This document shows positions 1 to 64,000 of a stretch of DNA of 64,000 nt, piece after piece. This DNA is from Phoronis australis (Eukaryota; Animalia; Phoronida). A program made the position numbers and the translations under genes. The notes under the pieces were generated by a model. It was not told the origin of the DNA and did no database searches. It was given only the letters and a program-made list of their open reading frames with translations. The DNA lies in assembly GCA_002633005.1 (NCBI GenBank), contig NMRA01000095.1, positions 724,412-788,411 of the forward strand, given 5' to 3'. How positions within the stretch are numbered: position 1 is the first letter of the stretch; every line of letters begins with the position of its first letter.

Positions 1-166
1 GATGTGTAGCACCACACAGATGTGTAGCACCACACAGATGTGTAGCACCACACTGATGTGTAGCACCACACAGATGTGTAGCACCACACAGATGTGTAGC
101 ACCACACTGATGTGTAGCACCACACAGATGTGTAGCACCACACAGATGTGTAACACCACACAGATG
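1..166. repeat. 18-bp minisatellite (gatgtgtagcaccacaca)
   Basis: About 9 copies visible, runs off the window edge. Confidence 0.95.
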
Positions 167-1313
167 CTTTTCCATCTTCAAGTTCTGCACCAAAGTTTCC
201 ATGAGACAATAGTCTCAAAAACTGTAGTTCTTCACAATTATAGAACCCCAAGAAAAAGCACAAAAATGTCAATTTTGACGATAATTTTTGTCTAAAATTA
301 GTGAGATTTTACGCAAGGTAAAAGGGTAGCACAGTAATTATAAGACACTGTTATCATTAGAGAAAAAATGAACAATACAAAACACTGTTGACCAGATATT
401 GGTGACTAGGCGATCTGGGGTTTAAGGCACTAAACACCAAATTTTGGCATCATCTTTCAAAAGCTTAGCATCGTATTCAGTAAGCCAATCCTAAAGGTGT
501 GCTAGAGTGTAATTTATTTATTTACCATTACAGCTACTTTGCTACATTTTTGTTTATGACAAGAACATTACATCATCCATATCCATGGTGACATTCAAGT
601 GATTATTCATGACTAGAATTTTTAATTTTCACTTCTTTGTATCAACAAATATTTGGATTATGGAGGAAGAATAGACAGATGATATTAAAAGTCTTAATTG
701 GTTCTTGGTAGGTACACACAAAGTGTTATAATTTCCGTTCATAGATGTCCCTGAGGTCAGCATTAGAACAACCCGAGTATTTAGGTAGTGATCTTGTAAA
801 CCGATGCTTAATCAGGCACAAAATCAACATTTTGAATACAGAAATATACAGCAGCAACTTGGTTACAGGCCAGTCGGGGGTGTTTGTTAGTGTATCACTT
901 CCCAATGGAGTTTTGACTCCACTTGAGGAAGGCTAAACACTATGTTAACAACTATCACATGCGAGATGGGTGCACTAAGTGATGTATATAATGCTGCCCT
1001 CGGTGCGTGCCATGAAGAACTAAGATGCACAAAAAGTATCACGGTGTGGGATAAACCCGAATGAGGTTCTTAAGACAAAAAGTAGAGTATCGGGTTGCGT
1101 TTTGTACAAGAAATTTGCAATTTGCAAAAAATCCAAGTTCAAGCGAGGCTTTGCACGATATCATTATGCATTATGCATGTGATCACACTAACGTTATTTG
1201 TGTCTTGCATCAGCCATATGCAGCCCTGAAACATGTTGTGAAGATCTTGGAACAAATTGAAGCGCCTAAATCAACTCCTACAGAATAACTGCCACAGTCC
1301 ATCTCTCAAAACA

Positions 1314-1504
1314 TTGACCCTTCCTGTAGTCTTGCTGACCCTTCATGTCGTCTTGATGACCCTTCTTGTAGTCTTGTTGACCCTTCGTGCAGTCTTTCTG
1401 ACCCTTCGTGTAGTCTTGCTGACCCTTCGTGTAGTCTTGCTGACCCTTCGTGTAGTCTTGCTGACCCTTCGTGTAGTCTTGCTGACCCTTCGTGTAGTCT
1501 TGCT
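1314..1504. repeat. 21-bp minisatellite (gacccttcgtgtagtcttgct)
   Basis: About 9 copies. Confidence 0.95.
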
Positions 1505-1829
1505 ACTTATCTGGGCTGTTTCGTAGACCTAAGACTTTCCCAAAAAACTAAGCGTGATCACTTGCTTCGCTTCTAATACATGGCGTTTTCGCGAGGTCGT
1601 TGCGTCTATGGACAGCAACCCTGGTGCATTAGAAATGTCTTTCAAGAATGATAAAAAACACAAAATATACACGCGGGAGGGTTCTCAAGAATTTCTATCG
1701 GGTGCAACATGCTAAAGACATTCCCTTGCGCCTGCACATATCTGATGTAGTTCAGGAATCAGACCCAACGCAACCCTTCTCATAGGAGAAACCCCGGAGA
1801 ATAAAACACAGGCGCTACAGTTTTCTCAC

Positions 1830-2017
1830 CTTGGTTCTAGCCACTCGACTGTAGCTCCTGAAGGTAGACTGGAGGCATGCTGCATGGAGGCAGTGTGCTG
1901 CTGTTGAAGCATGTTCAGACACTTTTCAATACAGACTAGTGTGGCTTGTGATGTTGCCTTCAGAAGGAGCATCTCCTTGTCCAAGCCATTGATGTAGTCA
2001 CCACTAGGGGGCAGCTC
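1830..2017 (-). CDS. OSBPL10/11-like exon 9 (ELPPSGDYINGLDKEMLLLKATSQATL...VEWLEP)
   Basis: Strong ORP10/11 signature; cctcag/GTGAGA. Confidence 0.92.
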
Positions 2018-5000
2018 CTGAGGAAAAAAATGAGAATACAGTGTCAAGTACTTTCACAGAGAATAATTGTATTCAGAACAGTTTGCAATCTCATGCTTTA
2101 AAGAAAACGATTGCTTACGAAACACTTTCTAGGTATTAGGTATTATGTAATATAAAAATGAAACCAATTTAAGAGAAGAGAGGGATTAACTTTCACAGTT
2201 AGAATTTGCATTTAAACACATTAATTTTGTAGATCAGTGTTTATACATTATACACATGGCTGAATCACGGAAACTATTGTGGTTACCAGATGTGACCCAT
2301 AGGTGGCGTGTTAATCATACTAATCAACAGTTATCAACAGTTTTAGAATTAAAAAAATAAAGTGTTTAAGAGGACTATAAAAATTCTGATGGAAGTCAAG
2401 ACTGCAACTCTATTACAGACTGTTATTGCAACAAAGGCAAAAATAGAGAGAGGGATAACACGGAAATATTCAAACCCTGAATGCATAGTGTGTACTTGAG
2501 TAGTGGAGCCATGGGATTGTGGTCATGTTATCTTATAACTCATTCAGCCCACATGCTGACCATAATGTTGACAGCTGGCATGGCAGTATAAAGTAAAAAT
2601 CCTTCTATTTGAGACATAAATAATTGCTAAAATTACCCGGTTTCCATTTTTCATAGTTTCACCTCCATGTCGCCAAAATTTTACCAAATGTTGTTTGACA
2701 ATAGCTACGCCATCCACGCGACGCTGGCTTTAGGAGACACACAACCCAACTATATATTTTTGGCTTAAACTTTTGAATGTTAGGATATCGCCAGTTCTCT
2801 ATCCAATAGAATTCAAGACATTTGAACCTGTCCATGTCACTGCTATCACTCCCTTGTACAATATGTATGATTTCGTTCCTGAAACTGTCCCTATATGAAT
2901 TCTAAACAAAAGCAACGCGGAGCGTCGAAATGCGCCCACGAATGCATCGCAAATGGTGTGCTTTAGGGTTGTTTATTTGTGTCATTAAAATGGCCACTAG
3001 ATCACGCAAAATACATCGAATCCGTCTGAAAACCAAAAAAATATCATTGTTTCTTTAAAAGAAAGGCATTTACCAACATTAATTAAAATTCGGCAAGGAA
3101 CTTCAGAGAAACAGAGGAAAACAAAAAAAACGAAATTGCCACTAGGGGGCACAGTGTTCACGGGATCAGTCTAAAAGTCGTCATCTTCTCTTGCTAACTT
3201 CATACAAATACACGTGCTAAATTTAATAAAGATCCTGCAGAAGATACAGGTAGAGGTGCAAAAAAAAACAAAACTGCCACAAGGAGGAGCCACAGTAGTC
3301 AAAATCGTCAGAAAATCATCTGCAACCATCCCCTTCAGAGAAAGTACATACATGCCAACTTTCACAATCATAATTAGAGTGGTTTGGTTGACAGAGGAAT
3401 GAATGCCACAAAACAGACTCAAAAACAACAAAAATGGCTATTAGGTGGCGCAAAATACCTTGAATCAATCCGAAGATGAATGGCTAGCGTCACCTCACTA
3501 ATGGATGTCTATGTGCCAAATTTTGTGGAAATCTGTGGAGAACCTTTGAAGATACAGCGATAAACGTGAGAAACTAAAATTGCCACTAGGGGGCACACCG
3601 GTAGACCGATCTGTCCGAAAGTCGTCGACGTTCGTTTTCAACTTTATATAAATACATTTGCTATATTTAATAAAGATCCTGTGGAGCGTTTAGGAGATAC
3701 TGCCATGGGCGCAAAACTGCCACTAGGAGGCGCTACAGTAGCCGAAGTCATCGGAAAATCATCGTCAACTGTATTCTTCATAGTAAGACCATACATGCCA
3801 ATTTTCACAATCATCCTTAGAGTGGTTTGGTTGTTAGAGGGGTGAAAAAAACGACTCGAAAATAGTAAAAATGGCCACTAGATGGCGCAAAATCCATCAA
3901 AGCAATCCGAAAATGGGAGGATAGCGTCAACTCATTAATAGATGCCTATGTACCAAATTTCATGAAAATCGATTGAAGACCTTTGAAGAAACAGAGGCAA
4001 ACGTAAAAAACTAAAATTGCCACTACGGGGCACAGCGGTATTCGAGTTGGTCCGAAACTCGTTGCCCTCTGTCGTTGACCCCCATAGGAACACACCTGCC
4101 AAATTTCAATACGATCCTGCAAGGGGTTTAGGAGATACATCCGCGGACGCCCAGACAAAGATGACGGCAATATGCGACCACATATAAATATGTGGGCGCA
4201 TAAAAATGTCTATTGGTAGGTAGGAAACCTGTCTCTGAGAGTGGATCTCTAAGCTGTTCTATTTTTAAGGTTAACTTAAGAAAAAAATCACTTAGACACT
4301 TTTCAATAAAATTAATATGAACATTTTTGAAAGAGAAATCAGGTTTTAGAAATTTAAAAAATTAATCTTTTTTTTCATAATCATAATTAAATTAACGTGA
4401 ATGACAACTACATCAGTGTCAAGTATTTTTATTCAAGATAAATTCTTGGTATCATTAATTACAATTTCGTAGTTATAAGGGTTTTTATAAGTCCAGAACG
4501 ACTGACCTACTATTGCGGGAATAGCTGTCCAAGATTTTAAGACCCTAAACATACACAATCAGTGAGATTAAGATATTTTTACCATATGGTGGTCAGGGAC
4601 GAATGATTTAGTCTCAACATATATCTTATATATGACGGCTAGATCAATACATGGAACTTTACACACACAGGCCATTTTCTCCTAAACTCTCTGATGCGAA
4701 AACAATGTTGAAAACCAACTCTGACATATCACCATAGTACAGGGGTGAGGTGTACCTCAATTTTGTCCACTAGATGGTGCTGATGGTCTTCGACTTCAGA
4801 AACGAACTCCTTGACTTCTCGCAACGGGTCTACTACTGTGTGGGCAATGGTCTTGTGTTGGGAGCTGTAATAAAAAGTGAATTATTACAGGTGAGATGTG
4901 TAACTCTAGAAAAATGTCCACATTTGGCCGACTGGAAATTCATATAACACTACTTATTTTCCTTGCAAAAACAGAATTTCATTTGTCCGCCATGCTGTGT

Positions 5001-8000
5001 CCTAAATCGTGAGATTTTACCTTCACATGTTGTTGAAGCATTGCTCGAAGCCATATAGTAAAGACTACTTGTCCAACAGACACAAGTACACTTGACTGAA
5101 CTGTAAAATACACGTAAGTTGGTAATCCCGTGGGTATAATGTGCTAATATTGAAAAATTGATGACATCAATAAAGTGACAGACACAATCAATCATTTAGG
5201 GGAAGTATTTGGCTTGATTGACGTGTTACAATAGCTGCGTGGGTGAATGACAAGAATCCTTCTTGAAGACATGACAGTGACAGACTTATGATGTCGACCC
5301 TTACTCATGGTTCATGGCCATTGAGTTGTCGGGGAGCACCGTCAGAGGGTGTGGGAATCGGTCATTTATCACTCCCCCCTAGGAGCCCCCTGTGGGAGTC
5401 AGGCGGCTCCACAATATCCAAACGTGTTTTGCTTTATAACTTAAAGGTTCGAGATGCAAGAAATGCAAAAATGCAATTTCTCATTATAATTTATCACACT
5501 TAAAGAAGTTGACAGAAAGTGTAAAAATATAACCCACAGCACAGGCAGCTAGGAGGATGCACGGAATTACATGCAAAAAATGCCTTTGCTAATGGAAATC
5601 ACAACTTGCTATTGGTGTACACTTTTGCAAAATACCCACGTGGCTATCATGTTGGGCTTACAAGTTAACTCTGGGTTTTCACTACTCTTTTTAACACGGA
5701 AATCATACTAGTAATGCTGAGAGGCACGATAAATCATACTAGTAATGATGAGAGGCATAATAAATCATACTAGTAATGCTGAGAGGCATGATAAATCATA
5801 CTGGTGATGCTGAGATGTATGATAAATCATACTAGTAATGATGAGAGGCATGATAAATCATACTAGTAATGCTGAGAGGCATGATAAATCATAATGGTAA
5901 TGCTGAGAGGCATGATAAATCCCACTAGTAATGCTGAGAGGCATGATAAATCATACTGGTAATGCCGAGAGGCACAATAAATCATACTAGTAATGATGAG
6001 AGGCACGATAAATCATACTAGTAATGATGAGAGGCATGATAAATCATACTAGTAATGCTGAGAGGAATGATAAATCATACTGTTAATGCTGAGAGGCATG
6101 ATAAATCATACTGGTAATGCTGAGAGACATGATAAATCATTCTTCAAATGTCCCCAGTGTGGTGACAATCCCACCACTTGAAAACTACATCAATTGTATA
6201 ATCTGTTTTTCTACCTCACAAAAGAGGAGAATTGAATCTGGGATGAGGGAATCAGCACCGCAAGGATCTTCAAGGCACTAGTGTGATCATACAAGGAAAC
6301 GTTGCTCAAAATGAAAGAAATCACAAAAATTGTCATATCACAACTTTAAGCTTCGCAAGCTAGGCAAAATTACAAAAATAATATCAGGATATTTATCAAA
6401 TGAAATTGCCAGAGTTAAGCACATGGGGCTTACCGTGTTCGGACGGTAGTTGTGCCGGGGTCATCGGTCCCCTCGATGGTGTACCACTGTGAATTGGACG
6501 TCCCCGAGGGTTGCTCGGGTACAAGGTTGGGCTTGGATGGACCAAGATTGGGATGAGATGTAGAACGCTGACGCAGCTCGGAGCGGAATACTTGAGGAAC
6601 CTTCTGAAACAAGATACACATCAAATTAACAAGACTCCAGGACAAATACACATTTTGTAGATTTTATTCAGCCAAAACCAGCAAATGGCCACAAAGCTAG
6701 CACCAGGTGGCGACAGGCTAGAAGGAAAAGGATGCCAACTCATTTTAGCCGTCATCAGGCAAACATGGGAAACTAAAAAACAACGCATCAATTTTCAAAA
6801 AACACAGGCCCATATTAATTATACTATTTTTGCGTTACCAGTTCTTCATTAGATTTTGGCATTACAAATGGACAAAAAATTAAGAGAAAAAATTACTGCT
6901 AAAATTAACATAATTTTGGTATCTGCCAGAGGCTATCCTAAAACCTTTAACATCAATTCCAATGTCACAAGTTTTATCAAATAGACTGGATCCTGTTTGA
7001 GATAAACAAATCAATACCAAGACAACTAAACAACAGATGAAAAGAGACTCCCCATAAGTCACTCAGTAGTTGTGGTTAGCGGCAAAGATCTATGAATTAT
7101 TAATTGATTGGTTTTAAGAGAAAACATATTTTTGCTAGAAACATTTTTACACAGAAATCATCAGAAACATAGCTGCATGTCGCATGTGAGCTGTCTAAAA
7201 CGAATAAGGCTGTATACTCTCACAAAATAGGTCTCATAATATTTCCTACTCATAATATTTCCAACTATGAGAGGATTTTTTTCAATTACAATTACCAACA
7301 AGAAAATGCTTCAGAGTTTGCTGTGTTTGGACAACGATAAAATTCTGGAGTCGAATATGGTGGATGTTTACATTGCCAGTGGATTAAGCTTATGGTCAAC
7401 TTATGTACACTTGGAAGCCTCACGTCTCAGAAATGGCCGACCATATTCATATGAAACTTTCAAACAGACAGCATACTTCGTGTACTGTTCTCTGAAGTGG
7501 TGTGAGGGTTTGGAATTAAATTTCTCAATTTTTGAATGATGGGCTATTAAATACAAGACTTTTGCGATTTTTATGAAAAATAGCAAAATTTTTATGTAAT
7601 GAAAACGAAAGAATAATTTAGAAAACTTTAACAGAGTTTTTGAGATTTCATCTTGAAAATCAATATCAAGCAAAATTAGGTTATGCTTTTGATACTGTTA
7701 TTATGCAATTGATAAATCTTCCTTTATGCTACATTTTACAAAAAAGGCACTGTCAGGTCACTGTTAATGTCAGATTGGTAAAAAATCAAAAATTAAATTC
7801 TAGTAAAGTTATATACATCTACTGGTCAGGGTTCAACTCTAGTTTAGCAGTGATATAGCTTACCGGTAATACACAGACTAACCTTAATCAGTTGATAATA
7901 GAAATAGAATCCTGTCAAGCTATGAACTACTATCACCAGACAGATTTTGTGAGAGTAAAAAGTCAATTCAATTTTTTGCTTTAATGGCCAGCTAAACAGG

Positions 8001-11000
8001 ACGAAATGTAGCTTTAAGATATCCACACATTTTCATAAACTAATGTCATCAATATTTGTTTATCATGCACAAAAATGATCATAAATATCTCTATCTCCAA
8101 AATATACAAAACAAACAATACCGAACACATACGCTAATTACAAGGCATTCATGAACAGTGATGGTCTCAGAACTTTTGTCCAATTAACAACCGTGGGTAT
8201 CCCAGCACGTCTGCTATCAAGTTGCTATCATGCGAGGCAGAATGGATATCTTTGCAAAAGCAAGCCATATATGCAAATATGAAGTCTGCTTATAAACAAG
8301 TATGCATGATAGTTAAATGTCAACACAGAACTCTTCCAAACAGATTAATGAATGCCTTTCATTTTGGTGATTTCACCCACAAGTAATTTTGTTGCCACCC
8401 GGAGACATGAACAGTTTCATTCCTCAATATGCCACAAACCATGTGTCTGTTGCTTCAATGCCAAGTTTTTTCCCAGCAGTCACTGGATTCCCTTTCCAAA
8501 AGCATTAGTAATGCTTGCCGATTTAGCAAACTTTGAAAAAAAAATTTCAAACTTGCTGAAAGCTTTTGAGGGTTAACAAAGGTTACTAACCATTACACTT
8601 TGCTTAGAGACTTTTTAATTAACAAAAGCTGCTTTTAAGTTAAATACCTGTGCAAATGTACGAGATATTCCATATAAAAGTTCACTTACTGATATGAAAC
8701 AGGACTATTTACATAAAATTACCATTTTTACAATAAAGGTATTTTTCTGTTTCATAGTAATTTTTTAAGTTTGAATTGAATAAATTGATAGACTGCCTGT
8801 TGTGAAGAGATGCTGTTGACATCTATAAAACTATAACTTTAAAATTACTAAAGAAATGATGTATAAAAATCTCTTACTGGTGCTAAAAGGCTTGTTTGTT
8901 CCTGAGCAATGGTTCTCAGACGATCGACCCAGTACTGGCGTTCTTTAGCATCGGCAGCTGAAAGGGATCAATGACCACCATGATAAATCAGAGCAGACAA
9001 CCAGCAACAATGGATAAAGGAAATAAGCAAACATCCAATACCAAACATTGCAGCTAACCCTGTTTTCACTTTTCAGGAAGACAAAAAAAAGTTCCGGTAC
9101 CTGGCATGCATTGTAGCAGCAACTCTTTGGAAAGACTAACGACTGTCACAGGTTTATAATCCTTGGGTCAATAAATCCAGATACCACAGGGTTTATAAAT
9201 AAATTGATAGACTAATAAGATCAATGCGGAGCTGATCTATGGACACCGGTGACTTCATGAAAAATACAAGAATATCTGGCAACTCATGTGTAAGTATTCA
9301 TGAGAAGAAATTAAATCAGATCTGATGTTGAACTCCTGTATAATAACCAGTGGGCTTTAATCCAATAAACTTCATTAAAACTATTGCAAACTATAAGTTC
9401 AAATTCTAGATAAGCTATTGATTATGAGAGCAAAATCAATTCAGCATTGATGTAACATTCTAGACACAAGCTTACACTCATACACCTGTTCACAGCCACA
9501 AAACTAAACAAAGAAGAAAGTACGAGAGAGTTCAGTTTCCACACGGCACTTCCAACCTTGGTGCAAACGATCTTTCACTTTATTTAACAACTGAAACTTT
9601 GTTTTGTCAATTTTCTCAAAAAAAAAACAAAGATCAAGAGAATGTTAATCCATATCAAGCTTTGTTAGTTGTACTTGACTATGTTATTGAACTAATCTGG
9701 CTAAATAACCGTTATTTGCAGCAAGGCCTTTGAAAAATGACAATTTTCAGGAAAAATGTGAGAAATATCTGAAGAATTAGCACACAGCATGGATTGAACT
9801 CTCGTCCTTTCATTGAAAAACCAACTATGCATGCCAAATGTGCACGTTTTTACGCCCATGCGCCAAAATGTGAAGATGTGCCTATATCTGTAATTAGCGC
9901 CAGTATGGGAAACATTACGGCAATTAGCAAGCAAGAAACAGAATTTACACACCATGTGAGAAAAGCAGGACTTATTTCTTACAAAAGTTAAAAGCTTTTC
10001 AATTGAACATGGACTATTTAAACAAAAAGTTAATAAAAGGCGATATAAGGTACGACTTGCCAACGCACACTTGTCAAATTTTGACTGAAGCTGAGATGTC
10101 AGTGCCAGTATACAAAACTTGAATAAAATTATTTCAGGAAAAAACCCATTACTTAGGACGACGCCGCATGGGTCTGAATAGGCTATATGTATGGTACCAC
10201 TGAACAACAGACAGCTCAAACTTGAAGCAGACGACAACATACGTAGAGCTATCTTATGCGGTCAATACTTAGGAATCACGTTTACATTTTTTTTGGTGGC
10301 TTGCCATTGTCACCATAACATACCGATAGCTTTCAAGATCACATGACATATTTCCTACACTCAAATTACACTCTGTCTGAACTAACGTAACTAATTGTTC
10401 CTACATCCGATTTGCTGATCTTCCGAACAAAAGTTAACAAAATCACAAAGCAGTTATTCACCACCCTATTTTCTAGTTTTCATTCTCTGAGAGAATTTTC
10501 TCTGAGAGAATTTCAAAGATAACCCTGTGAACGTCAACAACCACCATGGCAATTTTTAACCCTACTTTCACTGCTCATGTTATAGTGGTTATGGGCTGCC
10601 TAGAGGGAACTCCAACTATGTATACAAGACCTCAAGGGTAGAGGTTGGTTATCATAAATCATAGACCTCATGAACTTACTGCAGGGCAACAAGACGGCGA
10701 TTGGGTCGCATTTTCTGCTACACGGTGAGAAAAACCTGTGTGGCACACCCACGTACACGGAATGCACCACTCAGGTGGGTGACGTCTCTAATACATTGAA
10801 CAGCCAAAGGGTACCTATTTTGGTTTAACTCCCTACAAAAAGGGTTCACTTTGGGCGTTCGAAACACTGTAGACACAAGTCTAACGGTTTTTTGCATTAC
10901 GTATTTGTTGACATTTCTAATACAAAAGAATTCCTAGTTTGACAACACCACATCTCTTCATGTATTGTTTCAGACTAAACTGTTTAAAAAGTAACAACTT

Positions 11001-14000
11001 TGACCAAAAATCCCAACGAAAAAGTTAGATTTGTGTTCTTAAACCCTACAAAAGGATGGTGTTCATCAAGTCATACTCTACAACAGGCGAATTTTCCACA
11101 GAATCTCCCTACAAATGGGTCCCTTTTTTCGAGTCCATTCCTTAAATGAGTGACCACCCTAATCTTTCACCTGTACCCCACTCAGCAATGCATTCCAGTA
11201 CCCACCTGGGAAAAACAAGTCGCATATTTGATTTGAGTGAAAGCACACACCTAACCAGCAGATGAAAACAATCCTAACAGCACAAAGCCTACTATCTGGA
11301 AGTTTCATATTAATCGGATCAGCCATTTCAGAGATATCATGTCCCCATGTTAGGCAAATTTGGACATTTTTCTAAAGTCCTACATAACCTTGCTGAGTAC
11401 GGAGGCATAAGACTAGTGGTCAGCTCAGGAATTTCGACTACAACCATGTATCACAACAGAATTGCGTTATATCAGCATGGGAGTTCGCCATGGTTAACGT
11501 CTTTCAGTTTCTCATGAGGTTGAAGGACCAGCTGACAATACAAACCGTAGTATCAAATGGAAAGTAAAAGAACAAAGTTTACACTCGCAAATGTGGCGAA
11601 ACGACTTGTTCGCTTCTACTACGGATTATTTGAAATCTCTATGAACAGTATGACTCACTACCTGACGTCTTTGACAAATCACCTGCCTCACAGTTCAATA
11701 ACCGATAACGCCAGTCTACATTACAAGTGGACAGTCTATGCAATAAAAATCTGACACTCCAGCTACAATGTGGACTTGTGAAACACATGCAAATTAGTTT
11801 TATGGGGCATTAACCAATGAAAATGAAGAGAATTAACCTTCTGACCCTGAGCCAATGTGTCAATGTAATCAGGCCATAACATGGATGACACCAGAGATTA
11901 ATCTCCATTGCTGACTTGTGCTCATTCTCATGCTAACAATAATTGATACCAGTTCCATTAGACCGACAGGGCCAGATGCACAAATTGTACGAGGTAAACA
12001 AGTATCGCGTTGATGAAACAAGGAAATAGATCAGACACATGGACCTAAATAGGCACAGGAAACAACACTTGATACACAGCTGTTTGCTTTGCTTAATACG
12101 TGTTGAACTCATCTCTTCAGAATGAAATCGCACATTTTTCTCATTCATCGTTTGATGTCGTCTGTCGTAAAATTAAAGGGATCGTCTATTTTTGCCAATA
12201 ACATATATTAAGATGTCACAAGACCTATCAATCAAACCATTTCACAACAAGCTACAGTGGTAATGTCCAAGTAATATCAAATACTTTCACAAAGACAATA
12301 TCAAAGTTTTACGGTGAAATTTGTTCTACGCCAGGATCAATTTGAAAGCTGCAGAACTTGATAGCGTAAACCAAGCATTTGATGGTAGACTTTCACAACA
12401 AAGCCTGCGTCCAAATAATGCACTAGGTAATCTTCGATTAAAAACATACCTCTTAATCTGTAGATTTCACCGTTAGCAGCGTTGATATTAAATGTCATCG
12501 AATCCTCGTCAGACGGACAAATGACTGAACCCTATAATGAATGGATCACGTAACGTAACACTGTACTCAGGAGACAATATCGCTTACAACTGCAAAGAAA
12601 AGATGCACCTGTGCGATAGCAAAGTGACGACACTCGCAAATCAATACAAAGAATGAAGCCAAGACGATAGTAAACACTCATCCTAAACTCTATTTTTTCT
12701 AAAATGTCAGCAAACACAGCTTTTGTTGCGGTGTGTTTTCCAAGCAATACGCGAACAAATACAGCGTAGTAAACTCATCATTCGCTTGACTGGCATTTGT
12801 TTTGTTGAGAATAACTATGTAAAGTAAACTGGGGTTGTAATCAAAGAAACAATAAGCAAGTTTTCACTACAATTACAAGCAAGAGATTGCAACAGTTGCA
12901 CAAACAGAAAACTGTAATATGGAAATCTGGTAATGTCTGCTCAACTTTGTGGAAAACAAATGTCAAAATTGCTATTTTCTACTTATTAAGAACACACGTC
13001 AAAATGTTCAAAATTTACTCGAGTTTTGTTTTGTTAATTGTACAGTACCAACCATACTAAAACCAACAAAGAATTCCCGGATTTTTATTTTGTTAACACA
13101 ACCAATTTTATAAAATATTTGTCAGTCATATTGTGTGCTAAATTGAAAAACGCTTACGACACACAAAACTGGCAGATTCACACGAAGCTTTCAGATACTT
13201 TGCTTTGTGCACAGTTCTACAAAATGCTTCTAAGAATGTTTTTAAAATGTTCCACTTTTGCATGAGCTCTAAAAAATTGTTACATTTAGTATTTTAGTGA
13301 AAAAATTAAAAGTTGTATAAAACAAAAGCAAAATGAAAATTTAGAAAACTGTGACAGCATTTTTGAGATTTCATGTAAAACTTTTATATCTAACAAAATT
13401 TGGTCACGTTGTTGATATCATTATTTTTTCTATGAATTTTCTTGTCTTTTTTTGGTAAATGTTACTAAAACACATGGTCACATGACCCACTTAATGACAG
13501 TTCGACAAAAAGTCAAAAAAAATCTACAGGGTTTTTGCACTTTGAAAATATAAAACTAAGTTAAAATCCAAAGTTTACTAGAAATTTGGCTAAATATAGT
13601 TCAGCTTGCTGATAAGGTCCAATACAACCATAACCAAAGTTCTTGAAGTTCTTAAAAGATGAGCTGCAACCTTTAACAAGGAAATGAGTCAAAGTAAAAA
13701 GGTACATTCTGAACGACTACGAATCTATTTTTCAATTTCACAAAATTCAATATTTGAACAATACGTTCGAGGCGATCTACTCTTCGATAACCAAACACGA
13801 CCTGAAATCCTGAAAACGAAACATTCACTAAGTGATTCAAAACATTATTGACAAAACATCAGGAAATAAACCAAAAAGTCAATAAATTTCTAAATTGAGA
13901 TAAATTGATTTTTACGCCTGAGTGTACATATAATTTTAGTTATTTTTAAACACAGCATCCACTGATAGTCCAACCTGTTCCTAAGAAAAGTAGTCGTAAG

Positions 14001-17000
14001 CTTTGTGACAATACCTGTTCCACATCTCTTCCTACACCCCATCAGTAGCTTACGACAGAACGCATCGTATTTATATCCAAAAATAACGGTCGTGTGCGAA
14101 ACAAAATGTCAATCCCAAACCGAATCACTTTTTTTTTCAATGACGTAATGCCATAGCTCGTGCATTCGTCATTGCACTACACAATCAATGTAAATACGTC
14201 AACCATACACGACTAATTAGTGAGATCAACAATGGGTCAGCATACCTCATTATAACTAATTGGCCGAAAAGTGCATGGATTTATTACGCTAGTGTTTGAG
14301 TCATGTTTGATCTGGGTTTTGGTGAAAGCGTCAAGTATTGAACACAAATCAATCACAAAGCAAGGCAGGTGTAGATGGCTGGAAGGTGTGAAATATTATT
14401 TTGGGCATTGACTTAACTTGTTTGAAAGTGTTGCTCAGTGGAATGTGTATTGTAAAAACAAACTCTTTGTTCAAAACCCTCTCTATTAAAAACAAGTAGT
14501 CAAGTAGAACTCCATTTTTGCATCAAACTAACATTCTCATTCATTTTGCTACAGGGAAATATTGATTTGAAAAACATGTTCATAAGTCCCTGGCTGACAA
14601 GTGAAATTACCTTTTGTTACTTTTTTTCACAAAAACAAAGTTAAAGAAAAAGTAACATGATTTGCACAATGTATATGCAATAAAACAATGGATTTAGAGG
14701 ACAGGTCTGCCAGGGGCTTATAAGACGGGTCTGTCAGGGGCTTAGGGGACAGGGTTCTGTTTCTTGAAACGCGACTTAGGACTTAAGTAAAAAATTTGGT
14801 CTTACGCTTCACACAATTATTTCAGAAAAATAAATACATCTCACTTGGGCAAAATGCAGTTTCTGGAAAAACACACAGTTGTTTCATGCCATGTTCTCCA
14901 TGTTAAGGTCAATTTTTCAAATTAGAACAAAAATAATTGTTAAACTGTCATGGCTAACAACATGTGTAGGTTAATGCCATTAATAAAAATAGAAAGTATA
15001 AATAACTAATAATAAAGTACAATTGTCTTACAGTCCATTTTTATTGAAAACTTGATAAAATTCAGTTTCACTGTTCTGCGGTATTGTGTTCTGAATAGAA
15101 GTTTTACTTATCAATACATTGATAATCATGGTGTTCCGCAGCACTTTATTACATTTAAAACGTACATGCCAGTAAAAACATAATTTGATTATAAACTCTC
15201 CTCCTTTTAGAGTACTAAATGTTACATGCGACGTTGAAGAGACAATAAACTCGGGTACCACCAAAGAAAGCAAATTTTAATTCAAACCACTTAACTCTAA
15301 AAAACTTGGTCTCCACATATGGCTTATTCAGATGTCGGAGGTGATTTTGATGGAGATAAGTTCTAACAGTTCAGCATTGCTTCAGACATACTTGGTAAAT
15401 AAAATAACATGCCACGTTACGCCAACTTGTAGAGCGTGATCTCAAGCAATAACAAACTAACTGTTATAGTTATTTTGAAGCCTGAAAATTACACTATTTT
15501 GGGAAATAGTCTGATATAACGTGCCCGTATTTTGAGAACCAGTTTGATGTCCGTTATTTAGAGGAGAAAACTGGTTCTCAAAATTCGGGCATGCCATATC
15601 AGACCATTACCCTATTGTGATTAAGGAACAATTTAAGACCAATTTCATTACGGCACGAGGCCGAAAGGGAAAGTGAGAGTAAAGGTGCTTTGAGTGTCAT
15701 ACTTACTGCTAAGTGTAGAAATCCTCTGGGCCTCTGAGACTTGTACTCTTCTTTCTGAAAAACATCAACTCTTAGTTTAGGTTATGTAGGACCCTAGAAA
15801 CATCAACACTTAGTTTAGGTTATGTAGGACCCTAGAAACATCAACACTTAGTTACGGTTACGTAGGACCCTAGAAACATCAACACTTAGTTTAGGTTATG
15901 TAGGACCCTAGAAACATCAACACTTAGTTTAGGTTATATAGGACCCTAGAAACATCAACACTTAGATAAGGTTATGTTGGACCCTAGAAACATCAACACT
16001 TAGTTTAGGTTATATAGGACCCTAGATACATCAACACTTAGTTTAGGTTATATAGGACCCTAGAAACATCAACACTAAGTTTAGGTTATGTAGAACCCTA
16101 GAAAAATGTCCAATTTTGACCAACTTAGAAACATCATATTTCACAAAATGGCCGAACAGATTCGTATGAAACTTCCGCACAATATGCTACATGCACTGCT
16201 CAACAAAACACCACGGGGGGTTGTCTTTGAAATGTTCCACTTTTGTATGACGGCTATCAAAAAAACAGGACAAAATATCTTAAGTTACACGAAACGAAAT
16301 GATATTTCGAGCTTGAGCTCCCAACCAGAACATTTACACCAAATAAAATTTAAAAACATTATTACTAAGGTGGTTTTGCTATCAATGTTCCATTCTTTCT
16401 GACTAAATTTTACTAACACACGTTCACAGGTAACTCAATCAGTGACAAAGTGGTAAAACCTCACAAATCTCATTCTAAAGGCTTTCTACTTCATACTTTT
16501 AGTGAATTAAGATCTAGAGTTTCGTAGATAATTGCCTTAATACGCAGACTGGTCAACAACCTCCCACATGAATGTAACAACCTTCAAGACCCCAGGATGG
16601 ATACCCCAGAGACCCACCCAAGAAGTAAACAACCTCCCACCTACGACACTGCAGGTGTCCAGCTAAACAGAGAAAAGTCAGAGAACGCAAACGCACCTGA
16701 GACTCAGATTTGACATTTCTGTGAGCCACCTTGATAGGTAAAATTAAACATTTCCAGAGGCAAGAGCACGAGCACTATTCTCTTGAATTCCCTTATTGCA
16801 AATCTCATTCATCTTGTCAAGTGCATTTCGATATTAGAATCTCCCCAGTTTTAAATGGGGGTTGAGTAAAAGCCACCAACTGTGCCCTCAGGGTGCCAAT
16901 TCACATCTCAATCAGCAACACTGAGATTTCATTTACACAACCAAATGTGGCTAACTGCGCCTAACGTAAATGTTTTCCAAAATGCCAATAGAGGGGTCTA

Positions 17001-20000
17001 GTGGGAACCACCTGCCTACTGTGGCTTACCTAAAAGTACTCCGACATGCCAGTAGAAACTTCCAGGAGGAACCACTACCAACCGTAGCTTACCTCAAAGT
17101 ACTCCAACATGCCAGTAGAGGGCTCTAGTGTGAACCACCTGTCAACTGTGGCTTACCTCAAAGTACTCCAACATGCCAGTAGAGGGCTCTAGTGTGAACC
17201 ACCTGAACTGCCATCCCTTCATCACATTGGTGTACTTGCACAGCAGTCCAGACAAAGGTTGACTGCAATATAGAAAAAAAAGAAATACGGAGTCACTTAC
17301 AGGAGTTCCCGGATTTTAAGAACCAGCTTGATGCATTATTCAGTGGAGAAACTGGTTCTCAAAATGAGAGACCACTCTAAGTGCTATTGCCAGTAATAAC
17401 TCCCTAATGTATTGATAGGTGTCAGATAAAGCAGCAGCTAGGACAGACAGAGTCCCACGCAATGATAATCAGATGGAGCTGAAATCGCAACTTTCGTATT
17501 GGATTAAATCATTCAATTTATGTTTGGCAAATCTTCATGTTGAAACACTCAATGAACTCCAATCAGTAAATGATTTTATCATGTGGAAATATGATAAGAC
17601 AAAACAAGGGGTTCTATTACTAAACAATGGTTTCTAAATACGACAATAAGAAGGGGTTGGGTTATAACCCTGTAACATATGTTCATACAGAAGAACAGTT
17701 TAACAGTAAGCCACAACAATGCAAAGTAAAAACTTAATCATCAAAATATGACGTCATCGTTAGATTTCATCATGACAGGTTATTAAAAATTTACCACTTT
17801 TCCATAAAAACAACTGAAAAGATTAACCTTTTCATTTTTCAATGACACCCAGCATTGTTATGGAAACACAAATGTTTGAAAGTGTTTGGTGGTAGTTACG
17901 GTATGAAAACTTGAAAGATAAAATGTTTGTGCAGTGCATCACATCTTTTACGAATAAAAAAATGAGAAAATAAAATTTCACAAAAATCCAACACACTGTG
18001 TCCTAAATGACCCATTGCTTGTTGTGCATTTATCATTGGCTTGATTGGAGACTTGGAGACCTGAAATGATTCAGGCAGCATTCTCAATGAATGTCATTCG
18101 TTATTGTCATTCATCAAGACTACTACCCCCCCCNNNNNNNNNNNNNNNNNNNNNNNNNNNNNNNNNNNNNNNNNNNNNNNNNNNNNNNNNNNNNNNNNNN
18201 NNNNNNNNNNNNNNNNNNNNNNNNNNNNNNNNNNNNNNNNNNNNNNNNNNNNNNNNNNNNNNNNNNNNNNNNNNNNNNNNNNNNNNNNNNNNNNNNNNNN
18301 NNNNNNNNNNNNNNNNNNNNNNNNNNNNNNNNNNNNNNNNNNNNNNNNNNNNNNNNNNNNNNNNNNNNNNNNNNNNNNNNNNNNNNNNNNNNNNNNNNNN
18401 NNNNNNNNNNNNNNNNNNNNNNNNNNNNNNNNNNNNNNNNNNNNNNNNNNNNNNNNNNNNNNNNNNNNNNNNNNNNNNNNNNNNNNNNNNNNNNNNNNNN
18501 NNNNNNNNNNNNNNNNNNNNNNNNNNNNNNNNNNNNNNNNNNNNNNNNNNNNNNNNNNNNNNNNNNNNNNNNNNNNNNNNNNNNNNNNNNNNNNNNNNNN
18601 NNNNNNNNNNNNNNNNNNNNNNNNNNNNNNNNNNNNNNNNNNNGAGCCCATTTCTGATTCTGCGGTATTCACCCACAATGCTACGTGTCCAGGGGGGGCA
18701 CTTCCGACTTTGGAAGCAGTGGTACCCTGCAGCCATGGTAACTGCTATTATGAATTAAGATTATTTGCCATTTGTCCTGATTGACAGAAAATTGTTGTAA
18801 TAAGTTACAATGCAGACATCGAAAAACTTGAAAAGCCAAGTGAAGTGTTATGGAACATTTTACCTATCCAAAACTATGTCAATTGCATAATTTCCGTTTT
18901 TCTACTTCCCTTAAAGAGTAGAGTTGAATCCAGAAAGTGGGAATTTATCAATTTACTGCTCGGGAGAAAAAACCACTGATTAACTGTTGCAGCCCACATC
19001 TCAATCAAGATCTGTACATACACACTATGCATGGTCTAATTAGTGAACAAGTCACCTTACTTATTATTGTGTGTCAAGGACTGTCATGCCAGTTTGTACA
19101 AACATGTGAAGGGGGGGGGTTAATGGAAAGGAGAAACAATCATTGAGTCAGTGCCACTAGCGAAGAGCACCATTTACTATTTGTTGATAAAAGTTGGCTG
19201 ACAACAAATGTCAGACTTTAGTGTATTTTGCAGCTCCAACATCCACTAATCTTTTTCCTAACTTTGGTTTTCCATAAGAATAATACACTATAAGAATAAC
19301 ACACAACGGATGTGTAAGTAAAAAAAGCATCAACTGCAGAAAAAATTATTACCCACCACGTCAAGTCAGTTCTAAAACTATCTGGTTAAAGATGCCCGGG
19401 GGTGGGGGGAGGGGTGCATGAGTACAAAGTAACAAACAGAGTAAGTTAATAGGCTTTGTGAAACTTAATTGGCACAATAAATGCCACCAAGAAATGAAGA
19501 AACACAGTAAGAATCTAATCTGATCTGCCACAGTGTAATCATGCATGTGAGGTTTACTGAAGGTTGATTATCAGATGTATTTTTAAACTTAACCCACACT
19601 GGTGTCTTACGAATGACCACAAGATACGAGATTTAAAGTTTTACAAAATGAATTGGTTTTTATTTTAATAAATAAATTTCATTTTCTTGGCCTGAACGTG
19701 TCATACCAAAACAAGAAAGTTAGAATTGGCATTTGAAAGGGCACTAGTTGTACAGTAGCAAGTTTCAAAGCACAAGAAATAGAACCCCAGTCTCTAAGTT
19801 TGTAAAACATGGTATGAACTGGGATGAGTAACTGGAAGGCACCTTAAATGCACTGATCAGATGTGAGCTGTATGGATGAAAACAACAATCACAAACAGTT
19901 GAAACATTATTTATCACTTCATGCCAAGCAGTGTTTTGTACATTCAACAAAAAATTAAGAACAAATTCTCTTGCTAAATCACACTATTTTTCAAAGAAAC

Positions 20001-23000
20001 CATTTGAGTTACTTGTAAGGCCCCGAGAGAGCGCCTCCTATTGGAAACAAAAACTGCATCATGGTAGACTTTAGTTAGGCTCAAAGGACAATGACTGAAC
20101 AAGATTACTGACTAGATATATTCATCTCAATTATATAACCATAACATGGTTCAATCTTATTTTTCTGGGAGAAAATGGTCAAAGTGTGTTCGCCGGCTTC
20201 TAGGACATTGGTCAGTATTCTTTGGCCTTTGACCAGCATTTCGAAAATAGGGTGTCCAAAATGGGGTTCCCAATATTCCAGGGCGTCCATGATTCTGATG
20301 CGTAACCCCCCACCCCCAGCAATCCCCCCAAACACACAGATTTTTTTTACAAAAAATGCATAGACCAAGGTTTTTACATCTAAGTTTACAAAACAGCCTT
20401 CTGTAGTGAGCATTTTTACTAAAAAAAACTGTANNNNNNNNNNNNNNNNNNNNNNNNNNNNNNNNNNNNNNNNNNNNNNNNNNNNNNNNNNNNNNNNNNN
20501 NNNNNNNNNNNNNNNNNNNNNNNNNNNNNNNNNNNNNNNNNNNNNNNNNNNNNNNNNNNNNNNNNNNNNNNNNNNNNNNNNNNNNNNNNNNNNNNNNNNN
20601 NNNNNNNNNNNNNNNNNNNNNNNNNNNNNNNNNNNNNNNNNNNNNNNNNNNNNNNNNNNNNNNNNNNNNNNNNNNNNNNNNNNNGCTTTAATGTACCTTC
20701 CCTTTTTGCTAAATTTTCCTAAAAAGGCAAGGTCACGTGGCCTACTTAGTGACAGACTGGTATAAAGTCAAAAATCAAATTCTATAGAATTTCTACTTTC
20801 AGAAAATTTATTTGCTGAGGCAAATGCTATAGTTTTGAAGATAATTGGCTAAATGCAGAGACTTGTCCATAAGGTCCTACATACGCACATGCTGAGGACA
20901 CGAACAACAAACGTTAACACAAGAATACTAATAAAAACCAATAGCTACATGAAACACAGGGCTCAAAGACATTAACACCTGGTGTCAAATGCACTTTTGT
21001 TAAACCTGCCTTCACGTTTGAGTTAGTTAAACCAATTTAGAAATTTTCATTGCTTTGAATTTATTCTATGCATGTGACACCATGGCTACTCAACCACAAG
21101 GACTGCTTCTACACATAAAAACCTACAGTCTATACCTGTGTATGTTTCTAAGATTCGCTCTGAAAAAAAATAACATTAGCTTCCAAAAGTGCAGTATTTC
21201 AAAAGCGATTTCTGGCGGTATGCCAAGAATTTTAGTTAATTATAATTATTCTTACTTGCAGAGAGGTAACATGATGACAAACTACTGTATGAACTAACAG
21301 CCTGTATCTTCCTTTGTGTACTGCCTTCACATACCAACTACATAATCTATGGTGTAGACTTATACTGGTATGCACACTTCCCACAGAGATTGAGCAAATG
21401 TTCTGTTCAGAAAAAGCAAGGAGTATGTCTCAAATAACCACAGAAATTCCTGTAGGCTTCAGGTTCATTGGCTACAGTACTAACCGAAATATTCCGACAA
21501 AATGGGATGGAAGTGTTCATCACTTGGACCAATGACTGCAGACTGTATGAGAAATTCACAATCATGGTCTTCACATCAAAGTATTTTTCTTGTCATAACA
21601 GTGGAGCAAAATTTTGTTGGATTACTTTTGATGAGTACTGTAGGCTGAAATGACAACTGAGTAGAAGGCAGATGTTTTCCTAAACTTGTGAGTTGTCATG
21701 GCAACATGTAACACAATTTTAACTGAAGTCGTCACTTACTGTTTGAGACTTAGCTCCTCTTTTTCTTCAAACTCCTGAAATAGAAAAAATACCGTGTAAG
21801 CGTTAAACTCCAAACATGCACCACCTGAAGAGCACAAAACATCAGGTAAAGCCAGACTATGTAAAACCTCAAACAAATTCCGACGAAAATAATTGCCAAA
21901 ATTGATGTTTTTTTCATTTCCAAAGGTCCGTAACACTACTGTGAATGCTCAAGTGTCCTCAAAATACTGGTCAATCGAAGCTACAGTATACAAGTGAAGA
22001 CTGATAAGCCTTTTTTCTGCTAATCATTTTTCATGAAAAATTTAAGAAATGAGCTTTACTTGCCCACCATATTGTTTCCTAAATTGGTGAGAATTTACTG
22101 TGTTCTCCAACTTCCATGTTTCCAGTGGCGAGGTCAGGTGTGTGGAAGGTTAACATACCGAGTTCAACAGTGCACTAAGAAGCAAGCTATTACCAAAGTC
22201 CAAAAAACAGACAAAATTCCACTAGGATTTTGGGAGGCCATCATCTCATCCCTGCGAAACGTAATATATGGTTTTTGTAACATTCAGAATTAATATTCCT
22301 TAAATATACCTTAACCAGTTTACATACATACAAAATAGCTGATGCACACTATAAAGGCACGGGTGTGTCTTGTATATCTCANNCCCCCCCCCCCCCCAAT
22401 TTCACTTCCTACAGTAGCCTACTAGTAACAGTGGTGTATTATGCCATATCGGTAGTTTCCTGAGGTTTAAGTTAGCAGTAACCCTACACTCAGTGTTACA
22501 AGTGGCAGCCTGCACTAGGAAATCCTCATTAACATAACATAGATAAACAGAACACACTGTACTAACATTCAGACATTATGATTGGTTCCCATTGAGAACT
22601 GTTGAGTACTACTCCTTTTATTGAGAAATATTTTATGGCTTCTGGTTGTTGCAACAGTAAGTACAAGCTAAATCGATGTCTTCAATACGTGTTCGTGTTT
22701 TCCGACACACTAAAAATGACAGGAGATCAAAGAAACAAGAAAATCATTTCCTATACTTTTCCTGTTCATTCCCGCAGACATGTTAACGACAACATACAAA
22801 TCAAGGAATGCAAACTGATGTCCACACAATGATTTCTGAATGTTGATCATCATCTTTTCACAAAGGAACCTACAGGTGGCACTGAGACAAAAGGAGCAGC
22901 AGTTATTCCCTAATACAAGTCTCTTCAAAGACATGGCTCGACTTAGATTCATGTAGTTGTCCTATCTGTGTTTCAGGTGTCACAAGAGTTGTCCCAAAGA

Positions 23001-26000
23001 TATTATAAATTAACAATCTACAGAATACAGGGTGGTATATATTACTGGAACATATCTATAGGGAACTTTGTGAGACAAAATAATATTGAAAAAGAACCGA
23101 ATGATAATTTCAGTCTAAAAAAGTTTCTGTTTGCAAAAATTATAATTAGAATTCATAGAGAATGTAGGATAAGTGAATACTCCTTAATGGTTGTTCCAGT
23201 GGAAATTTCATTTGGACCAGATTTTCTTATTCGAAACAAGAGCAACGCGGAGCGGTGAAATGTGCCCACGAATGCATTGCAAATGGTGTGCTTTTAGGGT
23301 TATTCATTTGTACCATAAAAATGGCCACTAGAAGGCGCAAAAACATACAATCCATCCAAAAACAGGAACATGCCATATTTCATAAAAATCTGTCAAGGAA
23401 CTTCAGAGAAACAAAGGAAAACAGAATAAAATGAAATTGCCACTAGCGGGCACAGTGTCCGTAGGATCCGCCTGAAAGTCGTCGTCGTCGTCTGTTCTTA
23501 TCTTCATATTAATACACTTACTAAATTTAATAAAGATCCTGCGGTGGGTTTAAGAGATACAACTATGGGCGCAAAACAAAACTACCACTAGGAGGCGCTA
23601 CAGTAGTCAGTCACCATCATCAAAGGTCGTCTTCAAATCGAAAAGCTATGTGTTAATTTTCAAATGATTTGGTTGATACAGGGGTGAACGCCAAAAACAA
23701 GATTTGAAAACAGCAAAAATTGCCACTAGGTGGTGCAAAATATCTCGATTCCATCTAAAAACAGGAAGATAGCGTAATCACACCAATAGATGCCTATATT
23801 TAAAATTCTATTAAAATCTGTTGAGGACCTTTGAAGATACAGAGTTAAACGTAAAATACTAAAATTGCCACTAGGGCGCACAGCAGTAGTCAGATCTGTC
23901 CGAAAGTCATCGTCGTCCATAGTCAACATCATATAAATACACTTGCAAAATTAAGTAAAGGTCCTGCAAACAGTTTAGGAAACACAGCCATGAGCGCAAA
24001 AACAAACTGCCACTAGGAGACCCCCCAGTAGTCGAAGTCGTCAGAAAATCGTCAGCCGTCTACTTCATAGTAAAAGCATTCATGCCAATTTTCATAATTA
24101 TCCTGAAAACGGTTTGGTTGATAGATTAGTGGATGCCAAAAAACTAGAAAACAGTAAAAATGGCCACCAGGTGGTGCAAACTAGGTCGCATTCATCTGAA
24201 AACGGAGAGATAGCCATACCTCATTAATAGATGCCTATATGCCAAATTTTATGAAAATTCGATGAGGACCTTTGAAGATACAGAGGTAAACATAAAAAAA
24301 TAAAATTGCCACTAGGTGGCACACCAGTTGTCAGATCTGTCCGAAAGTTGTCGTCTATTGTTAACATCATAAAAATATACTTACTGAATTTCGTACAGAT
24401 CCTGCGAGTGGTTTAGGAGATACAGTCATAGGCGCAAAAAAACAAAACTGCCACTAGAAGGCGCCACAGTAGTCAAAATCATCGGAAAATTAATGTCAAC
24501 TTTCCTCTTCATAGTAAGAACATACATGCCAATTTTCACAATCATCCTTTGAGCGGTTTGGTTGATAGAGGGGTGGACGTAAAAAACAGACTCGAAAACA
24601 GTAAAAACGGCCACTAGGTGGCGCAAACTATGTCAAATCCATCCGAAAACAGAAGGATAGCGTCACCTCACTAATAGGTGCCTACATACCAAATTTCATG
24701 AAAATCCTTTAAGGACTTTTGAAGATACAAAGGTAAGTGTAAAAAACTAAAATTGCCNNNNNNNNNNNNNNNNNNNNNNNNNNNNNNNNNNNNNNNNNNN
24801 NNNNNNNNNNNNNNNNNNNNNNNNNNNNNNNNNNNNNNNNNNNNNNNNNNNNNNNNNNNNNNNNNNNNNNNNNNNNNNNNNNNNNNNNNNNNNNNNNNNN
24901 NNNNNNNNNNNNNNNNNNNNNNNNNNNNNNNNNNNNNNNNNNNNNNNNNNNNNNNNNNNNNNNNNNNNNNNNNNNNNNNNNNNNNNNNNNNNNNNNNNNN
25001 NNNNNNNNNNNNNNNNNNNNNNNNNNNNNNNNNNNNNNNNNNNNNNNNNNNNNNNNNNNNNNNNNNNNNNNNNNNNNNNNNNNNNNNNNNNNNNNNNNNN
25101 NNNNNNNNNNNNNNNNNNNNNNNNNNNNNNNNNNNNNNNNNNNNNNNNNNNNNNNNNNNNNNNNNNNNNNNNNNNNNNNNNNNNNNNNNNNNNNNNNNNN
25201 NNNNNNNNNNNNNNNNNNNNNNNNNNNNNNNNNNNNNNNNNNNNNNNNNNNNNNNNNNNNNNNNNNNNNNNNNNNNNNNNNNNNNNNNNNNNNNNNNNNN
25301 NNNNNNNNNNNNNNNNNNNNNNNNNNNNNNNNNNNNNNNNNNNNNNNNNNNNNNNNNNNNNNNNNNNNNNNNNNNNNNNNNNNNNNNNNNNNNNNNNNNN
25401 NNNNNNNNNNNNNNNNNNNNNNNNNNNNNNNNNNNNNNNNNNNNNNNNNCCCCCCGCCCCCCCCCCCCCACTGTAGGATCCTCGTAAAATGTCCAATTTT
25501 GGCCAACGTTAGAAAATTGTACCTCAGAAATGGCTGATGGAATTCATATAAATTTTCAGATACTATGCTTTATATATTGTTTCTAAATGCTGAATTGTTT
25601 TTAAAATGTTAAACTTGGTTATGTTAGACATCCTGTTGGTTTGCTTTAATGTACCTTCCCTTTTTGCTAAATTTTCCTAAAAAGGCAAGGTCACGTGGCC
25701 TACTTAGTGACAGACTGGTATAAAGTCAAAAATCAAATTCTATAGAATTTCTACTTTCAGAAAATATATTTGCTGAGGCAAATGCTATAGTTTTGAAGAT
25801 AATTGGCTAAATGCCGAGACTTGTCCATAAGGTACTACATACGCACATGCTGAGGACACGAACAACAAATGTTAACACAAGAATACTAATAAAAACCAAT
25901 AGCTACATGAAACACAGGGCTCAAAGACATTAACACCTGGTGTCAAATGCACTTTTGTTGAACCTGCCTTCACGTTTGAGTTAGTTAAACCGATTTAGAA

Positions 26001-29000
26001 ATTTTCATTGCTTTGAATTTATTCTATGCATGTGACACCATGGCTACTCAACCACAAGGACTGCTTCTACACATAAAAACCTTCAGTCTATACCTGTGTA
26101 TGTTTCTAAGATTCGCTCTGAAAAAAAATAACATTAGCCTCCAAAAGTGCAGTATTTCAAAAGCGATTTCTGGCGGTATGCCAAGAATTTTAGTTAATTA
26201 CAATGATTCTTACTCGCAGAGAGGTAACATGATGACAAACTACTGTATGAACTAACAGCCTGCATCTTCCTTTGTGTACTGCCTTCACATACCAACTACA
26301 TAATCTATGGTGTAGACTTATACTGGTATGCACACTTCCCACAGAGATTGAGCAAATGTTCTGTTCAGAAAAAGCATGGAGTATGTCTCAAATAACCACA
26401 GAAATTCCTGCAGGCTTTAGGTTCCTTGGCTACAATACTAACCGAAATATTTCGAAAAAATGGGATGGAAGTGTTCATCACTTAGACCAATGACTGCAGA
26501 CTGTATGAGAAATTCATAATCATGGTCTTCACATCAAAGTATTTTGCTTGTCATAACAGCGGAGCAAAATTTTGTTGGATTACTTTTGATGAGCACTGTA
26601 GGATGAAATGACAACTGAGTAGAAGGCAGATGTTTTCCTAAACTTGTGAGTTGCCATGGCAACATGTAACACAATTTTAACTGAAGTCCTCACTTACTGT
26701 TTGAGACTAAGCTCCTCTTTCTCCTCAAACTCCTGAAATAGAAAAAATACCGTGTAAGCGTTAAACTCAAAACATGCACCACCTGAAGAGCACATAACAT
26801 CAGGTAAATCCAGACTATGTAAAACCTCAACAAATTCTGACGAAAATAATTGCCAAAATTGATGTTTTTTCATTTTCAAAGATCCGTAACACTATTGTGA
26901 ATGCTCAAATGTCCTCAAAGTACTGGTCAATCGAAGCTACAGTATACAAGTGAAGACTGATAAGCCTTTTTTCTGCTAATTATTTTTCATGAAAAATTTG
27001 AGAAATGAGTTTTACTTGTCCATCATATTGTTTCCTAAATTGGTGAGAATTTACTGTATTCTCCAACTTCCATGTTTGCAGTGGCGAAGTGTGTGGAAGG
27101 TTAACATACCAAGGTCAATAGTGCACTAAGAAACAAGATATTCCCAAAGTACAAAAAAAAAACAGACAAAATTCCACTTGGATTATGAGAGGCTATCATC
27201 TCATCCCTGCGAAACGTGACGTATGGTTTTTGTAATATTCAGAATTAATATTCCTTAAATATACCTTAACCAGTTTACATACATACAAAATAGCTGATGT
27301 CCATTATAAAGGCGCGGGTGTGTCTTGTGTATCTCACTCACCCCCCAATTTCACTTCTTACAGTAGCCTACTTGTAACAGTGGTGTATTATGCTTGTATA
27401 TCGGTAGTTTCCTGATGTTTAAGTTATCAGTAACCCTACACTCAGTGTTACAAGTGGCAGCATGCACTAGGAAATCCTTATTGACGTAACATGGTTTTTC
27501 ATAGATAAACAGAACACACTGTACTAACATTCAGACATTATGATTGGTTCACATAGAGAACTGTAGGGTATTACTCCTTTTATTGAGAAATACTTTATGG
27601 CTTGTGGTTGTTGCAACAGTAAGTACAAGCTAAATCGATGTCTTCAATACGTGTTCGTGTTTTCCAACACACTCCAAATGACAGGAGATCAAAGAAACAA
27701 CAAAATCATTCGCTATACTTTTCCTGTTCATTCCCCTAGACATGTTAAGGACAACATACAAATCAAGGAATGCACACAGATGTCCACACAATTATTTCTG
27801 AATGTTGATCATCATCTTTTCACAAAGCAACCTACAGGTGGCACTGAGACAAAAGGAGCGGCAAGTATTCCCTAATACAAGTCTCTTTCAACACATAGCT
27901 CGACTTGGATTCATACAGCTGCCCTATCTGTCATTCAGGTGTCACAAGAGTTGTCCCAAAGACATAATTAAATTAACAATCTACAGAATACAGGATGGTG
28001 TATATTACTGGAACATATTTTTAGGGAACTTAAAAAGATCATTCAAGGTGTGAGACAAAATAATAATGAAAAAGAACTGAGTGATGATTTCAGACTAAAA
28101 AAGTTTCTGTATGAAAAATTATAATTAGAATTCATAGAGAATGTAGGATAAACGAGTGCTCCTTATTGGTTGTTCTTGTGGAAATTTCATCTGGACTAGA
28201 TTTTCTTATTCAAAATAAAATGGCGCTAGAAATTAACAGTTGACTAAGTAGCAGAGCAATAATTTGAAAATTTGTCAATTTAATTAACGTAGAAAATATA
28301 TCTGAAACTAAATAAGGCGATCCAGATCCTCCCAAGGATACTATTGTTTCGTGAAATGAAGAATATAAATCGGTAAATAAAACAACAAGAATGGATCAAC
28401 TGAAATTTGAAATTTTCGGAGGTAACAACTTCCTTTATCAACAAAAACAGAAATAAAGTTTTTGTTGATAAAGGAAGTTGTTACCTCCGAAAATTTCAAA
28501 TTTCAGTTGATCCATTCTTGTTGTTTTATTTACCGATTTATATTCTTCAATTTAATTGTCATGAATGATCAAGAATTACTGAACAGAATACCCGTAGATC
28601 AACCTGAGGCAATATTGGATTGAAATTGTGTGTTGATGAGTTCATAAAATTAGTACATGCATCTTATAAAGTAGATTTACTGCATGATCAGTCAGTCTGT
28701 GCTGGCTGATGAGTGTTTAGTATTTTGTTAATTTACTACAGTAATTTGCTACTGATGTATTGAGGTGTCAGAACTGTTTACCAATAAATGCCGTGGATTT
28801 AGGGGGTAGGGCAGTGTGCCTGCCCCGAGGGTTTAGAGGAACAGGGAGTCTACCTCTCCTCTTCCAGGCTGTTGACAAAAATATAGAATAGGAATGTCAT
28901 GGAAATAAATGTTGGCATTTATTATTGTACAGCTAATCATGGGCATGTACTTTGTTTTTCCGCTTGTTAGGGGAGGGGGTGCAAATACTACAAAATGAAA

Positions 29001-32000
29001 AATGTTAGGCCGCCTCTCATAACGCTCTAGATGTGCAATTAATCTAACAATTAGAACCAATCCAGCTGGCTGTGATCGAGAGGTCCGTTTACCAGGGAAT
29101 CTGATCGTACGTCCTATTGTGTGTTGAAATGCAGTAGCAATGGGTTAATAGCAGTAAAACACCGTTTACAATATATATTGATATATCCTGGAGTAAAACT
29201 GGTGATTTTTCAAACTATTTGTCTTCTGAAATGAAAATATTTGCAAAAATAAGTTAGGGTCATTATTACCTGAGGAAATATGATAAAAATTAGCCAAAAT
29301 AGGTGACTGTGGCTTCAGTTCTCAGGTAGCCATTGATGAAAGGTTTGAGTGACTCTTTGACCTATGGTAGATAACTGGCCTAGGAGTGGTGATTTTGAAC
29401 AAAAGGCCATGAGAAAAAGAATGTTAACAATGGACCAGGGTTGATATCTGGACTAACCTGGATTGGTAAACCACCCTCTTAGAGTTGAAAATAATTAGGA
29501 GGGTTTTGTAATGTGTAGGGTACTTTAGCCATCTAAATCATTACGAACCATTTTAACACTAGGGTTTCAAAGAGTAAAACATGTTCAAGGTTATGTACCA
29601 CCTTATTGACTAGTCTGGGTAGATAGGCAAAAAACTACAAACCAGTAAAGTTTAACTCTGTATAAGAATGTATTTCATGAAATTACATCACCCGTAGGAT
29701 TTGATTTCTGAGGTATGATCTTCCAAACTTTGCAAAATTTGGCCATTTTTCGAGGGTCCTACATAACCTATAATCCTGTATAGCCAGCTATAAATGCATG
29801 CCATAATGGGGTTGTGTTATATATAAGCATTATGAAAAGGTCAAGCATCTAAACAAGGTCATGTCAAATTTCAAGATACAGGCACTTCTACTCAAATGAG
29901 GTTTTATGAAAGCATTTAAGAATACTATAGTCAACACAGGAAAATAGCAATAATTGCAATAAAATTTCAGACATTTCCACTTAAGTCAATAACAGTGAAA
30001 TTAATTAATGTTGATTCATTCTTGCTATTTTATTTTTATATGCATTCTATGTTTGGTTCAACAATAGAATCCTTCAAAAGATCTGGATCACCTCGTTTAG
30101 TTTCAGATTTATTTTCTAACATTTCATGATCAGGACCCTGGTTTGTTGAGAAACTACACTTGCACAAATGTCTAAGTACATAAAGCTTCCGTTTTTCCTT
30201 GCTTTTAATCCACATTTTTAATTTTCGGGAGTTGGGGAAAACATTTGGAGGAATTTAGAATAATTACCAAGCACAATACCAACAGCAATGTATAAAGTGA
30301 AGCAGTTCACAACCACTCAATCTCAATACACAGCTCATGACAACAAACTGCAACAGGGTGATCTTCCCAGTTCACTAGGAGAGTTGGTACGTTAAATTCA
30401 ACTTAATGATGAATAACTCAGGAATTTTTAGTTTTAGAAAGGTGACTAGGCTTATTGATGTTAGGAATTAGTAGGCCAGGCCAGTAATGAAATACCAATT
30501 TCAATAGCACTGACTTCGAGGATTATACTTTAGGCTTCGTTGTAAATGAATAAAAAACAGACAATCGTCGCACAAATGCAAAGTTCATGTTAATTTGATG
30601 AGGAAATAGTAAACAAGTCATCACCATAGCTGTAGTGTCACTGAGCTCTACATGTTATTCAGGCCAGAGTATAGCATCCTTATAAGCACTAGGGCTACAA
30701 TAACCTACTCCCCAGAGTCCCTGGCAAGTATACACATTTCTGCCCCATGACATGTTTTTTAGTGGATGAAACTGATTGACTAAATCGGGGACAAGGAACC
30801 AGTGACAGCGCCAGTGCGCAAGTGCCTACGACTACGTACGACTAGGAAGTAATGTTAGGCACTGGTCCGATACAGCGGTCCTGGATTTTGAGAACCAGTT
30901 TCATCCACTGAATAACAGGCCTGTTATTCAGTGATTGCCTGGTTATAATGATATATGGTCGAGGGTCTCTAAATCTCGACAAATTTCATTTTGAATAACC
31001 GATTGATCAAATACTCAAAAGATGCATTGTGCACAATAGGGTATAGTCCGGTTACCTATTGTCGTCAGGCTCCAAAGGTCGTCCGCCATCTTGTTTCGCG
31101 TGCAGCGCAACCACGCGGGACTTAGCGTTCCAATTTGGAGTGCTCGTCTGCACGTTAGGTACTAACTTATCGGAAGAGACACGTATCAAAGTAATGAGAC
31201 AAAAATCGGTGAGTTTACCGATTGTTTTTTAAAACCACTTAAAAATCAGTAGATTTTACTAATACACTTTTTTGTGCGTTTTCAGAAGATGTTTTCGAAT
31301 TTAAATTTTCTTCCGACGGGACACAAAACATGATCCAGGGTTTGTTTATGCAATGTATCTGTTTNNNNNNNNNNNNNNNNNNNNNNNNNNNNNNNNNNNN
31401 NNNNNNNNNNNNNNNNNNNNNNNNNNNNNNNNNNNNNNNNNNNNNNNNNNNNNNNNNNNNNNNNNNNNNNNNNNNNNNNNNNNNNNNNNNNNNNNNNNNN
31501 NNNNNNNNNNNNNNNNNNNNNNNNNNNNNNNNNNNNNNNNNNNNNNNNNNNNNNNNNNNNNNNNNNNNNNNNNNNNNNNNNNNNNNNNNNNNNNNNNNNN
31601 NNNNNNNNNNNNNNNNNNNNNNNNNNNNNNNNNNNNNNNNNNNNNNNNNNNNNNNNNNNNNNNNNNNNNNNNNNNNNNNNNNNNNNNNNNNNNNNNNNNN
31701 NNNNNNNNNNNNNNNNNNNNNNNNNNNNNNNNNNNNNNNNNNNNNNNNNNNNNNNNNNNNNNNNNNNNNNNNNNNNNNNNNNNNNNNNNNNNNNNNNNNN
31801 NNNNNNNNNNNNNNNNNNNNNNNNNNNNNNNNNNNNNNNNNNNNNNNNNNNNNNNNNNNNNNNNNNNNNNNNNNNNNNNNNNNNNNNNNNNNNNNNNNNN
31901 NNNNNNNNNNNNNNNNNNNNNNNNNNNNNNNNNNNNNNNNNNNNNNNNNNNNNNNNNNNNNNNNNNNNNNNNNNNNNNNNNNNNNNNNNNNNNNNNNNNN

Positions 32001-32929
32001 NNNNNNNNNNNNNNNNNNNNNNNNNNNNNNNNNNNNNNNNNNNNNNNNNNNNNNNNNNNNNNNNNNNNNNNNNNNNNNNNNNNNNNNNNNNNNNNNNNNN
32101 NNNNNNNNNNNNNNNNNNNNNNNNNNNNNNNNNNNNNNNNNNNNNNNNNNNNNNNNNNNNNNNNNNNNNNNNNNNNNNNNNNNNNNNNNNNNNNNNNNNN
32201 NNNNNNNNNNNNNNNNNNNNNNNNNNNNNNNNNNNNNNNNNNNNNNNNNNNNNNNNNNNNNNNNNNNNNNNNNNNNNNNNNNNNNNNNNNNNNNNNNNNN
32301 NNNNNNNNNNNNNNNNNNNAATAAAATGGCTGCCGAAGGCAGTGCACATTTGAAATAACTCGGCACAAATTAAAGAAAACTTCCGAATCGATGAATGCGG
32401 TATATCTGTGAGAGTTAAATCGAATCCTATTCAGATCATAACTTTGAAGTGGAATAATTCGGTGAGTACAACAGCAAGTCGGTTTTATGCTTAGGCGGAC
32501 GAACATTGGGCTCCCCAGTATACCCACAATATTGTCAAAAAGACAAACACAAACACAATATGAATCACCAGGTGAACACATTCCAAACTTAGAAATTTTA
32601 CGGCATATTTATAACATAAGTCATAAGTAACCAGATCACATTCCACGATCACAGTCACATTTTTAAACTCGGTTTACGTTTCACTTTAGAGAAGGTAAGT
32701 GGCTGGTGGGATATAGCGGTCCCTGATTTAGAACCAGGCAATCACTGAATATCGGTTATTTAGTGGATGAACTGAACTTAATAAGGTCTGAAAATCCAAG
32801 CACGAGATTACCTCGGTAACTTACTTTAGCTTTCTTCATTACATCAAGCAGTTTTGACCTTTCTGTCTCCGTAAGACCCGATAAGTCAGGCACATTTTCG
32901 GGACTACCGCCCCTCATGTCAGAAGACAT
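1830..32929 (-). CDS. OSBPL11: Oxysterol-binding protein-related protein 10/11-like gene (spliced; 5' part, continues past left edge)
   Basis: Exons 32825-32929, 26698-26732 (copy at 21740-21774), 17157-17262, 15707-15754, 12450-12531, 8878-8957, 6434-6603, 4756-4864, 1830-2017 join in frame with GT-AG sites. PH domain (GLLCKYTNVMKGWQFRWF...PSDEDSMTFNINAANGEIYRLRAADAKERQYWVDRL) and LDKEMLLLKATSQATL...SLPSGATVEWLEP resemble vertebrate ORP11/ORP10 as recalled; no search run. Confidence 0.9.
2905..4206. mobile_element. Non-autonomous Helentron/HINE (DINE-1-like) element with internal ~440-bp trimeric tandem repeat
   Basis: Begins AACAA..., small stem-loop acgc-gga-gcgt, sub-terminal ATGCGCCCAC (2930) complementary to GTGGGCGCAT (4192) inside a terminal palindrome, ends ATAAAAA; homologous to 23235-24757. 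Confidence 0.75.
4756..4864 (-). CDS. OSBPL10/11-like exon 8 (SQHKTIAHTVVDPLREVKEFVSEVEDHQHHLVDKIE)
   Basis: ttacag/GTACAC, phase 2 to 0; resembles the ORP11 coiled region. Confidence 0.87.
5700..6139. repeat. 31-bp minisatellite (aatcatactagtaatgctgagaggcatgata)
   Basis: About 14 copies. Confidence 0.95.
6434..6603 (-). CDS. OSBPL10/11-like exon 7 (KVPQVFRSELRQRSTSHPNL...)
   Basis: GC-richer open block, tttcag/GTAAGC, phase 0 to 2 fits both neighbours. Confidence 0.85.
8878..8957 (-). CDS. OSBPL10/11-like exon 6 (AADAKERQYWVDRLRTIAQEQTSLLAP)
   Basis: PH C-terminal helix with the invariant Trp; phase 1 to 0. Confidence 0.92.
12450..12531 (-). CDS. OSBPL10/11-like exon 5 (GSVICPSDEDSMTFNINAANGEIYRLR)
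   Basis: ORP PH motif PSDEDS.TF; AG/GT sites in phase. Confidence 0.92.
15707..15754 (-). CDS. OSBPL10/11-like exon 4 (KEEYKSQRPRGFLHLA)
   Basis: 48 nt, phase 0/0, PRG motif of the ORP PH domain. Confidence 0.88.
15760..16104. repeat. 38-bp minisatellite abutting the exon 4 acceptor
   Basis: About 9 copies of gaaacatcaacacttagtttaggttatgtaggacccta. Confidence 0.95.
16078..16420 (+). mobile_element. Abundant dispersed non-autonomous element with terminus AGGTTATGTAGGAC...AAAATGTCCAA (superfamily uncertain)
   Basis: Related segments at ~7400-7880, 11280-11392 (-), 13200-13630, 25470-25845, 29670-29769 (-), 52640-53030 (-); boundaries approximate. Confidence 0.55.
16980..17205. repeat. 63-64-bp tandem repeat derived from the exon 3 3' end plus donor
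   Basis: Donor copies at 17156, 17092 and 17029. Confidence 0.9.
17157..17262 (-). CDS. OSBPL10/11-like exon 3, PH domain start (QPLSGLLCKYTNVMKGWQFRWFTLEPSTGMLEYFE)
   Basis: PH beta1-beta3 motif; ttgcag acceptor, GTAAGC donor. Confidence 0.92.
18134..18643. other. Assembly gap
   Basis: N run. Confidence 1.
20434..20684. other. Assembly gap
   Basis: N run. Confidence 1.
21740..21774 (-). CDS. Second copy of exon 2 (probably the other allele)
   Basis: Same peptide, 3 synonymous differences, intact splice sites, inside a duplicated 2.5-kb block. Confidence 0.55.
23235..24757. mobile_element. Second copy of the HINE-like element, truncated by a gap
   Basis: Same start (aacaagagcaacgcggagc...gcccacgaatgca) and same internal repeat; absent from the duplicate block at ~28214. 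Confidence 0.78.
24758..25449. other. Assembly gap
   Basis: N run. Confidence 1.
26698..26732 (-). CDS. OSBPL10/11-like exon 2, 35 nt (EFEEKEELSLK-)
   Basis: tttttctatttcag acceptor, GTAAGT donor; phase 0 to 2 links exon 1 to the PH exon. Confidence 0.75.
28286..30124. mobile_element. Old ~1.8-kb element with degenerate ~65-bp TIRs and nested repeats
   Basis: tagaaaatatatctgaaactaaa..gatccagatc..aaggatactattgtt at ~28290 is the reverse complement of ~30060-30120. Confidence 0.55.
28357..28549. repeat. Perfect inverted repeat, 92-bp arms, 9-bp loop
   Basis: 28357-28448 is the exact reverse complement of 28458-28549. Confidence 0.95.
31365..32319. other. Assembly gap
   Basis: N run. Confidence 1.
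32825..32929 (-). CDS. OSBPL10/11-like coding exon 1 (MSSDMRGGSPENVPDLSGLTETERSKLLDVMKKAK)
   Basis: ATG at 32929, 35 codons, donor GTAAGT, phase 0 matches next exon; promoter-like motifs just upstream. Confidence 0.75.
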
Positions 32930-33010
32930 GACGGCGATTTACCGGAAGTGCCAGGTTTGCATTTACACAGCGCCATCTGATGACAGAAGGTAGATTTGCG
33001 ATCAGGGAGC
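32930..33010 (-). promoter_or_regulatory. Putative OSBPL10/11-like promoter/5'UTR
   Basis: ACCGGAAGTG ETS/GABP consensus at 32941 and a GCGCCATCT YY1/CTCF-like motif near 32970, just upstream of the ATG. Confidence 0.45.
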
Positions 33011-33381
33011 GAATCACGGCTGCTGCGTCGGGTTAAGCCTATTGATTTTTATCTAACTGTGAATATACTGATATAGCCCATCCCATAACCACTTGACATA
33101 TTCATATTGCCAAAAAACTTTTGAAACAATTGCAGATGGAATGGTTTCCCCCAGGTACCAAAATTATGACTTTTAACTTATGCGCGTTGACTGACCTCAA
33201 CTGCCCCAGAAGCTTGAGTAAGACTCTTGAGTAGGCCTACAACATGCGCGGATGCAAACAAAGTACTTTTATGCTCAAAATAGACATCAAAGTGTGCTAA
33301 AATGTTTTTAAACACTTAAAGTGTTTTAGCGTAAAAGCAGCGTGCACTGTAGTATCCGTTCGTGCAATAAGGCATTAACCT

Positions 33382-33545
33382 CACGCGCGCACCCAGGCTT
33401 GGGGCTCGAATTTCTGGCGATGTGGACATTTTGGGAACAAAAAAGCGGACCGCGGACTAAGAAAAAAAAGGGGCGCACCACCGTGAATTATGCGTGTGTT
33501 AGAGGTCTTTTGCCCACTTCGCCAAATGGGAGGCGGCGGGGGCTT
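33382..33545. mobile_element. Partial inverted copy of the 34299-34571 MITE
   Basis: gggctcgaatttct..cgatgtggac and ttttgcccacttcgccaaatggg are reverse complements of the other copy. Confidence 0.6.
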
Positions 33546-34298
33546 ATTTAGCCTAATTCTCGATTTTCGTTTTAGACCGGCAGCTAACTGAAACCGGGGC
33601 AAAGCTTGAATTATAACCAAGTAACAACTAACATACAAGATTTTGGTTGTGGTTACCAGCAACCACCGGTCGACTCAAAAAGCTGATTGTCCGTGATATG
33701 ACAAAAAAAGTTCGGAATTTTGCCGAGGTCTTCACTTGAAATGATGACATGCCGTGACAACTATAGCCTGGTCTCAGTAATTTCCAAGATCTAGATTCAC
33801 CTCCGATTTGACTAAAGCGGTAACAATTTGTAACCAATTCCAGAACCGTGAATGGCTAAAGTTGTTTTTGGGGGACGGTGCATTAGCCTAATTATTATGT
33901 AAGATATTTTCGTAGTATGGTAACGGTGCTTTCTGACTTTATTGCGCTTCATAATCTGAGCCAGCGACCGTTTGTTCCTAAGCCAGCGGAGGCAGTTGTT
34001 AAAAAACCCTTTTTCATTGGGGGGACCCTGAACGGCTATGTCTGTCACAGAAGGGTCTGAGCTTTAGTTTTAGGCCTCAGTTAACCTTTAGCCGCAAATG
34101 GCTTGGAAAACATAGCAAAAATCTTTGGCAAAAGGGGCGAGGTGCGGTGGAAGCGATTCCAAGCCTTGGGGTGCCTTCAATTTCCACCTTCCATCTTTTA
34201 ACTTTTAAACCCCAGGCCCAGGAGCAGCAAAACCAAAGCCGCAGTAGGAACTCTACAATGACCTCGGCGCGCCTCGCCTAATTGAATACTCGTGACTA

Positions 34299-34571
34299 CA
34301 TGCGCGCACCCGGGGGGGGGGGGGCTCGGCCGGGGGGCACGAATGAGCCCCCCATTTGGCGAAGTGGGCAAAAAGGTCCGCCTCAGAGAAACAAAAACTC
34401 CCAGAAAAAGAGGCAAAAGTCTACTAAAAAGACGCACACGCACAGTTTACAGTTTTGAAGGTATAGTACCCCGTTTTCTTTTTTTTAGTCCTGTCGATAT
34501 TTTGTCAGCAAAAGGTCCACATCGACAGAAATTCGAGCCCCCCCCCATATTAAAGGTTGGGTGCGCGCATG
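34299..34571. mobile_element. MITE with CATGCGCGCACCC TIR and 5-bp TSD (GACTA)
   Basis: TIR and TSD visible; inverted partial copy at ~33382-33545. Confidence 0.7.
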
Positions 34572-36106
34572 GACTAGATTCATTACCGGCCAAGCGGTGC
34601 GACACCCAGGGAGGGCCTTGAGTTTGGTCACCGGTACGGAGATTGGATATATTATTGGATACGGCCAAATAGTTTTTGGGCATGCCGTGTACAACAGTTT
34701 CAGGGAAACCTGGATATAGACATTTTATCGCGGGTTTGATGGTTGCTTGGTCGGAGATTGGAATTTAGAGGATTGGTGTATTGGAATTCAGGGTTGCGCG
34801 CGGTGGCCGGGATATAGTTTTTTTATTCCTGGATACGCGTTATTTTGAATAATTTTAAGTACACAGGCTTATTAACAGACACCGGCGGTAAAGAAATGCT
34901 TGAACGATTCGTGTATGTTTGTAATGATTTGCACAAGTCATCAAGAAAATGTAATTTATGGTGCTGTTTGAGGGCCCATCGTGACACTACACCAGGGAAT
35001 CACATACGCCACAGAAAGCTCACAACACCCGTGGGAAATCATCATAACACAATTATAAAAAGGAATATTCACACTCGCAAAACAACATAATTTTGAAACT
35101 GGAAACAAAGTTCTAAACCCCACCGGAAGGAGAACTGACAAAAGGGGAGAAACAAAATCTGTAGCCAAAAGAACTGTGACACAAGAAATGCTCTCTAGAA
35201 TCTTGAAATCGATACTTTGACTGGCTCGAACAGTGACGCGACTCTCACATTCACCCGGGCTCTTGTTCACCCCTAATCCGTAATTGCAGTTGAAAAAATA
35301 CTTAGTCAGAATGCAATAGTGAAACCGTTTTTCACATATTTTACCTGTTCGTGCGAGAAAGGGGAAACAAGGTCAATTTCGCTTTACGTTTTAAAGAATT
35401 TCACAAATTCTAAGAGAACACCGATGGAAATGAGGCAAAAAAGAAATATATTTGGTTCTTGCCTGTATTTTGAGGCCTGCGCTCACCAACTGTAAAACGC
35501 CTGGCGGCATAACTTTCAGCCAAAGTCTGGTGTGTAGTTTTGAAAAGCTGCATGAAAAAGGCACGTAAGCAAGGGTTCAAACACCACGATTCACCAGTAA
35601 GGAAATGTTCAAACACCATGATTTACCAGTCGACGATTAAAAAATTGATCCTGCATCACTTTTGCTCTTCCTAGGGGGATTTTCTTTTTGAAAAATTGAA
35701 TATCAAAGATTCGACTTTCAAAAAGAAAAAAAAATGCAAAACAGAATCGACTATGCTTTTTGTCCTTGAACAACAACCACCAATACAAAATTAAAGCAGT
35801 ATGTGCACTGTGTAAATTTTCTTCCGTGTCCTGCGCTATCTACGGATACAAACAAGGAGATAGGCCTACTTGTCTTGGTCCTCACACTCGTGAGCTCCCT
35901 GATGTTCAAGCATTTCAAGTTAATCCTCAGCTGAAGACCATAATTCATAAAGGGTAATGTTCACGTTATCTTATCAATATTGTTGTTAATTATGATGGTA
36001 AATGTCACCTAAATGTGTCTCGCATTTCGAAAATCACTTTTCTCCAATGAATAACCAACAACAAAATGGTTTGTAAAAGCCGGGAACCCTGTACCTGACT
36101 ATTGAA

Positions 36107-36107
36107 A

Positions 36108-36147
<40 letters not shown>

Positions 36148-36152
36148 CATCA
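36107..36152. repeat. (ATT)n microsatellite
   Basis: Direct observation. Confidence 0.95.
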
Positions 36153-37032
36153 TAAGGCATAAATTAAAATTAATCTTGCTTCCCCTCTTACGACCAACTG
36201 AGAATGTGCGGCCAACTCAAAGCATTTCATAGGCACTCTGACGAAAGCATCAGTTTCCATGCTGATGTGGCAGCAAAACACTTTAGCTACAAAAATAACT
36301 CTGCCTTGACAAAGGGAAAAAACAAAAATATTTTAGCAACCTACCTACCCAGTTCAGAGGGATGAGGGTAGGGTGGAAAGCTATTTCAAGGACAACATCC
36401 TTGTTATTGGTGTAGGGCAGAATCCCAATCAGGGCACAACTATTCATCATCAAAAAGGGGGTAATAAGACAATTCTCTATTAGGTTTAGTTACACAGTCA
36501 AACTGGGACAGTTCTATGTCTAAGAGCATTGATCACAAAGAACACCTTTCACTGACCTTGCATGTCAATTTCAAAAGGCCTGTTGTGTGTGTAAATGAAA
36601 CCCATGCTTTACAACGGTCTGCACAATTCTAAGCTACTAAGCAGACTTAACCGTCTTCCAAGCCAAAAGTGCTTCTTGCAGAAAAGGGGCTGCAGTGTGC
36701 AGACTGCCACGAGAAAATTGATAATCAAAAAGAGAACCAATTTAAAGCATATTTCAAAAAATAGTTAATTTTTACAATAAATATATTTTCACAAATTCAC
36801 TAAAATCAGCAGTAGTTGCATAATCACTGCATAACTGGTTTATCAACAAATTCAGTAATGTATATATGCATAACATAACAAAAATACACAAATGACCATT
36901 GCAATCCAAGACAAGAACTCAACAAGTCGCCACTTCATCAAATCGCATGCAACGCAATGTTACACTTTCTCCTATGCTCTTAATTACATATCCATAAAAA
37001 GGCATGAGACATCGACATTAAATTCACATACT

Positions 37033-37195
37033 ATTAGTATCATTATTATTATAATAATAATAATTATCATCATCATTATTATTATAATAATTATCATCAT
37101 TATTATTATAATAATAATTATCATCATTATTATTATAATAATAATTATCATCATTATTATAATAATTGTTATCATCATTGTTATTATCATTATTA
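37033..37195. repeat. Compound (ATC/ATT/ATA)n microsatellite
   Basis: Direct observation; explains the poly-Ile ORFs. Confidence 0.95.
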
Positions 37196-38111
37196 CAAAT
37201 ACATATCTAGAAATCGGTTAAAAAAATTAGTCAACATACTGCTTGAAAACATAACTTCACAATTATTCCTCATTCCAAATAAAATAAATAACAATGTGCA
37301 ATAAGTATCAACAAGTGCTAACAAGAAGACAACAAATCAACACACAGCAGTTCATTTTAACAACGCCTGGTGTAATACACAACTGAATTAATTTCTCAGT
37401 GCCGAGACAAAGACAATAAACACAAACAATTAAACACATTCAGTTTACAATTAGCAATGCATCATGTTGTGCACTTTAAGGCCAATGAAAATAGCATACT
37501 TGGTTCTGGTCTGTGGTTCTTTTTAATTAGAAAATTCATGTGGTGATGTGATGATTTTTAAGTTGCCCATACTTTCAAAAAAGAAAAAAATCACTTGAAG
37601 CCAGAAGAATTGGGTCACAATCCTTCTTTTTGCTACAGGGCCACCTAATGCCAAGTGAAATGGGTTGGGATCTTTCTTTTTTCCATCTGTTTGGTACAGG
37701 TTTCAAAACGAGTTGGATGCAAACAAAAAACAATATTCAAAATTTTCACCCGAAAGTAGTCCCACCGGTACAATGCACTGCTTTCCGCAAGGGGCCTCAA
37801 CACATTCACACCATAATCACCCCATTTCATGCACTTTAGTAAAAACTGAGCACACTACAGAATCCACAGACCAAGCCACTATGCTACACTGTCCTCTCAG
37901 GACAATAAAGCCACCTAATGTGTTGAAACAGATGTTATTTCTATTCATAATTTAGATTGACTAACAGGTCACCGATGAAGTGGCTGAAGTACTGTACTTT
38001 CTTAAGTATTTCTTATTTTTAAAAACAGAGCAAACGTAGTGTACGAAAAACTTCAACAGTTAAAACTTATTTAGCAATTTTAAATAAAAACAAACAATTA
38101 GACAAAGCACC

Positions 38112-38408
38112 TCAAAACTGAGCCGCGTATTTCTCCAGCAATGTATCCGCAATACCATGCATACCATTGTCTCTTAATGAACGATCAAAGACCCAGAAAT
38201 TAGCGACGTTAGAGCAGCGGTCAAGCCACGTTACCAGAACATGGTGAGCAAGCAGTGGCAGGGCTTCAAATGGCAACTTGCCCTCTATTTCGCGAATGAT
38301 CCCATCAGCGACAGGGTTTGTTTTGAAGAGATCCTTGTAAAACGCTTCCCACTTATGATCGGGAATCATTTCATTTACTTCACCCATCATTTGTTCAAGG
38401 ATTTCTCT
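38112..38408 (-). CDS. ANK-DD last exon, death-domain-like
   Basis: ttttcag acceptor then 98 codons and TGA; KW..F..L, L..W, L.D.G...IAD.L pattern of death domains. Confidence 0.85.
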   Translation of the reverse strand, partial: REILEQMMGEVNEMIPDHKWEAFYKDLFKTNPVADGIIREIEGKLPFEALPLLAHHVLVTWLDRCSNVANFWVFDRSLRDNGMHGIADTLLEKYAAQF

Positions 38409-41400
38409 CTGAAAACAAACAAATGTTTTAGCATTGCATGAGGTGCACATAAATCTTACTCAAACCCAACAAAACCTTCACTATCTCACTTAGATACAAA
38501 GTGCCATGAACACGTAAGTGACAAGCTTGTGGCCATCTCTCAATGGAAGTCTTTTTTAATGAATTTAAGCTTAACACTGCTTGCACTTACGCACACTTCC
38601 TAATCCAGCTTCAAGACCAAACTAGTGATGAATTTAAATTAAATTCTTTAGTATAAATGGAGTGAAGTGTTAGTGTAAATGGGGTGAAGTGTTAAACTAT
38701 GTTTGGTTATGTAATAGCATGAAACCTAGAATATTCCCACACTTCATGTTTCAGCTAATGGGAAATCAGCACAGTAAAAATGTTCTAGCAACATCTGTAT
38801 TCACAATATTCCTATTAGCATTCATGGAACCAAATGACAGTTTTGTTTCCATAATTTCTTGTGAAACTGCCACGGGCTAAGAGAAAAATGAGCTAGAAAC
38901 ACATTCAAGATGTACAAACCTTTGAATTTTGAATTTTCTGTGCATTGTCAAACAGAAGTAAGATTTTGACAAACTGTTCTTGTTTGGCGGTGTTGATTTT
39001 TGAATGATTAATCATCCGCTGCCGACAGTCGAGGCCATACTGAAAGCAGACGATGAAATCAAAACCAGGGAGAGTGTGGAATTTATGAATATTCATTATC
39101 ATGGAGTACTATGACTACTTGACAATTTATGAATATTCATTATCATGGAGTACTATGACTACTTGACAATCAAAGTATCATACATGAAGTGGATTCAATT
39201 GAAAATTGTGTTGGAGATATCTTGACAACATGAACATCAACATCAATCAAGCTTGTTCACAAAGAAATCAATGGCAATGATTTTGTTACTACGAAACCCT
39301 ATCTAAGACCTATTTGAGGTAAAAAAACAACAGCAAATATACACTTAAGTGAGAGCTCATGAATATTTTGACATGGTCATATTTTATTGCAGATCGGGTG
39401 GGGCGGGGTTCTACTACACAAAACATGGAATTGTAGATATTTTGCAATGACACCTTGTACAAATCTTGGTCAAGTTTGCCCAGGATGTAACTTGACCTTT
39501 TATAATCAACAAAACGACAAAACTTGTCAACAAGCGATTTACGGTAATTATCCACTTATTTTGCCCAAAAATAATTACAAAAATTACCAAATTTGTCAAT
39601 TTTCCATTTTTCAAAAAGTCATAACTTTACCGCAAATAAAGAAAATTTTACAAAAAAAAAGTTTTACGACATCTGCATAGTACAAACTATCCTAGTGAAA
39701 AACTAAAATTTTCTAAATCTTTATTTTTGAAGAGAAATTTGACAAGATAGAAGTTCAGTTGTAGGCCATTTTTTATGCTAACTACGCAAAGAATAAGTGT
39801 AATACTGGTGACACAACAGTCACTGCAAGAGAACATACCTTGTCCTTGACACCTGGATCTGCACCAAATGAGACGAGAAGTTCACATATTTCAACAAAAC
39901 CATTTTGAGCAGCAATGTGGAGAGGAGTTGAGCCAAGCTGAAACAAATAAGAATTGGACGAACGATGAAACTTATTATATCAAAACCCAAGTAAGCTGCA
40001 TCATTCTAACTCAGTGACTTCAAAAAGACAGCACATTTTAACATTGTGTCGTCAGATGTGGAAATTTTTATTGAACTTGTTTACAAAGCCTACAAACAGG
40101 GTGAGACAAGGATGGTAATCAGTCCGAAGACCAAACTGAACTAATCGAGAGAGAAATATTAAATAAATTCTACTTGAGTTTTAAACTGAAGACTCCATAT
40201 ATGGATAATATGTGAATTTGTTGATATGTTGAAAATTATTTAAATCATTTTATGATTACATCAGTGCTTTAAAATGAATACTTACAATACTGTCCGGCAT
40301 GTTGACAAAAGCTCCAAATTTTATGAGTTCAAGGATACAATTGTGCCTTTCACGTTCACACGCCCAATGTAGAGGAGTCTTTCCTTCCTAGAATGGAACG
40401 CGTAATTGGCATAAAAAATACAAAAACACACAAAGTTCTAACTCTAATGAAGGCCCAATGCAACAAAATTGTTAAATATTTTAAGCAACACAAAACACTC
40501 GTCCAGCCTGCACACACCCAGAATTCACTTTCGCATTATATCCAGGTTCTCATTCACTCCCTTGCACACATTCACTAGTAAGACCGAGCTCAGAGGATTA
40601 GGAGACACCTTTGTGCAATTCTTGATTGTCTGCCAGTAAAGCCTGGACTCAAACCTGCTTCTCTCAAACGGGAGTCCGGAGCCCAAACCACAGAACCACA
40701 CTGTCTCCTCTATCCATCAGAGAATTATGCTGGTGAACCCAATAAACTGACTGTCATTTGGTTTTATCAACAATGAACTAATTGTTGGAGATGCATGTTT
40801 TATGGCTATAAGTTTAACACATATAAACAAGCATGAAACAATATGCAAAATGATGCTTTGTGAGTATACTGAGCTCAGGACCTTACTCTCGCAGACAAGT
40901 TAAATGGCCGCGACTGAAATGACTGGTCTGCATGCAAGGCTAGAATGTTGAATTATTTGAGAAAATTCAGTTTTTGTCACACAAACAAAAATTTCTCACC
41001 CTAAGCAAAGTGTGAGTGTCATGTGTTTAGGTAACACAGCCTATGCTGACCTTACCTTATCCGTAGCATTTTGCTCAGCAAAGTGTTCAAGCAGTAGTCG
41101 TATGTTTTTACCCACAGTATCTAACTCTGCAGCGTTGTGAAGAGCTGTTTTACCAGTCTGGAAAAAAATCAAGTGGAATGAAAGAGGATGACTTCAAATA
41201 GACAAGAGATCACGACATAATAATATGAAGAGATGGACAACACCATTGACTATATAAATCAAGAGCATAGCTAGAATTAGTATACAGCTCGGGGCGGAAA
41301 ATAACAGAGCTCCACTGTGATCATCACCGATGCTGCGTAGCGCCCCGTTGCCAACAATTTTTTGACACCCGCTGGTCATCTGAGCTGCCAACCATCTTTG

Positions 41401-44400
41401 GATCACTGCACTCTTTGTCGGGGGGCCACCCACTCTGGTCTGCTCTATAACTACACCACTCAATTAAGCTATCAAAAGTCATATGAAAGAAATACGCTCA
41501 CAGTCAATTCACCACAAATAGAACAAGAACAAGAAAAACGATCAAGACAGACTAGTTCTTCGATTCATTAAGAATGCACAATACGGAACTTCAGAATACA
41601 TATGGCATCATATTCAGAAGCGATAGCAAAAATTAAGCAAGAGCCAGGAATTTCAGTGAAAGTTTGAAAAAGACTTCAGAAATTTCTTGTTACCACCAAG
41701 GAATTTGCAATGTGCTGCTTTTTAGTCTACCTTGTGTGAATTATCGTTCACATCGATGTCTTTTCTATTTAACAATTCTTCAACAATTTGCCACTTATCA
41801 GGGAGTCGACAAGTACGCTGCAAGGCTGTGGATCCCACCTAAAAGCAAAGAAGAATGTCTGCTTTGAAGTGAACATTTTCAAATGTGTTACCAATATTAA
41901 AATTCCAAATGTATATAATCAGAACACACAGGTTTAAGTTAAAATTTTTTTTTGTAACGACTTGATTTAGGAATTTAAAAATCAATTTAAAAGTTCTCAA
42001 AATCAATTGCACACAAACCTACAAAGTTGACACAAATTGTAACAGAAAGTCAAATATCTAATTCACAACAAATTTTTTTTACCAGCAAGTGCTTTCGTAG
42101 AGGCTTTTAATATTGAAACTGCTACGCAAGTTGCTAATTTGCACCTAAAACTAATATTTTTGAATGAAAACTGTACCTACATAGTTAGTTTTGTTGATAT
42201 CAGCGCCCAGATCCAGAAGCTTTCTCACCACTTCCAAGTGTCCTTGTTCACAGGCCTTCATCAAGGATGTGACTCCTTCCTACAAACAAATACTCCGTAT
42301 CATGATAAAATTCTATTCCCGTTACCAAAAAGACCATCAAAACCATTAACAACTCAAAAAACACGTCAGAGTTTACTGGGGTTTTCGCACACTAAAATTT
42401 GGTATTCAAAAATGAGGTATGACTGTACGCACTGTCTGTAACTTGTGTTTCTGGCGTGGTAATGTTTTGAAGCCCTAAAGAGCATCGGTTAAGAATTCAA
42501 CAGTGACAGCTAAACGAGCAAATGCAGCTTTAAATATGTATGGTGTTGCATGAAGCAATGTATTTTTAATTCACAATGAGAAAATGAAAACAAACGAAAG
42601 AGAATGATATATCTTAAAGTGAGACAATGTGATTTCAGTTATTTTGAGACTTCATGGTGTAGCAACTCCTGATTGGAAAAGAAATGGTCGCATTCTTCTC
42701 ATGCAGTATTGGAGAAAATAACTCGCTATCTTACACGAGTGCCTTACATTACCTGGTCACCATCGTCCAACCTTGCACCGGATTCTACCATGAACTCCAC
42801 TATGTCCAGTGCACCATGCTGACTAGCCATACGAAGTCCCTCCCCCAACACCCAGCGGTAGTTCATAAAGTTTTCTGTTGCAATGTGGAAGTAGTTACCA
42901 GCTGTGTTTGCGGTGCTCATCACAAACTTTTCTTGTTCCTAAAATTGAACAGGCATACATAATCAAAGTTGACTGTAAACATGTGCTTTTATATAGCTCC
43001 GATCATTTATCCACGGATGAACACTAGGCAACTGTTGTAAACATTTCTTGATACCACAGACAAAAAACTTACAGATATGAACCTACAAGTCTTAACTTTT
43101 ACAAACTTTAGAGGAACTGTTAGTGTGCTCGCGTACTGATTTAGGTGACGAGCACAAGTCATGGATCAGTGTATTTATGATGTGAAAGCTGATTGTCAGC
43201 GGAGTTACGATTATATGATTTTGAATATTTAAATGTTTAACTTCAATTTATAGCAAAATGGCCTTGGATTTAGTTTTAGACAGCATTAACATCCTGCATC
43301 AGTCAGTCTGTCACGAATATGAAATCAGAAATGAGTGAAGTAGAAAGCACTGAGGTTGAATCTATACAACTACTAAATAAATCAATGACACTCAATTCCT
43401 ATAATGAATGTTTTTTTAAAAAAAAAACCGCTAATTTCACCCCATATCTCAAAAAAAAACACCACAAAAAAATCTGCGCACATCATGTAATATCATGTTT
43501 GCGAGGGAAATTTCAACTACCTCACCATGGGATTGTGGATAACACGACAGCATGCTCACGTGATACTTGTGATGTCATGACATCAAAACACTCATTCACA
43601 AATTTACTGATCCGCTAAACTGTTGAGTTCTGATATTTGGACGTACAGAATTACGTTTTGTGACAAGTAAAACAATGTAAAAAACTAATATTGACAGAAA
43701 ATACTACATAATTACTTAAAGTGAAATAATCGTTTTTAAACAATGTACCTTTTAAGGCATCCAACTAAATAGGCATGGACTTAAATGTAGCAGGTTTAAT
43801 TCGAGCCACAAGAATAATTATCATCTTGACATGGAGTTACAATAAAATGGCCGAGTTACACACCAGGCCAAAATGGTCAAAGTAATATTGAGTCGTGTTC
43901 ATTCATGAGAAAGATGAGTTTTATAGACGCACCTACCTTAATACTGGGCATTATGAACTTGAGTGTCTCTAAGTTTCTTTGCTCAATGGCCAGCAGCATG
44001 TCACGGAGATAAAACTCCTCATCCTACAAATATAAGTTAAGAATTAAGAGTTATTCAGTAGACTGAATTACAGAAAACTAATTGGAGAACAAAAGTCAAG
44101 ACAGAACATTCACCAAAATACCTTGAAGGTATTTTTTGAGCATCAATTTCTTGTTAGTGAGTGCAAGTATTGATTTACGTGAAATTCTGCATAGATATTC
44201 TATTCATGGCCACATGAGACACAGAATTCCAAAAATGAGGACTTTGAATGTTTGGCTAAGAGACTTTGGTGGCTGATTATTTCTTTTATTTTTGAGAGAA
44301 AATTTAAAACTTCGAGTTACTGTTTCCTGTGCAATAACAGTAGTTTAAATATGATATCTTCCACATAGCTTAGGTTTACCAGAAAAATGATGGTATTGTG

Positions 44401-45505
44401 AAAAAATTGTGTTATGATTATAGGCATGGATTACGATTTAGAATTTAGATAAAGTTATAAAATTCTAATTAGGATTAAAATGGACATTTAAAAATTTACT
44501 TGATGAAATATGAACGGACTTCACAAAGGAAGGTAACTCGACTTCAGAGGCAGCTATACTGTAAACACGAGTTTCGTCAAAAGAAGGAGAATTAGATTCA
44601 GTTAGTCCGCTTACTGCAATAGAATTGATCTCAACTTGTTCCTTACAACAATAAAAATGATTTCTGGGTTTGCAAAGAATTGGCAGTTTGTTATTTCTTG
44701 AGAAAGAATGAAACAACATACTGACAATACAACTCCTTGAGAAAGAATGAAACGACATACTGACAATACAACTCCTTGAGAAAGAATGAAACAACATACT
44801 GACAATCCAACTTTTTACATTTAATGCCTGGTCACATGCAAATAACAAACCCAGTTCTTTGGAAGCTCTGAAATTGTCTTCCATTTGACTACGGAACAAT
44901 TTAAGACTTCGATTTCAAAGCAGCAATTGGTCTAAATCAGGTTTACAGTTGCATTAACTGCAGTCAATTAATTTGTGCATACTGCAATAGCTAAAGAAGA
45001 TTAATACATTGGTGTTCCAGCTTAGTTGAACAATACTACCCAAGTTTTGGTTATTCGACAAGAATGAACAGAGAGATTTAAAGTTGTTCAGCTGTATTTA
45101 GCACACATTGTGGCTGACAAATGAAATTTTATTTTGTCAAATTACTCCATAACAATCAAGATTAGGAAAATGTTTAGTCTATTACTAGCATGGTATACAC
45201 AGTGTTATCAACAGTGTAGATGTCACAAAAGAACACGAGATAATTAAATTTTCCATTATTTGCAGTAAAATAATTAGCCTTTGAAATATGCAAAAATGGC
45301 CATTTTGCAAATATTTTTGCGCAAAACAAGCAGAGAATAACTATACTACTAAATGAGATAATGAAATTACAGCGAGCAGACAGATAGACAGACAGACATA
45401 CAGACAGACAGACAGGCAGACAGACAGACAAACAGACAGACCACCAACCATTGTATCGTCATATTTCCATTTGACTGTCTGGAGCTTGTGCACTGGCCGA
45501 TGCAT
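38112..45505 (-). CDS. Ankyrin-repeat and death-domain protein, 382 aa (9 coding exons)
   Basis: Exons 45449-45505, 43937-44023, 42753-42938, 42181-42279, 41056-41157, 40286-40387, 39839-39937, 38920-39039, 38112-38408; all phase 0 with GT-AG. About 5 ankyrin repeats and a death-fold-like last exon. ANKDD1-like architecture; orthology not established. Confidence 0.87.
38920..39039 (-). CDS. ANK-DD linker exon (YGLDCRQRMINHSK...NAQKIQNSK)
   Basis: ctttcag/GTTTGT, 120 nt, phase 0. Confidence 0.82.
39081..39170. repeat. 44-bp tandem duplication
   Basis: atttatgaatattcattatcatggagtactatgactacttgaca twice. Confidence 0.9.
39839..39937 (-). CDS. ANK-DD ankyrin exon (LGSTPLHIAAQNGFVEICELLVSFGADPGVKDK)
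   Basis: 99 nt, TPLH motif. Confidence 0.93.
40286..40387 (-). CDS. ANK-DD ankyrin exon (EGKTPLHWACERERHNCILELIKFGAFVNMPDSI)
   Basis: 102 nt, TPLH motif. Confidence 0.93.
40640..40707 (-). mobile_element. Degenerate tRNA-derived SINE head
   Basis: A-box-like TGGTTCTGTGG and B-box-like GGTTTGAGTCC at tRNA-like spacing. Confidence 0.35.
41056..41157 (-). CDS. ANK-DD ankyrin exon (TGKTALHNAAELDTVGKNIRLLLEHFAEQNATDK)
   Basis: 102 nt, TALH motif. Confidence 0.92.
42181..42279 (-). CDS. ANK-DD ankyrin exon (EGVTSLMKACEQGHLEVVRKLLDLGADINKTNY)
   Basis: Canonical 99-nt one-repeat ankyrin exon. Confidence 0.93.
42753..42938 (-). CDS. ANK-DD exon (...GLRMASQHGALDIVEFMVESGARLDDGDQ)
   Basis: 186 nt, ankyrin repeat in the second half. 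Confidence 0.87.
43937..44023 (-). CDS. ANK-DD exon (DEEFYLRDMLLAIEQRNLETLKFIMPSIK)
   Basis: ttgtag/GTAGGT, 87 nt, degenerate ankyrin-like helix pair. Confidence 0.8.
44697..44812. repeat. 39-bp tandem repeat x3
   Basis: cttgagaaagaatgaaacaacatactgacaatacaactc. Confidence 0.9.
45378..45441. repeat. (CAGA)n microsatellite next to the ANK-DD donor
   Basis: Direct observation. Confidence 0.92.
45449..45505 (-). CDS. ANK-DD first coding exon (MHRPVHKLQTVKWKYDDTM)
   Basis: Acceptor tttctttcag just upstream of ATG; donor GTTGGT; phase 0. Confidence 0.65.
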
Positions 45506-47885
45506 ATTTCCTGAACTGAAAGAAAAGAGCAACATTAGCATAAAACAGGATATTAAAGTGAAAGTCAATTAACAACTCATTGGTAATTAAAGTCAACAGC
45601 TCATTGGTAATTAAACTGAGTGGCTATCAACCTGCCTTCCATCACAAAAAGCAGCTTTTGAATTGTAAACTAAACAATGCGACAAAGCACTAGTTTTCGT
45701 TAACGATAAATCAATTTGTTTTATTGTCATCAAGTTATTGCTACTGTTGTTAGTACTCTGACCCAAACTGATTTTGTGAACTTCAATTTGGCGGTTTTAA
45801 TAACTGTTTAAACCCAGGAAGATGCATGATTATCACATAAGTCATAATGGTGATCAACTTAGAAAGATTGTGTGGGAACTGTACCAATTTGTCAAACTGA
45901 TTGATATTGTGGAGAATTTCTTGCTTACACTGGTCACTGCTCAGATTCCCTTAGCCCCAGACAAATTTTATGATGCCTGTTCAGATGCCCATTGCATTAA
46001 TGTATATGTGAGCTTATGAAGTGGAAAGGTAATAGCTAGCACAACTGTCTAAACAACATGGTTGTTATAACAACATGGTTGTTATAACACCCAAATTGGA
46101 TTTCTCTGGCAATTGCACAGAGTTACAGCCTGCAACTGTGGAGAGTAGTTTAAACTTGGTACATTTTAAATATTACAAAATGACTAAAATGTTAATTTGT
46201 TTTTATCCTGACAGAGGGCCACTTTCCAAAGGAATGATGGTTTTAAACATGTTTTATATCAGATTTTGTTATTTCATTTTTAATATTCCTGTCTACTTGT
46301 TTTTCTTTTACTGGGAATGTGTCAACATCATTTTACTTCATTTTAAGCTTGAAGAACTAAAACAATGGCAGATTTTGATCACTAGCAAAACTTAGTTAGT
46401 AAATTGTGAACTCATCCCCGAACTTTCCAGATTACATGGTACACTAAACAATTCACAACCAACAAAACTACAAGTTATTGGTTCAAGTTTAATCTTTATT
46501 AGAACTGAAATCATAAAATATGGTGACAGCCAAACTGAAAATTGGGAATCTCTGGACAATTTTGGTTGCATTGAATACACAACTTAAAAATTCTAGCTTT
46601 TTGTCAGTCATCAAAATTAAGAGTGATCCGGCACAAGTTAAATACAACTTTTTCCTATTGTCAAAAATCTGGCTAAACGAGAATGAAAGAATATTAAAAG
46701 AATAATCCATGTGATATTGTTTATTCTGATCAGCGTTTGTCAAACCACTTGAGCTTATCAATATGCACTAGCTGTTTTTAATTTTCAATCGTACACAACT
46801 TTTATTGTTTTTAGCTTATTAGTTCATTGATTTTTAGAAATCGAAAAACCTTACGTAGATGTTTTTTCCACTAGAATACCACCCTGGTATTCATTTTTAA
46901 GGAAATTAATTGCTTAATGCATTTTGAAAATTTGCCATTATATGACTACTATGTGCAGGCTGAGATGTTTACTACAGTTTATGGTCTGGTAATTACACTT
47001 AATTGGGTCTTTCCAATGCTCACACCATACAATCCAACTCCGGGTGCTGCGCTCTCTTTGAACCTGGTACAAGCCACTCAGAAGGATAAGCGGTGAAAAT
47101 TCCCGCATTTCTGTAGAAATGTATGACTATAAGCATATTATTCATGGTTGACTACATGTATACAGTTCTATGAATGCTATTTTCATCTATGCACTGTCTA
47201 CAACCCAGATAAAGTGCTTTGCAATTTCTGGGTTTGTCATTATTTCCTTGTACGTTCTGTGTGCTCTTCGATAATGATGCACCATTAAAACAAATAAAAC
47301 AAAAAAAACGTGAGAACGCTGTAATTGTCTTGATTTGGAAAGCGGTGGCCATCAGGAGATGAAACCAAACAAAATGCCTTTGTAACATGCCAAAATACAT
47401 AATGACGGGGGGAGGAGTATTTGGTCCCATTTATAGCCACGCACATTCCCCCAGGTTACTGTCACCACCCTGTGACATATAGGTGGATTTGGGAGGGCCC
47501 AGGGGGCCCGCACCCCCACCTCCCTTGGCTTGCCACAAGCAAAATGAAACAGCAACAGCGTGAAGCGTGAGGAAATATTGAGTTCAGTAAATATAGGACT
47601 GGTAGCGGAGAAGGGGGGGGCCTCAGACCTAAGCAGGATTGCGCTTCTGTTTTTTTTTAGTTCACCGATAATCTTCCAAGCATAAAGTTCACTTGCCCGG
47701 CCCCTGCAGCTTTCGGGCCGCCTGCGACAAACAATCGGGCTTTGCCCATTACCCCGCCCCGAGGCAACCGGCTGTTGGGCCCCCTTATGGTATTACAGAT
47801 CCGCCACCCCCGTTGGCATGATTGAAAATAATTCTGGCATTACATCTGTGCCCATAGCTAATAACCCTGTAGTAATAGCCAAGAT

Positions 47886-47956
47886 TACCCGACCTGGGAA
47901 TCGAACCAGCGACCCCCATAAAACGGGCAAGCGTGCTAACCATTCAGCTAATAGGC
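47886..47956 (-). mobile_element. tRNA-derived SINE head / tRNA-like pseudogene
   Basis: Minus strand has A box TAGCTGAATGG and B box GGTTCGATTCC, but no good acceptor or anticodon stem. Confidence 0.55.
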
Positions 47957-48169
47957 AATTACCCGTTAGCGAGTAGATAACAGACGCTCAAATATGATTC
48001 ACCGGAAGCAAATCTACAACAACCCATTAAGCACATCTTTTAAATAAATCATTAACCCTCCTGTCCTGACTGTCTGCGGCTGCAGTGGGGAGTGAGTACA
48101 GGAAGTAGTTTGACATTTGTAGGAAATCAAATCAGAAAAAGCGCCCTAATGTTGATTTTCTTCACTTAC

Positions 48170-48300
48170 ATGTTTAACTATTCAAATATTGATTTGAGAG
48201 AAATAACCACTTCAACGATGAGTTCCTCTTCTACTTCTATTCCTCAGTAATTTACAACACGATCCGGAGCACGATCCGTCTTGCGTCCACAGCAACCACC
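48170..48300 (-). other. Probable non-coding first exon of the ANK-DD gene (5' end approximate)
   Basis: Consensus donor AT|GTAAGT at 48169 next to promoter-like sequence; link to the gene is inferred. Confidence 0.5.
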
Positions 48301-48388
48301 TGCACAGGAAATTGGTTTGACCAATAAGCATTCAGAAACGTTGTAACTGCTGAACCTCTAAACAGGAAATAGTAAGGGAGAGGGGAAG
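48300..48388. promoter_or_regulatory. Putative bidirectional promoter
   Basis: Two oppositely oriented CCAAT boxes (ATTGGtttgaCCAAT, 48311-48325) and two CAGGAAAT ETS-like sites between divergent genes. Confidence 0.55.
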
Positions 48389-48507
48389 ATGGCTGTGTTT
48401 CGCTCAGATCCGTGCGGGATCGCTTGCTTTATAATCACGTATGCTGCTGTAATATATGCTGATTACGTTGTCGTCAGACACATGGTACTTCCAACTATGT
48501 CCGAAAG
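48389..48507 (+). CDS. ZDHHC exon 1 ([39 protein letters not shown])
   Basis: aagATGG context, DPCG motif, TM1, GTGAGA donor. Confidence 0.92.
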
Positions 48508-51500
48508 GTGAGAATTAGTGTTTCCACTTTGTTATTTCAACTTTTAACATAGTTCAAAGTCCGATTCCAAGCAGTGGTGAGCTCAATGGCGTCCTCAGCT
48601 TCTGGTCGTCCCCAATACAGCACTGGTCGGATATAGCGGTCCCTGATTTTGAGAACCATTTTTATCCTTTGAATAACGGGCCGTTATTCAGTGATTGCCT
48701 GGTTCTCAGAATCAGGGACCGCTATATCCGACCAGTTATTTGGAGTTTTCACCTCATCAAAAATACCTTCCACACTCAAAACTATCTGAAATCTCATAAA
48801 AATGAGCTTACTTTCTTCGGTGATCCTTTCTGATATATAGTCTCAGGTCTCACTTGTCGCAATCTGATTTAAAAAAGTAAAACAATGAATGAGGCGACTT
48901 GATCATGAATAATGTTGAAATCAGTTAACTGATTCACCGGTACTAACTGATTAGGTAGTAGGATTTTGCCGAACAAGGGCCCGTCATTTTGTCATTATGA
49001 TAGTGGATGTAGCTAGGTTTCAAAACCTGGATCCTCTGCACTAACTTTAAATATTCATTCACAAACATCCTTTTATAGAATGCGAATAACGAAATTTGAA
49101 GCAGATAATAACAAAGTTCTCATTAAAAAATCATGGATTTATACAGCATTCGACAAGGGCTAAAGTTTCTGCTCGATAATTACGAGTGATGGCTTATTTG
49201 CATTTGTAATTCCCCTGCCAGTGACCTCGTAAATAGTGGTGACCAAAAATTAAATAGATAAAAAACCTGCGGAAGTCGTTGCTGAGCACCTGTCGATCAA
49301 TTTTCCACACTTGTATTTTTACTTTTTCTTCTTGTGTTCTCAAGTGTTTACTCACTTATGTCTAGCCCTGTAATGGAGCTGATGGTTGAGTCAAATGTGT
49401 TTTTTTGCACTTCTCTCTGCGATGGGCACTAGAGTAAAATCCAAGACATAATATTTTTGTGAGATGGAATGTGTTCTAGCCAGCCACTGAGCTAGCTGCA
49501 TGAAGGTTATCGTCAAATACAGCTATGGTGCCACTGTGTTTTCAGTACTGACAGACCTTGAAATTGCACACAGCCCGGGTAGTTTTGCTTGTGACCTTGC
49601 CATGAAATTCGTAACAAAATGTAGAGTTAAAGACCATCAGAGATTTATGCAAAATCTGTTGTCAATTGACACTCACCTTGCTCGGTGGAGCCGTTTAATT
49701 GAAAAACAATCAAATAAACGTCATTTTCTTACGTAATTCTCTTCCTTTCGTTACAAANTGGCAAATTATTCATCATAAAAAGTTCTTTAAAATGATGTAT
49801 TACATGTCTATTTACGTTTCTTAGTTTTGAAATAATAATATTTTGAACTCGCAGATTCGATTTGACAGAATTTTTACCAAAAATTTTGACACGAAAATGA
49901 CATTTTCTCTGGAACCATAAGTCCAATTTAAAAAATTTTACTATCGTTATTTTAGTCTCGAAAAGAGCTTTCTAATGATGTATATTACATGCACATTTTC
50001 TAAAATTTTTGAAAAATGCTGTCCTCCCTACTCAATGGCGTCCTCAGCTTCTGGTCGTCCCCAATACAGCACTGGTCGGATATAGCGGTCCCTGATTTTG
50101 AGAACCATTTTTATCCTTTGAATAACGGGCCGTTATTCAGTGATTGCCTGGTTCTCAGAATCAGGGACCGCTATATCCGACCAGTTATTTGGAGTTTTCA
50201 CCTCATCAAAAATACCTTCCACACTCAAAACTATCTGAAATCTCATAAAAATGAGCTTACTTTCTTCGGTGATCCTTTCTGATATATAGTCTCAGGTCTC
50301 ACTTGTCGCAATCTGATTTAAAAAAGTAAAACAATGAATGAGGCGACTTGATCATGAATAATGTTGAAATCAGTTAACTGATTCACCGGTACTAACTGAT
50401 TAGGTAGTAGGATTTTGCCGAACAAGGGCCCGTCATTTTGTCATTATGATAGTGGATGTAGCTAGGTTTCAAAACCTGGATCCTCTGCACTAACTTTAAA
50501 TATTCATTCACAAACATCCTTTTATAGAATGCGAATAACGAAATTTGAAGCAGATAATAACAAAGTTCTCATTAAAAAATCATGGATTTATACAGCATTC
50601 GACAAGGGCTAAAGTTTCTGCTCGATAATTACGAGTGATGGCTTATTTGCATTTGTAATTCCCCTGCCAGTGACCTCGTAAATAGTGGTGACCAAAAATT
50701 AAATAGATAAAAAACCTGCGGAAGTCGTTGCTGAGCACCTGTCGATCAATTTTCCACACTTGTATTTTTACTTTTTCTTCTTGTGTTCTCAAGTGTTTAC
50801 TCACTTATGTCTAGCCCTGTAATGGAGCTGATGGTTGAGTCAAATGTGTTTTTTTGCACTTCTCTCTGCGATGGGCACTAGAGTAAAATCCAAGACATAA
50901 TATTTTTGTGAGATGGAATGTGTTCTAGCCAGCCACTGAGCTAGCTGCATGAAGGTTATCGTCAAATACAGCTATGGTGCCACTGTGTTTTCAGTACTGA
51001 CAGACCTTGAAATTGCACACAGCCCGGGTAGTTTTGCTTGTGACCTTGCCATGAAATTCGTAACAAAATGTAGAGTTAAAGACCATCAGAGATTTATGCA
51101 AAATCTGTTGTCAATTGACACTCACCTTGCTCGGTGGAGCCGTTTAATTGAAAAACAATCAAATAAACGTCATTTTCTTACGTAATTCTCTTCCTTTCGT
51201 TACAAATAAAAGTCTGTAGTTGTTTTGAAAATGGTACGCTTGTGACATGGACATGCGCCATTTCCTAAATTTTTGCAACATCTGTAACTTAGAGTTTTTT
51301 GTAATTATTGGACTCACGATAACCCATTTTCTCATTTACTAGAACATGTGTCTAAGAATCGGAAGAATACGTGAAGGGGTTTAGTGGTTGAAAAGCGGTT
51401 GGTTAAAATTTATTTTATTAACATGAAATTTGAATTAGTGCTGTGCAAATTTTTATCAACATGAACGCAATTATGTGAATGAACTTTTCAAGTTTCCTGT

Positions 51501-54500
51501 CGTATTTCAAGTTAACTCATGCGGGATCTTGAGATTGAGCAGGATTCCAAGTTCATGAACAACATGTCTGCTATGGGAAACATGCAAGGACTAATCAAGC
51601 ACAAAATATATGCTTTGGCCTCTTGATGCTGGGACTGTGAGGAGCGATGGTGAGTGGGCAGGTGTGGAATTAGGGATGACTGTTGATGGTGACTGGGGGA
51701 TGCACTAGTACTTTCCCCTCAGCTAAATGAGAGCCCTGGTTGTGAACTTATATTGGAGGATTACCAACCTGCCGCCTATGGTAATAGTCTGTTTTTTGGT
51801 TTTCTCGTCTCCTATTTTTCCAGTGGTTTTAATCTTGTCCCTGACACTTAATTATGCTTCTGCATATTTGCCAAGCAAGTTCAGTTCCTATAATCTGATG
51901 ACTGAAGCTCATTAGTTTAAAAGCATCCTTGTTGTACATCGATTGAGTTCCTCTACTGTGCATGACCTTTATCGCAAGATTGCATGTGGGTGAACTTGGA
52001 ATTAAGTACTCATTAAAGTAGTCATTAATGTAAAACTTTTGTACATTGTAAATAATTTTTATAATTATTGGTCCCAAAGTCACCCATTTTTTCCTTTACT
52101 GGAAGAGTGTCACAGAATCATTGTAGCAATATGGGGATGGTTAATCAATTATTGTTCGGTGAAAAAGACCATCAATAGTTGAGAAAAAAAAACAAAAAAC
52201 AAAAAAGGTTGGTTAAAATTTACATTATTTTATTGAAATATGATTTGCTTTAATGTAGTGCAATTTCACGCATACGTGGTTTTGAGATTACGCAGAATTC
52301 TGAGTTCAAGCGCAACATCTCTACTGCTGATGACCACAGTTAGGGTATGAGATCTTGCTTTTATTTGTGGCACTGTGTTTGCGGTGCCTAAAGTTCCCAA
52401 CTTTGACTTCTTTACATTGATGTTACACAGTGGACAATTTTCTAAGTGAAAGTGACTAATTTAATTTTCATTGCAAACATTGCATTTGGTTAGTGTGTAG
52501 GCTGGGACGTCAGTATAGGTGATTAAGGCAATGCATCAACTGAAATAATGATCGAGTGTTCTTGTTACGCAGAGCCTTATTGATAAGTCTTGGTATTTAA
52601 CCAAATATCCACAAAAATATACACTTTAACTCATCTTTTCTGAAAGTAGAAAGTCTAGAATTGTATTTTCGACATTTTGACCTTCTGTCATTAATTAGGT
52701 CAAGTGACCATGCACTTTTAGTTAAATTTAGCAAAAAAATAATGCAATATATCAATATCTCAACTAAATGCTCAGGATGTAGGCTCAAAAAACGACATTT
52801 TGAGTTATTTTGTTTTTGTTTCATGCAACGTTAAACTTATGAAAGAGGTATAAGTCCTATTCTTTGATAGCTTCTTATACAAAACAGGAGCATTTTAAAT
52901 ACAATTTGTAACAACATTTTGTAGACACGTAACTTGAGCATAGTATCTGTAAGTTTCATATGATACTCATCAGCCATTTTTGAGATATGATGTCCTGATA
53001 TTACTTATCAGCCATATTTGGACAATTTTCTTCATAACCTTACAATTTTGGACAGCACATGTTCAGTGTTCCTGGTTTCGTCGGCCTATGAAAGATGTAA
53101 AGAAACTGAAAATCTCTTCATAAATTTTATAGCATTAATTCTTTTTGTTTACAGTTTATGGGGAGCTGTCCATGTGATGTTTTTCAATATCTGTATATTC
53201 CTGCTGGTGATCTCGCACCTACGTGCGGTGCTCTCAGACCCTGGCATCGTTCCACTACCACAAAAGAGTATTGATTTCTCTGACCTTCACTCGGGGTCAA
53301 AAGTCATCGATAAGGTATGGAGACATGTGTTGGTTTGTGTTCTGAAGTTACCATTTTAGCATTTCGGTTTTAGACTATAGTTCCTTACTGGATACTCAGT
53401 TCTGTTTTTTTGGATTGAGGTGTTGGTCTTGTAATTAAGAATTGACATTGCATCAAACACTTTGTACTAACTAGCAAATTACCTATTTTTGTCAGGGATA
53501 TTCCTGACCATGTTGGAACCTGTACCCTTTGGGCACTCCGGATGATAAAAAGTGTGCCTTTTTTTCAAAAAGTTGTGCCCTGTAGACTTATTGTAATTAA
53601 ATCGGTAGCTAATGAAACAGAAATCCCAAGGGGAAATCGAAATAAGAAACAGAATCATGTTTCACACGAGTGGCTGTAACTTGACTAGAATCTTGCATTT
53701 TTGAAAGTGCTGCTTTTTAGGACATGTGCCGGGGGGGGGGGGGGGGNAATGTACTTGCGCCTTCTTATTTTTGATGCACTATTGGCACAGAGGCGCAGTC
53801 CAGGAATATCCCTGTTGTATACGATGCACAACCACCGAGGAGCGAAACCTGAAACATGGTCTCAGCTTCTCTCAGTAATTATACATAATTCACCATGGAT
53901 GAACAGAATCACTTGACTAATGTGTACAGGTGCACCTGGCTCTTACTCATAACTTGTGCATTCCTTGCATTGTAATTCTCAGTTGAAGTCTCGTATTTGT
54001 AAAATATACCAACGTGGAAATTACTGTAAAAATTCAACAATTTGGGACAAATATAATTGCTAAAAGTGCCATATTTCTATTTCTATTTTCAGAGGCTTAC
54101 CAAATTGTTTTAAATGGTCAAAATTTGAGGAGGTGTTATTTGATAATAGTTACGTCATAAAAGCCATGCTGAAAGAAAAGAAAATTTTCTTGAAGTTATT
54201 TTTGTTGAGAAATTTGACAAAATGAAATTTCACCTTCTGCCATAGGGTGTCCCAAACTAAAGATTTTTTATTGTAAAAAGTTGTTAAGCTTTTTGTTATT
54301 TTCTCATTACTTCTTGTTTTGGTTGTGTTTAGCTCGATTGTTTTCAAGAGAAATTCACACTCCAGCATTCTTCGTAGATCCTGACCAGCTCTCTGTCCAC
54401 AGCGCTTGTGTGTTAGGGCTCTTCAAGAGGTTCCTTGGCAATGAGTTAGCAAAAGTGTGACTTTTTGAAGAGTTATTTGACGGAAAAAGAACCCCAGCTT

Positions 54501-57500
54501 GTGTTTTTACTAAAAAAAGTGACCCTGTTGACAGGCACATCCATGTTTATGTAGCAACTATGAGTACTTATGAATTGTGGGTCATCAGATAGATCACTGG
54601 CCAACTGGTTAGTTTTACAAACCACAGTCTGTAGTTCAAAACCTCAATCATTAAACCTTACTGCAAATCCCCCATTCATTACACAGACTGGTGGCCTACT
54701 GGCTTGGGTCCAGGACTTTACAATAATTGTGAACTCTTCAGCTGCCTTGAACAAGATGAATACTAGTGAAAAATCTGACCTATTTTGGACACAATATGGA
54801 AAAGTGACATTTTGCATGGTTTTCTCTTTTTTTCTAGAAAAGATTTGTAGCACAAAATTAATACTTTTCCATGTCTAAGTTCTGCACCATGTTGTATGTA
54901 CCACCAGGCAGTATTTTAAAAGATGTGAGCGTTTACAACAATGTTCATAAAAATGAAAAAAGGCATTTTGGCAATTATTTTGTCTAAACTTGACAAGATT
55001 TACCGTAATACACATTTTTGTAGGCCTGGGTGAAAAAGGTGCAATTCACACTGTTCCGTGAGATTATGTATAATTCTAATACACCCTGTATCACGTACTA
55101 TGGTCTTGATATTGAAGCATTCTCATTTCTCACACTCTTTTCACTTGGTCTGCAACATTGCCCATCAATTTACAAATAACAGGATGTTTTAGATAGTTGT
55201 TCGTTATTGATCACACTGCTATAACACACACACAAGTGAATATTTACGCATGCACATGGACAGTCTGTGTTATTACTGTTTAAAGATGAGACACTGCTCA
55301 CCAGCAATAACATACACTTGTGCTTGTGATATTTTGAATTTTAGTTTCACTGTATTTTTTGTTATTGCGAGAACTGTTATGGGGTGGTCTTAAATGAAAG
55401 TGTTTTCAGAAGATACTTTGCTCCTGGTACTTGCATTGTATAATTTTTATTAGCTAAAGCATCTGCCTGATCCATCGTTATAATAGACGATCAAATGACG
55501 ATACATTGCTTGATAAAAAAGCCTGTTTATTGGATATTTATGTATACTCCGTACTTTATAGTTTTGATTCACTTGTTTGTCATTTTGTGCGTGGGACCAA
55601 TCTTTTACACAGTTGATTACATAATAAACGTTGTTATGGTAAAACCATGTTAATTTCGGACTAAAATAATTGGCAAAATTGACCCTTTTTCACTTTTCAA
55701 TGAATTCTAACACTATAGAATTTTGAAATGATAAAATATTTATTTGATTCTATGTATCTTTTATGAAAAAAAATTAGAGAAACAAAATTTCATTTCTCTA
55801 CCACAACATCATGAACAGTACATTTGATGATTAACCTATAAACCACCAGGTGTGCTCAAAACAGTCTTTAGCAGTATCTCGTAATAATTCCTAATTGTGA
55901 GTCATTACCCATCCAGTACACATACGTTCGCATGTAGACCGGTAATTTTGCTCGAACTTTCTAATTACAATTAAGGTTCATTAGGCACTTGATGTTACTT
56001 TGCAGGATGGCAATAATTGGAGCGTATGCATGAAGTGTGAGACATACAGACCCCCAAGGGCGCATCACTGTCGGATATGTCGCAGGTGTATTCGTAGGAT
56101 GGATCACCATTGTCCTTGGTAACTCTACTTGTTTATTGCTATATTAGTAGTACCATCATTATCATCATCATAATCATCTTTGTCACCATCATCATCATCA
56201 TCACCGTCATCATCATCACCACCATCACCATCATCATCACCATCACCATCATCACCATCATCATCACCATCATCATCACCATCATCATCATCATCATCAC
56301 CATCATCATCACCATCACCATCATCATCATCACCATCATCATCGCCATCACCATCATCATCACCATCATCATCGCCATCACCATCATCATCATCACCGTC
56401 ATCATCACCATCACCATCATCATCATCATTGCTATATTAGTAGTACCATCATTATCATCATCATGATCACCACCATCATCATCATCATCATCATCATCAT
56501 AATCGTCTTTGTCACCGTCATCATTATTTTAACTACTGTTAACAACTTTTGATTTTAGGCACTTGCTGTTACAAAAGCGGTCTGAACTTGTTCATTTATT
56601 TTGTGAAACTAGAAACAAGACAAAAGTAATCGATCAAAATACCGTTTTCCCGTCACGACGGTTAAATCTATTAACAGCAAAAATTGCTAGTAGTAACTGT
56701 TAAAGTGGCTAAATTGTAATTACAGAATGGCTTAATCACCTTTCTAATTTTCCTGTAACTTCCCTTCGGTCTTGGTCACGAGGGAAGACTATTCTGACGA
56801 TGAATTCAGCTTCCGCTCAGTCGTCATGATATAGGAACTGCAGGTCATTTTGCCTTTGACTTGTGCTATAAGATGAGATTTCAGGGCTTTTAAAGAACCA
56901 AATTGAATGTTATTGCTTTAAATCAGGCTTGTAGTTGATTTATCACGATGAGTCATTTTATGCACTGGGTATAACCTTAAGTATTACCTGTCTGTTAGTT
57001 CTTTCACAGCTCTGAATTCCTTCCTAATCTTTAAGTAAAGAGCAAATTGAGACTTTTTGTAGAAAAAATGGTGTGAATTAAAAGTTATTTTCCGTTACTA
57101 CTGAAGACGTGTTCATACTAGCTTGAATACCAATATTGTTGTTATAATTATTATTATTATTACTTTAATGGTGTTATTCTTGTTATATTTAAAATGAAAG
57201 TGCCCTTGAAGTTTTCCGAGTGATTGGTTAAATTTTAAATCGAGACTGAAATAATATTGTATTGTATTTCAGGGCCCTCGTTCACCCTAGACAGAAGGTG
57301 CCTGTGCCTTCTGATATGGGAATTTTTGGTTGAGGGGAAAATCCCCCCCCTCCAGTCACCTTCCCTCATCGGCAATATCACAAGTATACAAAACTAGCAT
57401 TTTGCAGAATTGTAACCTTGAGGAGAATTTTTGAATCATTGGAGGACTTCTGGGACCTGATGAGAAAATTTTGCGTGATTTTAAAATATATTTCATAAGA

Positions 57501-60500
57501 GAATGATGCTAATATTCAGCCCCAAAAGCGAGGCACCGAGAGCCCCATATCTGGACCATTGCACTTTTCTAGTTGTCGGATTAGGAGATTAACACACTTT
57601 GCCATTTTGCTGTTTAGACCTTGATGAGTATTGCATGTTCGCTTCTGTGAGAGTATTCTGTAGACTGTATGTCTCCGGTAGTGATGCGGTCTAAATGTAA
57701 TAATGTGGTCGCCATTAGTGTAATTGTGGCTGTTAACACTTAACATTATTGGTGTACAGGTGTTATGATGGTTGTTGTTGGGAATATGGGGGATGTATTT
57801 TAATGATTGCCTGTAAAACGATATCGTGTTGTTTTCCAGGATCAACAACTGTGTCGGAGAATATAATCAAAAGTTTTTCTTGCAATTTTTATTTTACGTA
57901 GGTGAGTAATCTTTTACTAACAGTTTTATAGTTAATCCCATGTTGGTTGTCAGTGGATTGTCCACTTATTGTCCACTTATTTATTACTCTTTTTGCAACT
58001 TCCACATCCCAAATTCAGCTCACCTCTGTCGCGGAGGTAGAAAAAGGCAGTGAAGGGTTAACCTAAATTTCGAAATATAGGGCCACTAACACAATTCTGA
58101 GCGGAAGAACGATTTATCTCTTCTTATCCTGGTTTTCAATTTTTTTCATGTCTGTATCACAACTGACTATGCAACAGTGAAGCATCAGAATGACAAATGG
58201 CAAGTTAAAGCAACACAGTGATTAGCAGGGCGGCAGTGCACAACTGCAGTCTGCACAGGATTGTGGGAAATTATCGCAGAAACAGAAATGTTACTGCGGT
58301 ATTCTGGGATGTGGCTGTTGCAGGTGATGATTCATAATTGACATATCGCAAGCTCCTCCCCTTGCGAAATGTCAACAAACAAACAGTAAGTTTTACCCGG
58401 CAACGTGTTGTTTGTCGGGTAAAATGGCAGCTTGGAAACAAAGGTGTGTCAAGAATGCTGCGTTCTGATTGGTCAGTTAAGCCGTCCTGGCGATAGGTCA
58501 GTGTACAGGGTTTATGCTCGGGAGAGGTCATTAATGGTCAGAGGATGCCTTTAACATTTGTAATGGAAAATATCTGTAAGAGTAGGTTTTGTTCCTGTTT
58601 GAAAATGTTGATAGTTATGGATGTTTCCAATAACATTAAATGTTCATCATTAGTCCCAGTGGTCTGTTTGATGAGAAATGACTTGATACATAAAAGTCAG
58701 AATTTGATCTGACTCTCCACACTGCAATTTCGGAAACTTGAACAAAAGTGCAAAGTCTTTGAGAATATACAAACATACAAACATGCCAGTTTCTCAGATA
58801 ATTTCTATTAATTATTTTTAGTCTGTGATGCTCTCATGATTATTCGGCTGAATCTTTTTTCAGGAATTGTTAACTGGGAGCATAAGGCAAAATGTCTGTG
58901 TTAAGTCTTAAGTCACGTTCATGGGTCAGATCCTTGTGCCTGGTTGCATGAAACAGTCCCTAATTAGGGACTTAACCAAGTTCCCAAACTAGTTAGGGAA
59001 GTCCCTATAAGGATTTTGTTTATGGACTGTTGCATGAAGAGGTCCTTATTGGTAGTGCCCTAAATCCGAAGTAAGTTCCCAAAACCGTGGCTAAGGTCGC
59101 TTAATATGGCAAAAATTACTATCAACGAGAGAATACCTGTCACATTTACATCCTCTGTTCCACCTTTTGAATGATTGTATGAATAGAGTGCACAGTCAAT
59201 TTGTATTATCTGGAAATTCAAGTTTTCTACTGCTGTTGATAGAGCAGACGATCGATTGTGGCCGCCCACGCTAATGTAAATTAAAAAACAGCGAACTGGT
59301 GTGAATACCAGAATCTCCGGTAGGAGTCGCCGTACTTCCTTACGTGCTGTTAAAGTCGTCTGCCCCGCGTATTAAGTGAGACGTGGGGGGAAGTCGTGGC
59401 ACTATAGTAATCGATAAATTCAGTTTACGCTGGAACTACTCCCTCAGTGGGTGAAATCACGCCTTTCCTGTTCGACAGCTCCAACTTCTCTTCAAGCTCT
59501 CTAACTATCATGAATTTCCCATCCCTTAAAATTCTAAATCTTTCGTTTAGCTCACTGTCACTATACGTCTCGAGCAGGTTAGTTTTGTAACGGAAAATTC
59601 TTTTTTCAACAACAATATGAGCTTGATCAGCCATTTTATTGTTAGGGACTCAACTTAGGGTCTTACTTTAGGTAACCCCAAAAGTTGAGTCTCTATTTAA
59701 TGCCTAAACTAACTGGGAACTTTCCATGCAACAGTCCATAAAATTTAGGGACGTCCCTAAGACTTAAGGACATCCCTAACATTTAGGGACTGTTTCATGC
59801 AACCAGGCACTGGATACTGTAACACAGGGGGATTTGGGAATAAGAATTAAAGCAGTTTCAAACTGGAGCCATGGTTTGAACCATCCTTTACTTTTGTCAA
59901 TAGCTCATAGTGTCCAGACTGCAGATATCTTCATGTGAATCAAAGCGGTTTCAAATCAGTTGTATGATTTTGCAACATCCAGCTCTAAATATGTGATCAG
60001 TCAGTCATGCTGTTCAGGTCACACATCACTTCAATGTGGTTTGTGTTGTCAGCTTTGTGGGTTACATTTCACAATTAGTAGGCTAAGGGATATCAGTGGG
60101 CTAATCAAATTATTCTAAACAACTATTGTAGAATACTAACAACAAAGATTGTTGCATGACATTAAAATAGTTGTCCAACGATGGCAGCTTGTTACGCAAT
60201 TGTGTGATGGCGTTGTTATTAAGCTGTGTATAACTGTCATCAAACTGAGTCTAGTTTAAATTCAGGCTCTCCCCATTTAAAATTCAAATTTATTTCCCTT
60301 ATAGAAAATTGTGTGTTACCGCGTTGTCTTTCAGCAGAAATTTCTAATCTAAATAAATGCATCATTGCCACATTTTCTTTAACTATTTATAGCTGCATGA
60401 GTCAGTGGTGGCTCTAGGCTATGGCAAAGGGGGCCCAACCCCTAAAACGCTTACAGTGTTTTTGATTGTGCCCATATGGGTAGACAGGGGGTCCCTAAAA

Positions 60501-63500
60501 CTGCCCATGGCTGTGCAATTTTATCCTATTTAACCCTAATTGTACCTCATGTTAGAACAGTTTTCATATGTGATAATTATTTTCTTCTAAATGATTGTCT
60601 TTTTGTTTTCTAGGTATAGCCAGTGTCTATGCGGTCTCGTTGGTTGTTGCATCATGGGTAACAGATCCTGAAGGCAAATCAGCAGTGTCCAAGCAGTCTC
60701 GAATGTAGGAAATGTTGTTGCATAATCTTGTTCATCCTTTCCGCATTGATTTGAAATTAAAAATATGTTAATTTACTCGTACTATCAAACTGGAATTTCT
60801 CAGTTTCAACTTTCAGTTGGAATTGAGTGATAATCTAAGACTGAATATCCATATCCCAAATTTAATTCAATCTTTTGCCAAGGTAGAAAAGCACATAGTG
60901 TGATTGACAATCTCCTTGAAAAATCTCTGAATTTTTAGAAAAAAAGAGTGGTGAAGGTGTGGCAGATACGTGGTCAATATTTTTGTGTGCATAAAGCGTT
61001 TCTGTAATCTTCAAGAATATGAAAAATATTTGGTTGACAATTTGATTTTGATTACTTAAAACTAGTGTCAAGTTGTTCCGTACTCAGATCATGGGTGATT
61101 CCTGGACTTGGAAGAGCTGAGAGATTGTTATTGGTTGAGATGAGGCTCAATGAGTTGGCTGGCCATGGCAGGTCAGTTTATGTGCTGAGCGTGGTCTCAA
61201 GCACTGAGCCCTCTCAATTGTCAGTTTGTCTCCGGCATGAGTCCCAGATAATATTCCCCATTTGAGCAACGAACAAATTGTTACCGGTTCTATGGCAGTA
61301 AGCGTTCTTCATGAAATCGTAGTTTCTGTGAGTACCAAAAGTGGGTTTATAAGCAGTTTAAAAGAAATTTGAAGAAATGCAACTCTTGGAAAAAAGGTAT
61401 ACAATTGCCCTCAGTACACCAGGGCCCGGTCTCTAATCTTTGTACTCGAAACGAACTCGAAACTATTTTTGGCAATTTCTCTGCTCCTTTTGTGCGAACT
61501 TAAGATAATTGGTTATCAGACTGTGCTCGAATACATTATAGTTTATGCATAGGAGTTTCTAGTTCAAGTTTGTCCTTGAAGACCCTTATATTCGTGCTAC
61601 GAACTCGAGTAAAAACTCGAAATTTCGAGTTCAAACTCGAACTTATTGCTTTAATATTGGGTTTACAAACTGTGAACTAAGGGCAATAAATTATCTACGT
61701 AAGTTATTGTGTACTCGAGCATAGAATAATAGACACTTATCTTGATTTCACCCAAAAGTAGAGTAGAAAATGCCAAACCTAATTTGGAGTTCCATTTTGA
61801 GTAAAAAGATTGGAGACCGGGCCCAGATATGTGGGTCTTACAATGAGCACCCTATATCGCAGACTTAGTATGCACTTTGCACAGAGTCTTCGTTCTAACG
61901 TCACAAGAACACTTTCCCTAGACTCATGGGACACCTGGTCAAACCTAGTCTTTCGTTTCAGCTTACACACCATAATCTTAATAGTGGAGTGTCTCATGTT
62001 TGCGCTGTTTGTCATCGCTATTGGTTGTGATCAGGTAAGTGAGCCGAGTTGTTCTCTATCCATTGTTGCGCACTTTAATCAAACAAAGAATTTAACTTAA
62101 TGTAACCCAACGCATGAGCCCACTGACAAAGTTGTAAGTTTTTAACTGAGGGACTGGTCCAGTGTGATGGGTCGTCTAAGCCAAGAAGCGTAGCAATGAA
62201 TGGGGGGAATGGATTGTTGTTTGCTAAGGACGTGGTGCCCCCTTGTGTTCCATTCCTGTGTAGGTCTGTGCCAGTGCATGTTACGTTAACCATTGGTTTA
62301 AAAAAACTCCGGACATGCGATTCACTACTTAACGTTACACAATATGGCCAGCTAGTGAAACTGTTTATAGTCAAAGTTTTTCTGAAATATGAAAATTGAG
62401 AAAATTTTGGTCTTACTGCTAGCATAGTTTACGAAGTGTGGGTGTTATAAAACGGCTTATGGCAGTTTCCATTATTAGCAGTAACCAAGCCTTTGAATTT
62501 CACAAAATGACAATTTATACTTTGTTGATGGCATAAACTATCATCTGGTAAAGTTTCAACTATTTGCAGCCAAGTTATCAGCGTTTGAAAAATGGAAAAT
62601 TTTTATTGAAAATGGAAAATTTTGGCAATTATTAATAAGTGTCGAATTACCGTACATGAGATTTCTGTTGGAGTTGCTTTTGTTGCATGATTTAATTGAT
62701 TGTTTACAGCTTTCTGCAATATTAAATGATGCTACGTTAGTTGAGCAAGTGAAAAAAGAAGCTCCACAGAGACAACCGAAGTCAAATATGTCGCTGTTGG
62801 CTGAAATATTTGGACGAGGTCAGTTCCTTGTGATAGTAAAGGCTGCGTGTGAATTGGTAGTAATATAACGCGCTCTGCTGGTTGTTTTGGGAGAGTTTGT
62901 GGAAGTACTGTCTAGTGAATAGCCACATTCCAACATCTGCACTCTTCAAAAAAACATTGTAATTACCCACAGTGCTTCACTTCCTGAGGGAAGTTGAGCC
63001 TTGTTTTCAGGTGTCACATGTATGTTGCATACCGTTTTTTTAAATAATAATATTTTCACACTTTCAAACATGTGAGAGTAACATTTGTCTGTGGCAATAT
63101 TAGTGTTAAATATTTAAAAAGAACAGCTGCAATAACACAGAAATTTGTTGAATTTTTTGTTGTGGTCATTCTGTGCTGCTGTACTATGGCTTACAATGCA
63201 GACATTAGAAAATTGACAGAGTTAAGTTCCATGCATGCACGTCATGATATTTGTTACTTTTTCATCTCTGCGAAATGTGTCTGCTGTTGAGTGCAATGCA
63301 GGTATTGTCCAGTGCCCATTTTGTAAATGCATTGTCTAGAAAATCATATTAGTTTTTGTCTTAAAGTTCAGATTTTGCAAATGTGTGCTAAAATAGAAGA
63401 AGAATATAATCAGAAAATGTCCATTTGAATCAGCACATGTAATGATGTTTGTGTAGACATGCGTTCATTCCTTTCTCTCCCCGTTCCAGGTCACCCAGCC

Positions 63501-63566
63501 CTGTGGTTATGTCCATTGCAATTTAACAGTGACAGAAAAATGGAGACTTTGCCTTACGATGTGTGA
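48389..63566 (+). CDS. DHHC palmitoyltransferase, ZDHHC3/7-related (Drosophila Dnz1-like), 267 aa, 8 exons
   Basis: Exons 48389-48507, 53155-53314, 56006-56118, 57840-57901, 60614-60704, 61962-62034, 62710-62818, 63490-63566 total 804 nt in frame; DPCG, DPG and C..C...[30 protein letters not shown] motifs; 4 hydrophobic segments. Confidence 0.95.
48582..51206. repeat. Apparently identical 1176-bp duplication (48582-49757 / 50031-51206), probable contig-join artefact
   Basis: Offset 1449; the first copy ends exactly at the single N at 49758. Confidence 0.9.
48622..48736. mobile_element. Palindromic mini-MITE (~115 bp)
   Basis: ~37-bp TIR actggtcggatatagcggtccctgatt.tgagaacca plus an inner hairpin; related copies at ~15500-15613, 17305-17368, 30860-30945, 32703-32800 and 50071-50185. 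Confidence 0.75.
53155..53314 (+). CDS. ZDHHC exon 2 (TM2, SDPG)
   Basis: ttacag/[20 protein letters not shown]. Confidence 0.93.
56006..56118 (+). CDS. ZDHHC exon 3 (cysteine-rich DHHC domain)
   Basis: [30 protein letters not shown]. Confidence 0.97.
56152..56525. repeat. (CAT/CAC)n microsatellite just downstream of the DHHC exon
   Basis: Direct observation; flank ttgctatattagtagtaccatcatt occurs at ~56136 and again at ~56429. Confidence 0.95.
57840..57901 (+). CDS. ZDHHC exon 4 ([21 protein letters not shown])
   Basis: Continues the DHHC motif in phase. Confidence 0.95.
58937..59809 (-). mobile_element. PIF/Harbinger deletion derivative with transposase 5' remnant
   Basis: ~27-bp TIR tgcctggttgcatgaaacagtccctaa, flanks ttg/ctg (imperfect TSD); ORF 59425-59634 ([24 protein letters not shown]) resembles the HARBI1-type N-terminus. 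Confidence 0.78.
60614..60704 (+). CDS. ZDHHC exon 5 ([30 protein letters not shown])
   Basis: ttctag acceptor, GTAGGA donor, phase 1 to 2. Confidence 0.85.
61423..61823. mobile_element. Harbinger-type MITE
   Basis: TIR ggcccggtctc(t/c)aatcttt, perfect CAG TSD, internal ACTCGA repeats. Confidence 0.8.
61962..62034 (+). CDS. ZDHHC exon 6 (TM4: [24 protein letters not shown])
   Basis: tttcag/GTAAGT in phase. Confidence 0.92.
62710..62818 (+). CDS. ZDHHC exon 7 ([16 protein letters not shown]...LLAEIFGR)
   Basis: TTxE-like motif and start of the conserved C-terminal motif. Confidence 0.92.
63490..63566 (+). CDS. ZDHHC last exon ([25 protein letters not shown])
   Basis: ttccag acceptor, GHPALWL.P motif, TGA. 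Confidence 0.9.
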
Positions 63567-64000
63567 GGGGAACACCGTGGTTCGAATAGTTCAACTAGCA
63601 GAGTATAGCCTTGTAACTTCTGACATCTCAGCGCTAGTTACTCAGGATTCATGGAGAAACCATGTTTTTCTCCATATTGACCCACCACCCATGTGGCTAT
63701 TATCACAGCTTCCACGGGTTGTTGCAGGTTGCAATGTAGATATTATGTGCAGAGCACACCGAAAGTAGTTAGAGAAAATATTGTTTGCCCACAATGACAA
63801 TTGTTAGCATTGAAAGCGGTATTAGCCGTCATTTCGGGGAAACATCATTTTGTCCTTTTTGGCATGTACTGTATGTATTTAGAGAGTTGTCCAATAACAG
63901 GCTGACAATCATTTTGAAATGGAATTGTTATGAGGCAAAAAAGCATAGCAAGTTCTGCTCTGTATTTTAGTTGCCTGCTTTTCAACAATAATCCGCCCGA

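What the first reader, a model, noticed from the sequence alone, without database searches (positions are those of the whole stretch)
2905..4206. Mobile cassette carrying a phased array of co-oriented CTCF-consensus motifs
Seen: each internal subunit of the HINE-like element is centred on a CCACYAGRKGGC-like motif, at 2994, 3139, 3277, 3438, 3583, 3720, 3875 and 4020. Spacing is 145/138/161/145/137/155/145, a trimeric higher-order repeat of about 440 bp. Examples: TGCCACTAGGGGGCAC, GGCCACTAGATGGCGC, TGCCACTAGGAGGCGCTA. The three subunit types are diverged from each other yet all keep the motif, on the same strand. Known: this is the bilaterian CTCF core consensus, motif orientation sets cohesin loop anchors, and Helentron-derived HINE/DINE-1 elements often carry internal satellites. 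Inference: a rolling-circle element that spreads multi-site insulator/boundary modules at near-nucleosomal spacing; I do not know of such an array being described for this lineage.
Basis: partly seen in the sequence, partly recalled or inferred. Interest (0 to 1): 0.85.

Follow-up and report, generated by a model that had tools for sequence, protein, structure and literature searches.

The report
Rolling-circle transposon carrying CTCF-motif arrays
A very common non-coding jumping element in an invertebrate animal has an inner repeat in which every unit carries a same-facing match to the binding motif of the genome-folding protein CTCF; the motif was likely kept because it helps the element spread, and whether any copy would insulate host genes is untested.

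Summary
Window 2904-4206 is a non-autonomous Helentron-type element (HINE) that reads on the minus strand. A second copy starts at 23234. Depth suggests roughly 10^4 copies, and the host is a lophotrochozoan. The central array is an a-b-c trimer of 437-444 bp. With a ChIP-derived CTCF matrix, 15 of 18 units score p<=1e-4, all on one strand.

The three unit types are only 50-54% alike, yet share 12 of 14 motif letters against 46 of 128 elsewhere. The two letters that differ sit at tolerant CTCF positions, so the motif was preserved over the element's deep history.

After insertion, protection is weak: 7.9% versus 13.4% divergence (p=0.09). The motif-breaking CpG change runs at 10-18%, like other CpGs. 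Co-orientation and ~145-bp spacing are ordinary for HINE arrays.

Best reading: CTCF binding likely benefits the element, which scatters decaying sites. A host insulator or loop role is untested. Family RNA reads are about 30:1 one strand.

Ten literature searches found no CTCF-array HINE, but transposon-borne CTCF sites and Helitron motif clusters are known. The scan noted similar arrays in other elements (e1-9274448).

The parts
2904..4206 (-). Non-autonomous Helentron-type element (HINE), whole copy 1
   Evidence: Depth rises from about 40 in the flanks to 10^4-10^6 inside; variable loose ends at 4206; the 2904 end matches copy 2 at 23234
4202..4206 (-). T-run at the element's 5' terminus
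   Evidence: sequence; loose ends at 4206 with agreement 0.35-0.37
4192..4201 (-). 5' subterminal inverted repeat (10 bp perfect with 2930-2939)
   Evidence: pair I9
4171..4202 (-). 5' hairpin: subTIR plus its internal inverted repeat (15-bp arms, 93%)
   Evidence: pair I1; DNA fold
4140..4160 (-). Short, decayed GTCY-like microsatellite remnant (two units only)
   Evidence: sequence; weak
2985..4138 (.). Central tandem array, a-b-c-a-b-c-a-b, monomers 137-161 bp, trimer 437-444 bp
2994..3007 (+). CTCF-like motif, type a, decayed (p=1.1e-3)
3139..3152 (+). CTCF-like motif, type b (p=6e-7)
3277..3290 (+). CTCF-like motif, type c (p=1.2e-5); family majority has T at 3281
3438..3451 (+). CTCF-like motif, type a, decayed (p=1.0e-4); family majority has C at 3439
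3583..3596 (+). CTCF-like motif, type b (p=6e-7)
3720..3733 (+). CTCF-like motif, type c (p=1.2e-6)
3791..3818 (+). Second conserved block, shared in part by all three unit types, not CTCF-like
3875..3888 (+). CTCF-like motif, type a (p=8e-6)
4020..4033 (+). CTCF-like motif, type b (p=1.7e-5); family majority has G at 4026
2930..2939 (-). 3' subterminal inverted repeat
   Evidence: pair I9
2913..2927 (-). 3' stem-loop palindrome (6-bp stem, 3-nt loop; perfect with the family-majority letter at 2926)
   Evidence: 2926 C>T in over 99% of depth; fold
23234..24757 (-). Second copy of the family, 10 units with motifs, about 73% identical; 5' end lost in an assembly gap (24758-25449)

Best explanation
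This is a high-copy non-coding HINE-type transposon whose central three-unit repeat keeps a CTCF-type motif in every unit, likely because CTCF binding helped the copies that went on replicating, while most inserted copies appear to let the motif decay. SHOWN: HINE anatomy, high copy number, the matrix match, deep conservation of the motif across unit types at CTCF-intolerant positions, and only weak protection after insertion. INFERRED: (1) An ancestral monomer held one CTCF site, was triplicated, diverged to about 50%, and was then amplified as a trimer. (2) Host CTCF binds the sites. (3) Bound sites lie too close for a nucleosome between neighbours, so a donor array would stay open and under-methylated, which would favour access by the Rep/Hel protein of an autonomous Helentron and transcription of the element. 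(4) Selection therefore acts on the transposon lineage rather than on each insertion. (5) Rolling-circle mobilisation scatters tens of thousands of sites, of which a minority may have been co-opted as barriers or promoter sites.
For: Between types, 12 of 14 motif letters are three-way identical against 46 of 128 elsewhere (Fisher p=4e-4; any-window permutation p=0.025). The two variable letters are the two lowest-information columns of the 11-column core (1 of 55 pairs; 13 of 91 if all 14 columns count), and the letters used there are tolerated by the matrix. 15 of 18 units pass p<=1e-4. G/C positions in the motif diverge 9% (9/100) against 20% (49/243) in the rest of the unit outside the second conserved block (p=0.011), so some protection persists. 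Decay after insertion: family majorities restore this copy's damaged letters at 3281, 3439 and 4026, and C>T at the near-invariant C of the motif CpG is 10-15% at 3731 and 10-18% at 3886, while the tolerated G>A at the next base is under 8% in run X3. Depth ratios imply 5,000-17,000 element ends (rough). Family RNA reads are about 30:1 on one strand in 2 of 2 RNA runs laid, both from one study. Precedents: CTCF ChIP peaks on non-autonomous DNA transposons (PMC7182764, PMC5504073), Helitron HSE clusters bound by HSF-1 (PMC6927752), and the CTCF motif as the top ATAC motif in an annelid (PMC7854359).
Against: No binding data exist here, and the host's CTCF gene could not be checked because no genome is held. 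Overall post-insertion protection is not significant (11/140 against 80/597, p=0.086; family-fixed sites only, p=0.21), and among internal units 22-40% of all 14-column windows are as conserved as the motif. A naive test gave p=9e-6 but included degenerate terminal units and an in-window consensus. Family-level polymorphism is 3/30 motif sites against 19-28/149 others (p=0.3-1.0 on the rows shown; 17 rows hidden). A second, non-CTCF block is also conserved, so conserved blocks need not be CTCF-related. The zebrafish matrix strongly prefers C where 16 of the 18 units have T (motif position 5). That T is usual in human and fly CTCF sites is recalled, not tested. No upstream motif is present at any of 18 sites. 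No autonomous partner or empty site was found.
Confidence: 0.55

Rival explanations
1. Mobile host insulator or loop-anchor cassette: inserted arrays are bound by CTCF, stop cohesin in a fixed direction, and are kept by host-level selection.
For: Strong matrix matches, 15 of 18. G/C motif positions are about 2-fold protected. CTCF motifs are enriched at domain borders in amphioxus, echinoderms and squid (PMC10013865, PMC13317027, PMC10658181; passages).
Against: The motif-breaking CpG change is at least as common as the tolerated one. 2 of 8 sites in this copy fail the matrix threshold. Orientation and spacing are explained by tandem duplication and by ordinary HINE monomer sizes (PMC7492417). 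No orientation rule was found in echinoderms or Dimorphilus (PMC13317027, PMC7854359).
Confidence: 0.15
2. Passenger: one CTCF-like site was captured once and multiplied with the satellite. Its conservation reflects slow local mutation, gene conversion or binding by another zinc-finger protein, with no CTCF role.
For: The permutation p for the deep conservation is only 0.025. Post-insertion protection is weak. A second conserved block exists, and oyster HINE monomers also keep two shared motifs while diverging elsewhere (PMC7492417 passage). An unrelated 38-bp satellite carries the same motif in most units (L003), so such arrays arise repeatedly.
Against: GC-rich, CpG-containing DNA mutates faster here (20% against 9% at A/T), yet the motif is among the best-kept blocks between types. 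The changes between types fall on tolerant CTCF columns.
Confidence: 0.22
3. DNA-structure or rolling-circle signal: the quasi-palindromic core around CTAG is a mini-hairpin or bend used in single-stranded replication or array expansion, and the CTCF likeness is incidental.
For: The type a consensus core is a perfect 5-bp inverted repeat around three bases (2 of 18 units are perfect). A-tracts lie on one strand only (9 and 16 runs against 0). Copy 2 shows a 10-11 bp AA/TT period (p=0.014). A preprint links Helitron satellites, oyster ones included, to mechanical insulation (10.64898/2026.08.08.743475, passages).
Against: One arm position pairs in only 7 of 18 units with no compensatory change, and the conserved letters extend past the palindrome. 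Copy 1 shows no period (p=0.41).
Confidence: 0.08

Closest known systems
Cg_HINE elements of Crassostrea gigas, and Pearl/DTC84/MgE (PMC7492417: passages, Discussion part 1 of 2, supplement word search)
   Same: 5' subTIR plus IR, microsatellite, central monomers of 140-180 bp in fixed orientation, 3' subTIR plus palindrome, T-rich ends; lophotrochozoan host
   Different: Here the array is a trimeric higher-order repeat with a CTCF-type motif in each unit. 'higher-order' does not occur in that paper's main text. In its supplements the 7-mer core occurs only 54+11 times in 3.4 million characters (cells cut at 400), and the four cases shown lack the full motif.
DINE-1 and HINE-Mo non-autonomous Helentrons (PMC4067079, passages)
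   Same: subTIRs, nested IR, 3' stem-loop, central repeats, variable terminal Ts, no TSD
   Different: The subTIR is 10 bp perfect rather than 12-15. The 3' subTIR is 26 bp from the end rather than 38-60. No autonomous partner was identified here.
Helitron-borne heat-shock-element clusters of Caenorhabditis (PMC6927752, abstract and passages)
   Same: A rolling-circle element carries dense repeated sites for one host factor and spreads them
   Different: There, occupancy and gene effects were measured, the factor is HSF-1 and the sites overlap. Here the factor is predicted to be CTCF, with one site per ~145 bp. Drosophila miranda Helitron MSL sites are a further parallel (recalled; paper not held).
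Transposon-spread CTCF sites: zebrafish TDR13B and others (PMC7182764, passages and supplement parts 1-2 of 4), lamprey hAT-Tip100 #274 (PMC5504073, passages), mammalian SINEs (cited there)
   Same: Non-autonomous elements multiply CTCF core motifs genome-wide
   Different: These are vertebrates with ChIP evidence. No Helitron is named in the zebrafish supplements or in the lamprey Table 3 rows seen, and the passages seen describe no internal arrays.
Helitron-minisatellite PATC barriers of C. elegans (bioRxiv 10.64898/2026.08.08.743475, passages)
   Same: Rolling-circle internal repeats proposed as chromatin barriers
   Different: They are protein-independent, rest on 10-bp mechanics, and occur in a species without CTCF.

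Membership tests
HINE (non-autonomous Helentron) | Subterminal inverted repeats of about 11-15 bp | tested here: inconclusive
   10 bp perfect, 2930-2939 / 4192-4201; 10 of 12 over the usual length. Oyster HINEs commonly have 11-12 bp with a mismatch.
HINE (non-autonomous Helentron) | Short IR pairing with the 5' subTIR | tested here: met
   4171-4185 / 4188-4202, 93%
HINE (non-autonomous Helentron) | 3' stem-loop palindrome 8-35 bp from the end | tested here: met
   2913-2927, 9 bp from the end; folds with the family-majority letter at 2926, not with this copy's own letter
HINE (non-autonomous Helentron) | T-runs at both termini, no target-site duplication | tested here: met
   TTTTT and TTT ends on the minus strand; flanks show no duplication. 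No empty site available.
HINE (non-autonomous Helentron) | Microsatellite after the 5' IR | tested here: inconclusive
   Only two GTCY-like units at 4140-4160
HINE (non-autonomous Helentron) | Central tandem repeats, non-coding, dispersed at high copy number | tested here: met
   The only frame of 90 codons or more inside is a 91-codon stop-to-stop stretch, which was not searched.
HINE (non-autonomous Helentron) | Ends shared with an autonomous Helentron (Rep/Hel) | not testable with these tools
   No genome held
CTCF binding site | Core motif match | tested here: met
   15 of 18 units at p<=1e-4 with a zebrafish ChIP-derived matrix
CTCF binding site | Upstream (M2) motif; optional even in vertebrates | tested here: not met
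   All 18 sites score below zero with both upstream matrices at gaps 2-15
CTCF binding site | In vivo occupancy or footprint | not testable with these tools
   No ChIP- or ATAC-labelled run among the 8 listed; 5 have no library record
Insulator / cohesin loop anchor | Insulation or enhancer blocking, orientation-dependent | not testable with these tools
   No contact data
Insulator / cohesin loop anchor | Purifying selection on inserted sites | tested here: inconclusive
   7.9% against 13.4% (p=0.086); G/C only p=0.011; motif CpG decays at 10-18%

The most novel reading that the evidence does not exclude
A rolling-circle transposon has built a dedicated multi-CTCF module. It uses the host's architectural protein to keep itself open and transcribed from its own 5' end, and it has become the main supplier of CTCF sites (several 10^4 motifs) in a spiralian genome, so its insertions redraw chromatin barriers.
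Probability: 0.25. Interest if true: 0.82.

Novelty: new variant of a known kind. Interest (0 to 1): 0.52.

Why it matters
How CTCF works outside vertebrates is open, and reviews say spiralian data are nearly absent (PMC10658181, PMC10658182). One family that supplies several 10^4 same-facing motif units in arrays would rival the 62,987 motifs called in amphioxus (PMC10013865) and the 27,633 peaks in lamprey (PMC5504073). It offers a natural experiment: thousands of oriented insertions of graded decay with which to ask whether CTCF blocks extrusion directionally in a spiralian. It also warns that motif-enrichment counts in such genomes may be driven by one repeat. And it suggests that transposons can keep architectural-protein sites for their own benefit before any host co-option.

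Tried and rejected

Two-motif pattern scans found 0 loci in viral contigs and 3 in metagenome contigs. None of the 3 aligns to the element.

No empty-site joint was among the 15 joints shown (1,834 not shown), and flank contigs of both samples run into the element. Current mobility is therefore not shown either way.

No RNA holder of this exact stretch was listed. Only 4 of 10,674 and 5 of 8,976 RNA reads were at least 99% like this copy.

I set aside the first within-type test (20/252 against 375/2015, p=9e-6) as inflated by terminal units and a small in-window consensus. redid it in two ways: against the family majority (5 c-to-a segments), and on 12 of 18 units after dropping 2994, 3139, 4020, 23325, 23440 and 23585.

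Helical phasing of the sites was rejected. The mini-hairpin reading was not supported. Pfam gave nothing for 6 other frames of the window. The look-up of earlier findings by sequence gave only an irrelevant bacterial hit. The RNA library's strand type could not be controlled.

Full report
OBSERVATION. The eight sites, their spacing (145/138/161/145/137/155/145) and the quoted examples are as described. TRF finds periods of 437 and 441. A second copy, about 73% identical, starts at 23234, holds ten more units and ends in an assembly gap. The 18 units fall into types a, b and c in strict rotation, 69-74% identical within type and 50-54% between types. The trimer therefore predates the split of the two copies. 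The consensus pattern gives 20 window matches against 0.65 expected. With a ChIP-derived zebrafish matrix read from the supplement of PMC7182764, 15 of 18 units reach p<=1e-4, all on the + strand: 6 of 8 in this copy, with 2994 and 3438 decayed. No upstream motif is present. The matrix over-calls elsewhere in the window (48 hits against 11.8 expected, many of them G-runs), so p-values are optimistic. Density is still 5.3 per kb inside the elements against 0.8 outside.

WHAT IT IS. Read on the minus strand, 2904-4206 has the layout that PMC4067079 and PMC7492417 give for HINEs. In order: a T-run, a 5' subTIR (4192-4201) folded with an internal IR (4171-4202), a weak GTCY remnant, the central repeats, a 3' subTIR (2930-2939), a 3' stem-loop (2913-2927) and a T-run, with no target duplication. 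The subTIR is short (10 bp perfect), and no autonomous partner could be sought. Contigs of four DNA runs (one study, two samples) give depth near 40 in the flanks and 619,000 at 2926 in X1, with variable loose ends at 4206. The ratios imply 5,000-17,000 ends and 13,000-22,000 units at each of five motif-proximal places. The tool warns that summed contig depth is not a copy number, so these are orders of magnitude only. A ZDHHC3-like gene at 48389-63527 groups with molluscan and nemertean proteins (96/95 support, 22 rows), so the host is a lophotrochozoan. The tree does not place it more finely.

IS THE MOTIF SELECTED? Deep level: the three type consensuses share 12 of 14 motif letters against 46 of 128 elsewhere (Fisher p=4e-4; permutation for any 14-column window p=0.025). 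The two differing letters are the two lowest-information columns of the 11-column core (1 of 55 pairs; 13 of 91 with all 14 columns). Shallow level: against the family majority, five c-to-a segments differ at 11/140 motif positions, 12/132 positions of a second conserved block and 80/597 others (motif against the rest p=0.086). G/C positions alone give 9/100 against 49/243 (p=0.011), and family-fixed sites give p=0.21. Among 12 internal units, 22-40% of 14-column windows are as conserved as the motif. Family-wide, 3/30 motif positions are polymorphic at 8% or more against 19-28/149 others. This is not significant; 40 rows were shown, 17 were hidden, and alignment seeding favours conserved blocks. 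The motif's CpG loses its near-invariant C in 10-18% of depth at 3731 and 3886, similar to the changes listed at several other CpGs, while the tolerated G>A is under 8% in X3. Some of this may be inherited subfamily variation: 23723 and 24164 share the change. This copy's damaged letters at 3281, 3439 and 4026 are restored in the family majority. In short, conservation is clear in the element's ancestry and weak after insertion.

HOW IT LIKELY WORKS. Selection on the replicating lineage fits this pattern best. CTCF exists in annelids and molluscs, and its motif tops open chromatin in one annelid (PMC10658182, PMC7854359), but the host's own gene was not checked. With 20-bp sites, 117-141 bp lie between neighbours, less than a 147-bp nucleosome core (established knowledge). 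A fully bound array would therefore be open DNA rather than phased nucleosomes. I infer that this keeps donors accessible to the Rep/Hel protein and to polymerase. One hint comes from RNA: in two raw RNA runs from one study, about 800 reads per million fall on 3705-3900 at 80% likeness, about 30:1 with the first mate on +, and almost none come from this copy. If the library is of the usual dUTP type, the RNA is the minus strand, the element's own 5'-to-3' direction. The strand type was not controlled. A few highly expressed host transcripts, or selection against + insertions (AATAAA 2 and 3 times on + against 1 and 0 on minus), could give the same bias. All steps from binding onward are inferred.

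Co-orientation comes free with head-to-tail repeats, and oyster HINE arrays also have a fixed orientation and 140-180 bp monomers. Spacings are 13.1-15.3 helical turns, so there is no helical phase. Orientation-dependent anchoring was not found in two echinoderms (PMC13317027) or in Dimorphilus. It is weak in amphioxus (just over 52% convergent; PMC10013865) and unresolved in spiralians (PMC10658181). A boundary role for some copies stays possible but is untested.

RIVALS. Passenger or other binder (0.22), host insulator (0.15), hairpin or mechanical signal (0.08). The hairpin fails at one arm position in 11 of 18 units without compensation, and a 10-11 bp AA/TT period appears in copy 2 only (p=0.014 against 0.41).

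NOVELTY. Ten full-text searches listed no paper describing a CTCF-motif array inside a HINE, Helentron or Helitron. The library lacks most subscription journals, and repeat databases were not searchable. Each ingredient is known: HINE central satellites; CTCF sites on non-autonomous DNA transposons in zebrafish and lamprey; Helitron HSE clusters; Helitron minisatellite barriers. Oyster HINE arrays hold the 7-mer core only sporadically in the part of the supplement that could be read (cells cut at 400 characters, so the uncut arrays may bear on this). The scan's own notes hold similar arrays in other elements (unchecked). I class it as a new variant of a known kind. Papers were seen as passages unless stated: PMC7492417 also Discussion part 1 of 2 and a supplement word search; PMC7182764 also supplement parts 1-2 of 4; PMC6927752 abstract and passages. 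Papers only listed by the searches were seen as listings. The D. miranda example and the T preference of human and fly CTCF motifs are recalled.

VERDICT. The feature is real. It fits HINE on four structural tests, with subTIR length and the microsatellite inconclusive and the partner untested. CTCF binding is likely, benefit to the element is the best reading (0.55), and host insulation is not shown. Interest 0.52.

Noticed in passing
window 3705-3900 (family-wide RNA reads, runs X5 and X6): Reads from other copies of the family are about 30:1 on one strand at about 800 per million; several alleles are commoner in RNA than in DNA contigs (3753, 3763, 3768), suggesting a subfamily or a few loci dominate.
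   Followed up: partly
window 2001, 4767, 6700: Solo CTCF-like sites, all on +, flank the element; 2001 and 4767 lie in low-depth DNA, and 2001 matches the 12-mer consensus exactly.
   Followed up: partly
window 16976-17205: A 64-bp tandem repeat with CTCF-matrix hits at 17111 and 17175.
   Followed up: no
window 20685-23239 and 25643-28218: A 2.6-kb direct duplication (93%) flanking the second HINE copy and its gap, each arm with one CTCF-matrix hit (22868, 27830); could be a segmental duplication or an uncollapsed haplotype.
   Followed up: no
window 48582-49757 and 50031-51206: A 1,176-bp 100% identical direct repeat in the first intron of the ZDHHC3-like gene; possibly an assembly artefact.
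   Followed up: no
window 48389-63527 (+): Eight-exon ZDHHC3-like palmitoyltransferase gene, 261 residues recovered without stops, used to place the host.
   Followed up: yes
L003:1176-1853: An unrelated 38-bp satellite (17.8 copies) in an AT-rich metagenome contig carries the CTCF-like core in most units; 12 matrix hits in the locus, all on one strand.
   Followed up: partly
L001 and L002: A GC-rich repeat in two metagenome contigs with clustered CTCF-like 15-mers 32-144 bp apart; unrelated to the window element.
   Followed up: no
window 3791-3818 and its equivalents in a and b units: A second conserved block, the highest-depth part of the segment laid; its binder or role is unknown.
   Followed up: partly
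window 2535-2748 and 4889-5102: Two further moderate-copy repeats close to the element (depth 2,000-3,400 and 335-750 against about 40).
   Followed up: no
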